Assembly: GCA_048938445.1 (NCBI GenBank)
Contig: JBHLME010000001.1
Location: 1 to 64,000 of the forward strand
Reading direction: 5' to 3'
DNA from: Promethearchaeota archaeon
GTDB taxonomy: Archaea; Asgardarchaeota; Lokiarchaeia; Sigyniarchaeales; SOKP01
Length of the DNA: 64,000 bases
Part shown: positions 1 through 64,000 of the stretch, piece after piece
Numbering within the stretch: position 1 is the stretch's first letter
Layout: each line of letters opens with the position of its first letter
The notes under the pieces: model-generated
Databases searched by the model: none
What the model was told of the DNA's origin: nothing
Seen by the model: only the letters and a program-made list of their open reading frames with translations
Made by a program: the position numbers and the translations under genes

Positions 1-63
1 CGCCATAACATAATTCATTGTTGGACGTCGACCGACAAATACAGAGTTTTCATCTTTAGACAT
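1..63 (-). CDS. albA: DNA/RNA-binding protein Alba, N-terminal part (runs off the window start; not in the ORF track)
   Basis: The reverse complement from ATG at 63 reads MSKDENSVFVGRRPTMNYVMA, matching the Alba N-terminus (V.[IV]G[KR][KR]P.MNYV.A). A GAGGT Shine-Dalgarno lies just upstream. Confidence 0.85.
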   Translation of the reverse strand, partial: MSKDENSVFVGRRPTMNYVMA

Positions 64-428
64 CTAATTTACCTCTTTGTTTGTTTTTTTGTTTTTATTT
101 TTATGCAATTTTTTAGTATTTCTAATGTATTAAAAAATTCAAATATTTAAAAATCTTTTAAATTTTTTTCAATAAGGCACTTTACTCATTTTGAAATTAT
201 AAGAATTATTCTGTTTAATTACATATGGATTCTATATCTTTTTTAAGAGTAAAAACTAATGATATAAAAAAAATATTCTTCTCTAATTATCAGTAAACGA
301 TTCATTTTTAAGAATAGATTTATTGGGTAAAAAAAAATTTAAAAGCAATTAAACTTTTTGGACTATATTAAGATTAAAAAAGACAATTTAACCATTAACC
401 AAACTAAAAAATAAAAGTTGACAAAAAG

Positions 429-1406
429 TTGATTAATAATGAAACAATTAAATATGAAATTTGGACAAATAAATTATCAAAAACTTATGGTAAGGGCGAA
501 AAAGCTGTAAAGGCTGTAAAACAAATAGACATAACCGTAGAACCCGGAATATATGGTTTCTTAGGACCTAATGGTGCGGGTAAGACATCAACAATCCATA
601 TGTTAATAGGTGCTATATCAATTACAAGTGGTAAGGCGAAAATTAGAGGAATGAACGCAGGTTCGGTTAATTCTAGGAGAATAATAGGGTTTTTACCACA
701 AGACCCTTCTTTTTATAAGAACATGACTGGGAAGCAATATCTATTGTACATGGCACAACTCAATGGTTTGAAGAAGATGGTAGCCAGACAGAAAATTGAA
801 GAATTACTTGGTTTTTTTGATTTAATGGATGCCAAGGAAAGAAAAATTGGAAAATATTCTGGGGGGATGAAACAAAAAATCGGAATTGCTGCGTCTTTAA
901 TACACGATCCCGAGATTTTAATACTCGATGAGCCAACAAGCAATTTGGATCCTATAGCTAGAGCTGAAATAATTAATAGAATTAAAAAATTATCTGAGAA
1001 TATATCAGTTTTCGTTTCAAGTCATATCTTATCAGAAATAGAGCAAATGTGTGAAAAAGTCGTAATGATAAATAAAGGAAAAATAATTCTAATAGATACT
1101 ATTAAAAATATTAAAGATATATATAAAGCATCCTCAAATACCTTTATATTAAGTACTGATTTAAATGAAAAAATGATTCAAATATTAAAAGTAAAAGATT
1201 ACATTGCAAATATTTGGTTAAATGAAAAAGAAAATAAAATATATATTAAACCAAGTAATAATAATGCATTTCTATCAGAAATACCTAAATTATTGGCTGA
1301 AAATAATGTAATGTTAAAGAGTTTGAATCAACAAGAATCAACTTTACAAGATATTTTTGTAGACATAATAGGAGAAGATGATAAAAATGAATTTAAAAAA
1401 AAATAA
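429..1406 (+). CDS. ABC transporter ATP-binding subunit (ABC-2/drug-exporter type)
   Basis: Walker A GPNGAGKT, signature YSGGMKQ, Walker B ILILDEPT, H-loop SSH. Confidence 0.95.
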   Translation: MINNETIKYEIWTNKLSKTYGKGEKAVKAVKQIDITVEPGIYGFLGPNGAGKTSTIHMLIGAISITSGKAKIRGMNAGSVNSRRIIGFLPQDPSFYKNMTGKQYLLYMAQLNGLKKMVARQKIEELLGFFDLMDAKERKIGKYSGGMKQKIGIAASLIHDPEILILDEPTSNLDPIARAEIINRIKKLSENISVFVSSHILSEIEQMCEKVVMINKGKIILIDTIKNIKDIYKASSNTFILSTDLNEKMIQILKVKDYIANIWLNEKENKIYIKPSNNNAFLSEIPKLLAENNVMLKSLNQQESTLQDIFVDIIGEDDKNEFKKK

Positions 1407-2433
1407 ATCACAGTCGCAATTGTTGGATAGTTTCATATCTCATCCTCATTTTGCTATGCATCCAATATTAGTAATTGCTAAGAAAACACTTATATTTAAT
1501 GTTTTTAACATAAAAAGAGTATTAATATGTATTATTTTAATGGTTATTGTTCCAGTTATAATGCTTCTTATAACTCCAGCTAATTCATATATAACTTATG
1601 AATATTACATAACTGAAGAATTTGATATTGAATATAATATTATTATAGCAACACTTACAGAAACAGTGGGAATCATTGTATTTTTTTATTCATTTGGACT
1701 TATTTTCACCTTATTTATATCGGTTTCCGCGGCACCACTAATTTCAGAAGAATTGAAATCAGGAACTATGATAATATTAGTGAGTAAACCAATTAATAGA
1801 CATGGTATTGTCATAGGTAAGCTGATTGCAATCTTTCTTTTTGGAATATTCGTGAGTATTATTTCCTTACTGATTATAACAGTTGTAGGGATGATCAAAT
1901 TTCCTTTTCCCGATCCCCTGCAATTTTTCCTTCTACATTTTATTTATTCTATCTTTATTATTATAAGTTTTGGAGGATTATCATTAGGAATTTCATGTGT
2001 ATTTAAAAAACCTAGAAATGCTATTTTAATTCCAATTATTTTAATAATTTTTTCCTATTTGATTGGAATAATAATAAAAGCCATTTTAGTAATGACAACC
2101 TCTTTAGGAACCCCATCAATCTATGATCAAATGCAACTATATCATTTTGATCTCTCATATCATCTGGCAAACCTATATATAGCATTAGCTGAATTATATG
2201 TTCCAGGAGCTAGTAATAATTTTGTTTGGAATAACTTCTTACTTTATTTTGGAATTACTAAATATAATACAAATCTTTACTGTGATTCTTCTGGAGATTG
2301 TTCAGTACTTCATAATTATATAATAACTACAAACTACTATTTGCCAATTATTTCTTCTTTAATTTTAATCCTAATTGGCTTATTATTATTATTTGGGGGT
2401 ATATTATTTTTAAAAAAAAGAGATATTTCGTGA
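1378..2433 (+). CDS. ABC-2 type transporter permease
   Basis: Multiple TM helices, family motif ISEELKSGTM..LVSKPI.R..IV.GK, C-terminal KKRDIS; overlaps the ATPase gene. Confidence 0.9.
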   Translation: MIKMNLKKNKSQSQLLDSFISHPHFAMHPILVIAKKTLIFNVFNIKRVLICIILMVIVPVIMLLITPANSYITYEYYITEEFDIEYNIIIATLTETVGIIVFFYSFGLIFTLFISVSAAPLISEELKSGTMIILVSKPINRHGIVIGKLIAIFLFGIFVSIISLLIITVVGMIKFPFPDPLQFFLLHFIYSIFIIISFGGLSLGISCVFKKPRNAILIPIILIIFSYLIGIIIKAILVMTTSLGTPSIYDQMQLYHFDLSYHLANLYIALAELYVPGASNNFVWNNFLLYFGITKYNTNLYCDSSGDCSVLHNYIITTNYYLPIISSLILILIGLLLLFGGILFLKKRDIS

Positions 2434-2478
2434 TTGTTATAAAAAAAAATAAATTTAAAATATCTTTAAAATAGGTTT

Positions 2479-3345
2479 TTACAGCTTTTTTTTATTTAGT
2501 ATTGAGCGTTTTTTGACAAGATATATTAACCCAATTATACAAGTTCCTGCAATCCCTGCAGGGATAATATATTCACTCCCAAAAGGTATAAACGGATTAG
2601 GATTTATTCCCGAACTCTCATATTCAGCAACAATCTTAGAATTGCTAAAATTATACTCCCATTTTGAAACAATTCCATTTGTATCGACCTCAATATAATT
2701 ATATCCCCTAGAAACCTCATAATAATAATCTCCCGTATAATTATATTCCCATTGTGAAAGAGTTAAATTGAGTGTATTTGATGTACTGCTATAATTCGAT
2801 ATTTTGCTATATTTATTTGTTAGGGTATTACCTAACTCTGAGAGATTTAAACCTACTGGGAGAACTGTTAGGAAATATTTAGTAGCTAGATAATTAGCAG
2901 TCCATAATAATCCAGAGGTTTGATTATACATTAACATTGCATAATTATTAGCTGATCTTCCGGTTCCAATAGGAAAAAACGAATAAGGATTATATGAATT
3001 CCATTGATCATAATATTTGTCATAATGATCCAATGCACCGATAATGCAGGGATTATCTCCTATACTTACTTGATAATCTCCATTTTCATAGTAAGCATAA
3101 CATGGAAAAACTGAATAACCAATGATTGTGATTCTAAATTTATCACCAGCAGAAAGGGGATTAATTATAAAGAATTCTGATTCATCATTAATGACTTCTG
3201 TTATATTCCAAATATAATACCATCCTGATTCCCCAGAAATGCTGTAAGTTCCTATTTCCGTAGTTGCTAAAGCGTTTTTGCTAAAATTTGGAGAAATAAT
3301 TATAAATCCAATAATTAAAAGACTTAATATTTTAATATTTTTCAT
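2479..3345 (-). CDS. Secreted, C-terminally membrane-anchored surface protein (candidate sortase substrate)
   Basis: N-terminal signal peptide, Tyr/Asn/Ser-rich body with several N-x-S/T sequons, C-terminal IPFG + hydrophobic helix + KKR. Confidence 0.7.
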   Translation of the reverse strand: MKNIKILSLLIIGFIIISPNFSKNALATTEIGTYSISGESGWYYIWNITEVINDESEFFIINPLSAGDKFRITIIGYSVFPCYAYYENGDYQVSIGDNPCIIGALDHYDKYYDQWNSYNPYSFFPIGTGRSANNYAMLMYNQTSGLLWTANYLATKYFLTVLPVGLNLSELGNTLTNKYSKISNYSSTSNTLNLTLSQWEYNYTGDYYYEVSRGYNYIEVDTNGIVSKWEYNFSNSKIVAEYESSGINPNPFIPFGSEYIIPAGIAGTCIIGLIYLVKKRSILNKKKL

Positions 3346-3546
3346 GATATTTTAAATTATACCTTTTATTGCGATAATTTGAGATTATTTCATCTTTAGA
3401 CTTTATTAAGTAAATTTATTATAAAAAGATTTTTAATTATTTGGATTTATCATTTCTGGTTTCTTAATCTCTATTTTTTTAAATATACAAAATGAAATTT
3501 TTATTGTTATTAGAATCAAAGCTAAAGAAATTAATGACAATAAAAC

Positions 3547-4140
3547 TTATTTAAGGTTTTTTTTAATTCCTTTGCATATTTTTAGAAAATAATTATCAAG
3601 CTTTAGTTTTCCTTTATCATTATAAGGAAAATTCTTACAATCTAATGGTTTGATCTCATGAATAGCACAGATATTTTCTTTTAAAAACGGACAAGTTCCA
3701 TTATTTTCGAATCTTATAATATATTCCAAACCTCGATCAATCCCTTCTAAAATTGTATTAAAATATTTAGGAACTAATATGGGCATTCTTCCTAATTCTG
3801 GAATAAATGTATAAATTGGCAAAGGAAGTATTCCCTCTCCTAAATATTCATGATTCTTTATTATAAAATCTGCTAGTTCTCTTTTCTTTGATTCATACAA
3901 GTTTTTATCATATTTTTGTAAAAGGTCTAACAGTGCATTTTTTTCTTCAATATGGTATCCGGCTAAACCTTCAGAGGAAATTGATTTTGCATCAATCTGA
4001 ATATTTTTCAAAATTTCTAATTTACCAAGATCAAGCCATTTTAGAACGTCTTCTTTTCGAATAGAGACCTCTAAACCCGCTCTACAGCAACTTCCGCATT
4101 TTTTGCATTTAAACGTAAATTCTGAAGAATTTTCTTTCAT
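3547..4140 (-). CDS. YkgJ-family cysteine-cluster (Zn/Fe-S) protein
   Basis: FKCKKCGSCC at the N-terminus, then CPFL...C.IH..KP..C..FP. Confidence 0.85.
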   Translation of the reverse strand: MKENSSEFTFKCKKCGSCCRAGLEVSIRKEDVLKWLDLGKLEILKNIQIDAKSISSEGLAGYHIEEKNALLDLLQKYDKNLYESKKRELADFIIKNHEYLGEGILPLPIYTFIPELGRMPILVPKYFNTILEGIDRGLEYIIRFENNGTCPFLKENICAIHEIKPLDCKNFPYNDKGKLKLDNYFLKICKGIKKNLK

Positions 4141-4706
4141 ATTTCTCTGATTATAATATTATCTAATGATCTTTTCGGAACATGCATTTTATTATCCTTT
4201 TTCCAATATTTGAAAGAATTGTTGTAGATCTCTAATTGAGATTCCTCATCAGGGACTCCCAAACTTATTACATGAGAAATTTCATAAAAATTAGGTATTT
4301 CAAAAATTTCTCTTATCTTATTCCTATTAATCGCACCCATCCAACATGATCCTAATCCAAAATTAAGAGCACCTAATAAAATATTCTCAATAGCTCCTCC
4401 AATTTCGACATTAGCATTTTTTTTTATTTTCGTATTCACGCATACGATTATATAAGCCATTGGTCTTCTCTTTTCTTCAGGGATTCTTTCCTCTGGTGGT
4501 AGTGATCCCGCCCATACAAGACATGGAAATATTTTTTCTCTATTTTCTTGGGTATTTATAATGAGATATTCTAAACTTTGAATATTATTACCCATTGGTG
4601 CTACACGAGCATAATCAATTAATTTTCTTAGTGTTTCTAAAGTTATTGGTGTTTGCTTAAATCTTCGAATAGTTCTTCTTTTATAAATAACGTCTTCAAT
4701 ATCCAA
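4137..4706 (-). CDS. Nitroreductase family flavoprotein
   Basis: RRTIRRF, AP.G.N.Q, ENILL.A...GLGSCW motifs. Confidence 0.9.
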   Translation of the reverse strand: MDIEDVIYKRRTIRRFKQTPITLETLRKLIDYARVAPMGNNIQSLEYLIINTQENREKIFPCLVWAGSLPPEERIPEEKRRPMAYIIVCVNTKIKKNANVEIGGAIENILLGALNFGLGSCWMGAINRNKIREIFEIPNFYEISHVISLGVPDEESQLEIYNNSFKYWKKDNKMHVPKRSLDNIIIREI

Positions 4707-4756
4707 TGAAAGTTCACAATATATCTCAATTTAATAAATTTATTAAAATATTAGAA

Positions 4757-5803
4757 TTAAATATTAATTTCTCTCATTGTTAATAAGTTTTTCGCGATTT
4801 GGTCAAATGCATCTAAGACATTACTACCATTTAATGCAGAAGTTTCAATATATCCAAAATTCAATTCTTTAGATAATTTTTGAGCGTCTTGTGCCTTTAC
4901 TTCTCGATAAGATAAATCACTTTTATTTCCAATAAGAACTCCGCTAATTTTATCGATATTAATTACATTTTCTTTTATATCTTTAAAAGAATCATAAATA
5001 CTATTAAAAGTTTCGAGCCTTGACAGATCAAAAACAATTATAACACCATCAGCTCCTTGATAAAATTGTTTCCTCATTAAGAAAAAACGTTCCTGTCCAG
5101 CAATGTCCCAGAGAGCAAACTGGACCTTAATGTTATTAACGTCTAAACCTTTCTCGCTGATATTAACTCCTAAAGTAGGGAGATATGATCTACTAAAAGC
5201 ATTAGCAGTAAATCTTAAAATTAAAGAAGATTTTCCTACTTCCGCATCGCCTATGACAATTAATTTAAAAATATATTCAGGTTTATCTGTTTTAAGAGAT
5301 ACTTTTTTTGGTGAAATCATTTCTTTAAAAGCAAGTTCTTTATTTTTTAATTCTTCAAGGACTTTCTTAATTTTATCAGCAACTATTAGAATATATTTTT
5401 TAAATTCTTCACTACTAGAGCCCGATAGTTCTAATTCAATCAAATTCTTAGAATATTCCTCACAGGCTACCTCTAAATCTTCTCGATATTTGTAAAAAAT
5501 TACATCATCTTCTTCATTAAAAAGAAACGTTAGACAACTACGTGCTAAACCTCCTCGACGAGTTTCATCTTTCCATTTTAAATACCATATAAATCCTTTT
5601 TTTTTATAAGAAGGAAATGGAACAATAACAACGGATTTTGGAGTATATCCTTGTTCAGCTGTCAATAAGCTTATTGATTTGATACCTGCCAATATTTTTA
5701 ATTTTTCATCAAGATCATTAGGACTCCAAACTAAAGGGGTTGTCCCATGAATATCATCATATTGAATATACACAATTCCAGTTATTATATCCTTTTCATT
5801 CAT
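4757..5803 (-). CDS. Rab-like small GTPase with N-terminal uDENN/longin-like domain
   Basis: G1 GDAEVGKS, G2 YLPTLG, G3 WDIAGQE, G4 NKSD, G5 ETSA. The N-terminal ~150 aa share motifs with the N-termini of 21929..23449 and 45824..47242. Confidence 0.85.
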   Translation of the reverse strand: MNEKDIITGIVYIQYDDIHGTTPLVWSPNDLDEKLKILAGIKSISLLTAEQGYTPKSVVIVPFPSYKKKGFIWYLKWKDETRRGGLARSCLTFLFNEEDDVIFYKYREDLEVACEEYSKNLIELELSGSSSEEFKKYILIVADKIKKVLEELKNKELAFKEMISPKKVSLKTDKPEYIFKLIVIGDAEVGKSSLILRFTANAFSRSYLPTLGVNISEKGLDVNNIKVQFALWDIAGQERFFLMRKQFYQGADGVIIVFDLSRLETFNSIYDSFKDIKENVINIDKISGVLIGNKSDLSYREVKAQDAQKLSKELNFGYIETSALNGSNVLDAFDQIAKNLLTMREINI

Positions 5804-5903
5804 GAATAAACAATTTTAAAAATAAATTAATTAATAATTTTTTACTTCTATTGAGTTACATGTTTTATATCGATTTATTTTTATCTTTCTTTTTTTTCAG
5901 ATG

Positions 5904-5923
5904 AAAAAAGGGACGTTTCCCTT
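5904..5923 (-). terminator. Hairpin + U-tract terminator
   Basis: The minus strand reads AAGGGA-AACG-TCCCTT-TTTT, overlapping the stop codon of 5922..6326. Confidence 0.5.
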
Positions 5924-6326
5924 ATTGTTCTCCACCACAGTTTTCACAATATTGTGCTGTTTTGTTAATTTGAAATCCGCATAGAGGACAAAATTTTTTT
6001 TCTATATATTCTTCTGATACATCCGATTGAGTTTTTATATATGAAGTCTCGTCTTGGACAAATGGTAGTTTTTGTGGTAACTTGATCATTGGGATGAACT
6101 GTTTGCAATTAATGCATTCCATCTTTCCCTTTTTCGCTAATCTAAATGCTTTTCTTTGACCTAATCCTGATAATTGTCCCATACAATCTACACACCAGAC
6201 TTTTCTACAATTATTACAAGAAAAAAAATAATTTCCCCATTCTTCTACAAAATATCTCTTGTTATTCGTGTTTCTGCCACAGATCACGCAGTTATATGGA
6301 GAATCCGGTCTATTTTTTGCATACAT
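5922..6326 (-). CDS. Eight-cysteine cross-brace-type (FYVE/RING-like) zinc finger plus C-terminal zinc ribbon
   Basis: CVIC...CNNC-x4-CVDC...CINC followed by CPLCG...CENCG. Confidence 0.7.
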   Translation of the reverse strand: MYAKNRPDSPYNCVICGRNTNNKRYFVEEWGNYFFSCNNCRKVWCVDCMGQLSGLGQRKAFRLAKKGKMECINCKQFIPMIKLPQKLPFVQDETSYIKTQSDVSEEYIEKKFCPLCGFQINKTAQYCENCGGEQ

Positions 6327-6465
6327 TTTATATAATATATTATTAAATTAGCTTATAGATCTTATATTTTAATGATTTAAAAATTGTCTTTATTCTTTAA
6401 ATTTTTGAATAAAATATAGTAAGTGTAAAAAGTATTACTTTAAAGTAACTTAACAAAAAATAAGT

Positions 6466-6744
6466 CTAATCTTTTATTGGTTCTAACATGGATATAATGC
6501 GGTATATCGTCGAGCGTGAATGAAACGGGATATTTGGATCTTGGGAGAGATCATCAATATTATAGATCACGTTACTTGCGATGATACCAGGAGTTTCACC
6601 GCTTTCACCAGATAATTCATTAATAGATCTTTGCGCAACTCTTTTTATATTTCTTGGTACAGATCTATCATTTAACATTCCTTCTAATAATTCTATAACA
6701 TCTTGAAAAGTTTTTTTTACAACTTCCTCACTAACTTTCGGCAT
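6466..6744 (-). CDS. UPF0147 family archaeal protein
   Basis: Motifs D.SVPRNI[KR]R.A and L..DPN[IM]P.H.R..I. Confidence 0.9.
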   Translation of the reverse strand: MPKVSEEVVKKTFQDVIELLEGMLNDRSVPRNIKRVAQRSINELSGESGETPGIIASNVIYNIDDLSQDPNIPFHSRSTIYRIISMLEPIKD

Positions 6745-7031
6745 TAAATTGACTCACCTAAATTAATGTAATTAGTAATAAGTATTTTTATTGAGTGAAT
6801 ATTACTTAAAATTTAATTTTTATCTTTTTGTTAATATTTAACTAAAAGCAAATGTTAAGATACAAAAAAGTTAGGAATTTAACGCAAAAAGATAATATTA
6901 ACAAAAAAAATTGATTAAATGAAAAATTTTCATTCCGAAATTTTTATTTTACATTTTAAATTATAAACAAAATAAAATATTTTAAACACAGCTTATATAT
7001 CCGATGAAAAATTAACGAACTGGTTATAAAA

Positions 7032-9698
7032 ATGTCATCAACAGAAAAAAAATATATTTATACATTTAGAGAAGGAAGTAAGGATATGAAAAATATTCTT
7101 GGTGGAAAAGGAGCCAATTTAGCAGAAATGACGGGATTAGGTCTAGCCATTCCCCAAGGTTTTACTATTTCATGTCAAGCCTGCTTGGATTATTTCAATG
7201 ACCCTGATAGTTTTATTGAAAAGATTAGACAAGATGTCATGGATCACGTGAAGGGTTTAGAAAAGGAAGCAGGTAAAACTTTCGGAGCAGATTCTAATGC
7301 TTTATTAGTAAGTGTTCGAAGTGGAGCACCAATGTCAATGCCTGGAATGATGGACACTGTTTTAAATTTGGGTTTAAATGATAAAGCAGTAGTAGGTCTT
7401 GCTGAAGAAACGCAAAATGAACGATTTGCTTATGATGCGTATAGACGTTTCATTCAAATGTTTGGTGATGTCGTCATGGGCATCGAATTGGAACATTTTG
7501 AAGAAATTTTAAATAAATACAAGGAAGCTAAGGGTAAAGGAACTCAAGATACGGATCTAACTGTAGAAGATCTTAAAAAGATCATAGAAGATTACAAGTT
7601 ATTATACAAAAAGCATATTGGAGAAGATTTTCCACAAGAACCTATCAAGCAATTATTCTTGGCAATTCGAGCGGTTTTTGATTCTTGGAATAATAAAAGA
7701 GCAATTACTTATAGAAGAATAAATAAAATTCCTAATTTTGGAACCGCTGTAAATGTCCAATCAATGGTTTTTGGGAATAAAGGGTGGGATTCAGGAACAG
7801 GTGTAGCCTTTACAAGAGATCCTTCAACAGGAGAAAAAGTAAAGTTCGGAGAATATCTCCCTAATGCTCAAGGTGAAGATGTAGTTGCTGGAATCCGCAC
7901 TCCAAAAAAATTAGATGAAATGAAAGAGGAATTCCCAGAGGTTTATAATGAATTGATGGACACAATGGATAAACTAGAAAATCATTATAAGGACATGCAA
8001 GACATCGAATTTACTATTGAAAATGGAAAATTATTTCTTTTACAAACCAGAAATGGGAAAAGAACACCGCAAGCTGCCATAAAAATTGCTGTTGATAGCG
8101 TAAAGGAAGGATTGATTACAAAAGAAGAAGCTATAATGTCCATCGATCCTAATATCATTTCAAACCTGTTATTCAAGCATATTGATGAGAAAAATGCAGA
8201 CATGTCAAAATTAATAGCTCAAGGGATTAATGCTTCACCAGGAGCAGTAACCGGGAAGGTGGTATTTGAAGCCGATGATGCTGTGAAATTAGCGGAAAAG
8301 GAAGGTGAAGATATAATTCTTGTAAGACCTCAAACAAAACCAGATGATGTACATGGTTTATTTGCAGCAAAAGGGGTTTTAACTCAATTTGGAGGAAAGA
8401 CTTCACATGCTGCAGTCGTAGCTAGAGGAATGGGAAAACCTGCTGTTGTCGGCGCTCAAATGCTCTGTATAAATCTTGATAAGAAAATGTGTGATCTTGG
8501 TGAAAATTTAATCCAGGAAGGAGATATTATAACTATTGATGGTGCAACAGGTAAGGTATTTAAGGGTGAAATGCCTTTAATCGACCCAGAATTAAAGGGA
8601 GAATTTGTCGAGTTATTAAATATGGCAGATGAAATCAAAGCTTTAGGAGTTAGAGCTAATGCCGACACACCCGAAGATGCAACAAAAGCAATAGAATTTG
8701 GAGCAGAAGGAATAGGTCTTTGTAGAACTGAACACATGTTCATGGCACAAGAAAGATTACCTGTTGTCCAACAAATGATAATGGCTGAGACGGATGAACA
8801 ACGCCAAAAAGCTCTGGATAAAATTTTACCAATGCAGAAAGGAGATTTCTATGAGATTTTTAAGATAATGAAAGATAAACCAGTAACAATTCGATTGTTA
8901 GATCCTCCTTTACACGAATTCTTACCTGAACTAGAAGTTGTATTACTAGAACATCAAGAGCTTAAACTAAAAGGAAGTTCGGTTGAAGAAATTGAATCAA
9001 AGGAAAATGTAATTACTAAAATCCGTTCTTTATCCGAAGAAAATCCAATGATGGGACTTCGTGGTTGCCGTTTAGGAATAACTTGGCCTCAAATCAATGA
9101 AATGCAAGTAAAAGCCATTTTCCAAGCAGCTTGTGAACTTAAAAAAGAGGGAATTAATGCTATCGTAGAAGTAATGATTCCACTTGTTGGTAATATCAAT
9201 GAACTGACATTTGTTAAGAAAGATTTGGTAAAAATCGCTGCAGAAACGATTAAAAGTTATGGTGTGAATCTTGATTATAAATTTGGTACGATGATTGAAG
9301 TCCCACGTGCAGCTTTAACTGCAGGTAAAATAGCTGAAGAAGCAGAATTTTTCTCGTTTGGAACAAATGATTTAACACAGATGACTTTTGGATTTTCAAG
9401 GGATGATGCGGAAGGAAAATTTATCCCAATTTATTTGGAAAAGGGTATATTGAAGGACAATCCATTTGAAGTCTTGGATCAAGAAGGCGTAGGTAAGTTA
9501 ATGAAAATGACAATTAAAGATGGACGAGAGACACGACCAGACTTGAAATGTGGAATTTGCGGTGAACATGGAGGTGAACCTAGTTCAGTGATTTTTGGAC
9601 ATGATATTGGACTGAATTATGTTTCATGCTCTCCATTCAGGCTTCCTATCGCTAGAATTGCTGCAGCTCAAGCAAATATAATAAACAAAAAGGAGTAA
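7032..9698 (+). CDS. ppdK: Pyruvate, phosphate dikinase
   Basis: LGGKGANLAEM, VSVRSGA..SMPGMMDT, phospho-His GGKTSHAAVVARG, GIGLCRTEHMF, SFGTNDLTQ, GICGEHGG. Confidence 0.98.
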   Translation: MSSTEKKYIYTFREGSKDMKNILGGKGANLAEMTGLGLAIPQGFTISCQACLDYFNDPDSFIEKIRQDVMDHVKGLEKEAGKTFGADSNALLVSVRSGAPMSMPGMMDTVLNLGLNDKAVVGLAEETQNERFAYDAYRRFIQMFGDVVMGIELEHFEEILNKYKEAKGKGTQDTDLTVEDLKKIIEDYKLLYKKHIGEDFPQEPIKQLFLAIRAVFDSWNNKRAITYRRINKIPNFGTAVNVQSMVFGNKGWDSGTGVAFTRDPSTGEKVKFGEYLPNAQGEDVVAGIRTPKKLDEMKEEFPEVYNELMDTMDKLENHYKDMQDIEFTIENGKLFLLQTRNGKRTPQAAIKIAVDSVKEGLITKEEAIMSIDPNIISNLLFKHIDEKNADMSKLIAQGINASPGAVTGKVVFEADDAVKLAEKEGEDIILVRPQTKPDDVHGLFAAKGVLTQFGGKTSHAAVVARGMGKPAVVGAQMLCINLDKKMCDLGENLIQEGDIITIDGATGKVFKGEMPLIDPELKGEFVELLNMADEIKALGVRANADTPEDATKAIEFGAEGIGLCRTEHMFMAQERLPVVQQMIMAETDEQRQKALDKILPMQKGDFYEIFKIMKDKPVTIRLLDPPLHEFLPELEVVLLEHQELKLKGSSVEEIESKENVITKIRSLSEENPMMGLRGCRLGITWPQINEMQVKAIFQAACELKKEGINAIVEVMIPLVGNINELTFVKKDLVKIAAETIKSYGVNLDYKFGTMIEVPRAALTAGKIAEEAEFFSFGTNDLTQMTFGFSRDDAEGKFIPIYLEKGILKDNPFEVLDQEGVGKLMKMTIKDGRETRPDLKCGICGEHGGEPSSVIFGHDIGLNYVSCSPFRLPIARIAAAQANIINKKE

Positions 9699-9714
9699 GA
9701 CTCCATTTCTTTTT
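9692..9714 (+). terminator. Hairpin + T-rich terminator after ppdK
   Basis: GGAGT-AAG-ACTCC followed by ATTTCTTTTT. Confidence 0.4.
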
Positions 9715-9874
9715 CCTATTAATATTTTTTATTAATTATCAATTAAAGTCTCTTTACTTAATTAAAATTAATTTTACGATAATAATCATATTAATAGTAG
9801 GATTTATATATTCGCCGAATTAACTAAATTATATTATTTTTTAAAAAAAAAAAAGTAAATTAAGTGGAAAATAT

Positions 9875-10609
9875 ATGGTTTTAATATTAACTATAGATGG
9901 ATGGCTTAATGGAATAACCTCATCAATTATCGTTTTTACAAGTATAATTTTTGGAATCTTTTATATCTATAAAGGCACTAAACTTAAAGCAAATTTGCTC
10001 ATTGTAGGAGGATTTATGGCAGCATTTACTGGTTTATTATGGTCAGGACCCACTATTGATTTATTTTGGATTTTATTAACTCCTGGAAATGGGAACGTCA
10101 GTGAACTCTTCTATGTAATAATTAGTTATGTATGGGTAGCACCTGCAACTACATTTTCTTTATATCTAGGTTCTAGACTATTATTCCAAAAAAAGAAACT
10201 ACTCTCTAATATTTTTACAATCATATTTTTTGGAATTGGTATACTTTTTGAAGTAATTCTCTTCTCAACTATATTCTTAGGTACTGAATTTCTTTTTGAT
10301 ATTGATACAATTTACACTCCAGCTTTACAAATTGTTGAGGCCTCCTTTGCAAGAGGTAGTTTAGGATATTTATTAATTTTATTAATTTTAGTAGGTGTAT
10401 TGGCGATAAATGGTGTGGGATCAATAATTGCAGCTATTAAGGGAACAGGATTGGTAAGAAAAAAATTTACTTATCTATCAATCACATGGTTTCTTTTTGT
10501 AACAGTTGCGGTTTTTGATGCCTTACTACCTCCCGTTCCAATATTATTCATTGCACGAATGGGAATGGTTGTTGAGGTAATACTCTTATATCTAGCTTTG
10601 AAACCTTAG
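9875..10609 (+). CDS. Seven-TM membrane protein of unknown function (paralog-like to 31549..32292)
   Basis: About 7 hydrophobic segments, with layout similar to 31549..32292 (W.G/P in TM2, basic loop before TM6). Confidence 0.65.
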   Translation: MVLILTIDGWLNGITSSIIVFTSIIFGIFYIYKGTKLKANLLIVGGFMAAFTGLLWSGPTIDLFWILLTPGNGNVSELFYVIISYVWVAPATTFSLYLGSRLLFQKKKLLSNIFTIIFFGIGILFEVILFSTIFLGTEFLFDIDTIYTPALQIVEASFARGSLGYLLILLILVGVLAINGVGSIIAAIKGTGLVRKKFTYLSITWFLFVTVAVFDALLPPVPILFIARMGMVVEVILLYLALKP

Positions 10610-10630
10610 ATAAAATAGGTTTTTTTTTTT
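10601..10630 (+). terminator. Hairpin + poly-T terminator
   Basis: AAACCT...AGGTTT stem followed by a T run, between convergent genes. Confidence 0.4.
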
Positions 10631-10662
10631 CTTTTATTTTTTAGAGTAATTATTTTTCATAA

Positions 10663-11466
10663 TTAATTATTTCTTTTAATAGCTTGATTAAATAACCGTG
10701 TCATTTTTAACTCAAGTTTATTGGGAGGAATTAATTCTAACATTATTTCCTTAAATTTATCAATAAAACCATTCTTTAATTCATTGGGCAATACACTGAG
10801 ATAGGGAACTAATGCAGCAGCTTTAGAATAATTAATCAACTCATTTTCATCTCTAAATGTTCTATTGAACTTATAAATTTCTGTATTTATCTCTTTAAAC
10901 CCAATTTTCTTTAAAATTAATTTGGTTTCTTTAGTAGAAAGAAAACGCCAAGGAAATTCAATTGAATTGAAATATTCCTTGTATTTCGATAATTTGGAAA
11001 TTTTATAAAGTGCTTTAAAAAGAACGTTTAATTCTTTAAGACCTGTTTGAATAATCATACGCCCCTTGTCATTTAAAGCATTATAGATTAATTCATACAT
11101 CAATTCTAAATTTATAATCCAATGAATTGCAGAATTAGAGAACACTGCATCAAATTTATTTTGATACGTAATATCAAGTGCATTCATACGCAAGATCTCG
11201 ACATTATTAATTCCAAACTTTAATAAATTTTTATTAGCTTGAGATATCATATCTGTTGAGAGTTCAATTGCTGTGATTGAGCCATTTGGTATCTTTTTTG
11301 CAATTTCAATCGTGAGCATTGCATTACCACATCCAATCTCTAAAATATTTTCCCCATCCTTGGGTTTTAATCGCTCTATTGCTATCAATCCCAGTTCAAA
11401 CTGCCATCGTGAACTTTTTTGATAGAGTTCAGCATCCCATTTAAAGCTTTTTTGATTCATTATCAC
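10663..11466 (-). CDS. Class I SAM-dependent methyltransferase (trans-aconitate methyltransferase-like)
   Basis: WDAELY, ILEIGCG motif I, FDAVFSNSAIHW. Confidence 0.85.
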   Translation of the reverse strand: MIMNQKSFKWDAELYQKSSRWQFELGLIAIERLKPKDGENILEIGCGNAMLTIEIAKKIPNGSITAIELSTDMISQANKNLLKFGINNVEILRMNALDITYQNKFDAVFSNSAIHWIINLELMYELIYNALNDKGRMIIQTGLKELNVLFKALYKISKLSKYKEYFNSIEFPWRFLSTKETKLILKKIGFKEINTEIYKFNRTFRDENELINYSKAAALVPYLSVLPNELKNGFIDKFKEIMLELIPPNKLELKMTRLFNQAIKRNN

Positions 11467-11511
11467 TTATCTTTATAAAAAAGTTAACTTGGATTGTTTA
11501 TTACATGTGTC

Positions 11512-12030
11512 TTAGCTTAAATAGTTTTCAAATACTTTATAATCAGAATCAGTATATAAACAGAAAATTACCTCCTCGATTTGAGTTTCTGCTTTTAAAT
11601 ATTCTTTTGTAATAGAAATCATGATTTTTGCACATCTTCTGATAGGATAACCAAAGATACCCGTGGATATGGCGGGGAATGCTATAGATTTTAAAGAATG
11701 TTTGTCCATCAATTTAAGACTATTTAAAGTAGCATTTTTAAGCTTATTATCTTCATTTCCTTCACCCATTCTAGGACCGACAGCATGAATTACGTGTCTT
11801 GCTTTTAGATTGCCTCCAGTAGTTATTACAGCACCACCTACGATGGTCCCCCCTATTTTATTACATTCTTCTTGAATAGAAGGACCCCCTTTATTCCTAA
11901 TTGCTCCAGCAACACCCCCCCCTAAGATTAATTGTTTATTTGCTGCATTTACTATCACATCCGTGCTTAACTCAGTAATATCTCCTTGAACAAGTTTAAT
12001 TTTTGATTTACCAATTTTTAATTCTTTCAT
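11512..12030 (-). CDS. Macro domain protein (O-acetyl-ADP-ribose deacetylase / ADP-ribosylhydrolase, MacroD-like)
   Basis: GDIT, IVNAAN..L..GGGVAGAI, VIHAVGP, SIAFPAISTGIFGYP. Confidence 0.95.
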   Translation of the reverse strand: MKELKIGKSKIKLVQGDITELSTDVIVNAANKQLILGGGVAGAIRNKGGPSIQEECNKIGGTIVGGAVITTGGNLKARHVIHAVGPRMGEGNEDNKLKNATLNSLKLMDKHSLKSIAFPAISTGIFGYPIRRCAKIMISITKEYLKAETQIEEVIFCLYTDSDYKVFENYLS

Positions 12031-12296
12031 TTATGCCCACCATCTTAATTTTTTAAATAAAAGATTTAATTGATGATGATACAATCAATTAAGTGATATT
12101 ATTAGAAATTAGTTTTTATAATATTAGTTTTTTCAAAATTAAAATGATTTACGCGAAAAATTATATTTTATGAAAACTTGATTAAGAAAATTTATAATAT
12201 CCTAAAATATTTAAAAAGTATATGATTAACACTTAAGAAAGTTTTAAGTTCATAAAAAATAAGGTTAATGGTAAAAATAAGTTTTAAAGGATCTAA

Positions 12297-13235
12297 ATGA
12301 TATCAAGGATTTTAGTTATTGCTTCGGGGGGTTTAATCGCATATGCTAAGTCTTTTGTTGGAGAAACAATTGATCAGTATCTCAATGAAATCTCAGAATC
12401 AGATTTAATCGGAGGTTTTATTTCAGCAATTAGTAATTTTGCAATGGAGATTAAAGGAGGACGAGTGAATTCCCTAAATTTTAAACATTTTAATATCATT
12501 TTCACGAGTGATGAAGAACTTGATATAATGTTTGTTCTAATATGTGATATTGATGATATAGAAGAAGAAGTAAGAGAAAAAGCGGAGTTATTAAAAACAG
12601 AGTTTTTAAAGAGGTATAAAGAAAACATAATAAAATGGACCGGTGAAATAAGTATATTTCAAGGAATTGATCAATATGTGGAAGAAAATATATTCATACC
12701 ACCAAAAATTCTATTAGTAGGAGAAAATGGTGTAGGTAAATCAACTATCATGGATTTATTCCCTGGAGAAGTTGTCATTCAATTAGATGATGACTTGAAT
12801 GAGATAATACAAAAACCTATTAATGTATCAGGTTTAGACCTAAAACAATTTATCTTAAGAGAAATAAATATTAATGATTTAATTGATAATTCAAAACATT
12901 ATAGAACCTTATTAAATTCGGTCGATGTAATTTGTCTTGTAACTAATTCTGCGGCAAGTAATCTTGGGCGAACTAAGAAACTATATGAAATATTAAAACA
13001 AAAAGTTAAAAGAGCAGATTTCTATATCATTGCTAATTTTCAAAATGTCAAGGAACAAGCATTTGATCCTCTAAAAATTGAGGAGTCATATGGTGTAAAA
13101 ACTTATGGTTTTTCAGCTACTAGTTCAAAGGCAAAAAAAGAAATATTCAAAATCACGGTTGAAATATTAAAGACTTCAATACTTGAGAAAATCAAGTCAA
13201 GTCAGAGAGAAGTAACGCAAGATAATCAGATATAA
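12297..13235 (+). CDS. Longin-domain protein fused to a divergent small-GTPase-like domain
   Basis: N-terminal longin pattern (GL....F, DLIGGFISAI..FA.E, F..RY) and P-loop GENGVGKS. G3 and G4 are non-canonical (LREIN, ANFQN); G5-like FSAT. Confidence 0.75.
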   Translation: MISRILVIASGGLIAYAKSFVGETIDQYLNEISESDLIGGFISAISNFAMEIKGGRVNSLNFKHFNIIFTSDEELDIMFVLICDIDDIEEEVREKAELLKTEFLKRYKENIIKWTGEISIFQGIDQYVEENIFIPPKILLVGENGVGKSTIMDLFPGEVVIQLDDDLNEIIQKPINVSGLDLKQFILREININDLIDNSKHYRTLLNSVDVICLVTNSAASNLGRTKKLYEILKQKVKRADFYIIANFQNVKEQAFDPLKIEESYGVKTYGFSATSSKAKKEIFKITVEILKTSILEKIKSSQREVTQDNQI

Positions 13236-13265
13236 TTATTTACATAAATACTTAGAAGAGAAAAA

Positions 13266-13799
13266 ATGACCATTGATGAAGATTTTGTTTTTCCAATATA
13301 TATCTCTCAGAAGGTATTGCAGCAAATTATAAAAATCTGTAAAAATAATAGATTTGAGGTATTTGGGTATCTTGTGGGAGAACGATACACGTGGAAACAA
13401 AAAAATTACGTAATAATTAACCATTATCTTTTTAAAGAAGAAGCTGTTCATGGAATGAGAGCTTTAGTTGAAGAATCTGGAGAAACTAACATTGCCCATG
13501 ACGATAGAGATAGATTGGATACAATAGAATTTGAATTTCTTAAATATGTAGATGAATTTGAAAAATTGAAAAGAAAGGAAAATAATGACAACTTACTTAA
13601 TATTGGTTGGTGGCATTCTCATCCAGGATTTGGATGTTTTTTAAGTCATATTGACATCGCAACACAAAAAGATATTTTTTTTCAACCATATCATGTGGCT
13701 TTAGTGGTTGATCCTATAAGAAACGAGTTAGCCTTTTTTACATTAGATAAAAATTCTAAGAAGGGATATCGAGAAATAGATTTTGCTACAATAGCTTAA
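13266..13799 (+). CDS. JAB/MPN+ metalloprotease (Rpn11/CSN5-like deubiquitinase)
   Basis: Catalytic Glu in EVFGYLVG and JAMM motif GWWHSHPGFGCFLSHIDIATQ, plus ALVVDP. Confidence 0.95.
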   Translation: MTIDEDFVFPIYISQKVLQQIIKICKNNRFEVFGYLVGERYTWKQKNYVIINHYLFKEEAVHGMRALVEESGETNIAHDDRDRLDTIEFEFLKYVDEFEKLKRKENNDNLLNIGWWHSHPGFGCFLSHIDIATQKDIFFQPYHVALVVDPIRNELAFFTLDKNSKKGYREIDFATIA

Positions 13800-13822
13800 T
13801 TAATATTGAGATTTAAGTAATA

Positions 13823-14698
13823 ATGTTTGAAAATAATTCTGATTACGAAATCGTTGAAGAAGAATCAATTGATGATGACATGTATGACCGTCAAAAAAGA
13901 ATTAAAGGATGGGATCAAAAAAAGATATCTAATGCTGCAGTGATGGTTATTGGTGCCGGAGCCACGGGAAATGAAGTCGTAAAAAATTTAGTACTGTTTG
14001 GAATTGGAAAAATTATTCTTGTTGATTATGACTTCATAAATATTTCAAATTTGAATAGGTGTGTTCTCTTTAATATCAAGAGTGCTGAAAAAAAAGAATA
14101 TAAAGCAGATGTAGTTAAAGAAGCGTGTAGAGATTTAAATCCAAATGTTGAAATAATCGCATTAAAAGAAAACTTGGAAGATATTGATAAGAATTTCTAT
14201 AAATGTGATGTTATTTGCTCTTGTGTCGATAATATTGAAGCGCGATTACAAGCCAATAATTATGCTTATTATTATGGTACTCCATTTATAGATAGTGGAA
14301 TCGATGAGTTTTTTGGTAGCGTTCAAGCGGTTTACTCCGGAATGGAAGAAACTGCATGTTTACAATGTGGTATTTCAAATGCAGATTTAGACTTAATGTG
14401 GAAAAAATTTTCTTGTACTGGAGAAGAAATTGAATCTGAAAATGGAGAAACGGTTGGAAAAATGGCGACTATTATAACAACAACCTCAATAATTGGTGGA
14501 ATTCAAGCGCAACAAGTCCTCAAATTCATTTTAGGCATTGAAAATTTTAAAGAGCATGGAAAGTGGAATCCTTACATTGGAGATCCGCTTATTGGAAAAC
14601 AATTAAATTATAATGGTTATACCAATAAGTTTGAAATTATTGAAAAATTAAAAAATCCAGAATGTTGGACTTGTTCGTATAACAAAATGAAAAAATAA
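13823..14698 (+). CDS. E1 ubiquitin-like activating enzyme (ThiF/UBA family)
   Basis: YDRQ, GAGATGNE, D.D....SNLNR, DN.EAR, zinc pairs CLQC and CWTC, candidate catalytic Cys in FSCT. Confidence 0.95.
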   Translation: MFENNSDYEIVEEESIDDDMYDRQKRIKGWDQKKISNAAVMVIGAGATGNEVVKNLVLFGIGKIILVDYDFINISNLNRCVLFNIKSAEKKEYKADVVKEACRDLNPNVEIIALKENLEDIDKNFYKCDVICSCVDNIEARLQANNYAYYYGTPFIDSGIDEFFGSVQAVYSGMEETACLQCGISNADLDLMWKKFSCTGEEIESENGETVGKMATIITTTSIIGGIQAQQVLKFILGIENFKEHGKWNPYIGDPLIGKQLNYNGYTNKFEIIEKLKNPECWTCSYNKMKK

Positions 14699-14764
14699 TA
14701 AAAATAAATAATCAAAAAATTTCTATATTAATATTAAGAATTAATAAAATAAACGATTTGAAAG

Positions 14765-15313
14765 ATGCCAGAATTACCGTTTGAAATTTGGAAAGATAGA
14801 ATTGATAATGAAATCAAGGGATTAGAGAGATTGAACGTTCTCGAAAAAGAATCTGTAATTAAAGATGAAGATGCGGTTGAGATGATTATAAACATTGATG
14901 CTTTCGGATTTATTAAAGAAATGGGTGAACTTAAGCCTAAAAAATCTCATCGTATTTATTTAAAGATTAATAGATCTTTCCCCTATCCTGGCGGAATAGA
15001 TTTTTCATGGTATTCCCCTATTTATCATCCCAATATACATCCTGTTCAATTAGATAATGGAAAACCTGGAACAGGATACATTTGCTTAAATGTTTTGAAA
15101 AAATGGTCACGTCTATCTGACTTAGATACTACTGTGAAAGCATTAAAAATGTTAGTAGAAAATCCAAACCCTGAAGATCCGCTTAATTATGATGTATGTC
15201 TAGATGCAACTGAATTTTTCAAAAATAACTCAATGGAAGAACTAAAGAAAAGATATGATTTTCAATCCACTGAAGATGAAGATAATAATGATATTATAAT
15301 CCTCGATGACTAA
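14765..15313 (+). CDS. E2 ubiquitin-conjugating enzyme (UBC fold)
   Basis: FPY, IYHPNI motif, catalytic Cys in GYICLNVL, W, and NPNPEDPLN. Confidence 0.95.
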   Translation: MPELPFEIWKDRIDNEIKGLERLNVLEKESVIKDEDAVEMIINIDAFGFIKEMGELKPKKSHRIYLKINRSFPYPGGIDFSWYSPIYHPNIHPVQLDNGKPGTGYICLNVLKKWSRLSDLDTTVKALKMLVENPNPEDPLNYDVCLDATEFFKNNSMEELKKRYDFQSTEDEDNNDIIILDD

Positions 15314-15335
15314 ACCTTTAGATGGTGTTGATAAA

Positions 15336-15464
15336 ATGGGAGAAGACGATTATCATTCTGTTGACGATTCAATAGAAATTGAGGAGCCTAAAATTATGGA
15401 AAAAAAACCACCTAATGATAAAATAATTGCTCATTATTTAGTTAGTAAAATGGAGAAGAAATAA
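15336..15464 (+). CDS. Small 42-aa protein at the end of the E1-E2 operon (not in the ORF track)
   Basis: MGEDDYHSVDDSIEIEEPKIMEKKPPNDKIIAHYLVSKMEKK. GGTG SD-like motif 8 nt upstream; starts 22 nt after the E2 stop and fills the gap to the Ubl gene. Confidence 0.5.
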   Translation: MGEDDYHSVDDSIEIEEPKIMEKKPPNDKIIAHYLVSKMEKK

Positions 15465-15488
15465 ATCAATCTTGTATATAATAAGAAA

Positions 15489-15743
15489 TTATCCCCCAAC
15501 TACTCTTGCCCATAGAGCTAATTTATCGTTTTCTTTAAGGCCAAATTTATGAATTGCGTCTTGAATCGTTATTGCAGGAGGTAATTCCTTCCCATTAAGT
15601 ACTAAAGTATAGCTTCTTTGTTCTGCACTTATTATTCCCATGTGCTTAACAATAATATCAACTATACGTTCAATTTTATGGTGTTCTTTTACATCTAATT
15701 TAATTAATTTACCCGTCCGTGAATCCTCAACCTGAATTCTCAT
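15489..15743 (-). CDS. Ubiquitin-like protein
   Basis: 84 aa with a beta-grasp pattern (MRIQV...GK.I.LDV...LVLNGKEL....TI......L.END.L.L) ending RVVGG-stop. Confidence 0.92.
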   Translation of the reverse strand: MRIQVEDSRTGKLIKLDVKEHHKIERIVDIIVKHMGIISAEQRSYTLVLNGKELPPAITIQDAIHKFGLKENDKLALWARVVGG

Positions 15744-15903
15744 AATAATGCCTTTAATTTTTGTATTTCTTTGTATGCTATTTGATTTTAATATAGGTAA
15801 TATTTAATAATCTATGTATTAAAAGTTTGCTAAAAATAATTTTTATAATATCTAAAGATAAAAAAGTAGTAAAAACCGAGATATTAGCTCACTTAAGATA
15901 TTT

Positions 15904-16650
15904 TTATTTATGATCATCTTCATGATCGTGTTCATGATCATGTGGTTGTCCCTTATGTAAGATCTCATCTAATTTTGCTCTATCTTCATCCGACATTTTG
16001 CTCATTGCTTCCATTTGTTGTTTTATCAGAGATTTCATGAAATTATTAGAAATAATCTGACTTAAAATTGGTAATGAAATTCTCATTCTGGTTAATTCTA
16101 AGAACATTATTTTGGCAATCTCTCTCATTTCTTTGAGCTCTTCTTTTGTCATGCCCTCTTCCCCGATACCCGGACAATTTTCATCAACTATGATAAAATT
16201 TGTACCATTAAATTCTAAAGGATAAGTCCGACAACTTAATGGTCGATTATCATAAATCAAGCATTTTTTTTGCTCCTTGTTATACAGAGGACATTTCTGA
16301 TCTAATAATTTTTCTAAAGGTACTGTCGCAAAGGGATCTTGTTGTTGATTTTCTGGAGTTCCTCCTGATTCTTGGGGAGCGAGGGGTTTTAAAATTAAAT
16401 CAAATCCTCCATCAGGTTTATTATATATATCTAAGTATGGTAAAAAATTAGCTATAACACCATTTTTAGCCCATAATTCTAAATCCCATGTAGTTATTGG
16501 AATTGGACCTCTTGCTACACAACAATCATCACATCGAGTACATTTAAATGTAAATTTTGCTTTAGGTTTTTCTTCTTCAACTTTTTCTTCTTCTTTCTTT
16601 ATTTCTTCTTTAACTTCTGCACTATCATCCTTTTGATTATTTTCTGTCAA
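15904..16650 (-). CDS. YkgJ-family cysteine-cluster protein with His/Asp-rich tail
   Basis: FKCTRCDDCC, CPLY...C.IY..RP..CR.YP, CPGIG; tail HDHEHDHEDDHK. Confidence 0.85.
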   Translation of the reverse strand: MTENNQKDDSAEVKEEIKKEEEKVEEEKPKAKFTFKCTRCDDCCVARGPIPITTWDLELWAKNGVIANFLPYLDIYNKPDGGFDLILKPLAPQESGGTPENQQQDPFATVPLEKLLDQKCPLYNKEQKKCLIYDNRPLSCRTYPLEFNGTNFIIVDENCPGIGEEGMTKEELKEMREIAKIMFLELTRMRISLPILSQIISNNFMKSLIKQQMEAMSKMSDEDRAKLDEILHKGQPHDHEHDHEDDHK

Positions 16651-16770
16651 GAATTATCACTTCTTAAAGTTGAATTTTTTATTAATTAGTATATTTCATC
16701 TATTAGAATTCCTCTTAATAAAAAAATTTTTCTTAAATATTTTAAATTTCTTAAATAATATAGTATTTGA

Positions 16771-19269
16771 TTAAATACTATTTTTTGATTGAAAATTAAA
16801 ATTTATTTCTAATTGTTCTAATGTCATTTCGATAGTATCTTTTTGAAATTCATTTTTTTCTCCAAAATCTCTAAGAAACATTTCTACTTCTATCTTGTAT
16901 TTTAGACCTCCTAAAGGAATTAAACTAGAGATTGAACGTCCCATAACAAATAATCCACCTTTTTCTATAGTAGATATGTTTTTCTTAAACCAAGGCCAAA
17001 TTTTCTCAAGAGCTTTTAGATTGCTACCAATTCGATAGAAAACAGTATTCCATGTTTGAGGTGGAATATCTTTAAGAGTAATATCAAGTATGTCTGGAAT
17101 TATTTGTTCATTTTTAATGCACCCCATCGCTTCATAAATATATAATTTTTCTATTTGTGGTAATTCCCCTGATTTGATTTTTTTCTTAAATAGATCCATT
17201 GCTCCACCATGAAGATTAGCACCTATTTTCAAAATGCTAGAAATTAAATCTTGATGGACTTTTTTTCCTGAAAAATAATCTTCAAACTTCTTAAGTCCAA
17301 ATTCAGCGATAGATTTTGATCCTAAGGAAAATCCCACCCATAGTAATGAGTTCCTTAAAATTGAAGTAGGTATTTTTTCATTTTCTTGGGGTTCCAACTC
17401 AATTCTCTCTAAAATTTTCTCAGTGATTTGTATGCCAATTTTACTAATCAATTCTCTTTTCGATTCAGCAAGAAGGTAAGAATTCATTAAATTCGAAAGT
17501 AAATCCACCATAGGTAAATAATCATCTTCTTCCGTGTAATAATCACTGATGAATTCAAGATATCGATCTAATTTGATTTCACCACATTTGACAAGTGCAT
17601 ATAGATCATTTTGAATGCCATACCTATCAACTGGAGACAATGTTTTGTCAAGTATTAATTCACCTAATTTTTTTAATTCTTTAGGTTCATATTTTATACG
17701 ATAGAAACCTTTTTGACCAGCATTCAACTTAAAAGTAGCTATATCTGGAGGCATATTAATTTCGTAGTTTTTTTGATCAAATATGATTTCAATAAATATG
17801 GAATTACCATCTTTTTTAAATAGTTCTATATTGCAATGGATTAACCAATTTAATTCTGATTCATAGGGTAAATATGTAAATCTATTTTGAATTATATTAA
17901 GTTTGTCTCCATCCCTACTAACCTGAATGATTGGATATCCCGGTTGATTTACCCAACTACTTGCAAAATTCTTTACCTCTTTACCTGTAGAATCCTCAAA
18001 AGCATTCCAATATTGTTCTGTATTAGCACAATCATATTTATAGATGTTTAGGAAATGTGCAATTCCTTTTTTAAAGTCTTGTTCTCCTAAATATCCAACT
18101 AACATCCTTAAAATTGAAGCCCCTTTATTATAAACAATTCCAACCTTCGCTGGAGTTATAAAAATCTCCTCTTCCTCTGTCAATTCTACCGGAAAGGTGT
18201 TTATTAAACCATCTCTATTTAAAGCATTTGTATAATATTGCACTATAAAATGATCCCATGAGTGCCATTCGGGAAAATATTGATCAGGAATAGCATAAGT
18301 AAAATAAGAAGCAAAAGATTCATTTAACCAAATATATTTCCAATCAATTGGACTCACCAAATCTCCAAACCAGAAATGAGATACTTCATGAGCAATTACA
18401 CTACCAACGTGAAATTTATCTAATTGTGAAGTCAAATCTGGATATACTAGTAATAAATTTTCACGAAAAGTAATAGCACCATAATTTTCCATGGCACCAA
18501 AGGGAAAATCTGGTACCGCGATAAGGTCACATTTCGAAATTGGATATTTTAATGAAGTGAATTTTTCACAATAATCCAAGGATTTAATTGCCATATCAAT
18601 ACCTAAATTCCCATAAATTGTTTTTCCTGGAGTGGTTACTAACCTTACTATGTAATTTGAAGTTTTTTTCTCTTTGATTTCAAACTTGCCTACACCAAAA
18701 AACAATAAATATGTGCTCATTTTTGGCGTCGATTCAAATTTAATTAATTTTTTTCCATCACCAATTTTTAATTCTTCCTTAATTGATGTATTTGATATTC
18801 CAATAAGATCATCATCAATAATAAATTCCACGTTAAATATTGCTTTCATAGAAGGGTGGTCAATGCAAGGAAATACGCGTCTAGCATAAATTTCTTCTAG
18901 TTGCGAAGCGATAACATAATTCACTTTATTATCAAATTCATATTTACTCCTATAAAGTCCTAAGAGGTCCGCATGAAATCTTCCTTCATGAATTACTTTC
19001 AATAAAATAGAATCCGATGCATGTTCAGACAGTAATATTTTCATTTCTAATTTTTCATTATTCACATCAAAATTACAATTTTTGAACATTCCATTTTCTT
19101 CGATTAGACATTCTTTAATATTTAGAGAATCACAATTTAAAATAACAGATTGAATATTTTCTTCAGATTTTAAAGAAATTTGTGTATAACCAGAGAATTT
19201 TTCTGAATTTACATCAAGTTCCAAACGTATTAAATAATTTATAGGGTAAACTTTACCACGTGCATTCAT
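16771..19269 (-). CDS. M1 family aminopeptidase (tricorn-interacting factor F2/F3 / puromycin-sensitive type)
   Basis: GAMENYG exopeptidase motif, HEVSH-x18-E (WLNES), YNKGA, ERAP1-like C-terminal region. Confidence 0.95.
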   Translation of the reverse strand: MNARGKVYPINYLIRLELDVNSEKFSGYTQISLKSEENIQSVILNCDSLNIKECLIEENGMFKNCNFDVNNEKLEMKILLSEHASDSILLKVIHEGRFHADLLGLYRSKYEFDNKVNYVIASQLEEIYARRVFPCIDHPSMKAIFNVEFIIDDDLIGISNTSIKEELKIGDGKKLIKFESTPKMSTYLLFFGVGKFEIKEKKTSNYIVRLVTTPGKTIYGNLGIDMAIKSLDYCEKFTSLKYPISKCDLIAVPDFPFGAMENYGAITFRENLLLVYPDLTSQLDKFHVGSVIAHEVSHFWFGDLVSPIDWKYIWLNESFASYFTYAIPDQYFPEWHSWDHFIVQYYTNALNRDGLINTFPVELTEEEEIFITPAKVGIVYNKGASILRMLVGYLGEQDFKKGIAHFLNIYKYDCANTEQYWNAFEDSTGKEVKNFASSWVNQPGYPIIQVSRDGDKLNIIQNRFTYLPYESELNWLIHCNIELFKKDGNSIFIEIIFDQKNYEINMPPDIATFKLNAGQKGFYRIKYEPKELKKLGELILDKTLSPVDRYGIQNDLYALVKCGEIKLDRYLEFISDYYTEEDDYLPMVDLLSNLMNSYLLAESKRELISKIGIQITEKILERIELEPQENEKIPTSILRNSLLWVGFSLGSKSIAEFGLKKFEDYFSGKKVHQDLISSILKIGANLHGGAMDLFKKKIKSGELPQIEKLYIYEAMGCIKNEQIIPDILDITLKDIPPQTWNTVFYRIGSNLKALEKIWPWFKKNISTIEKGGLFVMGRSISSLIPLGGLKYKIEVEMFLRDFGEKNEFQKDTIEMTLEQLEINFNFQSKNSI

Positions 19270-19419
19270 ATTTTATCATGTTAATTTCTTTTTTGTAATT
19301 ATTTTAAGGAAAAAATAGTATATTTAAATCAAATTATTAATAGAATTGAATTAACATATTTATTTATTTCATTTTATATTCATAAAATAATATTACTAAT
19401 ATAATCATAGAGATGAAAA

Positions 19420-20505
19420 ATGACATTTAAGCAAGATTTTCAACTTATTAAAAATTTAACGGAAACACAGTCTTGTAGTGGAAATGAAACTTCAATTAGA
19501 AATTTCATAGAAAAAAGAGTTGCAAAACACTGCGACAAAATAGAAACTGATGTTCTGGGAAATCTATTTTGTTATATAAATGGGGGCGCAGGATCCAGTA
19601 ATGAAAAATTAAAAATTCTTCTTGATGCTCACATGGATGAAATTGGATTCATGGTTAGGGTGATAGATAAAAAAGGATTCATTAGATTTTCACAAGTAGG
19701 AGGTCACAATCCTCGAATTTTACCAGGACAGAGAGTAACCATTCATTCGAGTTCTGGAGAAGATATTGATGGCGTAATTGGAGAAACTCCCATACATCTT
19801 TTAACGCAAGAAGAGCGCAAAAAACAAATAAAAATTGAAGAATTATTTATTGATGTGGGTTTCTCGAGCGCAGAAGAGCTAAAAAAAATTGTTTCTGTTG
19901 GAGATTATATTACTCTCAAACAAGAAAGTTTTTCCTTTAAAGGTAATAACCGCATTTGTGCTAAATCTTTTGATGATAGAGGAGGATGTTTCGTATTAAT
20001 TAAATTAATCGAAGAATTTTCAAAGAATAAAGAAAAATTGGATAAAGATCTAATTTTCCAATTCGCTGCTCAGGAAGAAATAGGTGTAAGGGGTGCTACT
20101 GTAGGCACTTATAAAATTTCACCTGATTTAGCAGTTATCGTAGAAGTTACTCATGCAATTGATTTTCCAGGGATTAGTTCTGACAAATTTCATGAATGTA
20201 ATTTAGGTTCTGGTGCAGTATTAAGAGTAGGTCCTAATTTATATCCTAAACTTACCAAATTGTTAATTGATATTGCAAAAGATGAAGAAATTCCATATAC
20301 TCTTGCTGCGGAGCCACGACCCACACCTACTGATGCAAGAGCCATACAAATGACTAAATCTGGAATACCTTGTGCTCTAGTGGCTGCACCACTGAGATAC
20401 ATGCATACAAATATAGAAGTTATTGAGTATCAAGATTTACTGCATGTGATAAGTTTAATTAATGCTTTTTTATTAAAAGACTTGAAATCAATTATTAAAA
20501 TATAA
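19420..20505 (+). CDS. M42 family (TET) aminopeptidase
   Basis: AHMDEIG, FDDR.G, QEEIG.RGA, TDA, RYMH...E. Confidence 0.95.
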   Translation: MTFKQDFQLIKNLTETQSCSGNETSIRNFIEKRVAKHCDKIETDVLGNLFCYINGGAGSSNEKLKILLDAHMDEIGFMVRVIDKKGFIRFSQVGGHNPRILPGQRVTIHSSSGEDIDGVIGETPIHLLTQEERKKQIKIEELFIDVGFSSAEELKKIVSVGDYITLKQESFSFKGNNRICAKSFDDRGGCFVLIKLIEEFSKNKEKLDKDLIFQFAAQEEIGVRGATVGTYKISPDLAVIVEVTHAIDFPGISSDKFHECNLGSGAVLRVGPNLYPKLTKLLIDIAKDEEIPYTLAAEPRPTPTDARAIQMTKSGIPCALVAAPLRYMHTNIEVIEYQDLLHVISLINAFLLKDLKSIIKI

Positions 20506-20551
20506 TAGATCATCCAAAAATACTTTTAAAAACCCATGAATTTCTTTTTTT

Positions 20552-21865
20552 ATGATGAGAACAATTTTTCAATCAATGCTAATTAGAAAAATCGGTCTTT
20601 GGGGATTATTTACATTTAATTTGCTAGCCGCTTATTACATTGGCTTTATTATTTCCTCGATAAATAATCCTATTGGTTTCATTTTTGGTTCTCTAATATT
20701 ATCTGTTTTATTAATGATAAAACTCTTGGTAACCATATTCTATATGAAAAAATCAAAAATTCTCCTTTTAAAAAGAATCATAGTATGGTTAATGCTTCTT
20801 ACAAATACAATTTTTGCTTTTTTAATTGGTTTTACCATTCCTACGATGCAAACCCCAAATAGAGATAATATGGGGTATGTTATGGTTCCACTTCTAATTG
20901 TTCTTAATTATATTATAGTTGAGAGATTTCACTTTTACCTTAAAAAAAAAAATGGTGAAAAAACTAATAATTTTCCCAAATATAATGGAAAAAAAAAAAT
21001 AAGGAAACCTATAATAGAATATGATAGTAAAAAATATCAATTTTCAATAATCTCAATTATAATTTTAGGGATTGGCGCACCCTTATTAGCTTGGTTAATT
21101 TATTTATTTTTTGACAACTATACTAATTATTGGTTACATGAAATTGTTGTAAAACAAACTGCTATCTTTCTCAAATTATTATTCAACATGAATGTCGAAG
21201 TTGTCTATACTCCAATTGGTTTATATCATTGGGGTTTTTATTTTCCATCAGGGGGTATTAATGATATTCATTTACAATATTCTGTTATACAGTTTGAAAC
21301 CTTTTGCACTGGTATACAAGCAATCTGCGTGTTTGCCGGAATAATTATATTCACACCTCATTCTAAAGACCTAAGAACAAAAAAGGATATGATTTGGAGA
21401 AAAACCAAGTCCCTCATTGTTTCCTCGTTATTATTTTATATTGTAAATATAATTCGAATGTTAATCCAATTACAACTATACTATATCGGGTATCTTTGGG
21501 AGGATATTCATGTCTCAATAAGCGCTGCAAGTTCATTTATCGCCGCAATCATAGTGCTTTTACTCCATAAATGGATCCCAGAATTTATTATATCAATTAT
21601 TTACGTAGGAACGCTCATAAGTGAACCTATAAAAGCAAAAAGAAAAGAAAGGGTCATGAGTGAAATTAATACTATAAATAAAGTAAATCTTAATCTAATA
21701 AGAAAGGCATTGGGGATGAAGTCTAAAATTTTTAATGAAAAATTCAGAGAAATGGCGAAAAACTATAATTTTGAAATTAAAGAACCATACTTGATCGTAC
21801 CAAATGAGCAAAAAGAGGATTTTTTTGAAGCATTTGATAACAAATTTAAACAAGATTCAAAATAA
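20552..21865 (+). CDS. Exosortase/archaeosortase family protein with extra N-terminal TM block and C-terminal soluble domain
   Basis: Polytopic; Cys in FETFCTG, Arg in VNIIRM and His in WEDIH, in exosortase order and spacing. Confidence 0.85.
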   Translation: MMRTIFQSMLIRKIGLWGLFTFNLLAAYYIGFIISSINNPIGFIFGSLILSVLLMIKLLVTIFYMKKSKILLLKRIIVWLMLLTNTIFAFLIGFTIPTMQTPNRDNMGYVMVPLLIVLNYIIVERFHFYLKKKNGEKTNNFPKYNGKKKIRKPIIEYDSKKYQFSIISIIILGIGAPLLAWLIYLFFDNYTNYWLHEIVVKQTAIFLKLLFNMNVEVVYTPIGLYHWGFYFPSGGINDIHLQYSVIQFETFCTGIQAICVFAGIIIFTPHSKDLRTKKDMIWRKTKSLIVSSLLFYIVNIIRMLIQLQLYYIGYLWEDIHVSISAASSFIAAIIVLLLHKWIPEFIISIIYVGTLISEPIKAKRKERVMSEINTINKVNLNLIRKALGMKSKIFNEKFREMAKNYNFEIKEPYLIVPNEQKEDFFEAFDNKFKQDSK

Positions 21866-21928
21866 AAAAATATTAAAAACTAACTCGAAATTGAGAATTT
21901 TATAATGCTTATGTTTAAAATCTATTAC

Positions 21929-23449
21929 CTAAGAAATATAACGCAATAATAACTCTTTATTTCGGTTTAGAAAATCATTTAATGAATTATCAATTTCTAT
22001 TTTTTTATTTTCATCATCAATCAGAATTAAAATAAACAATTCGTTTCCTAAAACAATGACTCGTTTTATTAGGATTACAGAATGAGAAATTTTAAAAAGA
22101 GCTTCTTCTTTTTTCAAAGCTTTGAACTTTGAGAATATTTTGTATATAATTGCAAATTGAGGAGCTGTTATCTCGAACACGTCACGTATTTTTCTCTCTT
22201 CATATTCTTCGGATTCTAAGGCAATTTCTTCGAATTCCAAGAATTCAGTAAGTAATACATAACTATTAGAATAATAATCTGCTAAAACTAATCCATCATC
22301 TGTCAAGATTAATGATAGGAATATCTTATTTTTCTCTGAAAAACCCTTGAGATTATAATTTATCATATCTCTATTAGGACTTAAATTCGAAATCCCGGAT
22401 GAAAATGCTCTTAATATGCTAAAAATAGAAAAAATGCTAGTTACATGAATTTCTGGATCTTCATCCCCACTTAATACTTTAATTTTCGATTTAGCCAATT
22501 GTATATTTTTTTGAATCTTTTTAGAATTTATAATATCTGGATCGGCTTTCGTTAACACGTATAAGATTGGTGTTTTTTGGTTAAAGTGAGACAATCTTTC
22601 TTTAATTTTTTTCAAATATTCGATGCTCTCATCAAATCGATCTTTATTTCTTACATCAATAAAAAAGAATAACAAATCTGCTTCATATAAATAAATCTTA
22701 GATTTACTAATATATCGTTCTCTGAATTTTGCTTGTCCTCCCAAATCCCATAAAGAGATGGTTGCACCCAATGCTTCTATTGTAGAAATGCTTGCACCTC
22801 GAGTAGGTTTTAAACCTATTAAGCGTGAATATTTACGATCTACAGTAAGTAAAAAGCTTGTTTTGCCCGCAGCATCAAGCCCTAAAAATATGATTTTTAA
22901 TTTTCTTTCACTAGTGATTGGTGCAATGGGAAATTTTTCTATTTTGATCATCTTTTCAAGAAGATCTATATAATGATGTTCCAACTCTTCTACTGGTCTA
23001 AAACCATTTATTATGTCCTCATCAAATTTAATAAAAAGATCAAAAATTATAGTTTGTATAGCTGAAATATTGTTATAAAGAAAACTTCGTTGATTTTCAT
23101 CAACCATTATTGCAAAGGCTGAAGGTATTGGATTGGTTTTTCCTTCAATCCATATGAAATGAAAAAAGGCAAGTGCTGTAATTTTAAAATCAGGATAGGG
23201 AATAATTGCAAAATATTTGACATTAGAGAAATTTTCATTTCTCGTAGCTACTTGATCTTCCATTAATAAACTTAACATTTTTATTGCCATTTGAGTATAA
23301 TCTCGTATGGTATATACTTGTTCCTCTGATTCTTTTTTTTCTTTGTCTGTGACTGGATTTGGAAAAGTATATTTTGGCATTGGACCAAATTCATCAAATG
23401 CAGCGAATAATATACATTTAATTATTGATTTTTTTAATAATTCCTTCAT
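21929..23449 (-). CDS. uDENN/longin-like + Arf/Rag-like GTPase + roadblock-like three-domain protein
   Basis: GLDAAGKT, PTRG, WDLGGQ, TKAD, TSIF; N-terminal FDEFGP.P; C-terminal ILTDDGLVLA roadblock-like start. Confidence 0.85.
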   Translation of the reverse strand: MKELLKKSIIKCILFAAFDEFGPMPKYTFPNPVTDKEKKESEEQVYTIRDYTQMAIKMLSLLMEDQVATRNENFSNVKYFAIIPYPDFKITALAFFHFIWIEGKTNPIPSAFAIMVDENQRSFLYNNISAIQTIIFDLFIKFDEDIINGFRPVEELEHHYIDLLEKMIKIEKFPIAPITSERKLKIIFLGLDAAGKTSFLLTVDRKYSRLIGLKPTRGASISTIEALGATISLWDLGGQAKFRERYISKSKIYLYEADLLFFFIDVRNKDRFDESIEYLKKIKERLSHFNQKTPILYVLTKADPDIINSKKIQKNIQLAKSKIKVLSGDEDPEIHVTSIFSIFSILRAFSSGISNLSPNRDMINYNLKGFSEKNKIFLSLILTDDGLVLADYYSNSYVLLTEFLEFEEIALESEEYEERKIRDVFEITAPQFAIIYKIFSKFKALKKEEALFKISHSVILIKRVIVLGNELFILILIDDENKKIEIDNSLNDFLNRNKELLLRYIS

Positions 23450-23543
23450 TTATCCTAAAATGTTAAATTTAATTTCTATTTTTTATTAATCCTAATATAA
23501 TTATTGTGGAAATAAAATTATTAATAGCTTTAGATTTCAAATA

Positions 23544-24530
23544 TTGATGTTAAAAAAAATTGCTCAAAACATACAGTTAAATAAAAATGTTCTTGAGAAA
23601 AAGGAAATAAATCCAATAGTTCAATTCATTAATAAAAATTCGTTTAAAAGTCCAAATATCTTTTCTGATATTGGAGAAGATTCAGCAACCATCAAGAATG
23701 ATGATAAATATATCCTTCTTACTACAGATCGTATTAAAACAGATTTTGTTGAAAATTTCCCTTTTGGAGCCGGTTTTAGCTCAATACTTGTGGGTGTAGA
23801 TGATATTTATTGTTGTGGAGGAAGACCTTTAGGAGCTAGCATAATTTTATCTTATCCGGATAAGACTAAAGGACAACAAATCATTGAAGGAATATGTGAA
23901 GGATCCAAGAGGTTTCGTGTTCCAATAATCCGTGGGCATACTAATACAAAGGGAAAATGTTACGAGTTAAGCTCTACAATGGTAGGTGAAATTAAGAAAA
24001 AAAATTATATTTCAGCAAAAAACGCTCAAGTAAATGATAAAATTATTTTTATAGTTGATGAGGACGGCAGAATAGGAAAAGCTAATAAGTTATATTGGGA
24101 TACAGTGACTTTTAAAAATTCAGAGGAAATCCTTAATAAACGAGAAGCTATGATTGAGGTTGCTGAAAAACAATTAGTCAATTGCTCAAAAGACATATCT
24201 AATGGGGGAATTTTTGGTACATTATACCAAATGATAAGGTATTCTAATGTTGGAGCAGATGTTAACATTAATAAGATTGAAATTCCAAAGAAACTGAGCG
24301 AAATAAATTATACTCTTGACATTTTTATTAATATGTATTTAACAACATCATTTATATTATCTGTTCCTGAAAAAAAATGTCAACAAGTTATTAAAATTTA
24401 CGAGAATCATGGATTAAAAGCAAATGTAATTGGTAATATAATAACTGAAGCTAATCTATTACGGATTAATAATGCAAAAGAATCCATTGATGTTCTTAAT
24501 TCTCAAAATTCTTTAAAAAATACCAAATAA
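23544..24530 (+). CDS. AIR-synthase/PurM-like protein (ThiL/SelD/HypE superfamily)
   Basis: GEDSA, DD....GG.P, VPII.GHT, SKDISNGG..GTL. Confidence 0.8.
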   Translation: MMLKKIAQNIQLNKNVLEKKEINPIVQFINKNSFKSPNIFSDIGEDSATIKNDDKYILLTTDRIKTDFVENFPFGAGFSSILVGVDDIYCCGGRPLGASIILSYPDKTKGQQIIEGICEGSKRFRVPIIRGHTNTKGKCYELSSTMVGEIKKKNYISAKNAQVNDKIIFIVDEDGRIGKANKLYWDTVTFKNSEEILNKREAMIEVAEKQLVNCSKDISNGGIFGTLYQMIRYSNVGADVNINKIEIPKKLSEINYTLDIFINMYLTTSFILSVPEKKCQQVIKIYENHGLKANVIGNIITEANLLRINNAKESIDVLNSQNSLKNTK

Positions 24531-24558
24531 TTCTATATGTGCATTTTGCCTGATATTT

Positions 24559-24996
24559 TCAACTTACATTGTCATTCTTCAAACTTTTTATTGAAAAATA
24601 TTTTTTTACTTCATGTTTAAGAAAAAAATAAATAATGATTATAGCTAAAAAATGAATAGTAATTGGAATTAAATAGAAAAGATCTATCAGTAATAACAAT
24701 ACTAAGCTTGTAACCAACAATATTGATAAAACTCCTATAATAAATATTAATAAAAAACTGATATTTTTGAAATTATCATTTTCTTTTTGATGATGAATGA
24801 TATTATCAATAAAATATCTTAGAATAAAAAGGTCTAAAGTCAAAAATAGAAAAGGGAAAACTGTTTCTGAATCTGCAAAATCGATAAATAATGATAATAT
24901 CCAATATATTAAAAAAGTGACAAATATCGTGAATAATGGATAAAATACTTGTCGTTTTCTATTAATAATGTCTTTTTTAAACATAGATTCTCTCAA
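24559..24996 (-). CDS. Four-TM membrane protein, third gene of the sortase cassette (intact copy)
   Basis: Four hydrophobic segments; overlaps the 3' end of the sortase gene; homologous decayed copy at ~26375..26545. Confidence 0.65.
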   Translation of the reverse strand: MRESMFKKDIINRKRQVFYPLFTIFVTFLIYWILSLFIDFADSETVFPFLFLTLDLFILRYFIDNIIHHQKENDNFKNISFLLIFIIGVLSILLVTSLVLLLLIDLFYLIPITIHFLAIIIIYFFLKHEVKKYFSIKSLKNDNVS

Positions 24997-25534
24997 TTGA
25001 TTTCAGTTTTTTTTGAGTTATTAGTAAGTATATATAATAAATAGAAATTAATAATTCTGGAAACCATTTATGCAATAAATATGCAAATAACAGAGCTCCT
25101 ATAATAGCTGAGATAAAAAATAACGATTGATGGAAGAATTCAAAAGGAACTTCTTTAAAATTAAAAAATATTAAGAAAACAATCCGAAAACCATTTAGTA
25201 CATGTATTACTAAAACCGACGTAAATAAGATTTTTAATTTCCTCCATTTAAAATCCTTGTGAGTTGATGGATCTCTTGAAGAAGGGACAAAAGGTATTAT
25301 TGCAATGAAAATAATAAACACGTGTGCTCTAATACACGCTCCTGAAATTGCATAATTTTCATTAAAGGAATGTTTAGGTATAAAAATTATGGCTATTTGA
25401 GGAGTTCCAATAATCATTATTATAATAGATTTAGAAAAGAACAGATATTTTTTATTATGATAATTAAGTATTGGATATATATCCTCGGTATGATTTATAG
25501 TGGTTTTTATCATAGTTTTAAAAAATGGAATCAA
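24977..25534 (-). CDS. Archaeosortase paralog with ~47-aa in-frame internal deletion (possibly pseudogenising)
   Basis: Aligns with 26526..27203, but a 50-aa segment after GTP is replaced by QIA. Keeps Cys (SGACIRAH), Arg (NGFR) and His (FFHQ). Confidence 0.7.
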   Translation of the reverse strand: MIPFFKTMIKTTINHTEDIYPILNYHNKKYLFFSKSIIIMIIGTPQIAIIFIPKHSFNENYAISGACIRAHVFIIFIAIIPFVPSSRDPSTHKDFKWRKLKILFTSVLVIHVLNGFRIVFLIFFNFKEVPFEFFHQSLFFISAIIGALLFAYLLHKWFPELLISIYYIYLLITQKKLKSIERIYV

Positions 25535-25570
25535 AATTTTAATACTAAAAATAAAATTATTTAGTTAAAT

Positions 25571-26062
25571 TTAATATTTAACTTGATCTTTTTGTATACT
25601 TATATGATAACTATAGATGATCACTATTGAAATAACTATAAACACAGTTATTATTAAAAATGGTTCAAAACCAGGAACTTCTACATCTTCTAAAACACTA
25701 GACCAGTGTGCAGTAAATGCGTTACTAATTTGCTGAAAAATTAAATCTCCTATAGATTTAAATATTACATGAAAGAATAAAAAGAATGACCCAACAGCTG
25801 CTGCGAAACCTAAAATTAAACTAATTACGGCCAAACACTCTTTATCGCTAATATCTAAATTAACAGTCAAGATACCGAGAAGCCAAGGTATACCGATTAA
25901 AGGCATACATATAAAGAATGATCCTATAAAAGTACCTAAGACGTCGCTTTCCGGAATGTTAAATCCTCTAACTATTATTGCTGCAGTAATGATACTGGTA
26001 ATTGTCAAAACTGTGAAATATATACTCAAATGAATTGAAAGTCGTTTATGATCTACTACCAT
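25571..26062 (-). CDS. Polytopic membrane protein with VPGF-type C-terminal sorting signal (copy 2)
   Basis: Three TM helices, then LEDVEVPGFE + TM + short charged tail; paralog of 27219..27767. Confidence 0.75.
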   Translation of the reverse strand: MVVDHKRLSIHLSIYFTVLTITSIITAAIIVRGFNIPESDVLGTFIGSFFICMPLIGIPWLLGILTVNLDISDKECLAVISLILGFAAAVGSFFLFFHVIFKSIGDLIFQQISNAFTAHWSSVLEDVEVPGFEPFLIITVFIVISIVIIYSYHISIQKDQVKY

Positions 26063-26374
26063 TTGAATTTCACTTGAAATTAAAATTTTTATTATATGGA
26101 TTTTATTTACTTCTATTGATAAGATATTAGATAATTATTAGAAGGATTATATAAAAATTTTACATAATTGTCAGATTATTAAAAAAATTTCTTCACACAA
26201 TTTTTGCTATATAGAATGTTATTTTAGGAAATGAAATATTTTAGGTCATAACTTATAATTATTTGAAATCAATATATACTAGGTCAATATTCTAATGAAT
26301 AAAGAAAAAATACTATTCATATTAACTAAAATAATTACTCCAACTATTTCCATTTGAAATTTTATTGTGTTATT

Positions 26375-26545
26375 TAAAGGTCTAAAGTGAAAAATAAAAG
26401 AGGAATGACTGTAATCATATCTGCAAATTCGATAAATAATTATAATGTCCAATATATTAAAAAAATGATAACAATCGTTGATAATGGATAATATATTCGT
26501 CGTTTTCCATTAATGATGACCTTTTTTAAACTTGAATATTTTCAA
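26375..26545 (-). pseudogene. Decayed copy of the four-TM gene 24559..24996
   Basis: DNA aligns with ~24830..24996. ATG changed to AAG, one extra base after TTT AAA AAA, TCA changed to TAA at 26440..26442, second stop after GAC CTT. Confidence 0.75.
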
Positions 26546-27203
26546 TTGATTTTAGTCTTTTTTGAGTTATTAGTGGATAAATGTAATACATAGAAATAAA
26601 TAATTCTGGTAGCCATTTATGTAATAAATATGCAAAAAAAAGGGCTCCTATAATAGCAGAGATAAAAAATAGCGACTGATGGATAAATTCAAAAGGAACT
26701 CCATTAAAATTAAAAAATATTAAAAAGACAATCCGAAAAACATTTAGTACATGTATTACTAAAATCGATGTAAATAAGGTTTTTAATTTCCTCCATTTAA
26801 AATCCTTGTGAGTTGATGGATCTCTTGAAGAAGGGACAAAAAGTACTATTGCTATGAAAATACTAAACACGTGTGCTCCAATACACGCTCCTGAAATTAT
26901 ATAATTTCCATTAAAAGGATGGTTTGGTATATAAATTATTGGGTATGAGTCATTCTCTAAATTAAGAATTAATTCTGCTTCTAAGTTTAGCATGTTATTT
27001 AGTAAAAAAATTATCTGTCTTGAAATCAAGTCATATAACCAATAATTAATTCTCATATTAAGAAAAAAATAAAGAAATATTGATAATATGGGTGTTCCAA
27101 TAAAAAAAATTATAATAGATTTAGAAAAAAAAAGATAATTTTTACCATTATATTTTAGGATTGGATTTTCAATATTGTTTTGATTTGTTGTTATTCTTCT
27201 CAT
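26526..27203 (-). CDS. Exosortase/archaeosortase family protein (intact cassette copy)
   Basis: Cys in ISGACIG, Arg in LNVFRI, His in FIHQ. Shares PI..Y..K.Y.F, NYWL, WRK.K and LHKW.PE with 20552..21865. Confidence 0.85.
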   Translation of the reverse strand: MRRITTNQNNIENPILKYNGKNYLFFSKSIIIFFIGTPILSIFLYFFLNMRINYWLYDLISRQIIFLLNNMLNLEAELILNLENDSYPIIYIPNHPFNGNYIISGACIGAHVFSIFIAIVLFVPSSRDPSTHKDFKWRKLKTLFTSILVIHVLNVFRIVFLIFFNFNGVPFEFIHQSLFFISAIIGALFFAYLLHKWLPELFISMYYIYPLITQKRLKSIENIQV

Positions 27204-27218
27204 GACTTTAAAATTTGA

Positions 27219-27767
27219 TTATAGTATTCTGAAACTTATCATATTAGGAAACTGAGTAAAACTAATTATTGAACTAGAGCTCTTGGTAACTTTTCTATGA
27301 TAACTATAGATAATTATCATTGAAATTATAATGAATAAGGTTATTAATAAAAGCAGCTCAAAACCAGGAACCTCAACATCTTCAAGAACATTCTCAAAAA
27401 ATTGAGTAAAAGCATTATTAATCGCTTCATTTACTCTCGTAGATATATAGTCTCCTATTGATTTAAATGCAGTTGCAAACAAGCTAATTAACAGCAAGGG
27501 TACACCAATTACTATTCCAAGTATTACTCCAATCACTACACCAACAACTTCAATACCTTCTAAATTAACTCCAAATACCGCGGCAAGCCAAATTAAACCA
27601 ATTACTAACATGCATACAAAATATAATCCAATAAAAGTACCTAAAATACTTTCTGGAGGTAAAGCAAAACCAAACACTACTATTGTAGTAAGCAAAATAT
27701 TAGCAAGAGTTACTACAATGAAATAAGCACCCAAGTGTATGTATAATCTTTTATGACTTTCAGACAT
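27219..27767 (-). CDS. Polytopic membrane protein with VPGF-type C-terminal sorting signal (copy 1)
   Basis: Start moved to ATG 27767 (MSESHKRL) by alignment with paralog MVVDHKRL. Three TMs, then LEDVEVPGFE + TM + HRK. Confidence 0.75.
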   Translation of the reverse strand: MSESHKRLYIHLGAYFIVVTLANILLTTIVVFGFALPPESILGTFIGLYFVCMLVIGLIWLAAVFGVNLEGIEVVGVVIGVILGIVIGVPLLLISLFATAFKSIGDYISTRVNEAINNAFTQFFENVLEDVEVPGFELLLLITLFIIISMIIIYSYHRKVTKSSSSIISFTQFPNMISFRIL

Positions 27768-27995
27768 GATATATCCCTTTTGAGTATAAATTTCTATAAA
27801 TTGGAATTTAAATAATTTTTTTCTCTGAGGTAAAAATTTATTAATTATTTTATTGATAAACAAGTATTTAAGATTTTTACGTGGATGTCAATTGAATTAT
27901 AAATTAGTTTAAATTTATTCAATTCAAAAAACATTTAATTAAGGTAAAAAAATATTATAGCTAAATGATATCTCTTATTTATAATTTAGAATTGT

Positions 27996-28430
27996 ATGGT
28001 TAATGATCTAATGAATAACAAAAAATTTTCAAAAATTTTAACTGGAATGATTTATCTAGCAGTTTTAATTTTAATAGTCCCTTCTATAATTAAACTTTTC
28101 ACTATTCTACATATTTCTAGGATAATTATCTTAAATCAATGGGTATCACTCTTTTTTGCTATTCTTTTCTTAACCTTAGATATTACAAGAATGTTTGTTA
28201 TAATCATATTAGTTCTTTTAATACCATTTATTTTATATGTTAAAAAAAAGTATAAATTGTTCTTATTAATTCCATTATTTCTTGATTTTATCTTAACAAT
28301 TGTTTTTTTAGTAAGGTTTATTGTCTTCATTTGTTTCGCACCACTATATTCTTTTATAAGCTTTCCATTTATATTGTTATCATTAATAATATTGAAGATA
28401 ATATCAAAAAAACAAGAAAAAGCAAGATGA
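27996..28430 (+). CDS. Small four-TM membrane protein
   Basis: Highly hydrophobic ORF with ATG start and basic C-terminus, divergent from the cassette. Confidence 0.5.
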   Translation: MVNDLMNNKKFSKILTGMIYLAVLILIVPSIIKLFTILHISRIIILNQWVSLFFAILFLTLDITRMFVIIILVLLIPFILYVKKKYKLFLLIPLFLDFILTIVFLVRFIVFICFAPLYSFISFPFILLSLIILKIISKKQEKAR

Positions 28431-28434
28431 AATT

Positions 28435-29361
28435 TTAAAGTAGTATTATTAATAACAAAAGCATTAACCAAAATAAAATCCAAATTAGAAAGAGGGAAAA
28501 ATAAAGAAATAATGAAATTTTCCTTTTCCATTTATCATTTTTAATATTAACTATTATTATTAGGACTATTAAACAAATGAATAATAAATGAGGCATTTGT
28601 ATTAATCGCCAGATAATTAAAATAAAATTTACTATAATAGAATCGGTTAACTCTCCCGTAATATTTAGCCAATTTGAAACCAATTGCGTGAAATAATTAA
28701 AATTAATCATGTATGGAATACAAAAAATAACAAATGGAAGGATATAATAAAGGATATTTTTCAATTTAATTTTTCTAATGACAATTAAAGACACTGGAAA
28801 TATTACAATAATTGTTTTAAACATTGCAAGAGCAAAAAAAAATCCAGATAATAACTTTCTCTCCTTTTTTAATTGTAAATATGAAAAGAAAAGAAATAAT
28901 AATATCAACCAATTTGTATTGTTGAGATACATATCAGCAAAATATCCAAGACTACAAAAAATGAAAAAAAATAACATGTCTTCTTTATTCTGAGTTATTT
29001 TTTCTATATTTAATACAATATAGATAGTTGTAAATAGTCTTAGGACATCCCAAACATAAACTGAAATATCTAAAGGGATGAGATAAAAAGGAAAAAATAT
29101 GAAATACCAATAATATAGATAAATCATTTTGTCACCTGTTAAAGGATTTTCTTTATAGATATCGAAGATTCCGTTATCCATTAAAGTGTATAATGTTTTA
29201 AAATTTAAGTCTCGATTACGAATTAGAACATAAAAGAAGAGGTTATCTGAAGGAGAAACTATTTGAATAAAATAAAAAATTATTCTTAAAATAATTAAAA
29301 TAATAGTTATGACAATGATTATAATTAGAAAGATGTTTTTATATTTCTTTAATTCTTCCAT
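28435..29361 (-). CDS. GT87-like (GT-C fold) polyprenyl-sugar-dependent glycosyltransferase
   Basis: After TM1: D...Y...IY...Y.Y.....F.PF..IP....W; then D...NN.N and G...ALA.FK, the GT87/PimE-like pattern. Confidence 0.7.
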   Translation of the reverse strand: MEELKKYKNIFLIIIIVITIILIILRIIFYFIQIVSPSDNLFFYVLIRNRDLNFKTLYTLMDNGIFDIYKENPLTGDKMIYLYYWYFIFFPFYLIPLDISVYVWDVLRLFTTIYIVLNIEKITQNKEDMLFFFIFCSLGYFADMYLNNTNWLILLFLFFSYLQLKKERKLLSGFFFALAMFKTIIVIFPVSLIVIRKIKLKNILYYILPFVIFCIPYMINFNYFTQLVSNWLNITGELTDSIIVNFILIIWRLIQMPHLLFICLIVLIIIVNIKNDKWKRKISLFLYFSLFLIWILFWLMLLLLIILL

Positions 29362-29542
29362 TAAAGAGATTAAGATACTTTAATATAAAATGATTATTTT
29401 TTAAGTAAAGTCTTTTTTAAATAGTAAAATTCCCATAAAATTGAAACTTGATTAGAGTTCTCTATTTAAAATAAAAAAGTATTAAAATAGATTTAATTTT
29501 AGTAATTAAATTTTAATAATTATAGTGATTTTCTGAATTATA

Positions 29543-30034
29543 ATGATTCAATTAGAAGTAAAACTTCCTGATCAACCGGGCTCTTTAGTGGAATTAATTA
29601 AACCCATTTCTGATAATGGTGGAAATATTTTTGGCATTTTGCATCATCATGATAAAAAACTGAATAATTTAATTCCCGTAACTGTGACTTTCGAAATTAA
29701 GGACGAATTAATGGAAAAAAGTCTTAAAAAGATTCAAGAAGAATTTAATAATAAAAAAATAGAAATTGTAAACATCACTTTAGGCGAAAATAAACGTCAA
29801 TTAATTGTAATTCTTACTGGACACGTGTTTGAAACAGATATCGTAGATACTATAAAACAGTTAGCTTTAAAAAAAATAAAAGTATCCGAATTACAAGCTA
29901 AATTTACTGATATTTCAGAAGTAAGCAATGTAAAATTCAAGTTAAAATATCCAGAATCCACCACGAAAGAAGAATTATTGACTGAACTTGAAAAGATTTG
30001 TAATGAAAAGGATCTTTCGCTATTGAGAAGTTAA
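29543..30034 (+). CDS. ACT-domain protein (archaeal homoserine dehydrogenase regulatory-subunit type)
   Basis: LPDQPGSL...I.PIS..GGNI..I.H and ILTGHV..TDI.DTI; hom and thrC lie nearby. Confidence 0.85.
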   Translation: MIQLEVKLPDQPGSLVELIKPISDNGGNIFGILHHHDKKLNNLIPVTVTFEIKDELMEKSLKKIQEEFNNKKIEIVNITLGENKRQLIVILTGHVFETDIVDTIKQLALKKIKVSELQAKFTDISEVSNVKFKLKYPESTTKEELLTELEKICNEKDLSLLRS

Positions 30035-30057
30035 TTACATAATTAAAATCCTTAAAA

Positions 30058-30210
30058 ATGGCAAAAAAAAAAAAAATTCCAATAGGAAAAATTGCATGTC
30101 ATTCTTGTAATGAAATCATTGATGAGGGACTTACTTTTTGCCCTGAGTGTGGAGAACGCATCCCAGAGTTTTTACGATTCAATCCTGATTCCACAGGAGG
30201 TCTTTTTTAA
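30058..30210 (+). CDS. 50-aa zinc-ribbon protein (not in the ORF track)
   Basis: MAKKKKIPIGKIACHSCNEIIDEGLTFCPECGERIPEFLRFNPDSTGGLF, with CxxC-x10-CPxCG; 23 nt after the ACT gene. Confidence 0.8.
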   Translation: MAKKKKIPIGKIACHSCNEIIDEGLTFCPECGERIPEFLRFNPDSTGGLF

Positions 30211-30509
30211 ATATAAATTAAGAGAATTAAGGTAAAAGAACTAAAGAAATGATCTTATTTTTTTTTTTATATAATAGACCTTTAATTTCTTTAGTAATAG
30301 CTTAAAATAATAATATTAGATTTTTAATCGTCTTAAATAATTCCTTAATGTTGAAAGATTGATGATCTCTTCTGAATATTTATGATTAATACTCCATCAG
30401 AAGATAACAACGTTATTTCAATTATTTCTTGAAAAAATATCTAAATTTTTAAATAGTTAAAACGGTATTACTATTAAGTAATTTAAAGATTAAAACTAGG
30501 TATACCTAT

Positions 30510-31370
30510 ATGAGCTCTGATGAACATTCTGTTAAAATCACGATTTACTGTCCAATCTGTAAAACCATGGGTCAAGTAAGGATTGAAAAAAATATCGTAA
30601 CTATGAGTGATAAAGGTGTTACAGCTGTGAACGTGGCAGAAAACCTCATATGTGAGCACTCCTTTGTAACTTATATTGATAAAAATCTCGATATTAGGGA
30701 TTCCTTTGTTTGTGATTTTAGAATTGAAATTCCACAGATTGGAGTCCCTGAAATTGAAACTCAAGATACTAAATTAAATTTTGATTTAAGTATTGTTAAA
30801 ATTAATCTCATACCTTCAGTGTTAGCTAGAATAATTAGAGCCGTGCTCATGGGTGAAAAAATAGTTTTCATCTCTGAACAAGAGTTTTTAAATGGGCATT
30901 ACATAAGATTTTTAGAATACGTGTTTGGAGCTACTTTCAATATAGATTTAATTTTTTTAACAAATAATGACTATAAGAAAAATAAAAAGAACTATAAGAA
31001 TCATATTGTAATTGATAGTGTTAAAGTTATAAGAGATAAAAAAAAATTAATTGAACAATCAAAATTGAAAATCGAACTGGCATTTGTACAACAATTTTAC
31101 AAGGAATATGATGAAATAACGAGTTTAATTATATTTAAAAATGAAATCGATAAAATTGAAAGAATTATACACCAAATATTAAAATTTCATAAGACGCAAA
31201 AAGAAGGGAGGGAATTTAATACAAAACAAGCCATAAATTATTTACGGAGTATTTATAAAATCATAGTACCACTTCCTTATTTTAATTTCTTATTAGATAT
31301 TATTGAAAGTTATTTTTCAATCAACTTGAATCGACCTTCCAAAATGATTGACTTTTTAGGACTGATGTGA
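30510..31370 (+). CDS. Hypothetical protein with N-terminal CxxC...CxH zinc site and possible DENN-like core
   Basis: CPIC...ICEHSF; AVLMGEKIVFIS resembles the cDENN LL.E.KI.F.S motif. Confidence 0.55.
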   Translation: MSSDEHSVKITIYCPICKTMGQVRIEKNIVTMSDKGVTAVNVAENLICEHSFVTYIDKNLDIRDSFVCDFRIEIPQIGVPEIETQDTKLNFDLSIVKINLIPSVLARIIRAVLMGEKIVFISEQEFLNGHYIRFLEYVFGATFNIDLIFLTNNDYKKNKKNYKNHIVIDSVKVIRDKKKLIEQSKLKIELAFVQQFYKEYDEITSLIIFKNEIDKIERIIHQILKFHKTQKEGREFNTKQAINYLRSIYKIIVPLPYFNFLLDIIESYFSINLNRPSKMIDFLGLM

Positions 31371-31548
31371 AGTTATCTTGATATATTTTAGCAGATATTC
31401 TAAGTCTTAAGTTATTAAATTAAATGAAAAAAGTAGATTTTTTTTTTAATTTTATAATGAAAAATATACCAATATCTTATGTATTTTTATAATACAAATT
31501 TTATTATATATTTTGAAATAAATAATTTAGAATTTATAGGTGTAATAT

Positions 31549-32292
31549 ATGTTACCACCAACAGAATTTATTGAGGGATTATTTAGCCTGCTTTATGTAA
31601 TTATCTCCACGTTTATGGGTATTTTAATAGCATCGAAATATTCAATATATAGGGATAACACATTCCTTTACATTGGTATCGCGTCAATTGGACTTGGTAC
31701 CACTCATTGGCCTTCTTCGGTCTCGTTTCTTACCAATGTACTCCTTAATCAGCCCCTTCCAGAAGACATTTTTCTTCTCACTTCAAGTGCTTTTATCTCA
31801 TTTTTTTTAATTATATGGATTATTGGAATTAGTAACTTGTTATTTGACAAAAAAAATTTAATATTCATAATTTTGTTTGTAATACTTCATATTACAATGG
31901 AAACCATATTTTTAGTGGCATTTTTCATAAATCCCGATTATGTTGGAGAGGTTATTGGTCCATATAACTTAAATGCAAAGGTAACAACATTAATGTTCGT
32001 TTTAGGGATTATCAATCTCTTAACAATAATTATAACAGGATTTTGGGCAGCAGTGAGATCCATGAAATCGACTAATCGCTTGATCAAGTTAAAAGGAACA
32101 TTCTTATTTTGTTCTTTTTTATTGTGGTTTATAGCAATCGCTTTAGAGATTCGTGCCGAAGTGCCAACCATTGGAACAGTAATCATAAGAACTCTTTTAA
32201 TAATAAGTGTAGTTGGATTATATTTTGGATTTGTAATGCCCAATATTGTTCAAAAATTCTTTATAAAGATTAATCTTTTAAAACCAGAATGA
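31549..32292 (+). CDS. Seven-TM membrane protein of unknown function
   Basis: About 7 TM helices, GGTG SD upstream, C-terminal LYFGF.MP. Confidence 0.65.
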   Translation: MLPPTEFIEGLFSLLYVIISTFMGILIASKYSIYRDNTFLYIGIASIGLGTTHWPSSVSFLTNVLLNQPLPEDIFLLTSSAFISFFLIIWIIGISNLLFDKKNLIFIILFVILHITMETIFLVAFFINPDYVGEVIGPYNLNAKVTTLMFVLGIINLLTIIITGFWAAVRSMKSTNRLIKLKGTFLFCSFLLWFIAIALEIRAEVPTIGTVIIRTLLIISVVGLYFGFVMPNIVQKFFIKINLLKPE

Positions 32293-32422
32293 AACTTAAA
32301 ATATACTCTAATCTATTTTTATTTAATTTTATTCTTAGAGTTAATTTATCATTTAATTCAACTATCAAGTATTTTCTACTTTCACCCTTAGAACATTAAT
32401 TTTATAAAAAATACTTGAAAAT

Positions 32423-33565
32423 TTAATCCTTAGGAATAATGTTTACGATTCTCTTGTTTTGAATCAATGAAATTGCATTTTCAGGACAATGTAGAGCACA
32501 TACTCCACATCCAATACAATATTCTTCTATCCTTTCAGCTCTATCATCATCATTTAATTCAATTGCATCATTGTGGCATTTTTCAACGCAAGTTCCACAT
32601 CCCGTACACACATTTTGGTCAATTTGAGCCACCCAATTAGTTGAATTATTCAATGGTATGAATGCATGGGACCTACTGTTAATACAGCAGCATTTACAGC
32701 AATTACAGATAGCAACTTCCTCCTTACTGGTATCTGAATACAGATGGTAAGCTTTATGAACCAATCCTGCTTTCTCCGATTTTTTTAAGATTTCAAGAGC
32801 CTCTTCTTGAGACACCATTCGAGAGAATCCATGTTTTGACGTATGTCTTGCAGATTTTCCTAAAGTAAAACAGTTTTCAACCTCTAATTCAATTTGCTTG
32901 CATGGTTCCCCCAAAAAATGCTTTTGATGCCTGCAATAACAATGTCCAGCAGCAATCTCATCATATTTCTTGATTAAATCTTCAATCCTTTGGGTTGGTA
33001 AAATTTCTTCTAAAGGAATGTCCAATTCTTTATCAATTGAAATTTCAATCGAGTCTCCATCTTTATTTTCTAATGTAGGAACCGTTCGATCGATTGGAGG
33101 TAAAGTTTTCAAGAATTCGGTTAATGCATCTTGATTCATATTGAAACTTTTCTTTAATTCTTCATGTAATTTATTAAATAATATAGCGAGTTCTTTATTT
33201 TCTTCTGTTTTTTCAAGTTTTTGCATGAATATATATTCCGATTGTCTGATTATTGGTAGTAATCGATATATCATAACACCCCTTCGGTTTGGTTGATCAA
33301 ATATCACACCCATTTTAGCAAGATTAGAAACATTTTTCAATATTTCTTCTTCTGATAATTTAGAACTTTCTTTTAACTGCTCCATAGTTTGTGAAATATT
33401 TCTTCTAAAGGCTAAAATAAAATCCAATTCTTCTACTTTAATCGTGTGTTTTAAAATTTTTAAAAGAACATCAGAAAAAGGAATGGGAAATTCACCAGCT
33501 TTGTTTAAAACGTTTACAACTTTTTTATATTTGAGATCTATGTTCCTTTCTTCTTTAGCAGACAT
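32423..33565 (-). CDS. 4Fe-4S dicluster ferredoxin-domain protein
   Basis: CTGCGTCVEKC and CIGCGVCALHCP, plus CYCR, GLVH and ICNCCKCCC. Confidence 0.9.
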   Translation of the reverse strand: MSAKEERNIDLKYKKVVNVLNKAGEFPIPFSDVLLKILKHTIKVEELDFILAFRRNISQTMEQLKESSKLSEEEILKNVSNLAKMGVIFDQPNRRGVMIYRLLPIIRQSEYIFMQKLEKTEENKELAILFNKLHEELKKSFNMNQDALTEFLKTLPPIDRTVPTLENKDGDSIEISIDKELDIPLEEILPTQRIEDLIKKYDEIAAGHCYCRHQKHFLGEPCKQIELEVENCFTLGKSARHTSKHGFSRMVSQEEALEILKKSEKAGLVHKAYHLYSDTSKEEVAICNCCKCCCINSRSHAFIPLNNSTNWVAQIDQNVCTGCGTCVEKCHNDAIELNDDDRAERIEEYCIGCGVCALHCPENAISLIQNKRIVNIIPKD

Positions 33566-33700
33566 TTTTTATTCACGATATTTTTTTACCTATTTTTAAA
33601 TAACAGATTTATTTAATCTTTTTATGTATTAAAGCTTTTTATAATGTATTATACTCTAAAATATTATATTTTAGAATTTTACTTAATGCGAGTGAATAAA

Positions 33701-34705
33701 ATGGAACAAAAAATTTGCTTAATTGGAAAAGGAAATGTAGGAACGTGTCTTCTCCAGTTATTGAAAGATAAAGAAAAAGAAATTAAACAAAAATTTCAAA
33801 TCAATTACTCCATTATGGCAATCTTTGAAATTGATGGAGCATTAATCAATAAAAATGGAATAAATTTAGGAGAAGTTATAGAGAAAGGTAAAAATTATAG
33901 AGATTTACCTTATTGGAACTCTGGTGTTAAAGCAATAGAAGAATTACCCAAATTAGATTTAGATATCTGTATTGAAACAACACCAACAAATCCAGATACA
34001 GGAGAACCTGCCTTAAGTCATATAATTACAGCATTAAAAAATAGAATAAATGTTGTAGCCTCAAATAAAGGACCATTTTATTTACAATACGAAAATATTA
34101 AAAAATTAGCAAGAGAAAATAAATGCTCCGTAAGATATGAAGCAACTGTAGCTAGTTGTGTTCCGGCTTTAAGTATTAGGGAAGGACTAATTGGAAATAC
34201 GATTACGAGTATAAAGGCAATATTAAATGGTACAACTAATTATATTTTAAGCAGAATGTCCTCTGAAAGCGTAGAATTCTCAATAGCATTAAAAGAAGCC
34301 CAAGAATTAGGATATGCCGAGGCAGATCCTACATTAGACATAGAAGGGTATGATGCAGCAGGGAAGTTAGTAATATTAGCAAATGAATTACTTGGGTGGT
34401 CAAAAACGATTAAAGACGTGAAATCTAAGGGTATTTCTAAAATTAATGCACAAACAATAGAACTAGCTAATATAGACGGATTAGTAATCAAGCATTTGGC
34501 CATTGCGGAAAATGATAAATTAATTGTTGAACCTAGATTAATAGAAAAAGACAGTCCATTAAATATTTCAGGAACGTTAAATGTAATTGAGCTTCAAACC
34601 AAGAATGCGGGTCCAATTATTCTCATGGGTCGGGGAGCTGGGGGCTGTGAAGCAGCCTCTGCAATATTAAATGATATGATAAATATATCATTAGACCAAA
34701 ATTAA
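33701..34705 (+). CDS. hom: Homoserine dehydrogenase
   Basis: GKGNVG, VV.SNKGP, YEATV, ILNGTTNYIL, AQELGYAEADPTLDIEG.DAAGK, GRGAG. Start set at MEQKIC (ORF track starts 33644). Confidence 0.95.
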   Translation: MEQKICLIGKGNVGTCLLQLLKDKEKEIKQKFQINYSIMAIFEIDGALINKNGINLGEVIEKGKNYRDLPYWNSGVKAIEELPKLDLDICIETTPTNPDTGEPALSHIITALKNRINVVASNKGPFYLQYENIKKLARENKCSVRYEATVASCVPALSIREGLIGNTITSIKAILNGTTNYILSRMSSESVEFSIALKEAQELGYAEADPTLDIEGYDAAGKLVILANELLGWSKTIKDVKSKGISKINAQTIELANIDGLVIKHLAIAENDKLIVEPRLIEKDSPLNISGTLNVIELQTKNAGPIILMGRGAGGCEAASAILNDMINISLDQN

Positions 34706-34746
34706 AAAAGTAGAATATATCTATTTATTTTATTTAGATAAAGAAA

Positions 34747-35307
34747 TTGAGTATGATGTTAATGAACTTCGAATTTAAAAGCCAATTTAGGGGAATTATT
34801 TCTGTTATTGGAGCAAGTGAAATCGATAAAGAAACTGAAAATAAAACAATTGAAATTGGGAGGTTATTAGCAAAAAATAATTATATCGTATCTTGTGGAG
34901 GTTTGACAGGAGTCATGGAAGCCGTTTGTAAGGGTGCTAAAGAAGAAAATGGATTAACAATTGGAATCATTCCATATAAAGATAAATCTGCTGCTAATCA
35001 ATATGTCGATATTGCTATTCCTGTTCCTTTTTCACAGGCACGAAATATTGTAGTTGTATTAAGTGGAGATGCATGTGTTGCAATAGCAGGGAAGGCTGGA
35101 ACATTATCTGAAATATGTTTTTCATGGATATATGGTAAACCACTTATTGCTTTAACTGATGTCGAAGGATGGTCTTCAAAAATCGCAGGTCAGAAACTTG
35201 ATGATCGAAGAGAGGATACAATACATGCTGCAAAAACACCAAGAGAAGTCATTGAGATCATAAATAAAGTTTTAAAATTAGATAAACCAAAAGGATTTTC
35301 CTTTTGA
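34747..35307 (+). CDS. LOG-family / TIGR00725-type Rossmann-fold protein
   Basis: CGGLTGVMEAVCKGA, TIGIIP, ARN, GTLSEI. Confidence 0.9.
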   Translation: MSMMLMNFEFKSQFRGIISVIGASEIDKETENKTIEIGRLLAKNNYIVSCGGLTGVMEAVCKGAKEENGLTIGIIPYKDKSAANQYVDIAIPVPFSQARNIVVVLSGDACVAIAGKAGTLSEICFSWIYGKPLIALTDVEGWSSKIAGQKLDDRREDTIHAAKTPREVIEIINKVLKLDKPKGFSF

Positions 35308-35340
35308 ATAGTTTTAATCGATTACAATCATAGAATTTAC

Positions 35341-36666
35341 GTGATAAATATCGAGGAAAATAATGTATCTAGAACCAAGATAAAGACGTTTCTAAGTTCT
35401 AACTCTCTATTCGTGAAGAAGTTATTTAAAACGATGTTAGTATCCATCATTTTAGGTGGTTTTTGTGGTATAGTAATGGTGTTATTTAATTATTTATTAC
35501 TTATTTTTAAATTTAGCTTTTCCTTCTTACCCTATTTCCTATCACCATTAATCGCTGGGTCATTAACAAGTATTTTAGTTAAGTTGGGTAAATTTGACAG
35601 AGTACTAGGAACAGGGGCTACTGAATTTGTTGAAGAAATACATGAAACAAGAACAAAATCTAAAAAAATCCCAAATTTAATTGCTAAAACATTTGCTACT
35701 TCTTGGACATATGGTTCGGGTATTATATGTGGTGTTGAAGGACCTGGAATTTTAATTGGTGCCGATATAGGTCAAATCCTTTCAAGCAAGTTGGGATCAG
35801 ATGAAAAAAACAATATGTTTATAGGTGCAAGTGCCTGCACGGGTGCAATTTTAAAAGCACCTATAACTGGAGCACTTTTTTGCGCGGAATTGCCATATTT
35901 AAACCATATTAAATACGAATCATTGATTCCTTCTATTCTAGCATCAACCGTAGCATATCTAATCTTTTGTTTATTTTTTGGGTTCAAACCTTTAATAGAA
36001 AGTAATATTTCGTTTAATCCTGATCTTTTTTTTCACATAACTCTTTTACCGCTACTTTTTTTATTTGGTATTATTACTGGACTCATCATCTTAATCTTTA
36101 TGGGAATTTTAAATGTGATTAAATCTAAATTGAAAAACACATTCCAATCAAAATCCTTATTTTGGCTACTTCCATTAGTAGGGGCAACTTTATATGCAAT
36201 TTATCTACTAATACTTATCCCTTTTACTGAAGAGCAATATCAAGTAGCTTTCATAGGTCCAGACATGTCATTTTTATCGTATTTGATAAATAACTTCACT
36301 AAAGTTAGCTTCTTATTTTTAATAGTTGCTCCCGTCCTAATTTTAATTGCAATATATTTTTCAATTGGAACTTTTAATAGCGCAGGAATTATTTTACCAT
36401 TAATGCTATTTGGAGGTCTGGTTGGAGGTTTATTTGGTGTAATTTTCTATCCTAATAATCCTGAATTATTTGTAATATTAGGAATCTCAGCTGTCTTGGG
36501 ATCAGCAACAAACAATCCCATCGCAGCAATAGCAATTATCATTGAAATGACATGGATTCCAGAATTATTCATTCCTGCAGGAATTACTACTATCATTACT
36601 TATATTTTTAGTGGACCAAACTCTATTATTCCAGGGCAAAGATCAGTTAAATTTCAATTGATTTAA
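35341..36666 (+). CDS. ClC chloride channel/antiporter family protein
   Basis: GVEGP gating-Glu motif, APITGALF..E, AGII.P, P.AA.AII.EMT. Confidence 0.9.
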   Translation: MINIEENNVSRTKIKTFLSSNSLFVKKLFKTMLVSIILGGFCGIVMVLFNYLLLIFKFSFSFLPYFLSPLIAGSLTSILVKLGKFDRVLGTGATEFVEEIHETRTKSKKIPNLIAKTFATSWTYGSGIICGVEGPGILIGADIGQILSSKLGSDEKNNMFIGASACTGAILKAPITGALFCAELPYLNHIKYESLIPSILASTVAYLIFCLFFGFKPLIESNISFNPDLFFHITLLPLLFLFGIITGLIILIFMGILNVIKSKLKNTFQSKSLFWLLPLVGATLYAIYLLILIPFTEEQYQVAFIGPDMSFLSYLINNFTKVSFLFLIVAPVLILIAIYFSIGTFNSAGIILPLMLFGGLVGGLFGVIFYPNNPELFVILGISAVLGSATNNPIAAIAIIIEMTWIPELFIPAGITTIITYIFSGPNSIIPGQRSVKFQLI

Positions 36667-36698
36667 AATCCCATCTAAATGATAAAAATCCAATTTGT

Positions 36699-37079
36699 CT
36701 ATAATTGGTTAATATTATCTTCCAATTGATTTACTATCAATTTAGTTAAGTCAGAAAGTTTTTCGTATTTGATTTTAGTTAAATAATTCTCAAGAGTATC
36801 GACACTTTCAATCAACATTTCGAAAAATTTATCATTAATACCATTATCTCGCTTTAATTTAGATTCTAAAACAAAACAATATTGATATAAGTTTTGTAAC
36901 CCCATTACTCCAGAATTACCTTTAATAGTATGAAATATTAGGCTAAAATTTTTAATAATTTCCTTATCTTCAAGATTTCTTTTTAGTTTTGGGAGTAATA
37001 TTTTAAAATCTTCAATTAGTTCTTCAAGTTCTTCAATAAAAAGCTCCGTCAAATCTTCTTCTTTCATTATAATATTCAA
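36699..37079 (-). CDS. Stand-alone Hpt (histidine phosphotransfer) domain protein
   Basis: F.EE..E, FHTIKGNSG.MG motif. Confidence 0.85.
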   Translation of the reverse strand: MNIIMKEEDLTELFIEELEELIEDFKILLPKLKRNLEDKEIIKNFSLIFHTIKGNSGVMGLQNLYQYCFVLESKLKRDNGINDKFFEMLIESVDTLENYLTKIKYEKLSDLTKLIVNQLEDNINQL

Positions 37080-37175
37080 TTCTTAAGATAATTTTAAAAT
37101 TTCATTTATGAATAATGAGTTAAATTCATAAATATCACGGTAAAAGATAAATTTAAAATTTTTGTTAAACTGATC

Positions 37176-37439
37176 TTGATCATGGTTAGAATTAGCGGAG
37201 GGGATGGTTCCTCCATAGATAAAGCTATAGTTATCTCAGACTGTGATCACATGGAAGGTATAGACCAGGAATATAGAGAAATTAGACGAAAATTTGGGTT
37301 CTATAAACTGATTGAACAATCCTTATTAGATGTTAAAGGTAGAAAATATGATAGATTAATTTTGGAAATAGACGGTCCTCAAACCATAGAAATTTATTTT
37401 GATATTTCAGAGATTTTTGGAAAAGGTTTTGAATTTTGA
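37176..37439 (+). CDS. Small conserved hypothetical protein
   Basis: GGDGSS...AIVI...GI..EY...YD.L...IYFDIS pattern; co-oriented with thrC. Confidence 0.6.
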   Translation: MIMVRISGGDGSSIDKAIVISDCDHMEGIDQEYREIRRKFGFYKLIEQSLLDVKGRKYDRLILEIDGPQTIEIYFDISEIFGKGFEF

Positions 37440-37469
37440 TAATTTAAATTTACTAATATCGAACAATCC

Positions 37470-38831
37470 TTGATAATAATGATGTTGCATTCTACAAATA
37501 AAAATACTCAAGATGTTGATTTTAAAACAGCCATTATTAGGGGCCAAGCATTAGATAAAGGTTTATACATGTTAAATGAATTTCCTAAGCTCAATAAAGA
37601 GACGATTTTCTCTTTTAAGACCTTTAAGATTAATGAAATTGGTCATCTTATATTATCAAAAATCGTGGGAGATTCCATTCCAAAAAAAGACCTAGAAAAT
37701 CTTATTGATAAAGCTCTGAATTTTGATGTTCCAGTCGAAAAAATTAATGATAATGATTATATTTGTTATTTAGACCGAGGACCGACTGCGAGTTTTAAAG
37801 ACTTTGGGGCAAGAACTTTAGCACGAATCATGGAATATTATCTTGAAGAAGATGATTCAAGGGCTATCATATTAACAGCAACATCGGGAGATACAGGAGG
37901 TGCTGTAGCACAAGCATTTTATAACATGGAAAGAATAAAAGTGGTTGTATTATATCCCAAGAATGAAATTAGTGATTTACAGAGAAAACAAATGACTACA
38001 CTTGGAAAAAACATAACCGCAATTGGTATTAACGGAAAATTTGATGATTGTCAACGCCTCGTAAAAACCGCATTTGCCGATCAAGAATTGAAACATCTCA
38101 ATCTCTCCTCTGCAAACTCGATCAATATTGGGAGATTAATCCCTCAGACACTTTATTATTTTTGGAGTTATTCTCGTGTTGTTGAGAGAGAAGGAGAGAA
38201 AGTAATATTTTCGGTACCTTCGGGTAATTTTGGAAATTTGATGGGTGGATTGATAGCATTTAAAATGGGACTTCCTGTAAAAAAATTTATCAGTGCGGTT
38301 AATGAAAATGATGAATTTCCGCGATTTTTAAAAACGGGAGAATATCATAAAGTGGAGCCTTCTCGAAAATGTATAAGTAATGCCATGAACGTTGGACACC
38401 CCTCTAACCTTGCAAGATTGATTGATTTATATGGTGGTCATTTAGATGAAACTGGAATAATTCATGTCAATCCCGATATTGATGAAATTAGAAAGGAGAT
38501 CATTTCTTACTCAATTTCAGATGAATTGACTAAAGAAACAATTGTCAATTTTTACAAAAAATATAACAAAATAATTGAACCACATGGAGCAGTGGGATGG
38601 GCATGTCTTGAAATTTTTCGCAAATCTTATCCTGAAAATGAACAATATAAAATAATCAATTTTGAAACAGCTGATCCTGCAAAATTTCCAGATGAGATTA
38701 TATCATTAATAAACATTAATCTAAAAATGCCAGAATCGTTAGATTTAATTAGTAACAGAAAAGAAAATCCAAATCCAATAGACATTAATAAATATCAAGA
38801 ATTTAAGAATTTCTTAAAAAACAACTTCTAG
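37470..38831 (+). CDS. thrC: Threonine synthase
   Basis: GPTASFKDFG (PLP Lys), ATSGDTG, SANSINIGRL, VPSGNFGN, SNAM.VG.PSN, TA.PAKF. Confidence 0.96.
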   Translation: MIIMMLHSTNKNTQDVDFKTAIIRGQALDKGLYMLNEFPKLNKETIFSFKTFKINEIGHLILSKIVGDSIPKKDLENLIDKALNFDVPVEKINDNDYICYLDRGPTASFKDFGARTLARIMEYYLEEDDSRAIILTATSGDTGGAVAQAFYNMERIKVVVLYPKNEISDLQRKQMTTLGKNITAIGINGKFDDCQRLVKTAFADQELKHLNLSSANSINIGRLIPQTLYYFWSYSRVVEREGEKVIFSVPSGNFGNLMGGLIAFKMGLPVKKFISAVNENDEFPRFLKTGEYHKVEPSRKCISNAMNVGHPSNLARLIDLYGGHLDETGIIHVNPDIDEIRKEIISYSISDELTKETIVNFYKKYNKIIEPHGAVGWACLEIFRKSYPENEQYKIINFETADPAKFPDEIISLININLKMPESLDLISNRKENPNPIDINKYQEFKNFLKNNF

Positions 38832-38950
38832 CCATGTTATTTATTATTTTATCAATTAATTGATAAAGAATTTAAATAGAATACGATATATTTAAGTTAA
38901 GGTATTTTTTTTTGTTATAAGAATATTAAAAGTTTTAAAGTGGATAATCC

Positions 38951-39892
38951 ATGGAATATCTAAAAGAAGAAACTCAAGCTCAAAAACTACTTTTTACTGG
39001 ATTAGATAATGCTGGAAAAACTTCAATAATATTGACCCTTCAGAGAGAATTTTCGAAGTTTGCAATTCTCTCTCCAACTAAAGGGGCTCAGAGAAGGGTA
39101 TTCAGTTTCTTAGGAAAACATATCTCCGAATGGGATCTTGGTGGTCAAGAAAATTATCGTATCTCTTATTTAAGAAATCCAGATAAATATTTTGAAGGAA
39201 CAGAAATAGCTATTTACGTGATAGATACTATTAATAGGGATCGTCATGAAGAAGCTCTTAGCTATTTAAAAGATGTAATTGAAAAATTTGAGGAATTAGA
39301 AATAGAACCGCCCATTTTCATTTTCTTCCACAAATATGACCCAGTTATTGTTAAGACTTCAATTGAAGAACTGAATAATACATTAATAAAAATAAAACAG
39401 ACTATCAAAGAAGAAATTGATTATAAGAAAATTTATTATTATACTACTAGTATTTATGATAAACCGACAATAATTTCGGCAATGAGTGAAATCTTATTAA
39501 CCTTATATCCAAAATCAGAGTTGTTGCAGAGGACTATTGAAGAATATGTTAAAAAAGTTAATGGAATTGGTGGAATTGTTGTTGATGAAAACTCACTTGT
39601 AATCTGTACCTATTTCAGTGATGATGATTCAAAAGCAATATTAAATACGACCACCCCTCATTTTTTAGCTCTTCATGACAGTTTAAATTTAAGTATTAAG
39701 GGTACAACTACTTTACCTAATAATGATGAAATGTTAATACATCGATTTGAAAAATACTTTGTATTCAAGCCCATTCCATTAGACGATCAAGATATTAATT
39801 ATTATTTGCTCTTGTTAAAAGATTCTCCAGAATTTACAGAAAGTTATTTTGAAACATTTTCTAGCGTGTTAAAAGAAGTTCTTGCCAAATAA
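38951..39892 (+). CDS. Rag/Arf-like small GTPase with C-terminal roadblock/longin-like domain
   Basis: GLDNAGKT, PTKG, WDLGGQ, G4 HKYD, TSIYD; C-terminal GIVVDENSLVI. Confidence 0.85.
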   Translation: MEYLKEETQAQKLLFTGLDNAGKTSIILTLQREFSKFAILSPTKGAQRRVFSFLGKHISEWDLGGQENYRISYLRNPDKYFEGTEIAIYVIDTINRDRHEEALSYLKDVIEKFEELEIEPPIFIFFHKYDPVIVKTSIEELNNTLIKIKQTIKEEIDYKKIYYYTTSIYDKPTIISAMSEILLTLYPKSELLQRTIEEYVKKVNGIGGIVVDENSLVICTYFSDDDSKAILNTTTPHFLALHDSLNLSIKGTTTLPNNDEMLIHRFEKYFVFKPIPLDDQDINYYLLLLKDSPEFTESYFETFSSVLKEVLAK

Positions 39893-40082
39893 CTCCTATT
39901 TTCATTAATTATTTTTAAGATAGTTTTTTCTTGATTAACCCTATATATATGGTTAATGAAAAGTAATGAGAATTTCTTCATGTTAAGAGAACAACTTTCA
40001 ATTAATAATAATTATTGCTAAAATTAATAAAACTGAATTATTTCTAATATAATTGTAGATAAAAAAAAAGACGATATCATTA

Positions 40083-41282
40083 ATGAGAATTTGTAGTAAT
40101 TGTGGGGCAACCAATCATGAAGAAGAAGGAAGTGTTTGTAGAAAATGTGGTGCGTTACTTCCTGTAAGTAGGAGTAGTAGAAGGCGCCGAATTGAAATGC
40201 CTACCGATGAAGTGAAACAAAAAAAACCTACAATTTCTCAAGAGAAACCCCTTATTGAAAATAATCAAATTGCACGTAATAATCAGAAAGCAATACAAGC
40301 TAATCCTGAAGTAACTTTTTTTGCACCTCAAGAGAAATCAAGTGAGCCAATTAAACATCAATTTGATTTACAAGAAATTCCCTTACCAGAGGAATCTGCC
40401 GTGGAGGATTCCCAAAGTGAACTAGTTCAAATTCCAACGGTCAAATCTACAATTAAGACTCAAAAGAAATTTACTTCTGAAAGGCCTTCAGTGAAACAAT
40501 TACCCAGAGAGAATGGGATTAGTTTACAAGAAATTAAACCCCAACCGTATCAAGGCACGATACTAAAACCCACAGTTCCAAATTTACAAGAGAGTGCTAA
40601 TCAGTCAAATTCAAAAAATTACTCATCATTACCAGCATTAAAGCCTATACCACCAGGAAAGTCTCCAAATAAAATAAAGACTAAACAAACAAAACAGAAT
40701 GTATCAAAATCCAATAAAAATGTAACGTTACAAGCCACTGATAACATCGCTTCAATGCAAAAGCAAAAACAACTGGACTTAGAACAAGACATGATCAAGG
40801 TCTTAAAATTTCTTTCCAGTAAACTGAGTTTACCCGAAAAACAAACACTAGCTAAGGGTGAAATCCACGTAGAGAAAAAGTTAGAAAAACAAATAAAACC
40901 ATCCAGTTTAAATGAAATATTAAAAAGCTTGCTAACAATGGATAGGTATATAGAAGCTGCCGCCCTTTTAAAGACAGATGGGACTATTTTAGCTGCTGCA
41001 ATATCCACGAGAATCTCTGATTCTCTATTTGCCACAATTGGGCAAAACCTTTCCATGATTGGAACTGATATCATACATGGCCTTAGCGCAGGTGACTTAC
41101 AATCAATTTCAGTTCGCGGTACAAATGGAATCTTAGATCTAGCTCCTTTGAATAAGAATTCACCTATAGTAAAAGACATGATATTAATGATTTTTTCACA
41201 TCCGAATGTGAGAAGTGGAATGATTAATTTTGCCGTTAAGAATGTCGAGAAGCAGATAATCGAATTTTTAAACGGAAATTAA
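40083..41282 (+). CDS. Zinc ribbon + long disordered linker + roadblock/LAMTOR2 (MglB-like) domain protein
   Basis: CSNCG...CRKCG; Pro/Gln/Lys/Ser-rich linker; IEAAALLKTDGTILAA...I.VRGTNG roadblock pattern. Confidence 0.8.
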   Translation: MRICSNCGATNHEEEGSVCRKCGALLPVSRSSRRRRIEMPTDEVKQKKPTISQEKPLIENNQIARNNQKAIQANPEVTFFAPQEKSSEPIKHQFDLQEIPLPEESAVEDSQSELVQIPTVKSTIKTQKKFTSERPSVKQLPRENGISLQEIKPQPYQGTILKPTVPNLQESANQSNSKNYSSLPALKPIPPGKSPNKIKTKQTKQNVSKSNKNVTLQATDNIASMQKQKQLDLEQDMIKVLKFLSSKLSLPEKQTLAKGEIHVEKKLEKQIKPSSLNEILKSLLTMDRYIEAAALLKTDGTILAAAISTRISDSLFATIGQNLSMIGTDIIHGLSAGDLQSISVRGTNGILDLAPLNKNSPIVKDMILMIFSHPNVRSGMINFAVKNVEKQIIEFLNGN

Positions 41283-41299
41283 CAACAAAATAGTATTTA
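41250..41299 (+). repeat. 50-bp imperfect direct repeat, copy 1
   Basis: 43/50 identical to 42261..42310; covers KQIIEFLNGN-stop plus 17 nt of 3' flank. Confidence 0.8.
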
Positions 41300-41474
41300 T
41301 AGTAAAATTATTTTTTATTATTTTGATAAAGGATTGATTTAAACTATCGATGTTCAATCGACTTCATATCAATATTTTTTATTTGAATGTTTCCAGTTGA
41401 ATACATAATAATAAAGAATAGTTATTACATTTTCGTAAAAAACACTTAAATAATTATAAATAAAAATAATTAAT

Positions 41475-42293
41475 ATGGACAAAAATAAAATTAAAAATCT
41501 ATGGTTATTACTATTAACGAATTTTATTATTATATCACTAGCACACTTAGCTAGCTTTATTACTCTATATGAAAATGACCGAGAACCAGTAATTTTTGTT
41601 TATTGGATTTTTATAGTAATAGTGTTTCCAATACTCTTAATTATGATATTAATATTAATAATCAAGGTTTTTAACCATAAAATAATTTGGAAAAAAGCAT
41701 CAATTCAATGTATAATTATTAGTATTATAATTATAGGTTTTATCTTTTTTGAAATAATTGAATACTTATATATACCCACTTATGATACAGAGTGGATATT
41801 TATTAATGGATCGTACAGACCATTCCGAGTCTCTGTTTCTGAAAGGCCCCCACCGATAATTTCTACAATTTTTTTAATCTCAAGCATAGCTTCATTATTA
41901 ATCAGCAGTTATTATCTGGATATCTCGGAATTAACAGTTGAGATAATGGCATATCCCAAAAGATATTGTAATAATTGTATGATAAATGTCCTGCCTAAAA
42001 AAAAATTTAAATTTTGGATTTTTATAGTTCTACTGATTAGTACTCCTTTATTCGGGATTCCAGCAATAATTTATCCAATAGCATATATATTTATGAATAA
42101 GAAATGTCCAATATGTAAAGGGAAAAATTTTTCAGCTTATCGAGAAGATCAACCTGATCAATTACCATTTTCCCCTGATATTCAACAATCTAATCATAAA
42201 TTTTGTACAAATTGTGGAAATCTATTAATCAGTGGAGCATCTTTTTGTCCTTATTGTGGAAAACAAATTATTGAATTTTTAAACGAAAATTAA
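41475..42293 (+). CDS. Membrane protein with LITAF-like zinc domain and C-terminal zinc ribbon
   Basis: Four TMs, CNNC-hydrophobic stretch-CPIC, then CTNCG...FCPYCG. Confidence 0.7.
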   Translation: MDKNKIKNLWLLLLTNFIIISLAHLASFITLYENDREPVIFVYWIFIVIVFPILLIMILILIIKVFNHKIIWKKASIQCIIISIIIIGFIFFEIIEYLYIPTYDTEWIFINGSYRPFRVSVSERPPPIISTIFLISSIASLLISSYYLDISELTVEIMAYPKRYCNNCMINVLPKKKFKFWIFIVLLISTPLFGIPAIIYPIAYIFMNKKCPICKGKNFSAYREDQPDQLPFSPDIQQSNHKFCTNCGNLLISGASFCPYCGKQIIEFLNEN

Positions 42294-42310
42294 CAAAAAA
42301 ACAGTATTTA
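42261..42310 (+). repeat. 50-bp imperfect direct repeat, copy 2
   Basis: Encodes KQIIEFLNEN-stop plus flank, matching 41250..41299. Confidence 0.8.
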
Positions 42311-42312
42311 GA

Positions 42313-42633
42313 TTAAAGTAATCTAAGTTTTATACCTAAAGAAAAGTATAGAATTGTTGACATGATGACTATACAGCTGAATACGAAAATACATAATGTC
42401 CTTTCCAAACGTAATTTTCTATTCTTCTTAGAACGCGTGATGTAATAATATAAAGCAATTATGTTCATTCCTAAAGCCATCAGTAATAATATCATGCCTA
42501 TTATTAGCACTTCAAAAAAGAATAATGAATCGAATATCAAACTTGAAAAAATCAAAAATATCAATCCAAAATACAAGAATACTAACATTACATCCTTATA
42601 TTCTTGCCTTCTTTTTTCTGATATAAATATCAT
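42313..42633 (-). CDS. Small three-TM membrane protein
   Basis: Three hydrophobic segments; strong AGGAGG SD upstream. Confidence 0.65.
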   Translation of the reverse strand: MIFISEKRRQEYKDVMLVFLYFGLIFLIFSSLIFDSLFFFEVLIIGMILLLMALGMNIIALYYYITRSKKNRKLRLERTLCIFVFSCIVIMSTILYFSLGIKLRLL

Positions 42634-42791
42634 GTTAATATACCCTCCTTTTTTAATTATATATCTTGTTTTAATTTTTAATTACAACTACAATTGAAAA
42701 GTTAAAACATGGGAGAAAGAAGCGTGATAAGTGAATCGAGAGCGGAAATGTTTGAGTTCCATTTCATATTATTTCCTCCGGCAGGCTCTAA

Positions 42792-42896
42792 CTATAGTAT
42801 GAGCCCCACTATTACCAAGAAAACTGCTCCTAAAGCCATTAATCCCGACATGCCGAGGATACCCATGAGAATTTCATAAACGACTTTAGCTTTCAT
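42792..42896 (-). CDS. 34-aa hydrophobic peptide (not in the ORF track)
   Basis: MKAKVVYEILMGILGMSGLMALGAVFLVIVGLIL-TAG; GAGGTGA SD upstream; locally GC-richer than the flanks. Confidence 0.45.
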   Translation of the reverse strand: MKAKVVYEILMGILGMSGLMALGAVFLVIVGLIL

Positions 42897-43330
42897 TTTT
42901 TGGCAATTTCACCTCTATTATTTTTAAATTATTTGATCTTCAATATACAGATATATAATAGTATATTTAAATATTTCGGTCTTATATATCTATACATGCT
43001 AGCTTTAATATACATTTTTCATATTAATCATTCAAAAATACAAAAATCAAGTAAAAATAATTGTATCGAAATATTAAAATCTCATTTCTTTAATATTAAT
43101 ATATTTAACTTAAATATCATTAGAATTTGAGAGTTTAAATATAAGGATATTAATTAATTCAACAAATTTTAATGTATAAAGAGAATTATTTCATTAATCC
43201 TTAAAGGATTATTACGGAGCATCCCTCAGATATTATAAGAAAGTAAAGGTTTTAATTGAATTGATGAATCTTAAGAATTAGTTTATGTAAAATCGAATGG
43301 ATTAATAAACCATCCACGAGGCAAGAAATT

Positions 43331-44713
43331 ATGAAGAATCATTTAAAAAAGCGATGTATAATATTTTTTGGAACGACTTTAATTATATTATGTGGATTTC
43401 TGTTCAATAATAATGCTAATATTAAGATAAGTAAATTTAATTCTAATAATAATAATATTAATATTGCTTCACCTCCATCATTTGAGCAGTATTACACGTG
43501 GGGGGGTAGTGGTAATGATATTGGGTTTGGTGTGGCTTTGGATGCAGCAGACAATGTATATGTTTCGGGATACACAGAGAGTTTTGGAGCACTTTCTCAG
43601 GACATGTGCTTAGTGAAATTCAATTTAAATGGAGTGGAATGGAATCACACATGGGGAGGAAGTGGAGATGAGAGTGGAAACGATGTGGCATTAGACTCAG
43701 TGGGCAATGCCTATGTAGCAGGACAAACAAGTAGTTTTGGAGCAATTAATTACGACTTATGCTTGGTGAAATTCAATTCTACGGGGGTGGAATGGAATCA
43801 TACGTGGGGGGGCAGTGGAGATGATCATGGACGTAGTGTAGCCTTGGATTCGGGAAGCAATGCTTTTGTTTCTGGCTACACTGAGAGTTTTGGAGCAATT
43901 AATTACGATTTATGCTTGGTGAAATTCAATTCTACAGGAGTAGAATGGAATCGTACATGGGGTGGTGGTGGATATGATATTGGATTTGGTGTGGCCTTGG
44001 ATTCAGCTGGCAATGCATATGTTGCTGGATATACTGGGAGTTTTGGAGCAGTTAATAACGACTTATGTTTGGTGAAATTCAATTCAACGGGAGGCGTGGA
44101 ATGGAATTCCACCTGGGGAGGAGCTGGAACTGATGTAGGGCATGATGTGGCCTTGGACTCGGCAGGTAACGCTTATGTAGCGGGATATACATATAGTTTT
44201 GGAGCAATTTTAAGAGACTTATGCTTGGTGAAATTTAATTCAACGGGAAGCGTGGAATGGAATTATACCTGGGGAGGAACTGGGCATGATTATGGGGCAG
44301 AAGTGGTCTTAGACTCATCAGGCAATATATATGTAGCAGGATCTACAAACAGTTTTGGTGTGAATGGTTATGAGACATGCTTGATCAAATTCAATTCTAC
44401 AGGAGTAGAATGGAATCGCACATGGGGGGGTAGTGAAAAAGAAGAAGGGAACGATCTGGTCTTGGATGCATCGGGCAATATATATGTTGCGGGATTTACT
44501 GAAAGTTTTGGAGCAATAAATAGTGACATACTTTTAGTTAAATTCAGAATTCAATCATCTAACGATGGTTCGCAGATACCTGATATCTTGTTCTTCATAA
44601 TAATAGGAATTATTATTGGAGGTATCACGGGAGGTACAGGAATTGCAATAATAATCATAGTAGGTAAAATCCTTCCAAGAAAAAAAAGAGCTCGCGTCAG
44701 TAAGGCAACTTAA
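43331..44713 (+). CDS. Secreted beta-propeller (SBBP-type repeat) surface protein with C-terminal TM anchor
   Basis: Seven ~50-aa repeats WGG.G.D.G..VALDS.GN.YVAG.T.SFGA...D.CLVKFN; signal peptide; C-terminal TM + RKKR. Confidence 0.9.
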   Translation: MKNHLKKRCIIFFGTTLIILCGFLFNNNANIKISKFNSNNNNINIASPPSFEQYYTWGGSGNDIGFGVALDAADNVYVSGYTESFGALSQDMCLVKFNLNGVEWNHTWGGSGDESGNDVALDSVGNAYVAGQTSSFGAINYDLCLVKFNSTGVEWNHTWGGSGDDHGRSVALDSGSNAFVSGYTESFGAINYDLCLVKFNSTGVEWNRTWGGGGYDIGFGVALDSAGNAYVAGYTGSFGAVNNDLCLVKFNSTGGVEWNSTWGGAGTDVGHDVALDSAGNAYVAGYTYSFGAILRDLCLVKFNSTGSVEWNYTWGGTGHDYGAEVVLDSSGNIYVAGSTNSFGVNGYETCLIKFNSTGVEWNRTWGGSEKEEGNDLVLDASGNIYVAGFTESFGAINSDILLVKFRIQSSNDGSQIPDILFFIIIGIIIGGITGGTGIAIIIIVGKILPRKKRARVSKAT

Positions 44714-44807
44714 TCCATTATAAATAATTGTAACATCTCGAAGGGCGGTGATTGGACTTTTGAGGTTAATTAATTGAATTTTCTAACAAAAATTATTTTC
44801 TTTATTT

Positions 44808-45599
44808 TTAAAATAACTGTTTTTGAATAAAGAGCTTTTTTATTTCAATAGTTTTATACCAGTTGATATACATTGGCAATTCTTGAAGGAAAGCATTCAA
44901 GCGATAAATTCCGACGAGAGGGATCTGGTTATCATTCATTTTTACTCCGTTATCTTCCATTGTAATCATCATCGGAATCATTATAAAGGGCAATTTTACT
45001 TTATAGTTCATTCCTAATAATTCTTGTATTAGACTAGATAGTTTTTGAGGATTTTTTTTTAAAGCAATAACCCTACGAAGTTGATGATTTGCCGCTTTAT
45101 TGATTGCATTAAAAGAATCTTTATTTTTCCATTGTTTCGCATCTATAATTAACATGTATTTATCATGTATTCCAATAACATCAATTTCATACCTTTTTTG
45201 CTTAGTATTAGATTTAAAAGTTGATTGATCACTAAATCTAAAGTTTTTAATCACATGAAATCCATGTCTTGACAGAATTTCTTCTATGAGGGCTTCAAAT
45301 CCAGAATAATCTAATAAAATTGAGAGCTTTTTGATGTCTAAATTAATATATTTCATGCATTCGCAAATATATTGAATTTTATTAATTGATACATAAAAAT
45401 TTTTTGTATAATTCCCATCTTCAATTTCTATAAAGTTAAACTCATGTAAAAAATGGTCCAAATCAATTTTATTTGATATTTTACATAATACGGGAATCTC
45501 ATTAATTTGTTGCCAAACATCCATTACATTTCGGTCAACATTTTTAAGAATATGATAAACTTCTAAGAAAAAGCGTTCTATAATTTGAGGGGAATGCAT
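44808..45599 (-). CDS. PD-(D/E)xK nuclease (Mrr/NERD-like restriction endonuclease fold)
   Basis: FE.LI.E.L...GF, EIDVIG, IIDAKQW. Confidence 0.75.
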   Translation of the reverse strand: MHSPQIIERFFLEVYHILKNVDRNVMDVWQQINEIPVLCKISNKIDLDHFLHEFNFIEIEDGNYTKNFYVSINKIQYICECMKYINLDIKKLSILLDYSGFEALIEEILSRHGFHVIKNFRFSDQSTFKSNTKQKRYEIDVIGIHDKYMLIIDAKQWKNKDSFNAINKAANHQLRRVIALKKNPQKLSSLIQELLGMNYKVKLPFIMIPMMITMEDNGVKMNDNQIPLVGIYRLNAFLQELPMYINWYKTIEIKKLFIQKQLF

Positions 45600-45823
45600 T
45601 TACTTACTTAAGATTTTATTTGAAAATAAAATTAAGAGACACAAAATTTTTTAACTTTTGAGATGACTTTAAAAAATTAGGTGAAATTAAGGTTACAAAG
45701 GGATTATCATTACCAAAATTATATAAATTCGTTTCCTATTATTATTATAGATATTTTTTAAAATCATCTTGTAAATTCTTCTCTTTATAAATATTCAAAA
45801 TCATCCTATTATGTAATAGTAAA

Positions 45824-47242
45824 ATGGCAGACAGCAAAAAAGAACTCATAAAAAGCATAGTATTATCCATATTCGATGAAGAAGGGCCAAGTCCGATAGT
45901 CTACTGGCCAGAGAGCTTAGACGAGACATCAAGCCACCTGATTGCTATGAAAACTATTAGTTTATTAATGGGTGATGCTGTATATCAAGATGGAGAAAAT
46001 GTTGATGGGATAAATTATTTTGGAATATTACCTTTTCCAGATATAGGTTTAAATGGTTTAACTTACTTTTTTTTAATTTCTGATGAACGTGCTCGAGGTC
46101 AAGCAAAAGCAGCTACGATCACGATTTTAATAGATGAACGGAATAACAGCTTTTTCTATTCGAACATGAAATACCTCAGGATATTGCTCGATAAAACGGC
46201 GACTAATGTTCAAACTACACTTGAATTTGACAAATATTCAAGATACATGGACGAATTGCGTGAAGAATTAAATGAATTTACAAGTGAATTGAAGGATCCA
46301 TTTTTTTCAAATCGAAAATTAAAAATTATTATGGCTGGACTAGATAAAGCGGGGAAGTCCAGTTTCCTTAAGGGTGTAAAAAAAAAATATTCTGAAATCA
46401 TCAAAATATTACCAACAAAAGGAGTTGACAGGACAGAAGAAAAATTATTTGAGGAGCAAAATTCTCAGATCTCTATTTGGGATTTAGGTGGCCAAAAACA
46501 GTACAGAGATAAATATCTTGAAAATAGTAAAATTTATTTATATAATGTTGATTTAATTTTTTATTTAATTGACATTCAAGATACGAAAAGAATGGATCAT
46601 TCTTTAGAACTATTTAGAGATATCATTAACACTTTAAAGCAATTCGATGAGTATCCTCCTATAGTTATTTGTTTTAATAAATTCGATCCTGATATTAAAA
46701 ATTCAGATAAATTAATAAAAATCAGTGAACAAGCGACCCAAGAGATTAAAAAATATTCAGATAATTTCTTCATTAAAGTATTTCATACATCTATTTTTGA
46801 CCATTATTCTTTAATTACAGCATATTCTTTTGGGTTATCACAATTAAGTCCTAACCGAGAATTGTTTTTAAATCAATTGAGAAACCTAGCAAATCGAATT
46901 GATGCAGGAGCTTTACTATTAATTAATGATAATGGCATTATTCTTTCTAATTTTTCAAAGATCTCAGATAAAGTCTCTGATAAAGTATTTGAGATATCAG
47001 CACCTCACTTTCAAACTTTATATAAAACATTTAAAGAATTTAAATTATTGAAAAAAGACTTTATCATGTCTACAGGAATTACTGATGATTCTAAAAAAAT
47101 TGTATTTAAAAAAATAAATGTTGGAAAATATAACTTGTATTTACTTTTTTTCATAGAATCTGAATTTGGCATGGATAAATTAGACCAATTTTTACCAGAT
47201 TTCAGTCTAAACTTGACTGAACTGATGAAAACTTATCTTTAG
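45824..47242 (+). CDS. uDENN/longin-like + Arf/Rag-like GTPase + roadblock-like protein (paralog of 21929..23449)
   Basis: FDEEGPSP, GLDKAGKS, PTKG, WDLGGQ, NKFD, TSIF; shares LSPNR and VFEI.AP.F..YK.F with 21929..23449. Confidence 0.85.
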   Translation: MADSKKELIKSIVLSIFDEEGPSPIVYWPESLDETSSHLIAMKTISLLMGDAVYQDGENVDGINYFGILPFPDIGLNGLTYFFLISDERARGQAKAATITILIDERNNSFFYSNMKYLRILLDKTATNVQTTLEFDKYSRYMDELREELNEFTSELKDPFFSNRKLKIIMAGLDKAGKSSFLKGVKKKYSEIIKILPTKGVDRTEEKLFEEQNSQISIWDLGGQKQYRDKYLENSKIYLYNVDLIFYLIDIQDTKRMDHSLELFRDIINTLKQFDEYPPIVICFNKFDPDIKNSDKLIKISEQATQEIKKYSDNFFIKVFHTSIFDHYSLITAYSFGLSQLSPNRELFLNQLRNLANRIDAGALLLINDNGIILSNFSKISDKVSDKVFEISAPHFQTLYKTFKEFKLLKKDFIMSTGITDDSKKIVFKKINVGKYNLYLLFFIESEFGMDKLDQFLPDFSLNLTELMKTYL

Positions 47243-47275
47243 CATATTAAAAAAAAAAATAAAAAAAAAAGAAAA

Positions 47276-48553
47276 TTACCACGCACTTTTATTTCTTCTA
47301 TTTTTCTTGACTATTGCGGAAATTATTATAACCGAAACAACCACGGCCGCTCCGATAATACTTAAAATAATAATTAACGGTAACAATTTTAGCCAGTCAA
47401 ATGGTGGAAGCAAATTTGTATCAGTCACAGTTATGGTTAACATATAATTATCGCTCAGACCACTTGTATAGGCAGTATATAAATAGTTATATTCACTAAG
47501 ATTATAAAAATGGAGACTTCCATCATAATAAGGAAATGGAAACCACGCACCGAGAGTTTGAGTCATTCGAAGATAACTACTTGTTTTTACATAACTTGGA
47601 TTTTGAGGTTCACATTGGATCCATCCAACTGTAGGAATGTAATATTCAACCCAGGCATGTGCCAATAATTCTGTAAATGAATAAGTCCAAGTTTGGCCAA
47701 CATAAGGTTTATATCCCATATCTTGAACAATCATGAAACCACCTGCTTTGCGGGCGGGTATTCCTTGAATTCTCAATAAGGTTATCATTAATGTAGAATA
47801 TTCTGAACAATCCCCAGTCGCTTGAACTTGTGCCCAGAGAGCACCTTTCTCATCAGCACCAAGTTGATCATTATAAGTAATATGGCTACTCACATAGTTA
47901 ATTATTGCTTGAGCTTTATCGAATGGATTTGTATAACCACCAGCAATCACATTTGATACAATACTTAAAGTTGGATTGTCTCTTGGATAAATTGAATCTG
48001 ATTGATTACAAAAATAAAGAAACATATCATCTGAAGTGTTATAATCATTCATGGTAATGGGTAAACTAGAAAGATCTCCATATGTCACTTCATTTAATGT
48101 AATATTATACTTTTGGTCAAATGTAATCGATTGTCCTGTAGGCAATGCTGAATGATTGAATAAATCAAATGTATTCCCATATTCATCACGGATGACAGTA
48201 GAAGGTGTCTGACTTCCGACTACTTTACTATAGAGAAGTTGGCTTTCTTGAAAAGGACCGGAGTATTTTGATGTAGTAGAATTAGGTTGCAAATCATCAA
48301 ATCTAGGATGTCTCAGATAATAATGACCAGTACCACTTCCGGTTTGCGTGATTGAGAAATTTATTTCCACGTCATAAGTAACGCTTTGAGTGATCATGTA
48401 GTTAGAAACTCCCGCAGCAGAAGTATTTAAAGAATAACTTGAATTGTATATTGAGTATGATGAGACTTGAAAAATTGGAACAAAAAAGTTTGCAAAAATA
48501 GCAAAAATTAATAGAATACTTGATGCTATATATTTAGGTTTGATACTTTTCAT
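47276..48553 (-). CDS. Secreted transglutaminase-like cysteine protease domain protein with C-terminal TM anchor
   Basis: GDCSEYS, LLR..GIPAR, HAWVEYY...GW..EP; signal peptide and C-terminal TM + basic tail. Confidence 0.9.
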   Translation of the reverse strand: MKSIKPKYIASSILLIFAIFANFFVPIFQVSSYSIYNSSYSLNTSAAGVSNYMITQSVTYDVEINFSITQTGSGTGHYYLRHPRFDDLQPNSTTSKYSGPFQESQLLYSKVVGSQTPSTVIRDEYGNTFDLFNHSALPTGQSITFDQKYNITLNEVTYGDLSSLPITMNDYNTSDDMFLYFCNQSDSIYPRDNPTLSIVSNVIAGGYTNPFDKAQAIINYVSSHITYNDQLGADEKGALWAQVQATGDCSEYSTLMITLLRIQGIPARKAGGFMIVQDMGYKPYVGQTWTYSFTELLAHAWVEYYIPTVGWIQCEPQNPSYVKTSSYLRMTQTLGAWFPFPYYDGSLHFYNLSEYNYLYTAYTSGLSDNYMLTITVTDTNLLPPFDWLKLLPLIIILSIIGAAVVVSVIIISAIVKKNRRNKSAW

Positions 48554-48687
48554 TCTATCGTCTAATATTATTTATTATAGATTATAATATCAATAAAAAT
48601 TACTACTTTTATTCTTAATGTTTATCATTCTTAAAGGTGAATTTTTATTAGATTACTATCAATATGAAAAAACAATCACGATAAATT

Positions 48688-49329
48688 TTGATTTACAAGG
48701 TATACTTAATTGACGCTAACAACGGAATTTCAATATTAGAATCTACATTTAAAGAATTTGAAGATCCAAAAATTAATTCAGATTTATTTCCAGGTTTTTT
48801 TAATATAATCAATAAGATAATAGATAAAATTCAGCAAGCGATGTTAAAAAAAGAGAAAATCAATGAATTATTAAGAGTTATTGAAGCGGAACAATCTACA
48901 ATACTAATTTTTTTTCATCCAGATTCAAAAGTCCTTTTTTGTAGTATTTCGGATACAGATGATGATATTAATAAGTTAAAAGAGGTAATGCGCAAGATTG
49001 CGTCACGTTTTTGGAAAAAACATCAATCAGACTTGAGATTATTTCGATCCACATCAAATAAAAGCAAATTTCAGTCAATCATTGTTGATATTGAAAATTT
49101 GACCATAGGGGGAAAAATTGCTGAAACATTTCCAAAAATTTTAGTTGTCCCTTCAGTATTGGATAAGATTTATTCCATGGGATTAATCAATGATTTAGAC
49201 CATAAAATTGCTTTAAACTGTAATGGTAGTAATTCACCAAAAAAAATTTCGCAATTAATAGAGGTTAGTAAAGAAGATGTTTATTCTATATTAAAAAAAT
49301 TAAAAGAATTAGATATAATTTTAATCTAA
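48688..49329 (+). CDS. Longin-like domain + C-terminal winged-helix protein
   Basis: VYLID..NGI.IL...F, DLFPGFF..I, I..RF...H; C-terminal CNG..S...IS......E.V..IL.KL....II. Confidence 0.65.
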   Translation: MIYKVYLIDANNGISILESTFKEFEDPKINSDLFPGFFNIINKIIDKIQQAMLKKEKINELLRVIEAEQSTILIFFHPDSKVLFCSISDTDDDINKLKEVMRKIASRFWKKHQSDLRLFRSTSNKSKFQSIIVDIENLTIGGKIAETFPKILVVPSVLDKIYSMGLINDLDHKIALNCNGSNSPKKISQLIEVSKEDVYSILKKLKELDIILI

Positions 49330-49442
49330 TTTTTTTTAAAAAGGAACTAATAATTCGAACTTGTTCGTTTTAAATCGAAAAAAATAAAAATTATCAAATT
49401 TTCTTTAATACAAGAAAGATCATTCTATTACGTTGATAAATA

Positions 49443-50135
49443 ATGGAAGTTAAACCAATCGCTCATATAAATTCACCATCAAGAAACAATTATTATAAAT
49501 TGAGAGAAGGAAAAGGATTTTCTCTATCAGAAATTAAGAAAGCAGGAAAATCTATACAATTATTAAAAGAGTTGGGTATTAAAATTGATTATTTTAGAAA
49601 ATCAACTCATGACTTTAATGTTAAGGTATTAAAAACTCTAAAAAGTATTGAAAAGAAAGGCGAAAAACGCCAGCCATTTGTTAAAAAGGAGAAAAAGAGA
49701 ACTGCATTTAAACCTCTACCTCCAAAAAAGAAAATGAAAAAACCAGCTGCTAAGACAGTTACAAAGAAAAAATCAGCACCTAAACCAAAGAAAATAAAAG
49801 AAAAAGTTCCAAAGGTTAAGGTTGAAACAATAAAAGAAAAGACACCTACACAAGAAATTAAAAAAGAAAAAATAAAAGTAAAGACACCAACACAAGAAAT
49901 TAAAAAAGAGAAGATAGAAATAAAAACCAGTAAAAAGGAAGGCACTTCATTGACTTCACTTACAGGTCTGGGAATCACGACAGCGAAAAAGTTTGAAAGT
50001 ATTGGTGTTACCTCAGTAGAAGAGCTAATTAAAGAAAATCCCGAAGAATTGGCTAAGTTGGTTAAAGGAGCGTCAGTTGTAAGAATTTCTACTTGGATAA
50101 AAGAGGGTCAAAAATTATTGGAAGAATCAAAATAA
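49443..50135 (+). CDS. rpl13e: Ribosomal protein L13e fused via a Lys-rich linker to a helix-hairpin-helix domain
   Basis: REGKGFSLSEIKKAG...LGI.ID..RKS.H..NV..L is the L13e core; C-terminal L.GLG..TA.K...IGV.SVEEL is HhH-like. Confidence 0.85.
   Translation: MEVKPIAHINSPSRNNYYKLREGKGFSLSEIKKAGKSIQLLKELGIKIDYFRKSTHDFNVKVLKTLKSIEKKGEKRQPFVKKEKKRTAFKPLPPKKKMKKPAAKTVTKKKSAPKPKKIKEKVPKVKVETIKEKTPTQEIKKEKIKVKTPTQEIKKEKIEIKTSKKEGTSLTSLTGLGITTAKKFESIGVTSVEELIKENPEELAKLVKGASVVRISTWIKEGQKLLEESK
49839..49922 (+). repeat. 42-bp intragenic tandem duplication
   Basis: KTPTQEIKKEKI encoded twice, with copies starting at 49839 and 49881. Confidence 0.8.
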
Positions 50136-50240
50136 TCTTCCGAGATATTCTAATAAAATTATCTTTAGATATTTTATAAAATTTTATTAATACTTAATAT
50201 ATTAAGTATAAAAGAGACGTCTTTTATTAAATAAAATCAA

Positions 50241-50744
50241 TTGTTTAACATCATGCATAAAACAACATATGTTTATGATAAACCGGAATTTGGACTTAAA
50301 TTGAATTTAATGCCTATTTGGTTTAAAGAAATCGAAACTTCCGGAGATATAAATGCGGGTTCAATTATTTTAGAATCTCAAAACATATTTGATGAGTTCT
50401 GGGGTCCAATTGCACGGATGGAATTAAATTGGGAAAACAAAGATGTCAATGACTTTTACCATCCAAGAGAGGTCCAGAAAAATATTGACGTTTATAGTGG
50501 GATACAAGTAGCAGTAACAAAAAAAAAGAATGATTGGATTAATAGCCACAATTACACGATTTGGTATGGTCATAGGAGAAAATTGATTAAAACATCTTAT
50601 TATGAAGAATTATCGATTCATGGAATATTCTATTGCGATCAGTCAAATAAAATATATGATTTAAATGCTGGTGTAATTAAAGAACATTATGAAGGTTTTG
50701 AACCATATATTTTAGATGCCTTTAATTCTATTGTGTGTCATTAA
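50241..50744 (+). CDS. Hypothetical protein, possibly Mog1/PsbP-like fold
   Basis: N-terminal Y...FG..L..P.W and C-terminal F...ILD.F.S pattern. Confidence 0.5.
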   Translation: MFNIMHKTTYVYDKPEFGLKLNLMPIWFKEIETSGDINAGSIILESQNIFDEFWGPIARMELNWENKDVNDFYHPREVQKNIDVYSGIQVAVTKKKNDWINSHNYTIWYGHRRKLIKTSYYEELSIHGIFYCDQSNKIYDLNAGVIKEHYEGFEPYILDAFNSIVCH

Positions 50745-51487
50745 TCTTTTAGGATTTTAGAAAAAATAAAAAAATTATCTTTACCTGTAGAACCTCCTAT
50801 TTTCCTAATATCTTTAATTTCAAAATTACATAATAATTTTTTCACTTCTTTTTTAGAAAAAAAATGATAAAATCTTTCATGAGTTTCTTGTTTCTTGGAA
50901 ATAGTCCAAGGAATGAAATTATCACCATAATATTCAAGCCCCTTGCTTTTTTGCATTTTTTTATAGCTTGATATGAAAACACGTTTTAATTTATCAAAAA
51001 AGAAATATTTTCTATATTTTTTTTGCCATCTCCTCCAAACGGTAAATATAAAGTATCCATTTTTAGTTAATACTTGTATTATTTGATTCATTGCCCTAAT
51101 TCTGTTATTTTGATTCTCCAGATGATGAATAGTAGCAATTGAAAAAATATTCTGGACAATATTTGGTCTTATGGGTAAATTTACAACGTTTGCCATTAGA
51201 ACGTGGATATTTGATTTTTCTTTATATGAATAAATGGTGCTATCATTTAGGATTTTATTTGCAATTTTCAAAAATTCAAATGAATTGTCAATTCCAATTA
51301 AAATGTTAGATTTTTTTTTAAATAATTTAAAATGCCTTCCATTAGCACATCCAATATCTAAATTTACACCATTAAATTCATAACTTTGTGAATTTAATTC
51401 ACTAATATAATTTTCTAAAGGACCCCATGGTTTTTTTCTCTTTTGATGATAATCATCTGCGATTTTATTATAATAATTACTTTTCAT
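50741..51487 (-). CDS. Class I SAM methyltransferase (Trm9/ALKBH8-like)
   Basis: Y..IA..Y...R..PW, LDIGCANGR, SIATIHHL, VW, D.FIPW, RFYHFF. Confidence 0.8.
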   Translation of the reverse strand: MKSNYYNKIADDYHQKRKKPWGPLENYISELNSQSYEFNGVNLDIGCANGRHFKLFKKKSNILIGIDNSFEFLKIANKILNDSTIYSYKEKSNIHVLMANVVNLPIRPNIVQNIFSIATIHHLENQNNRIRAMNQIIQVLTKNGYFIFTVWRRWQKKYRKYFFFDKLKRVFISSYKKMQKSKGLEYYGDNFIPWTISKKQETHERFYHFFSKKEVKKLLCNFEIKDIRKIGGSTGKDNFFIFSKILKD

Positions 51488-51593
51488 GAATAATTACAAT
51501 TTATACGAGACATTTATTAAATAGGATATAAAATATATATTCAATTAAGGATTTAAGATTAGTATAAAAAGAATAAAATGAGAGCCTAAAAAA

Positions 51594-53327
51594 ATGGAAG
51601 TGTTAATTAATTTTTCACAGTCACTAAAAGCTCAAATCTTAGAATATTATAAAAAAACATACAAATACATAGAAGATTTATTAGCTTATAAAGAAATTAA
51701 TTTAACTGCAACCATTCTTGACAAATCACAGGAAGAAATGAAAGAAATGGTTGTAACAATGATCAAAGTCACTAAAGTTTCGTTAAAAACCATTGGAGTT
51801 CCGGAGAATCAAATTAAAAAGAATGAGAAACAAATTAATGATATAGCCAGTATGGAAGGTGTAAATTATATTAGTATAGCAGATTATTTTGATGAGATCA
51901 AGATAATTTTAAACAAATTCTTGTTCAATAGCATCATAGACTATCTCATAGATGAAGATATAAATCAATTAAATACAGCAGAATTGTTTGACCTCCTTCC
52001 AGAACATTTTAAAGAACAAATAGTCGATTTTAAATCTACAAATATCATTTCAAAAAATATTAAAAAAGAAATTAAGAATAATATTGAAAAAATAGGAGAA
52101 ATAATAGATCTTTCCACTTTGGAAATGAGAGATAGGAAACAAATGGGAGAGATTCCTAAAATAGAGCCAAAAGAGACCCCAATTAAAAACGAAATGCAAG
52201 GATTTAATCAAGCGGATATAGACCGCTTAGACTTGGTACCTCCACCTCAGAGCTCAAAAGTAGAAAAAAAAATAGTTTCTCCAAAAGAAAATTTATTTGT
52301 TTTTTCAGATAACAAACCTGGTGAAATAATAAGAGAAATGGAACCATCTCCAATAAGAACCCCGATAATAGAAGAAAAAATCGAAGAACCTCAACCTAAA
52401 GAAGATATAAAAATAACCACAATCGATGAAATTCCTAAAAATTTCTTAGATTTCTATGGCAAATTTCCTAAACTTGATAATAAAATGATAAATAAATTTA
52501 ATATCAACTCGGTAAACTTAATTAATTCAAGGGTTGCAAATCCAAGTGAATTTCTTGATCTAGAAACTCTATTTTATTATATTGCTATATTAAAAATGAT
52601 AGGAATAGGATTTCCTTTCTCATCCATCGAAATTATAGAAGTTGCAAAAAATTACATTAATGATAAAGTATTTAGTAGTTCGAGAATAAATGCTCCAGAT
52701 CCTATAAATATCTTGTTTGGTTTAGCTTTATTTTCAGAATTAAATCTTTTAGAGCGAAAAGATATAATTGATATTCATAAAATTAGAGACTTTCTAACAT
52801 CTGAATTTGCACATGCCATGCCTGAGAAATTAGATTTGAATTTTCATACACTATTAGCATTACGATTAATGGAGAGAAGAGGGATAAGTATAATTGATTC
52901 TAAAGAAATAATTGATCAGATAATTAAATTAAGTCTATCTAGTTTAGATGAACGTGAACCCATAACAGATATATTTTATCAATTAGCTTCCATCAAATTA
53001 TTTGAAAATCAAGGGAAAAAAATACCATCTACTTTTAAAGGAATGTACATGAAAGAGCTGAAGAACTTAATTCAAAAAAATGGTTCAATTAATAATCTCA
53101 TAACAGATTCCGCCAAAATGCTTTTAATTATTGATTTACTTGATTTAAAACAAAAAGAAAAGTCTATCTGTAATAAATTAATTGAATATATGATAGATAC
53201 ACCTGTCTTCTTTGATTCAAGATCGTTAAATCCAGAATTTAATTGGAAACAACATAAGTTAGCCTATGTTATTGAATTAAGGATGCTATTTTGGGCATTA
53301 CTGGCTTGTTCTCAATATGCTAATTAA
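51594..53327 (+). CDS. Large hypothetical protein (helical N- and C-terminal domains, Pro/Glu-rich linker)
   Basis: 577-aa ORF with no recognised motif. Confidence 0.6.
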   Translation: MEVLINFSQSLKAQILEYYKKTYKYIEDLLAYKEINLTATILDKSQEEMKEMVVTMIKVTKVSLKTIGVPENQIKKNEKQINDIASMEGVNYISIADYFDEIKIILNKFLFNSIIDYLIDEDINQLNTAELFDLLPEHFKEQIVDFKSTNIISKNIKKEIKNNIEKIGEIIDLSTLEMRDRKQMGEIPKIEPKETPIKNEMQGFNQADIDRLDLVPPPQSSKVEKKIVSPKENLFVFSDNKPGEIIREMEPSPIRTPIIEEKIEEPQPKEDIKITTIDEIPKNFLDFYGKFPKLDNKMINKFNINSVNLINSRVANPSEFLDLETLFYYIAILKMIGIGFPFSSIEIIEVAKNYINDKVFSSSRINAPDPINILFGLALFSELNLLERKDIIDIHKIRDFLTSEFAHAMPEKLDLNFHTLLALRLMERRGISIIDSKEIIDQIIKLSLSSLDEREPITDIFYQLASIKLFENQGKKIPSTFKGMYMKELKNLIQKNGSINNLITDSAKMLLIIDLLDLKQKEKSICNKLIEYMIDTPVFFDSRSLNPEFNWKQHKLAYVIELRMLFWALLACSQYAN

Positions 53328-53338
53328 CATTAATGGCC

Positions 53339-53977
53339 TTACTTTTTTTTATTTTCATCTAAATTTTCTATTGTTAATATAAAGTTTCTAGCTGAAGCTT
53401 CTATTTTACCAGATTTAACTGTTTCATTCCATTTTTTTATTAAAATATTATTATCTTCAATTCTTTTAATAGTATGCTTTCCTAATTCAATCCATGTACT
53501 TTTATCAATCAAGGGATTCTTACCTGAAATTCCTTCGCAATATTGGTATCCTTTGTCCGTTAGATATATTTCAATTCCCTTTTTTTCTTTTTTTTGACTA
53601 TCAAATAAAATTTTGAAAGAATAAGGAAAAGTTCTACAAAAATTAGGTCTTAGATTATATATAGAGCATTTTTTCTCTTTAGAATTATAAAAATAACACT
53701 CTCCATTTTTTTTCTTGAATAATCCTATAAAAGCAAGCCCTCTTTCAGTTTCAATAGGAGGTACCACCATTTTCTTTAAATCTTCCTCAGTGGGCTTCTT
53801 TTCAAATATATAGAAGCCCAATATCACTAAAGTTTCATCAATGGTTAGGTTTAATCCATTTTTTAATCTCAGTATATCTTGAAAAGTAACGTTGACAAGT
53901 GTATTTTTATCGAGGCAACAATTTCCACAATTATTACAAATAAATCTAAATTCCTTTTTATTTTCCATCAAAAACAA
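53339..53977 (-). CDS. YkgJ-family cysteine-cluster protein
   Basis: FICNNCGNCC, CYFY...CSIY..RP..CR.FP, CEGI. Confidence 0.85.
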   Translation of the reverse strand: MFLMENKKEFRFICNNCGNCCLDKNTLVNVTFQDILRLKNGLNLTIDETLVILGFYIFEKKPTEEDLKKMVVPPIETERGLAFIGLFKKKNGECYFYNSKEKKCSIYNLRPNFCRTFPYSFKILFDSQKKEKKGIEIYLTDKGYQYCEGISGKNPLIDKSTWIELGKHTIKRIEDNNILIKKWNETVKSGKIEASARNFILTIENLDENKKK

Positions 53978-54238
53978 TTCAGCATTAAGGTCTAAATAGA
54001 TAATAATATTTTATTTTTGAAAGTTAAAATAATTTATTCTGCTCTAATCCAAATACAAATTATCATTTTACGTAATTTAGGTAAGAAATAATATTTTATA
54101 AATAGAGAGAGGTGTTAATTTAAAATAATTTGTAAGATTGTAATAAGATCATTTATATTTAACTATAATATTTAAGATAATTTTTTAAACACATGTTAGC
54201 ATGTAAAGTATATAAGGATATGGGTATGAGTATATCTT

Positions 54239-55369
54239 ATGATTTTTCAAACTAATTTCTTAGGTAGTTTTCTATTTATTGAAATGTTATTTTTCATACC
54301 AATTACTTTATTATCAAATTTTTTTACATATAAGGTTATCAAGACACGTCGTCCAATATTTGGATATTTAGCGGCGATGAACATTTGTTATTTGTTATCA
54401 ATTTTTTTAGTATTGTTTCAATTTATTGCTAGTGATCCATTGAGAGCAGAATGGTATTTTATCTTTTCAGAAATTTCAAAAATATTGTTAATACTATTCT
54501 TGTTATTAACCTTTGAAATTTTTTATAGAAACACGCAGTATTCGAAACGACAGACAATAACAATAATTCTCGTCTTTACTATAATCGGTGGTTTAATTGC
54601 TAAACCCGAGATTGAGCTGGAAATAATTTCTGAGAGATTCAATGTCATGAGATTACCTGTATTAAGTCCTACTAGTATTCTCAAACTTTTTTTTAGTGCT
54701 ATTGTAACTGTTTTTCTAATATTTATTCTTATTAAGAGTAGGAAATCAGCGTGGAATTCTAAACAAAAAAAGTATATCTCATGGCTTTTAATAGGTTCCT
54801 TAATTGGTGTCTTAATCCCTTCACTTCTAAATTTTATTTGGGATTTATTTATAGATCCATCATTCGTTCTAGGTCAAACTATTATCATCTCAAGTCAGTT
54901 ATTTCAGTTCATTCCTCAAACTATCGGTATTTTAATTATAGGTTTAATCTTTTTTAAGATTAGCAAGAATTTATGGCTATTACAAAATCAAAAAGTCTAT
55001 TTACTCATAGTTTATTCCCATAGTGGATTAACCCTTTATTCTAAAAGTTTCATGGAAGATATTACTCCACAAGATACACAATTATTAGCGGGAGCTTTTT
55101 CAGCAATATCCTCTCTAATAAAAGACGGGACTAAAACATCTGGAGAAGTTAAAGCCATATTATTAGAAGGCAAGTTATTAAAGGTTATTAATCGAGAGAA
55201 TTTTATATGCGCTCTTTTAGTTGAATATTCTACACAAGCAACTGAAGAAGCTCATGAGAAGTTTACTTTAGAGTTTGAAAGAAAATTTAATGATAATTTA
55301 AAACATTTTGATGGTGAAGTCACTCAATTCACTTCAGCTGATAATATTAGTAATAAATACTTTACATGA
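54239..55369 (+). CDS. Seven-TM membrane protein with C-terminal longin-like domain
   Basis: About 7 TMs, then LLIV..SGL.LYS..F...QLLAGAFSAISS...F..EFE..F...L..FDG.V..F longin pattern. Confidence 0.75.
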   Translation: MIFQTNFLGSFLFIEMLFFIPITLLSNFFTYKVIKTRRPIFGYLAAMNICYLLSIFLVLFQFIASDPLRAEWYFIFSEISKILLILFLLLTFEIFYRNTQYSKRQTITIILVFTIIGGLIAKPEIELEIISERFNVMRLPVLSPTSILKLFFSAIVTVFLIFILIKSRKSAWNSKQKKYISWLLIGSLIGVLIPSLLNFIWDLFIDPSFVLGQTIIISSQLFQFIPQTIGILIIGLIFFKISKNLWLLQNQKVYLLIVYSHSGLTLYSKSFMEDITPQDTQLLAGAFSAISSLIKDGTKTSGEVKAILLEGKLLKVINRENFICALLVEYSTQATEEAHEKFTLEFERKFNDNLKHFDGEVTQFTSADNISNKYFT

Positions 55370-55449
55370 AAAGGTTTAATCTTATTTATTTATAAAAATG
55401 CATTAAAACTCTCATGATTGATTTAAATTATTCAACTATACTTTTTTTA

Positions 55450-56307
55450 CTATGAAGTAGCTTTTATGAAGGTTCCATTATTGAATTCGTTGAAAGCTAG
55501 TTGTAATTCTTCCTTCGTGTTCATGACAATTGGTCCTCCCCATGCAATTGATTCCTCAATGGGTTTACCAGATATTAAAAGAAAACGAACATGACTATCC
55601 TTTGTTGTAATTTTTATATTAGACCCTTCTTGATAAACTACGAGTTCTCCAACATTTTTTTCTCTATCGAGATTGTCATCGAAATACCCACTTCCTTCAA
55701 AAATATATGCAAAAACGGTGTTCTTACTTTTAACTTCATGGACAAATTCCGTATTAGGGGGGATTTCTATATCCAAATATTCCGGTTCTGTAATAATATC
55801 TTTTACAGGTCCTTTTATACCTTGAATATCACCACATATTACCTTTATAATTACATTATTATCAAGATTAATAATAGGTATTTGTGATTCTTTTATGTCT
55901 TGATAACGAGGATTCATCATTTTATGTGATTTTGGCAAATTTGCCCATAGCTGAAAACCCATCATATTTCCATCAGTTCTTTTTGGCATCTCTTCATGAA
56001 TTATACCACTACCAGCAGTCATCCATTGTATGTCCCCTGATGAAATAATACCTTCATTTCCCAATGAATCTCTATGCTGAACCTTTCCATTTATCATATA
56101 AGTGATCGTTTCAATACCTCGATGCGGATGCCAAGGAAATCCTTTAAGGTAATCATTGGGATTATCGGAACCAAAATGGTCAAGTAACAAAAACGGATCG
56201 AAAAGCGGTATCTCATTGTAGCCAAAGACGCGCTTTAATTTAACCCCTGCACCTTCCATCGTAGTTCGAGCTTTTAATGTCAATTTTATTTTTCTTGTAT
56301 CATTCAT
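55450..56307 (-). CDS. Pirin family protein
   Basis: DPFLLLDH, GFPWHPHRGIETITY, QWMTAGSGIIHEEMP, QLW.NLP, GPIVMNT. Confidence 0.96.
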   Translation of the reverse strand: MNDTRKIKLTLKARTTMEGAGVKLKRVFGYNEIPLFDPFLLLDHFGSDNPNDYLKGFPWHPHRGIETITYMINGKVQHRDSLGNEGIISSGDIQWMTAGSGIIHEEMPKRTDGNMMGFQLWANLPKSHKMMNPRYQDIKESQIPIINLDNNVIIKVICGDIQGIKGPVKDIITEPEYLDIEIPPNTEFVHEVKSKNTVFAYIFEGSGYFDDNLDREKNVGELVVYQEGSNIKITTKDSHVRFLLISGKPIEESIAWGGPIVMNTKEELQLAFNEFNNGTFIKATS

Positions 56308-56462
56308 AACTTTTTTCTCTAAAATAAAATTTAATTAATCATTAAACTAGATTTCAGGATTCAATATATTACTTTACGTTATAGAAAATAAAGAATTGAT
56401 AAAAAGCTCTTATTTTAAATCCAAATTTATTATAAAATTTCTTTAAAAATAAAAAAAGTTGT

Positions 56463-57884
56463 TCAAGATTCTGGTCTAAGGCCTTTTTCTAATGAATTCA
56501 TATGTGAAAGGTGTAAATCAAGTTTTAATATAACGAATAATAAGGTTATACATTCGATTACAATAAAGACAATTAAAGAGAAAAACTCTGTAATTATATT
56601 TAACAAGCTATAAATCAAAAGTATTATAAAAAGTGTTGCGGTGGTTATCATCCCTATAATCGGAAAAATTTTTCTACTTTTTGTTTTTTTTCTGACGTGA
56701 TAATTCGTAAAATTAACGAAAAAATATATCTGAGAAAATAATAATCCTGCTACTCCAGCGATTGCTAAAGCACCCCCGCTTATCATTGCTATTAAAATAC
56801 TAAATAATCCTACAATTATTATTGAAACAATGGGTTCGTGTTTAGAATTTAGTTTAGAAAGCGAGAGAGGTAATAATTTTTCTGAACCCATCATAAATGC
56901 TAAACGGGATGATCCGATAATTGTAGCATTAATAGCACTTGCGGTAGAAAAAAGAGCGCCTATGATTATTATAACGGCTCCAAAAGGCGTGAGGAATTTA
57001 GTAGCAGCTATAGCAATTGCAACTTCTGAATCATGTGCATCTTTACCCATCACTCCTGAAACACCTAATATTGATATAGCTGTAATTCCAACAAAAATAT
57101 ATATAGCCATTGAAATTATTAAGGACCATTTCATCATTCCTAATCCCCCCTTCTTGTCTTTCATTTCATACACTTCATGAGCAATTAATTGAAATCCTTG
57201 ATAAGATACTACGATTGATGCACTTCCAATCATAATTCCAATAAAATTAAAATTATGGAAGGAAGCAAAATCCAACCCTAAATTGGTGATCATTTGACTA
57301 GGTGTAGTTAAAGCATAAATCATACCAAAAATAATAAACAATCCGAGAATAATTATTTTTGTAACTACTAATATATTTTCTAAATAAGTAGAGTCCTTAA
57401 TGTTAAATAGATTAATTATCGTAAAAAAAGATATTAAACTAATGATTATGATCATTACAAACAAATAATTCACTGGAATACCAAATAAATAAAGAAAATA
57501 AATACTAAAAGTATAAGCATATAATGCCACAGTAACAATGTATCCAAAATAGAGTAATAATCCAACAATCGGACCTAATGCTTTGAATTTTTCACCAGTA
57601 AACGCATTCCTTATGATTGTATATTCCCCACCAGGACTTGGCCATACATTATTTAATTTAGAATAAGAATAAACCGTGATTAAAGCAATTAATCCTGTAA
57701 TTATATAACTAATGTAACTATATGGCCCCGTATATTCACTGATCGCCCCGATGACGCTAAATATTCCTCCTCCAATTAAACCCCCAATCCCAATCATCAA
57801 ACAACTGAATTTGGAGATGTTCTTTTCAAATTTAGATTCCAATACTTTTTTACTGCTCTTTCCATTTTTGTAAATTAAATTCAT
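56463..57884 (-). CDS. APC-family amino acid permease
   Basis: G..IGGGIF, GG.Y, Y.GF, S.SA.NA.....SR; about 12 TMs. Confidence 0.9.
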   Translation of the reverse strand: MNLIYKNGKSSKKVLESKFEKNISKFSCLMIGIGGLIGGGIFSVIGAISEYTGPYSYISYIITGLIALITVYSYSKLNNVWPSPGGEYTIIRNAFTGEKFKALGPIVGLLLYFGYIVTVALYAYTFSIYFLYLFGIPVNYLFVMIIIISLISFFTIINLFNIKDSTYLENILVVTKIIILGLFIIFGMIYALTTPSQMITNLGLDFASFHNFNFIGIMIGSASIVVSYQGFQLIAHEVYEMKDKKGGLGMMKWSLIISMAIYIFVGITAISILGVSGVMGKDAHDSEVAIAIAATKFLTPFGAVIIIIGALFSTASAINATIIGSSRLAFMMGSEKLLPLSLSKLNSKHEPIVSIIIVGLFSILIAMISGGALAIAGVAGLLFSQIYFFVNFTNYHVRKKTKSRKIFPIIGMITTATLFIILLIYSLLNIITEFFSLIVFIVIECITLLFVILKLDLHLSHMNSLEKGLRPES

Positions 57885-58012
57885 CGATAAATCTCGTTTC
57901 TGAAAAAGTAGAATAAATTATATAATTAATTTAAAATAATAAATTTTATGATAAAATCCTTGATTTTCATTAGAATGTTTGATTAAATGTTCAATATATA
58001 AAAATTAGCATT

Positions 58013-58336
58013 CTAAATAACCAAGAGTTCCCTTTCTAACTCATGGCGGATGATATTCTTTTCATCAAGCGTTAAATGTTCAATACTTTCTCCTTGAGAA
58101 TTAAGAGTATCAGGAGGGATTTCCTCCAATAAAGCGTTGATGATGATGATAGAATTAATGATGACTTGTTTGCTTTGTCTATTATTTTTAAGATCGTCCA
58201 TGAGCTTGATTAATTGTTTCGAGCGCCAAATCTCGATTTGTTGAGGATCTGTTTCTTTGCTTTCAAAGAAATCTATGATCTCAGAGTAGTAAGTTAATTC
58301 AGTATCTTGATATTTATTATCCACAGGCATTTTCAA
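58013..58336 (-). CDS. Hypothetical protein
   Basis: 107-aa helical ORF, no motif recognised. Confidence 0.55.
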   Translation of the reverse strand: MKMPVDNKYQDTELTYYSEIIDFFESKETDPQQIEIWRSKQLIKLMDDLKNNRQSKQVIINSIIIINALLEEIPPDTLNSQGESIEHLTLDEKNIIRHELERELLVI

Positions 58337-58691
58337 ATATTCCCCTACTGATACTTAATAAATACAAAAAAATTTATTTTTAAAAATTATTTTTTTTTCG
58401 TGAAATGTTGTTCGTATGACACATACATTTTTATCAAAAAGATTTAATTGTGTACAAAAAATATTTTGAAAATATTAAAAAGATTTTTTATATATAACAA
58501 ATATTAAAAAAAACTGCTATCAGTAAACTTTAAATTTAAAAAAAACATTGGATAAGTATATTTTTTTTAAAAAATATAAAAAAATGACAAATATTATTTA
58601 AACTTAATATAACTAGCGTATTTAATAAGATAAGAGCTGTTGAATGAAAGATAAAACCAGGGTCTGGCAGAAATAAATAACTAGTTTATCA

Positions 58692-59119
58692 GAGGGCGAA
58701 ATCATTTTACTACATTTAACTAAATTTTAATTTTTTAAAGGCAATAATCAATTTATTAGAATTCATAGAAAAAATATATTGTATACTTTTTTCATTGAGT
58801 AATAGCTCAGAACTGTATATATTTAATTATTTAATCCACTATAATTTTAAATAATTCATTAGATTTCATTATGGAAATTCATATCTTTAAATTTTGTTCC
58901 ATAAATTTTTAAAAAAATGTCTGAATTGCTGTTTTTCTTTAAATAGAATAAATTTAAATAATTCTTTAGTTTAACTATATTAAGAAAGAACAAAAAAGAT
59001 CAACAATGATCAATATCTAAAAAAAATTAATAAGGTTTAAGGATATAAACAATGATCCCCACCACGTCCTGGATTTTTGTCTTTTGGTTAGTGTAGAAAT
59101 ACACTTTGATTTCGCCCTC
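58692..59119. repeat. Inverted repeat pair GAGGGCGAAATCA (58692..58704) / TGATTTCGCCCTC (59107..59119)
   Basis: Perfect 13-bp, relatively GC-rich inverted match in a very AT-rich 1-kb intergenic gap. Confidence 0.7.
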
Positions 59120-59170
59120 CTTATCCTTTATTATTTTTAGGCCCTATGTTGGTCTCTGTGGTGGGAATCA
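59053..59170. ncRNA. Candidate structured RNA element (unassigned)
   Basis: Terminal 13-bp stem TGATCCCCACCAC / GTGGTGGGAATCA and internal hairpin AGTGTA-GAAA-TACACT. Confidence 0.35.
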
Positions 59171-59320
59171 CCCTTTTCCTTTTATATTTCTAAATTATAA
59201 GCCAGAGAAATCATTTAAATTAAAAATATAAAAACTAATGTAGTAGGTAATCATTAATGCTATATTTTTTTTAAAATAAAATAATGAAGTCAATAAAAAG
59301 AGTGTAAGTTTCGAATTATT

Positions 59321-60319
59321 TCATAAACTTTCTAATTGAGCTGGCATGTAATTATATGTTTTAAAATAACGCTTTTTTACATCATTTAGATTGTAAAAAT
59401 GTGTTTGTGCACCTGAGGTTTCAACTACAAAAGATCCAATCACCGCCCCCAATCTGCAAGAGTCTAGTAAGGTCATGTTTAAGCTTAAACCAGTAAGTAA
59501 TCCTGCCCTATATCCATCACCTGCTCCAGTAGAGTCTTCAACTTTAGTAGGTTGACTAATTGGAATATCCACATGGAAGATCTTCCCATTATTATCTTTG
59601 TAAATTAATTGTGAACCATCTTCTCCCTTCGTTGTGATAATTGCATTTATAATTTTTAGCAATTTTTCCTCTTCAAGATCAGTCTTTTTTTTAATTTGCT
59701 CAATCTCATACTTATTTCCAATTAAAATATCCGATTTTTCAATGATTTCAATTAATAATTCCTTAGGAAATAGAGGTGTCACTTGTCCAGGGTCAAATAT
59801 CTGTGGAATGTTCATTTCGTAGAGCTGTTCTGCAAAATTGGACATAGCGTCTACGCTTTGGGTAGCATTGATTGCATAAAGATATTCCGAAGGGTTATCA
59901 ATTCTTTCTCTTAAATCGATATCCTTACATTTGTCCAATGCTCCACCATGAAATATTATCATTTGATTAGCTTTAATATCATTTACAATATAACATGCCG
60001 CTGTGAATAAGTTTTCATACACATCTATACCTACTTTTATATTTTCAAACTGAGAAATGTGATCTTTATAGCCTAGACTACTGAAGTCTTTACCAACCGA
60101 TCCAAATAAATGCACGCTCGCAATATTAAGAACCCCTAGATTATATGAGATATTACCTGCTGTGCCACCAAAATATTGAATCCTACTATTTGCTGTTACT
60201 GTACTTTGATATTCTTCTTTTTCATGATTTATAGAAACTGCATTGATAAAATTTTCCTCAAATCCCATCAAATAATCAAAAGCAATAGAACCCAGTACTA
60301 ATACTTTATTCTTTTTCAT
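59321..60319 (-). CDS. PfkB family carbohydrate/nucleoside kinase (adenosine-kinase-like)
   Basis: LGSIAFD, GGTAGNI.Y.L, FDPGQ, N.YE, DSTGAGDGYRAG. Confidence 0.92.
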   Translation of the reverse strand: MKKNKVLVLGSIAFDYLMGFEENFINAVSINHEKEEYQSTVTANSRIQYFGGTAGNISYNLGVLNIASVHLFGSVGKDFSSLGYKDHISQFENIKVGIDVYENLFTAACYIVNDIKANQMIIFHGGALDKCKDIDLRERIDNPSEYLYAINATQSVDAMSNFAEQLYEMNIPQIFDPGQVTPLFPKELLIEIIEKSDILIGNKYEIEQIKKKTDLEEEKLLKIINAIITTKGEDGSQLIYKDNNGKIFHVDIPISQPTKVEDSTGAGDGYRAGLLTGLSLNMTLLDSCRLGAVIGSFVVETSGAQTHFYNLNDVKKRYFKTYNYMPAQLESL

Positions 60320-60511
60320 CTTTAAATTAATTTAAGTTTTATTTCTATGTTAAGAATAATAGAAAAAAATACCTTAAATGTTTAATTCATTTCCATTATA
60401 ACCCTACTTTTTAACTGAGGAGAAATGAGATTCTTCAAGTTAATAAAAAGATTTTTAAATTTATAGATACAATAGTTTATTAAAATCCATAAATCCATTA
60501 GAAATAAAATC

Positions 60512-60979
60512 ATGAGAAAGCGTAAATTTGATTACGTTGATTATATCTTAATTTCACTAATTCCTTTTGAGTTTGGTTTTTTAATTAGTGGTGATATTTT
60601 GTATACTTTTTCTATAAATCCAATTTTAGGTCAAATATTATTAGCTTTAAGTGGTGGACTCTTTTTTTTCCAAATCGTACAGGCAATCGTTGGGAGCATT
60701 AGGACTGGTGAAAAAATATATATTGGTCGTCATGATATTAAGTATCTCACGTACTACGTGCAATTAATTGTTTTTTCATTATTAGCATTTGGTACAGCAT
60801 TTTTATTTATAGTATTTTTATTTAACTTAACTTTTAGTAATCTTATTTTGTTTGGAGTTTTATGTTCAAATTTTTTTATTTTTTCCTTTTTAGCCGTGAT
60901 TGGTTTAGAAAGACATAGAGTTAATAAATTAAAAAAGGAACCTATTTCTAAAGCTCATAGGAGACAATATTCAAAATAA
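60512..60979 (+). CDS. Four-TM membrane protein
   Basis: Four hydrophobic segments, basic termini. Confidence 0.6.
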   Translation: MRKRKFDYVDYILISLIPFEFGFLISGDILYTFSINPILGQILLALSGGLFFFQIVQAIVGSIRTGEKIYIGRHDIKYLTYYVQLIVFSLLAFGTAFLFIVFLFNLTFSNLILFGVLCSNFFIFSFLAVIGLERHRVNKLKKEPISKAHRRQYSK

Positions 60980-61131
60980 TAATCCTTTATCTACAGAATG
61001 AGACAATTCTGAAATCAATATATAATAATTGAAGAAAATAACGAGTATAATTAAAATTTATTCGCTTTATTAAAATGACTTATAATAGGTAGGAGGAATG
61101 ATTTTATTATATAATTATTTTTTAAAATAAA

Positions 61132-61761
61132 ATGAAAGAATTACTTAACAATATTAAAAATTTAAAGGAGGATCCTACCGTAAATTTACTTATTAATGAA
61201 AGAATGACAGAATTCAGCAAGATTAGAAATGATTCCATTGAGTTCATATTTAAGGAAATGTGTTTCTGTATAATGACTGCAAACTGTAGTGCTGAAAAAT
61301 GTATTGAGATCCACGAAAATATGGGAGATGATTTTTTATTGCTTTCAGAAAAGGATCTATCTAAAAGATTTAAAGAATTAGGATATCGATTTCCAAATGT
61401 TAGAGCGAGTTATATCGTAGAAAATCGAAAATGTATGAAAAATATTGATTTCAAAATAAAAAATGAGATAAATGATAAAGACTTAAGAGACTGGTTGGTA
61501 AAGGCTGTAAAAGGTCTCGGATACAAAGAAGCTAGCCATTTCCTTAGAAATATTGGTTTCACCAATTATGCAATAATAGATTTCCACATAGTTGATTTGT
61601 TGGTAAAGCATGAATTAATTGAAAAACCGAAAACCATGACAAAAAAACAGTACTTAGAGATTGAAAAATTATTAAATGAGATCGCATCAAAACTCAAGCT
61701 AAACCTCGGAAAATTGGATCTCTACTTATGGTATTTAGAAACGCGAAAAATCCTCAAGTAA
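61132..61761 (+). CDS. ogg: 8-oxoguanine DNA glycosylase / AP lyase (archaeal Ogg type)
   Basis: E.CFCI.TAN.SA, YRFPN.RA, HhH KGLGYKEASHFLRN.G, AIID.H, LDLYLWY. Confidence 0.93.
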   Translation: MKELLNNIKNLKEDPTVNLLINERMTEFSKIRNDSIEFIFKEMCFCIMTANCSAEKCIEIHENMGDDFLLLSEKDLSKRFKELGYRFPNVRASYIVENRKCMKNIDFKIKNEINDKDLRDWLVKAVKGLGYKEASHFLRNIGFTNYAIIDFHIVDLLVKHELIEKPKTMTKKQYLEIEKLLNEIASKLKLNLGKLDLYLWYLETRKILK

Positions 61762-61926
61762 AAACATTTTATTGTCAAGATTATTTAAATTCGAGCTTTA
61801 TAAATTTAGAAATGTATATTATTAGAAATGTAAAAAAAAATTTTTAGATAAAGTTTTAAATAATTCAATGTTAAATTATTAATATCTTTATTTCACGAGG
61901 AGAAAAATAATAGGTGAATAAAAAAA

Positions 61927-62376
61927 ATGTCATGGGAAAATGAAAAATGGGTTTCAATAATGGGAAAATGGGCTTGGGTCGTTACATTAGTATGTGGACT
62001 CATCAACTTATTATGGGCTATAGTTAGCACAGTCTCAGCGTTCTCAGCATATCAAGCTAGTGTGGCTCTTTACGGAATTGGAATAGTAGGAGCCTTTTCA
62101 ATAAATATAGGTTATGTGTGGAACATCATTAGTTCGATAATATTGATTATTTTCTCTATTGTAATAGTTAAACCTAGATTTTCGAAAAAATGTGCGGATA
62201 ATGATTGGGATTATTTACTCAATGATGTCTTGCCTCTTGGAAGCATAAGATTTCCAATGATATTTGTATGGGCGATAATCGCTGAAATTTTACTTTATTG
62301 GAGTGGAATACTTATAATTATTCCCGCAATAATGATAATCTTCTTCGGTCCAGAAGAATATCAGTGGAAAAAATAA
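61927..62376 (+). CDS. Membrane protein of unknown function
   Basis: Several TMs, AGGTGA SD upstream. Confidence 0.65.
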   Translation: MSWENEKWVSIMGKWAWVVTLVCGLINLLWAIVSTVSAFSAYQASVALYGIGIVGAFSINIGYVWNIISSIILIIFSIVIVKPRFSKKCADNDWDYLLNDVLPLGSIRFPMIFVWAIIAEILLYWSGILIIIPAIMIIFFGPEEYQWKK

Positions 62377-62478
62377 AATAAATTAAATTTTCCTTTTTTC
62401 TCTTTTTTTTAATCTCTCATTCATTTAATCTTTAATAAAAGTCTTAAATATAATTACTAGAAAAAATAAAGTTTAAAA

Positions 62479-62543
62479 CCTTTTTCCCCCGTGAAAAAGG
62501 CTGATACATCTTAACCCCTTTTAAATCCGTAAAAAAGGCTGAT
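62479..62543. terminator. Tandem hairpins / 38-nt period repeat between convergent genes
   Basis: CCGT[G/A]AAAAAGGCTGAT at 62489..62505 and 62527..62543, each preceded by a complementary CCTTTT. Confidence 0.5.
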
Positions 62544-62546
62544 TAA

Positions 62547-62966
62547 TTAATAACTTATCGAATCTTCTGATTCTTCTTCATCTGATTCTTCATCGCTTTC
62601 TAATAGAAAGTCTAATGGTATGTCAATTTCTATTTCAGCGGTTCTTAATTTTCTCATGAATTGCCGGGCACCATAATCATTGAGCATTAATTCAAGAAAA
62701 TTTTGATAAATGCCAATTACATTGTCTAATCCCATTTTGAATAAAGCATCATCATCATTCAATGTGATTTTCAAGATTTCATAGATACCTTTTACACAAC
62801 TCTTAATTCGGGAGAAATTATCATCAGCCTTATTTTCAAGATCCGCATTAAATTGCATGTTAATAGCTTCTTCCCTTATCAACCCGTACACCTCAAAATA
62901 AGTAAGTATGATCAAGTATAAAAAATAGTTTTTTTTTGTCGATTTATGATATGATATCACGAACAT
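62547..62966 (-). CDS. Hypothetical helical protein with acidic tail (true start probably ATG at 62858)
   Basis: ORF track; MQFNADL... portion looks globular; tail ESDEESDEEESEDS. Confidence 0.55.
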   Translation of the reverse strand: MFVISYHKSTKKNYFLYLIILTYFEVYGLIREEAINMQFNADLENKADDNFSRIKSCVKGIYEILKITLNDDDALFKMGLDNVIGIYQNFLELMLNDYGARQFMRKLRTAEIEIDIPLDFLLESDEESDEEESEDSISY

Positions 62967-63028
62967 ATATCATATCTTCGTGAAAAATGTATAATAACTA
63001 CAATTTTAATTGAATTTGTATCTTCAAA

Positions 63029-64000
63029 TCAGATTATTACAATTAATTCAATTTTATGAAAGAAATATCCAGTAATCCAGATAATGATGACACTCACAAT
63101 TCCAACCATTAATGCTCCGATTAAAAGTAAATCATCAGGAAAGAAATTAAATGAAACAAATATCACAATCAAGTGAATTATGAATAACATTAGAGCATTT
63201 TTCCCTAACACGCTAATTATATTATCCTTTTGTAAAATAGGATGAGAGCGTCCAAAAATTTCAAAAACATAAAAAATTAAAAGTAATATAAGAGAAGCAA
63301 TTCCGATTGATATCAGAGAATATGAAATAGTCATGTATTGCCTACTAACAAGGAAATTTATATTAAAAACATAAAAAGAATTCAAAGATATCCCTATAAC
63401 TATAAGGATCATGCCCCCATATCCAAAAACTTGCAATGGTTTCTTAAAATTACCATCATTATATGAAGAAATGCCATCAGCTAACACGGTGGATAAGAGC
63501 ATCATACCAGCCCATGATAGTGAACCAAAGAAACCACCCTCAGCACCATCATAAATTATTTGTTTAAATGGCGTTTCTAAAAGTAATTGATGCGAAATAA
63601 AAAGTAATATTGCAAAGGAAATCCTAATATACTTTTTTTGCTCTATAAAAGGTAATGCGATAAGTCCGGATAGTCCAAGAACTTGAAGAGTCCCCCAATT
63701 AAATGTAAAAATTCCTGCTTCGGTTTCACCAATAGATAAAGCCATTCCCAATCCTATGAAAATTAAATATCGGTAGAAAAATCTGAAATATGCTCGTAAT
63801 CTGCCAAACTCTTTTAAACGCCGAGAAAATGAACTCCTAAAATTTAGAGCCATCATGAAAAGAAAAAAGGGTGCTATTAAATCAACATAAGTTAATCCAT
63901 AATATTCAGGGTGTTTACTCCACACTGGAATGTTATCAAAATGTCCTGTAGTATTAACAAAAACCATTAAAAGTATTGTCAAACCCTTAAAGAAATCAAT
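63029..64000 (-). CDS. HGSNAT/DUF5009-like polytopic acyltransferase (5' end outside the window)
   Basis: Frame stays open to the window edge (IDFFKGLTILLMVFVN); H...G.T..DL.AP.FLF, G.LQ..G, EG..G motifs. Confidence 0.85.
   Translation of the reverse strand: MDFFKGLTILLMVFVNTTGHFDNIPVWSKHPEYYGLTYVDLIAPFFLFMMALNFRSSFSRRLKEFGRLRAYFRFFYRYLIFIGLGMALSIGETEAGIFTFNWGTLQVLGLSGLIALPFIEQKKYIRISFAILLFISHQLLLETPFKQIIYDGAEGGFFGSLSWAGMMLLSTVLADGISSYNDGNFKKPLQVFGYGGMILIVIGISLNSFYVFNINFLVSRQYMTISYSLISIGIASLILLLIFYVFEIFGRSHPILQKDNIISVLGKNALMLFIIHLIVIFVSFNFFPDDLLLIGALMVGIVSVIIIWITGYFFHKIELIVII

Follow-up and report, generated by a model that had tools for sequence, protein, structure and literature searches.

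A ubiquitin-like tagging cassette accompanied by a longin-GTPase in two families of one Asgard archaeal order

Asgard genomes are rich in 'eukaryotic signature' genes, which are mostly scattered, and it is hard to guess which of them cooperate. The bacterial Bil and Bub operons encode an E1, an E2, a JAB or other DUB and a ubiquitin-like modifier (Ubl), with no E3. The operon of the archaeon Caldiarchaeum subterraneum, as described in the available part of Hennell James et al. (2017; PMC5654768), contains genes for ubiquitin, an E2-like protein, an E1-like protein and a small RING finger protein, with an adjacent Rpn11-like JAMM gene. According to the accessible portion of Liu et al. (2020; 10.1101/2020.10.19.343400), most eukaryotic signature genes of Asgard archaea lie outside conserved neighbourhoods; this portion mentions longin-GTPase fusions and makes no mention of the operon reported here. 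The word 'GTPase' does not appear in the part of Hatano et al. (2022; PMC9192718) that was available. Our literature searches found no description of the present cassette.

Layout and distribution of the cassette

The window, that is the whole stretch analysed, comprises 64,000 nucleotides of contig JBHLME010000001.1 (assembly GCA_048938445.1) from a Promethearchaeota archaeon. Between positions 12297 and 15743, genes for a longin-GTPase, an Rpn11-like JAB, a compact Uba1-like E1, a UBC-type E2 and a small protein are co-oriented and face a convergent gene for a Ubl of 84 residues. All six open reading frames listed in an earlier sequence-only reading are present, including the VVGG terminus of the Ubl. 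The features are as follows.

9875..10609, + strand: 7TM membrane protein, 244 residues, without a Cys domain (neighbourhood clustering; tblastn against its own genome)
12297..13235, + strand: longin-GTPase (ORF1), 312 residues (AF2 models, Foldseek, VIA-align, G-motif counts, synteny)
12297..12692, + strand: longin domain, residues 1–132 of ORF1 (AF2, Foldseek, VIA-align)
Residues ~133–300 of ORF1, + strand: Arf/Arl/MglA-like G domain, then a C-terminal helix
13266..13799, + strand: Rpn11-like JAB/MPN+ metalloprotease, 177 residues (PF01398, 1.8e-11; invariant JAMM residues)
13823..14698, + strand: compact E1 activating enzyme, 291 residues (PF00899, 6e-52; invariant motifs)
14765..15313, + strand: UBC-type E2, 182 residues (PF00179, 1.4e-10; profile matches)
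15306..15464, + strand: micro-protein, 52 residues from the first ATG or 42 from the ATG at 15336
15489..15743, - strand: ubiquitin-family modifier (Ubl), 84 residues, ending VVGG

The first four genes are separated by 30, 23 and 66 nt; the small ORF begins before the E2 stop, with an overlap of 8 nt. The base composition of the cassette is the same as that of its surroundings, and housekeeping-like genes, for PPDK and an M1 peptidase, flank it.

Synteny was assessed at 20 loci carrying an ORF1 orthologue, 18 of which have downstream DNA. JAB and E1 genes follow the GTPase gene in 17 of these 18, across two families. An E2 gene is found in 13 of the 20 loci and a convergent Ubl gene in 12, and 12 loci have the complete cassette. 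Unbiased clustering of neighbouring genes (17 loci) recovers the same core. The sequence-only reading had suggested a link between Ubl tagging and a small GTPase; synteny and neighbour clustering make this link a conserved feature of the cassette, and the possibility that the GTPase gene is not syntenic in relatives does not hold. In the second family (f4) GTPase, JAB and E1 remain linked, with the Ubl (81–83% identical) and the E2 (55–60% identical) encoded elsewhere. Among 60 relatives, 17 have both an ORF1 orthologue and the Ubl, two have ORF1 only (genomes 74% and 68% complete), one has the Ubl only (83% complete) and 40 have neither. Only two families, both within a single Asgard order, have the cassette, and the identities of its proteins track taxonomy. 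Of 134 genomes in the family 71 have it, and this patchiness indicates that the module is dispensable.

That the longin-GTPase merely lies beside the Ubl system and is functionally unconnected with it is a disfavoured and very improbable reading. It is true that longin/roadblock-GTPase paralogues number dozens in Asgard genomes, with 17 matches in the present one, and that further GTPase genes lie nearby. However, it is one specific orthologue that directly precedes the JAB gene, ORF1 and the Ubl co-occur genome by genome, and the micro-protein gene shares the upstream region of ORF1 in 12 loci.

Conjugation enzymes, modifier and candidate ligases

The E1 consists of an adenylation domain with a tetracysteine zinc site and Cys198, the latter within an FSC motif. 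All 15 sequences compared keep its GxGxxG motif, Arg79, Asp136, Cys198 and two CxxC pairs without change. In profile searches the active adenylation domain of Uba1 (1.6e-36) scores better than MoeB (9e-22) and BubCD (3e-12), and UBA5 is among the solved relatives. The E2 matches the UQ_con family with 41 bits against a cut-off of 27 and canonical E2s at 1e-15 by profile; its HPN motif (residues 88–90) and Cys107 are invariant in 14 of 14 sequences. It ends in a conserved acidic-hydrophobic tail (residues ~170–182, nt 15272–15310), made up of an acidic run, then four I/V/L residues, then D/E. Fourteen of 15 orthologous E2s have it. The two other E2s of the same genome, to which the cassette E2 is 21–29% identical, do not; the cassette E1 and E2 form a separate third set in this genome.

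An alternative is that the E1 serves sulfur-carrier activation of the SAMP, MoaD or ThiS type rather than protein tagging. The enzyme is indeed a ThiF/MoeB superfamily member, which NCBIfam models for ThiF/MoeB match below their cut-offs. Against this stand the nearer kinship to Uba1 than to MoeB, the presence of a UBC-type E2 with its catalytic cysteine and of a JAB isopeptidase, and two better ThiF/MoeB-type genes elsewhere in the genome (contigs C137 and C80). In our view this alternative is scarcely tenable.

The JAB carries the JAMM signature (E...HxHx7Sx2D), with Glu31, His117, His119, Ser127 and Asp130 invariant in 16 of 16 JABs. Its best solved relatives by profile are the Caldiarchaeum Rpn11-like protein (PDB entry 6fjv; 2.6e-16), Rpn11 and CSN5. 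The catalytic motifs of JAB, E1 and E2 had been read as intact, and both this and the assignment of the locus to Ubl conjugation and deconjugation agree with the enzyme families and catalytic residues found here.

The Ubl is, as judged from its sequence, a ubiquitin-family β-grasp modifier with a C-terminal Gly-Gly. A profile of 12 orthologues searched against PDB sequences matches almost exclusively ubiquitin and polyubiquitin (7e-11 summed over polyubiquitin, about 0.5 for single ubiquitin), and the Ubl weakly matches Rad60-SLD. It is 75–94% identical across genera and 81–83% across families. The window Ubl already ends at Gly-Gly, which fits the earlier proposal that the JAB acts as a deconjugase and not a maturase; the second half of that proposal does not carry over to the family, in which ten of 13 Ubl orthologues have 1–4 residues beyond the Gly-Gly. 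Because of these extensions the JAB of the cassette family is probably both maturase and deconjugase. Both activities were shown for the Caldiarchaeum Rpn11 homologue (as given in the available part of PMC5654768).

A role in defence is unlikely for the cassette. Antiviral systems of the bacterial Bil, Bub or CBASS Cap2–Cap3 kind share the same minimal set of E1, E2, JAB and Ubl without an E3, the distribution described above is patchy, and a Macro-domain gene adjoins the cassette in the genus of the window organism. PADLOC 2.0 (2023) gives weak matches to the JAB (1e-8) and, for its E1–E2 models (5e-16), to the E1 part only; it gives none to the E2 or the Ubl, with the caveat that its library may predate the Bil models. 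However, the enzymes are closest to Uba1, Rpn11 and UBC of the eukaryotic or Caldiarchaeum type, and the conservation of the Ubl fits a cellular modifier rather than a fast-evolving defence gene. Inheritance along taxonomic lines, unremarkable base composition and the housekeeping-like neighbours also count against defence, and we give a system of this bacterial kind only a small probability.

Neither the ORF list nor family searches revealed a RING or HECT gene at the window locus, as the sequence-only reading had noted. Its description of the system as E3-less stands for this locus and not for related ones. Seven of the 13 cassettes in relatives have, next to the Ubl gene and in its orientation, a gene for a multi-pass membrane protein that bears a RING-like eight-cysteine domain. 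Neighbourhood clustering places this 7TM family (F6) in eight of 17 loci; in four of 11 assessable cassettes the Ubl has no such neighbour. The ligand pattern C-x2-C-x11-12-C-x2-C-x4-C/H-x2-C-x10-C-x2-C is kept in nine of nine domains. Profile matches in the PDB include the RING E3s PCGF5, RNF4, TRIM37 and BMI1 (4e-4 to 6e-3), and also PHD and TFIIH p44 fingers, and the Pfam family zf-C3HC4_3 is matched at 3e-4, below its cut-off. With these sub-threshold scores, we regard the Cys tail as a putative RING-like domain. The 7TM protein near the window cassette is of the same family, and the window genome encodes four full-length paralogues with the RING-like tail on other contigs, plus other RING matches. 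The apparent lack of an E3 is probably local to the locus of this genome and not a trait of the family. Some genomes without the cassette also contain 7TM-only forms and Cys-domain proteins, so the link to the cassette is not exclusive.

It has also been considered that the cascade is independent of an E3: the E2 would directly modify a dedicated substrate, and the longin-GTPase (or the micro-protein) would be that substrate or an adaptor in place of the E3, by analogy with Atg12–Atg5 or Ubc9-type direct transfer. The window locus without a RING or HECT gene, the cassettes with no 7TM gene beside the Ubl, the synteny of the GTPase and a lysine-rich micro-protein that always accompanies the cassette are consistent with this, as is the auto-modification by Caldiarchaeum E1 and E2 without an E3 (available part of PMC5654768). 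However, the GTPase keeps to JAB and E1, not to E2 and Ubl, where the f4 cassette splits, a pattern that a regulator of JAB and E1 explains no less well than a substrate would. The RING-like neighbours and the four paralogues also weaken the earlier suggestion that the GTPase replaces an E3, which is not needed to explain the locus. We consider an E3-independent cascade rather unlikely.

The longin-GTPase and the micro-protein

The structure of ORF1 was predicted twice with AF2 (pLDDT 81.8 in both). The order of elements in the N-terminal domain (DSSP) fits the β-β-α-β-β-β-α(-α) sandwich of solved longin domains. Foldseek matches for this domain include AP-1/AP-2 σ (1e-4), Sec22b (TM 0.66–0.68), TRAPP, SRX, Ykt6 and VAMP7, and VIA-align superposes it on TRAPP (3cue_A; Z 13.9, 130 residues aligned, r.m.s.d. 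3.0); Pfam Longin matches the family faintly (two of 20 members, 0.11). The G domain matches Arl1, Arf1 and MglA in Foldseek (1e-9 to 1e-7) and superposes on Arf1 with Z 17.4 (153 residues aligned, r.m.s.d. 2.7), on HodArfR1 with Z 15.2 and on LokiRagO (PDB entry 8yl2) with Z 14.9, model residues 135–298 corresponding to chain residues 41–220. The 8yl2 structure also matches the N-domain model (Foldseek rank 49), and no match of ORF1 to 8yl2 was found at the sequence level up to E = 10. The earlier label of longin-GTPase is thus backed for both domains by structure prediction and fold searches.

The full G1–G5 motif set is absent from the 45 ORF1-family sequences counted. G1 (GxxxxGK[ST]) and G5 (SA) are kept, the DxxG glycine of G3 and the catalytic Gln are missing in all 45, and G4 reads N-F-Q-D in 44, the window protein alone having N-F-Q-N. 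In all, the window protein has lost three nucleotide-contact residues: the switch-I (G2) Thr (T159V), the Walker-B Asp (D191N) and the guanine-specificity Asp (D250N), positions at which the family has T in 41, D in 33 and D in 44 of the 45 sequences. The window alleles are seen again in contigs of an independent study. Since the DxxG glycine and the catalytic Gln are missing throughout the family, its GTPase cycle is uncertain. ORF1 includes a G domain by fold, for which a canonical GTPase cycle is doubtful, above all in the window genome. In the window organism the protein would probably serve as a scaffold whose nucleotide specificity has changed or which depends little on nucleotide state.

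The small ORF at the end of the operon, judged by its conservation and coding signature, is a genuine micro-protein gene that is new in this analysis. All 14 loci of f1, the family of the window organism, have orthologous ORFs with a conserved core, I-x-E-[KQ]-[KR]-P-P-N-[DE]-K-I-I, and the codon-position differences are 0.25/0.24/0.50. Relatives are 41–57 residues long, and 115 database clusters were found, belonging to no known family. Public gene callers give the 42-residue form (P0197). The motif is unique within its own genome.

Proposed scheme and known systems

The interpretation that we favour is that the cassette encodes a lineage-specific, vertically inherited module for Ubl tagging in one group of Asgard archaea of the Lokiarchaeia type. 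The compact E1 would activate the Ubl at its Gly-Gly end, as an adenylate and then as a thioester on Cys198, and hand it on to Cys107 of the E2. The JAB would strip the Ubl from its targets and, in most relatives, would first trim the 1–4 extra residues off the precursor. Membrane-embedded 7TM RING-like proteins, which most genera encode next to the Ubl and the window genome on other contigs, probably aid ligation; given the membrane location of these candidate ligases, the module most likely acts at a membrane. The longin/Arf-like GTPase, first in the operon, and the micro-protein would be obligate companions. The role of the GTPase is inferred: most likely it gates or localises the JAB/E1 machinery as its regulator or adaptor, the main alternative being a dedicated substrate. 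Taken as a whole, the scheme is on balance probable.

A bolder version, which we think unlikely, is that the 7TM RING-tail protein as sensor, the G protein with its micro-protein, and the Ubl, E1, E2 and JAB form a self-contained membrane signalling pathway in which the nucleotide state of the G protein sets the tagging and untagging of membrane targets. If true, this would be a prokaryotic circuit from 7TM receptor to small G protein to Ubl tag, and perhaps a precursor of the ubiquitin signalling that GTPases control on eukaryotic endomembranes.

The cassette ties together two 'eukaryote-like' systems, Ubl tagging and a longin-GTPase, and selection has kept the Ubl cycle, the G protein, a membrane RING-like protein and a micro-protein together across many genera. 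Its six or seven small proteins are a short, defined set that can be made and tested jointly in vitro, which offers a direct route to the question of how GTPase switches and tagging of the ubiquitin type originally became connected. It also illustrates that the 'E3-less' look of a single genome can mislead unless its relatives are examined.

ORF1 resembles LokiRagO, MglA/MglB and SR-α SRX with SR-β in combining a small Arf/Rag/MglA-like G domain with a longin/roadblock-type α-β sandwich. It differs in its order, longin then GTPase, in the missing DxxG glycine of G3 and in the N-F-Q-D of G4, and those systems are not known to be linked to Ubl enzymes. The acidic-then-I/V/L tail of the E2 and the K-I-I-x-Y stretch of the micro-protein, together with the compactness of the E1, resemble by pattern alone SUMO-interacting motifs and the short motifs through which compact E1/E2 pairs dock, UBA5–UFC1 being an example. 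Like Bil and Bub, the cassette has a minimal E1-E2-DUB-Ubl set in an operon without an E3 gene, but the sequence kinship is distant (see the BubCD match above) and those operons are not known to carry the GTPase or the micro-protein.

The clustering of E1, E2, ubiquitin and JAB genes is shared with the Asgard ubiquitin/ESCRT clusters, as these are presented in the available parts of Hatano et al. (2022; PMC9192718) and Liu et al. (2020; 10.1101/2020.10.19.343400). The window genome has another such set (Ub, E1, E2 and JAB) on contig C32. Unlike those clusters, the cassette is not beside ESCRT genes, and its E1 and E2 are distinct from both other sets. With the Caldiarchaeum operon it shares a eukaryote-like ubiquitin-family modifier with a Gly-Gly end, a compact E1, a UBC-type E2 and an Rpn11-like JAB in one cluster, and, in most relatives, Ubl precursors with short C-terminal extensions. 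In contrast to that operon, it has no gene for a small soluble RING protein, its candidate E3 being the RING-like tail of a 7TM protein that is absent at the window locus; its E2 bears the conserved acidic-hydrophobic tail, its Ubl and enzyme genes converge, and it adds a longin-GTPase and a micro-protein.

Gene content and enzymes of the window locus

The window corresponds to contig C176 in an assembly of 4.6 Mb and 256 contigs (96.5% complete, 8% contaminated). The names of homologues point to an Asgard archaeon of the Promethearchaeota/Lokiarchaeia type. All six open reading frames listed in the sequence-only reading were recovered.

12297-13235, + strand: ORF1, the longin-GTPase, 312 aa; an ORF is present at these coordinates
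13266-13799, + strand: JAB protein, 177 aa; Pfam JAB, 1.8e-11
13823-14698, + strand: E1, ThiF family, 291 aa; Pfam ThiF, 6e-52
14765-15313, + strand: E2, UBC type, 182 aa; Pfam UQ_con, 1.4e-10
15306-15464, + strand: small ORF, 52 aa if read from the first ATG, 42 aa if translation starts with the ATG at 15336
15489-15743, - strand: Ubl (ubiquitin-family modifier), 84 aa, convergent, with the C-terminal end VVGG

The co-oriented genes are spaced by 30, 23 and 66 nt; the stop codon of the E2 gene is overlapped by the small ORF. Directly upstream of the operon lie genes for a Macro-domain protein (11512-12030, - strand; PF01661, 3e-40) and a class I methyltransferase (10663-11466, - strand), a position which is kept within the genus only. 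A 248-aa CxxCxxCC-domain protein (PF03692, 1e-11), Lys/Glu-rich at its N-terminus and His/Asp-rich in its tail, is encoded at 15904-16650 (- strand), in the same direction as the Ubl and 160 nt upstream of it. This protein was found in the same genus only, and its gene lies at the position where the 7TM RING-like gene is located in other genera. The window also encodes two multidomain small GTPases: a 348-aa protein (4757-5803, - strand) in which a Ras/Rab-like G domain (PF00071, 8e-46) follows an unassigned N-terminal half, and a 506-aa protein (21929-23449, - strand) with an Arf/RagA-like G domain between unassigned domains. Relatives of these two GTPases (family F5) occur near the cassette in eight of 17 loci.

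The catalytic motifs of the three enzymes had been described as intact, and alignment of orthologues bears this out, with every catalytic feature invariant: Glu31, His117, His119, Ser127 and Asp130 of the JAB protein (16/16 sequences); GxGxxG, Arg79, Asp136, C179xxC182, C281xxC284 and Cys198 of E1 (15/15); and HPN and Cys107 of E2 (14/14). The enzymes were placed by comparing their profiles with sequences from solved structures. The JAB profile is nearest to the Caldiarchaeum Rpn11-like protein (6fjv, 2.6e-16), followed by Rpn11, CSN5 and AMSH, and the E2 profile falls among canonical E2s (UBE2T, Rad6 and Ubc13, about 1e-15). Two other assignments, a sulfur carrier system and an antiviral Bil-like system, were considered. 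The E1 profile does match MoeB (9e-22) and the bacterial BubCD (3e-12), but both stand well behind the active adenylation domain of Uba1 (1.6e-36), the nearest match, which is followed by UBA6/7 and SAE2. The entries matched by the Ubl profile are nearly all annotated as ubiquitin or polyubiquitin, which suggests a ubiquitin-family identity; a protein atlas search with the Ubl returned unnamed or 'ubiquitin-like' clusters only. The E2 has a tail in which an acidic run is followed by four I/V/L residues and D/E; 14 of 15 orthologues share it, those of a second family with a split cassette (f4) among them. This type of tail is missing from the two other E2s of the genome and from all 19 ORF1-family proteins searched for it. 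As judged from sequence, the window locus holds a complete and intact set, of the eukaryote-like archaeal type, for activating, conjugating and deconjugating the Ubl.

The sequence-only reading took the JAB protein to be a deconjugase rather than a maturase. In the window and in two further loci (L031 and L040) GG is indeed the end of the Ubl, but 10 of 13 Ubl orthologues extend 1-4 residues beyond it. According to PMC5654768, the Rpn11 homologue of Caldiarchaeum takes off a nine-residue propeptide before E1 acts. The JAB protein would, in our view, both mature and remove the Ubl.

The longin-GTPase and its association with JAB and E1

Pfam and NCBIfam scans of ORF1 gave P-loop noise only, and a search of PDB sequences gave only weak ABC and Arl matches. 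An AlphaFold2 model built with 45 homologues (pLDDT 81.8, pTM 0.75) has an N-terminal half of topology beta-beta-alpha-beta-beta-beta-alpha-alpha followed by a G domain. In fold comparisons, which included Foldseek, the whole model superposes on Arf1 with a Z score of 17.4 (153 residues, r.m.s. difference 2.7). Residues ~133-298 also match Arl, Rab, RagD and the Asgard proteins HodArfR1 (Z 15.2) and LokiRagO (Z 14.9), and residues 1-135 match the TRAPP subunit 3cue_A (Z 13.9). When folded alone from 20 sequences (pLDDT 81.8), the N-terminal domain matches the longin domains of AP-1/AP-2 sigma, TRAPP Bet5/Trs23, Sec22b, SR-alpha SRX, Ykt6 and VAMP7. The modelled fold thus upholds the earlier naming of ORF1, which is a longin-GTPase by predicted structure.

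Across 45 sequences of the ORF1 family, G1 and G5 are standard and G4 reads N-F-Q-D; the DxxG glycine and the catalytic Gln occur in none of the 45. The window protein has Val at Thr159 (Thr in 41/45), Asn at Asp191 (Asp in 33/45) and Asn at Asp250 (Asp in 44/45, the window being the sole Asn). These three alleles are real, as they are also found on contigs of an independent study. Codon 250 is polymorphic in the population: its first base, at window position 13044, is A (Asn) in the window and in runs X1 and X4, and G in one low-depth contig of run X5, where the codon is GAT (Asp, the family consensus). Since the G motifs are degenerate in this genome, the sequence suggests that the window GTPase may be a scaffold whose nucleotide specificity is altered or which depends little on nucleotide. 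In three loci the longin-GTPase is extended at its C-terminus by a carbon-nitrogen hydrolase domain of the nitrilase superfamily, giving fusion proteins of about 870 aa (L030:5721-8336, L036:8339-10945 and L039:6884-9496); the fusion is the cassette's only GTPase in L036 and L039.

We considered whether the longin-GTPase might be a chance neighbour of the conjugation genes. The window proteins were mapped on 20 loci around ORF1 orthologues, taken from 60 related genomes. The GTPase gene is followed by JAB and E1 in 17 of the 18 loci with downstream DNA, two further loci being cut by contig ends, so its first position in the operon is syntenic in relatives. The one locus that departs from this holds a third paralogue, and its genome has a full cassette as well. 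E2 is found in 13 and the convergent Ubl in 12 of the 20 loci, and when all ORFs of 17 loci were clustered against one another without bias, the identical core was recovered. Among the 60 relatives, 17 have both an ORF1 orthologue and the Ubl, two have ORF1 alone (both incomplete genomes), one has the Ubl alone and 40 have neither; these are raw counts, given without statistics because kin are not independent. More widely in the phylum, 76 of 400 genomes yielded a Ubl orthologue (73 at E about 1e-29 or better), with tallies of 71/134 in the window's own family, 4/4 in f4, 0/14 in family f2 and 0/247 in the remainder.

Several genomes have 2-4 Ubl paralogues. One genome carries, about 10 kb away from a full cassette, a trimmed second set (G030:C40:37429-39382), in which a Ubl paralogue with 60% identity is joined by a GTPase-like fragment (43% identity over residues 132-296) and by the C-terminal portion of a 7TM protein of the Cys-domain type.

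Identity to the window protein within the window's own family
Ubl: 75-94%
E1: 69-84%
E2: 59-76%
JAB: 41-56% (one fragment from the same genus: 77%)
GTPase: 43-61% (the fragment just named: 71-74%)

In f4 the GTPase-JAB-E1 trio remains clustered, while the Ubl (81-83% identical) and E2 (55-60%, in three of four genomes) are encoded elsewhere. At one f4 locus (L044, G045:C1, 7743-9587) the E1 frame ends after 113 aa and is followed by an opposite-strand 485-aa ORF, which is either an interrupted gene or an assembly problem.

The sequence-only reading proposed that the longin-GTPase may be the dedicated substrate of an E3-less conjugation system, or an adaptor replacing an E3. We prefer, though not strongly, a role in regulating JAB/E1 or as their adaptor to a role as substrate, because the GTPase stays with JAB and E1 in the split cassette and evolves at the fast rate of JAB. 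A complex prediction of JAB, E2 and Ubl with the longin-GTPase as partner scored 0.20 and 0.00 against a mark of 0.32 and gave no verdict.

A conserved micro-protein

The small ORF was only weakly detected by standard tblastn. Its interpretation as a genus-specific, unconserved ORF was overturned by a more sensitive tblastn. The core I-x-E-[KQ]-[KR]-P-P-N-[DE]-K-I-I-x-[YF] is present in an ORF of 41-57 aa at each of the 14 loci of the window's family with enough DNA. In 12 loci this ORF is divergent from the GTPase gene and 73-330 nt upstream of it; the window and its congener have it between E2 and Ubl. Over 17 ungapped codons the pairwise differences at codon positions 1, 2 and 3 are 0.254, 0.238 and 0.496, and each invariant Ile or Pro column is encoded by 3-4 different codons; such a pattern marks selection that acts on a protein and not on a DNA element.

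A profile search with the micro-protein matched 115 database clusters. The named clusters are all 'hypothetical protein' from bins of Promethearchaeota, Lokiarchaeia or 'Hodarchaeota', and several matches carry an NCBI locus tag next to that of an ORF1 homologue. The micro-protein has no Pfam match and no usable match in the protein atlas. Its motif occurs once in a six-frame translation of its own genome, and a regular-expression search with this pattern did not find it in three f4 loci. Taken on these comparisons, the small ORF is a conserved gene. The micro-protein and the longin-GTPase may be regulatory or adaptor parts of the system, or its dedicated targets.

Candidate membrane E3s and relation to known systems

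The locus had been described as 'E3-less', and no RING or HECT gene is indeed present at the window locus. The same genome has two more E1/E2 sets, on contigs C32 (Ub, E1, E2 and JAB) and C5, and neither cluster contains a RING gene; RING-like matches are scattered over the genome. In the C32 set (about 5897-12261) the E1 has 407 aa, the E2 175 aa and the JAB 275 aa; the set also includes an LRR protein and two Ub-family members, each extended at the N-terminus by an acidic stretch. In the C5 set (113-7199) an E2 of 169 aa and an E1 of 530 aa are accompanied by an MIT/TPR protein of 1183 aa and a GTPase of the Ras family.

The description probably does not extend to the wider cassette. Neighbour clustering identified a family of multi-pass (7TM) membrane proteins, F6, in eight of 17 loci, and seven of 13 Ubl-containing cassettes have an F6 gene on the strand of the Ubl and no more than two genes away from it; two more cassettes stop at a contig edge. 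The Ubl-adjacent F6 proteins have a C-terminal domain with eight conserved zinc-ligand positions, C-x2-C-x11-12-C-x2-C-x4-C/H-x2-C-x10-C-x2-C. Its profile matches the RING E3s PCGF5, RNF4, TRIM37 and BMI1 at 4e-4 to 6e-3, and also PHD and TFIIH-p44 fingers. Sub-threshold Pfam matches are zf-C3HC4_3, Prok-RING_1 and C1_2 for the Cys domain and HisKA_7TM for the membrane part. The F6 member in the window (9875-10609) is without the Cys domain, but the same genome encodes four full-length paralogues that have it, on contigs C13, C230, C204 and C60. From the Ubl-adjacent proteins and these paralogues we infer a candidate membrane E3 in the wider cassette, so that 'E3-less' would describe this locus and not the system. 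The assignment is weak, because the scores fall below curated cut-offs and the comparison was made at the level of sequence. Should it hold, the 7TM RING-like proteins would serve as membrane E3s.

Among the matches listed, full-length 7TM + Cys proteins occur in nine genomes, all of them cassette-bearing. An exclusive link with the cassette cannot be claimed from these sequences, because 7TM-only and Cys-domain-only relatives are more widespread and the matches listed are part of the total. We note that 1.6 kb from one of the 7TM RING-like paralogues, at locus L069 (C13 of the same genome, 7780-9020), there are three small ThiS/MoaD-like ORFs, one ending AGG, beside a 581-aa ORF; the setting is probably that of a sulfur carrier with no relation to the cassette.

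No description of the cassette operon was found in the full-text literature searches, although supplementary tables may list the neighbourhood. The preprint of Liu et al. mentions longin-GTPase fusions and places most ESP genes outside conserved neighbourhoods, and the term 'GTPase' is absent from the text of Hatano et al. In Caldiarchaeum the E3 is a small RING protein, as stated in PMC5654768. The cassette is a variant of the known archaeal ubiquitylation operon and not a new kind of system.

Follow-up and report, generated by a model that had tools for sequence, protein, structure and literature searches.

Gene content of the locus

The window, a stretch of 64,000 nucleotides from a Promethearchaeota genome, carries a five-gene accessory cassette of Loki-type Asgard archaea. 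The co-inherited genes encode a substrate (S), an archaeosortase (X), a GT87-like transferase and two proteins with four predicted transmembrane helices (4-TM), F3 and F4. On the minus strand, the pair of substrate and sortase is present twice in tandem (S1-X1 and S2-X2). The features are listed below with the evidence used.

28435..29361, minus strand: GT87-like GT-C glycosyltransferase (308 aa) of a cassette-specific subfamily (Pfam, homologs, fold model)
27996..28430, plus strand: F3, predicted 4-TM protein (144 aa) with one invariant Cys, of no known family (genome distribution, dN/dS)
27219..27767, minus strand: S1 substrate (182 aa) with three TM helices, acidic amphipathic helix, VPGFE, TM helix and tail (Loki-CTERM score, family comparison)
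27357..27389, minus strand: VLEDVEVPGFE block of S1, 11 codons (sequence comparison)
26526..27203, minus strand: X1, intact dedicated archaeosortase and ArtH paralog (225 aa; Cys107, Arg157, His175) (NF041736, TIGR04178, triad, tree)
26360..26533 (about), minus strand: F4 pseudogene, 4-TM (tblastn, 66% over 50 aa)
25571..26062, minus strand: S2, second substrate copy (163 aa), fast-diverging and without zinc ribbon (48% identity to S1, tree)
25664..25696, minus strand: VLEDVEVPGFE block of S2, 11 codons (sequence comparison)
24977..25513, minus strand: X2, probably disabled sortase copy (178 aa) (deletion, branch length, junction coverage)
24559..24984, minus strand: F4, intact predicted 4-TM protein (141 aa) of no known family (genome distribution, dN/dS)
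20552..21865, plus strand: archaeosortase H, housekeeping, given as context outside the cassette (NF041736, 296.7 bits at a cut-off of 200, and ArtH_Nterm; groups with the housekeeping copies of relatives)

The original prediction described a duplicated unit of substrate, sortase and 4-TM protein with short gaps or overlaps. The tandem of substrate and sortase is real and the spacing was correctly described, with gaps of 15 nt (S1-X1) and 57 nt (S2-X2) and an overlap of 8 nt between X2 and F4 (24559-24984). The unit is, however, not intact, as the first 4-TM gene is a pseudogene and X2 lacks 47 aa. The order of substrate, sortase and 4-TM gene is native elsewhere as well. The three genes named in the prediction belong to the cassette, but its far end, at 29361, lies outside the region then considered, and the GT87-like gene and F3 were missed. 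These two genes alter the interpretation most. F3 is divergent from the substrate and convergent on the GT87-like gene.

The tandem duplication in the window is decaying. The F4 pseudogene has lost its ATG and contains stop codons, and its similarity stops after about 55 codons. A contig from a second sample shows 0 differences to positions 25582-26809, and the pseudogene is identical there. X2 carries an in-frame deletion of 141 nt (47 aa, junction 25393/25394) with the catalytic residues retained. Two residues past its catalytic Cys stands an Arg, where 16 of 17 relatives have Ala. The deletion junction is spanned by a contig from a possible source run; in a contig from another study, one side of it extends over only 27 nt, below the 31-nt rule. 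The branch of X2 in the sortase tree measures 0.47, against 0.074 for X1. X2 is probably a disabled sortase copy, and X1, the sole intact cassette sortase of this genome, may act on S1, on S2 and on two zinc-ribbon paralogs that are unlinked to the cassette.

The two substrate copies are sisters in the substrate tree, with branches of 1.41 (S2) and 0.33 (S1). They share 48% identity overall (78/162). A block of 10 invariant residues, LEDVEVPGFE, had been proposed in otherwise diverged proteins. The shared block is in fact 11 aa long (VLEDVEVPGFE), and its DNA differs between the copies by synonymous changes only. Divergence of the remainder was confirmed, with 44% identity (53/121) upstream of the block, whereas only E[VI]PGFE is invariant across the family. 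The low GC content of the cassette (23.5% vs about 29%) was set aside as evidence of horizontal transfer because membrane-protein genes are AT-rich.

The archaeosortase

Both sortases score above the cut-off of TIGR04178 (42 bits for X1 and 33.4 for X2, cut-off 23) and below that of the ArtH family NF041736 (132.7 and 73, cut-off 200). The Cys/Arg/His triad, reported earlier for both copies and indeed present in both, is invariant in 17/17 sortases. The cassette resembles the system of ArtH and Loki-CTERM (NF033507) in that ArtH is the best-scoring family of X1, the substrate tail scores at the Loki-CTERM cut-off and the lineage is the same. It differs in the subthreshold score of X1, in the absence of the ArtH N-terminal domain and in the position of X1 in an accessory clade separate from housekeeping ArtH (quick tree with midpoint root, SH-aLRT 99; ORFs below 150 aa, i.e., L062 and L066, and cassette sortases below 170 aa were left out). 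Sister sortases in the loci L063, L065 and L067 share this accessory clade. The same genome has its own housekeeping ArtH 3 kb away, together with seven Loki-CTERM proteins that score better than the substrate tail.

The substrate

The substrate family is defined by its C-terminus. Conservation of VPGF in homologs had been set beforehand as a point to check, and PGF, within E[VI]PGFE, is invariant in 31/31 members. In all 31, the motif is followed by a TM helix and a basic tail with 3.1 K/R on average. The motif and the last helix are the most conserved region (67% vs 22-52%). After PGFE, S1 has Leu and the other 30 members have Pro. S1 reaches 15.7 bits with Loki-CTERM by hmmscan and 20.1 in a six-frame search (cut-off 19.9); S2 has no match, and 2/31 members match at E<=0.1. 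The same PGF[ED]P tail is found on ordinary secreted proteins next to the sister sortases in L063, L065 and L067, which argues that the substrate tail is a real sorting signal.

Upstream of the motif, no signal peptide with an exported soluble domain is found; the substrates have one to three N-terminal TM helices instead. As described previously, each window copy has three hydrophobic segments, the motif, a further segment and a short basic tail. A zinc ribbon, cytoplasmic by prediction, is present in 29/31 members and absent from S1 and S2. From the Pro of TM3 to the motif there are 35-74 residues, and in the locus L140 a spacer of about 12 residues is left. The 24 residues preceding the motif are amphipathic in 25/25 sequences (a value attained by <=4% of 300 shuffles) and carry a net charge of 0 to -4. 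Minimal substrates of 76-86 aa are reduced to a single anchor helix, the sorting tail and a short spacer between them; they adjoin a GT87 gene or stand in a full operon.

The charge bias of 25 sequences is consistent with a cytoplasmic N-terminus, a motif outside and a tail inside. The predicted inner TM2-TM3 loop of the substrate carries only 0.6 K/R, which makes TM1-2 the least secure part of the predicted topology. In X1, the Cys loop is acidic and the TM2-TM3 loop is basic. By the positive-inside rule, the motif and the sortase Cys are both predicted on the outer face, in agreement with the original prediction. The structure model of the substrate is poor (pTM 0.35). Foldseek had no match to it at E<=0.001 and was uninformative; zinc ribbons headed its rows, and those listed include neither a pilin nor a bacteriocin.

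Distribution and selection

The substrate and the sortase subfamily occur in an identical set of 23/161 genomes of the class and are neighbours in 23/23, which bears out the proposed pairing of a dedicated archaeosortase with a membrane-embedded target. They are also adjacent in 29/31 metagenome loci, many of which are redundant. Of the 23 genomes with substrate and sortase, 21 also have F3 and 22 have F4, which are found in 25/161 and 23/161 genomes overall, respectively. The cassette subfamily of the GT87-like protein exceeds 400 bits in 22/161 genomes. Within the phylum, the sortase subfamily was detected in 22/400 genomes, every one in the same class, and the distribution of the cassette across genera is patchy. 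The search profiles were built from cassette loci, and high scores are therefore partly circular; only G061, G142 and G144 lie outside the building sets of the sortase, GT87 and 4-TM profiles.

Purifying selection acts on all five cassette genes (median dN/dS 0.25-0.43; F3 0.43, F4 0.35). Among 1.84 billion representatives searched with a profile, 12 matched at E<=1e-30, beyond which the matches are mostly to the zinc ribbon only. No substrate relatives were found in viral contigs. Pfam has no family for F3 or F4 of the window, and the Atlas gave no usable match for F3 or for the membrane part of the substrate. The 4-TM proteins were also considered as a split-off ArtH N-terminal domain; neither F3 nor F4 matches ArtH_Nterm. 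A literature search found no paper on the cassette, on ArtH or on Loki-CTERM.

The GT87-like transferase and the lipid context

The window copy of the transferase scores 24.7 bits with Pfam GT87 (PF09594, cut-off 25), and 15/18 homologs match at E<=0.01 (best 1.3e-10). Asp51, located after TM1, and Lys182 are invariant. The fold model aligns with PimE at Z 13.5 (rmsd 4.4, 253 residues aligned), with PIG-U at Z 12.8 and with GPI mannosyltransferase I at Z 12.7, the first non-GT-C row being at 5.3; these Z-scores come from a realignment of Foldseek's 96 chains only, for which all Foldseek E-values were above 0.5. The GT87 profile had 0 matches among PDB sequences. PIG-U, which has the same fold, is a non-catalytic subunit. 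PimE, PIG-M/Gpi14 and PIG-U, which belong to glycolipid and GPI-anchor pathways, share the GT-C fold with the cassette protein, as well as an Asp that follows TM1 and a Lys further along in matching positions. In PimE, the residues are D58 and K195 (PMC12041525), and the correspondence is positional, not a residue-level superposition. The proteins differ in sequence, with 10-12% identity to the cassette protein.

Close paralogs of the GT87-like protein occur without the cassette in 108/161 genomes. Gene neighbourhood suggests that the cassette enzyme may be tied to the anchor, but it could also modify a free lipid or another protein. The complex prediction of the GT87-like protein with X1 and F4 gave a score of 0.00, which bears neither way. 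As for the lipid itself, phosphatidylserine decarboxylase (PSD, PF02666) was not found in this genome and is present in 2/134 other genomes of the same family, a pattern that amounts to one clade-level event. Genome G026 (66% complete) has the substrate-sortase pair and PSD, and the GT87 gene was not found in it. A weak PssA-like match was obtained, and archaetidylserine could be the amine instead. On C36, a single PIG-L-family gene adjoins a Loki-CTERM gene.

Proposed function and alternatives

The dedicated archaeosortase is proposed to cleave the membrane protein encoded next to it; the cut would fall at PGF, which is predicted to face outward. A lipid would take the place of the last transmembrane helix of the substrate. 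The product would then have an anchor at either end, namely one to three N-terminal helices and the C-terminal lipid, with a short acidic amphipathic helix between the anchors resting on the outer leaflet. The GT87-like enzyme would glycosylate the lipid which serves as the anchor or carries it, and F3 and F4 would be accessory subunits. If the lipid anchor is glycosylated in this way, the protein would therefore be a membrane staple or a glycolipid carrier instead of an exported domain. A probability of roughly 0.5 is given to this reading as a whole. By analogy with Haloferax ArtA, cleavage of the substrate by the sortase is very likely and, given cleavage, the exchange for a lipid is probable. 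The action of the GT87-like enzyme on the anchor lipid is a tentative assignment.

Haloferax volcanii ArtA with its PGF-CTERM targets is the best described parallel. As reported in PMC6098224 and PMC7157517, it likewise combines an exo/archaeosortase with Cys/Arg/His and a tail of PGF, TM helix and basic residues, and removal of the last helix with lipid attachment is predicted for the cassette too. Cleavage by ArtA is coupled to lipid attachment and requires PssA/PssD (PMC7157517). Compared to ArtA as described there, which has many targets, the cassette sortase has one private target, which is already anchored in the membrane and carries a spacer of 12-65 residues in place of the exported domain. 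Moreover, the cassette includes genes for a GT87-like enzyme and for two 4-TM proteins, and the PssD family, on which ArtA depends, was not found in this genome. JDVT-CTERM/MrtJ, as presented in 10.1101/2023.06.07.544157, is also a tandem of enzyme and target with nearly one target per genome and a sporadic occurrence; it differs in enzyme family and motif, and the cassette target is membrane-embedded.

The predicted topology of the product, i.e., cytoplasmic N-terminus, helix, outside helix and C-terminal lipid anchor, resembles that of tetherin/BST-2 as described in PMC3715405. The likeness is one of predicted topology only, and no homology is claimed. In the cassette protein, no long ectodomain could bridge two membranes; its outside segment (12-65 residues) is much shorter and amphipathic, and the product is therefore more likely to lie on one membrane than to bridge two. 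In an extended version, which is rather unlikely as a whole, the cassette would be a GPI-like module. An enzyme of the PimE/PIG-M/PIG-U fold would build or present an amino-sugar glycolipid, the archaeosortase would join the membrane protein to it, and the tetherin-like product would staple or bend the outer leaflet, in a lineage from which the ethanolamine-lipid route of Haloferax was lost.

Several other explanations were weighed. The anchor helix could be a signal peptide, in which case signal peptidase and sortase would free an acidic amphipathic peptide of 12-60 residues with a C-terminal lipid. Such a lipopeptide might be an antimicrobial, a surfactant or a signal, and the 4-TM genes would provide helper functions or immunity. 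The minimal forms do resemble a signal peptide, a peptide and a sorting tail, most homologs have small residues after the helix, and the patchy distribution fits as well. This account is nevertheless improbable: in the common form two other helices precede this one, which spans about 20 residues, no exporter gene accompanies the cassette, and a defined active peptide is disfavoured by a spacer that varies in length and shrinks to about 12 residues in L140.

A slim chance is given to a regulatory first cut without lipid transfer, which would prime the release or degradation of the cytoplasmic zinc-ribbon part in the manner of anti-sigma factors and regulated intramembrane proteolysis (RIP). S1, S2 and the 76-86 aa forms keep the motif without the zinc ribbon, no regulator or second protease is recurrent in the block, and cleavage by ArtA depends on the lipid pathway, as described in PMC7157517. 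The cytoplasmic ribbon in 29/31 members and the near absence of an ectodomain are the points in favour of such a cut.

The strict one-to-one linkage would also suit a stable partner, i.e., an uncleaved pseudo-substrate or subunit by which the sortase or glycosyltransferase would be held in place or regulated, and the residue after PGFE (Leu in S1, Pro in 30/31) could be seen in the same light. With an invariant triad and the same tail on ordinary secreted proteins beside sister sortases, this is a slimmer chance still.

In cyclic pilins and circular bacteriocins, both termini lie on the processing side, secretion-system or ABC-exporter genes are linked, and the fold is pilin- or saposin-like. 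Cyclisation, cross-linking or polymerisation of this kind, as originally suggested from a small hydrophobic helical protein with a possible transpeptidase and 4-TM neighbours, is very improbable, even though cleavage of the outer loop behind TM1 at an additional site would leave a hairpin like that of pilins, with its two termini outside: by prediction the N-terminus lies in the cytoplasm, opposite the acyl-enzyme, substrates with a single anchor lack such a hairpin, the segment outside is acidic and offers few Lys for cross-links (net charge 0 to -4, where a bacteriocin would be cationic), and no secretion, transfer or ABC genes are recurrent in 21 cassette loci. The chaperone or immunity role suggested along with it for the 4-TM gene is conjectural. 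Lipidation, which the original prediction had named as well, is still the best reading.

Significance

The known task of archaeosortases is to anchor exported domains. The cassette target has no domain to export, and the C-terminal swap itself would therefore be the point, a new use for this enzyme family. Furthermore, the cassette is small, with five genes and a natural minimal substrate of 76-86 aa, and could therefore be transferred to a laboratory archaeon. Such a transfer could show what lipid is used by Asgard sortases and whether transpeptidation by archaeosortases takes place in one step, a question called unresolved in 10.1101/2023.06.07.544157. For such work, relatives with intact cassettes, such as G147 or G061 (substrate of 85 aa), would be preferable to the decaying copy in the window.

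According to a preprint (PMC12338589), GPI-anchor synthesis and the transamidase complex can be traced to Asgard archaea. If the GT-C enzyme of the cassette supplies the lipid, a system for protein-to-glycolipid transfer would exist in the closest prokaryotic relatives of eukaryotes. The archaeosortase is unrelated to the GPI transamidase Gpi8, and the cassette may represent a prokaryotic parallel of GPI anchoring.

Organisation and distribution of the cassette

The real unit of the locus is five genes: a substrate (S), its archaeosortase (X), two predicted 4-TM proteins (F3 and F4) and a GT87-like predicted GT-C glycosyltransferase. Neighbour clustering of 21 cassette loci recovered a recurrent block of F4, GT87-like, F3 (other strand), substrate and sortase. 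The original prediction had described substrate, sortase and a 4-TM gene; all three are present, but the GT87-like gene and F3 had been left outside its boundaries.

Genes of the cassette in the window
24559-24984, minus strand: F4, 4-TM gene, second unit of the tandem duplication
24977-25513, minus strand: X2, archaeosortase, second unit
25571-26062, minus strand: S2, substrate, second unit
between X1 and S2, minus strand: remnant of a 4-TM (F4-type) gene, start lost, stop codons
26526-27203, minus strand: X1, archaeosortase, first unit
27219-27767, minus strand: S1, substrate, first unit
27996-28430, opposite strand to the rest of the cassette: F3, second 4-TM gene, recurrent cassette member
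28435-29361, minus strand: GT87-like gene, recurrent cassette member

The window's order (GT87, F3, S, X, F4) also occurs in metagenome loci L131, L137 and L138, and S-X-F4 in L127, L136 and L139; the predicted three-gene order is therefore native, but to one subgroup. Of 31 metagenome loci, many of them redundant, 29 have the sortase after the substrate.

The substrate profile matches 26/161 genomes of the class, covering the sorting tail in 23 and the N-terminal half only in 3. Matches to the sortase subfamily (at least 279 bits) come from 22/161 genomes, with one further copy truncated at a contig end; together they make up the 23 genomes with a tail-covering substrate match, and in all of them the two genes are adjacent. 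F4 occurs in 23/161 genomes (22 common to the substrate and sortase set), F3 in 25/161 (21 common) and the cassette-type GT87 in 22/161 (21 common; over 400 bits, the next group scoring under 301). Missing members lie mostly at contig ends (genomes G142, G144 and G061). Since cassette loci supplied the profiles, their scores are partly circular; these same three genomes did not contribute to the sortase, GT87 or 4-TM profiles. Across 400 genomes of the phylum, the sortase subfamily turned up in 22, every one in this class.

All five genes are under purifying selection, with median dN/dS of 0.25-0.43 (22-45 non-independent pairs each). Their pairwise distances correlate (Spearman 0.53-0.84), values which kinship alone could produce. 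In genus g11 (L043, L045, L049-L054), the cassette lies immediately upstream of three genes which we take, from sequence labels, to be grpE, dnaK and dnaJ; the flanks differ in other genera.

Decay of the tandem duplication

Decay has reached both sides of the tandem duplication. The first copy of F4 has lost its start codon and contains stop codons, and a second-sample contig shows 0 differences from this remnant. X2 has lost 47 residues that span the last part of TM1 and the greater part of the outer loop, carries Arg at the Cys+2 position (Ala in 16/17 relatives) and has a tree branch of 0.47 vs 0.074 for X1. The deletion junction is spanned by a contig of the possible source run; a contig of another study reaches across it with just 27 nt on one flank. 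Given these lesions, probably one working set is left in the window: X1, F4, and S1 and/or S2.

S1 and S2 share 48% identity (78/162), including the 11 residues VLEDVEVPGFE, whose codons differ only synonymously. Over 564 nt that run across the 3' part of the sortase (24828-25390 and 26376-26939), identity between the two units is 86.7%; the dS of 0.33 there, vs 1.39 for S1/S2, points to gene conversion between X1 and X2. A tandem duplication that arose independently is seen in L057 (G130:C214:7910-10360) and has ended the same way, in the order substrate, broken sortase, substrate, intact sortase. The cassette is separated from the housekeeping archaeosortase H (ArtH) by a 506-aa Rag/Arf-like small-GTPase fusion protein (21929-23449, minus strand) and a methanogenesis-marker-2-like AIR synthase family gene (23544-24530, plus strand).

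The substrate family

The family form comprises a CxxC-CxxC zinc ribbon (29/31), three membrane helices, a further helix, E[VI]PGFE, a last membrane helix and a basic tail. The motif is present in 31/31 members and followed by Pro in 30/31; a Cys at the start of the anchor helix occurs in 26/31 and is absent in S1. S1 and S2 are the two ribbon-less members, and since they are sisters nearest to the zinc-ribbon forms L127, L128 and L131, the ribbon has been lost in the window's lineage. Minimal substrates are found in G061 (85 aa, one anchor helix, operon S, X, F4, GT87) and L140 (76 aa, immediately preceding the GT87 gene, with a spacer of about 12 residues), and proteins P0064 and P0055 are further such forms. 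The conserved core, judged from these forms, is thus an anchor helix, a short spacer and the sorting tail, the ribbon and TM1-2 being add-ons.

The predicted topology is N-in, motif-out and tail-in, with which the charge bias agrees: across 25 sequences, mean K/R counts are 3.6 before TM1, 0.1 in loop 1, 0.6 in loop 2 and 3.1 in the tail, and the spacer averages 0.8 K/R and 4.9 D/E. The 24 residues upstream of the motif are amphipathic in 25/25 sequences and net positive in none. A hydrophobic residue recurs about every four positions along the family's spacer helix, a periodicity shared with lipid-binding amphipathic helices or right-handed coiled coils.

The family has few members and is confined to its lineage: in a search of 1.84 billion representatives, 12 clusters reached E<=1e-30. 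The AlphaFold model of the substrate shows the helices, with an unreliable fold (pTM 0.35). Two intact zinc-ribbon paralogs with a longer spacer and no adjoining sortase, L001 (G000:C109:33324-34058) and L002 (G000:C95:40693-41457), cluster with L136-L138, not with S1/S2; they may be extra X1 targets or part of the assembly's 8% contamination.

Accessory sortases

X1 carries the signature of the exo/archaeosortase family (42 bits against a cut-off of 23) and is a member of it. Its best-scoring family is ArtH, from which the curated cut-off excludes it (132.7 bits vs 200); the true ArtH, at 20552-21865, 3 kb from the cassette, scores 296.7 bits. A quick tree (61 rows) groups X1 and X2 with the other cassette sortases in a 31-row accessory clade (SH-aLRT 99), separate from housekeeping ArtH. 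The Cys of X1 closes an acidic loop and the following loop is basic; together with the substrate charge bias, this predicts that Cys and motif both lie outside.

One-to-one sorting systems are recognised by enzyme-target adjacency, as put in 10.1101/2023.06.07.544157. At sister-sortase loci, a neighbour gene ends in PGF[ED] in 7/10 cases: of the seven products, three are ordinary secreted proteins (176-510 aa) and three are anchored in the membrane and have short spacers, while the seventh consists of a signal peptide plus linker (92 aa). Membrane-anchored targets thus recur in the accessory clade, and these neighbours are the best evidence that the PGF tail functions as a sorting signal. The window's genome has five sortase genes; two further paralogs each adjoin a very large PKD-repeat surface protein, the sortase at G000:C11:5860-6885 one of 1700 aa ending SPGFE-TM and the sortase at G000:C199:17347-18102 one of 1293 aa ending ATPG-TM.

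Proposed mechanism

In the main reading, to which we give a probability of about 0.5, X1 would cut the substrate at PGF and a lipid would take the place of the last helix. One or more N-terminal helices would hold one end of the product and the lipid the other, leaving a short acidic amphipathic helix on the outer leaflet. Such a product would share the topology of tetherin (PMC3715405), but the brevity and amphipathic character of the cassette spacer do not point to a bridge between two membranes. The mode of action would resemble that of ArtA on PGF-CTERM proteins, with a target that has no exported domain. With spacers as short as a dozen residues, the point of the cassette is likely the attached group. 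The GT87-like enzyme is the best candidate for building or decorating it, and F3 and F4 are putative accessory subunits. The genes, their linkage, their conservation and the decay are observed directly, and the topology, the cleavage, the lipid and the part played by the GT87-like enzyme are inferred from them.

Other outcomes seem less probable. Release of a lipopeptide by a signal peptidase is unlikely, and a cut serving as regulatory cleavage slightly more so. We doubt still more that the substrate stays uncleaved as a partner protein, and give least credence to the cyclised, pilin-like or bacteriocin-like product that the original prediction had raised beside lipidation. Title-level literature searching, with the 2012 survey of these families outside its coverage, found no description of the cassette.

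The glycosyltransferase and the anchor lipid

Pfam GT87 matches 15/18 homologs of the cassette enzyme. A Foldseek search with its model (pLDDT 74, pTM 0.79) returned nothing at E<=0.001; the best six rows were PimE, PIG-U (three entries), GPI mannosyltransferase I and ALG9. Realignment gave Z 13.5 for PimE (rmsd 4.4, 253 residues), 12.8 for PIG-U and 12.7 for GPI mannosyltransferase I, the first non-GT-C row following at 5.3. Neither Asp51 (after TM1) nor Lys182 varies, and the distance between them resembles that of PimE D58 and K195, a positional match; both PimE residues are described as required for activity (PMC12041525). A GPI-like process, in which the GT-C enzyme builds or presents a glycolipid and the private archaeosortase transfers a membrane protein onto it, is a tentative and less probable extension of lipid exchange. 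A GT87-like paralog (G000:C175:8199-9137) lies in a glycosylation locus with genes labelled by sequence inspection as GT2, flippase-like and radical SAM.

According to PMC6098224, Haloferax ArtA cleaves off the C-terminal helix and the protein receives a lipid; this cleavage is reported to be blocked without PssA or PssD, with archaetidylethanolamine as the proposed nucleophile (PMC7157517). Phosphatidylserine decarboxylase (PSD, PF02666) was not found in the window's genome (96.5% complete). That genome has inositol-phosphate synthases, six CDP-alcohol phosphotransferases, a weak PssA-like gene and a PIG-L-family gene, so inositol and serine lipids are both possible acceptors. A PIG-L-family deacetylase gene lies immediately 3' of a Loki-CTERM protein gene (G000:C36:11077-13546).

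PSD occurs in 2/134 other genomes of the window's family vs 15/26 outside it, and GT87-like paralogs show the reverse (107/134 vs 0/26), a contrast that is one clade-level event, not a statistic. The window's family has a housekeeping ArtH, with PSD nearly absent and the GT87-like family nearly universal.
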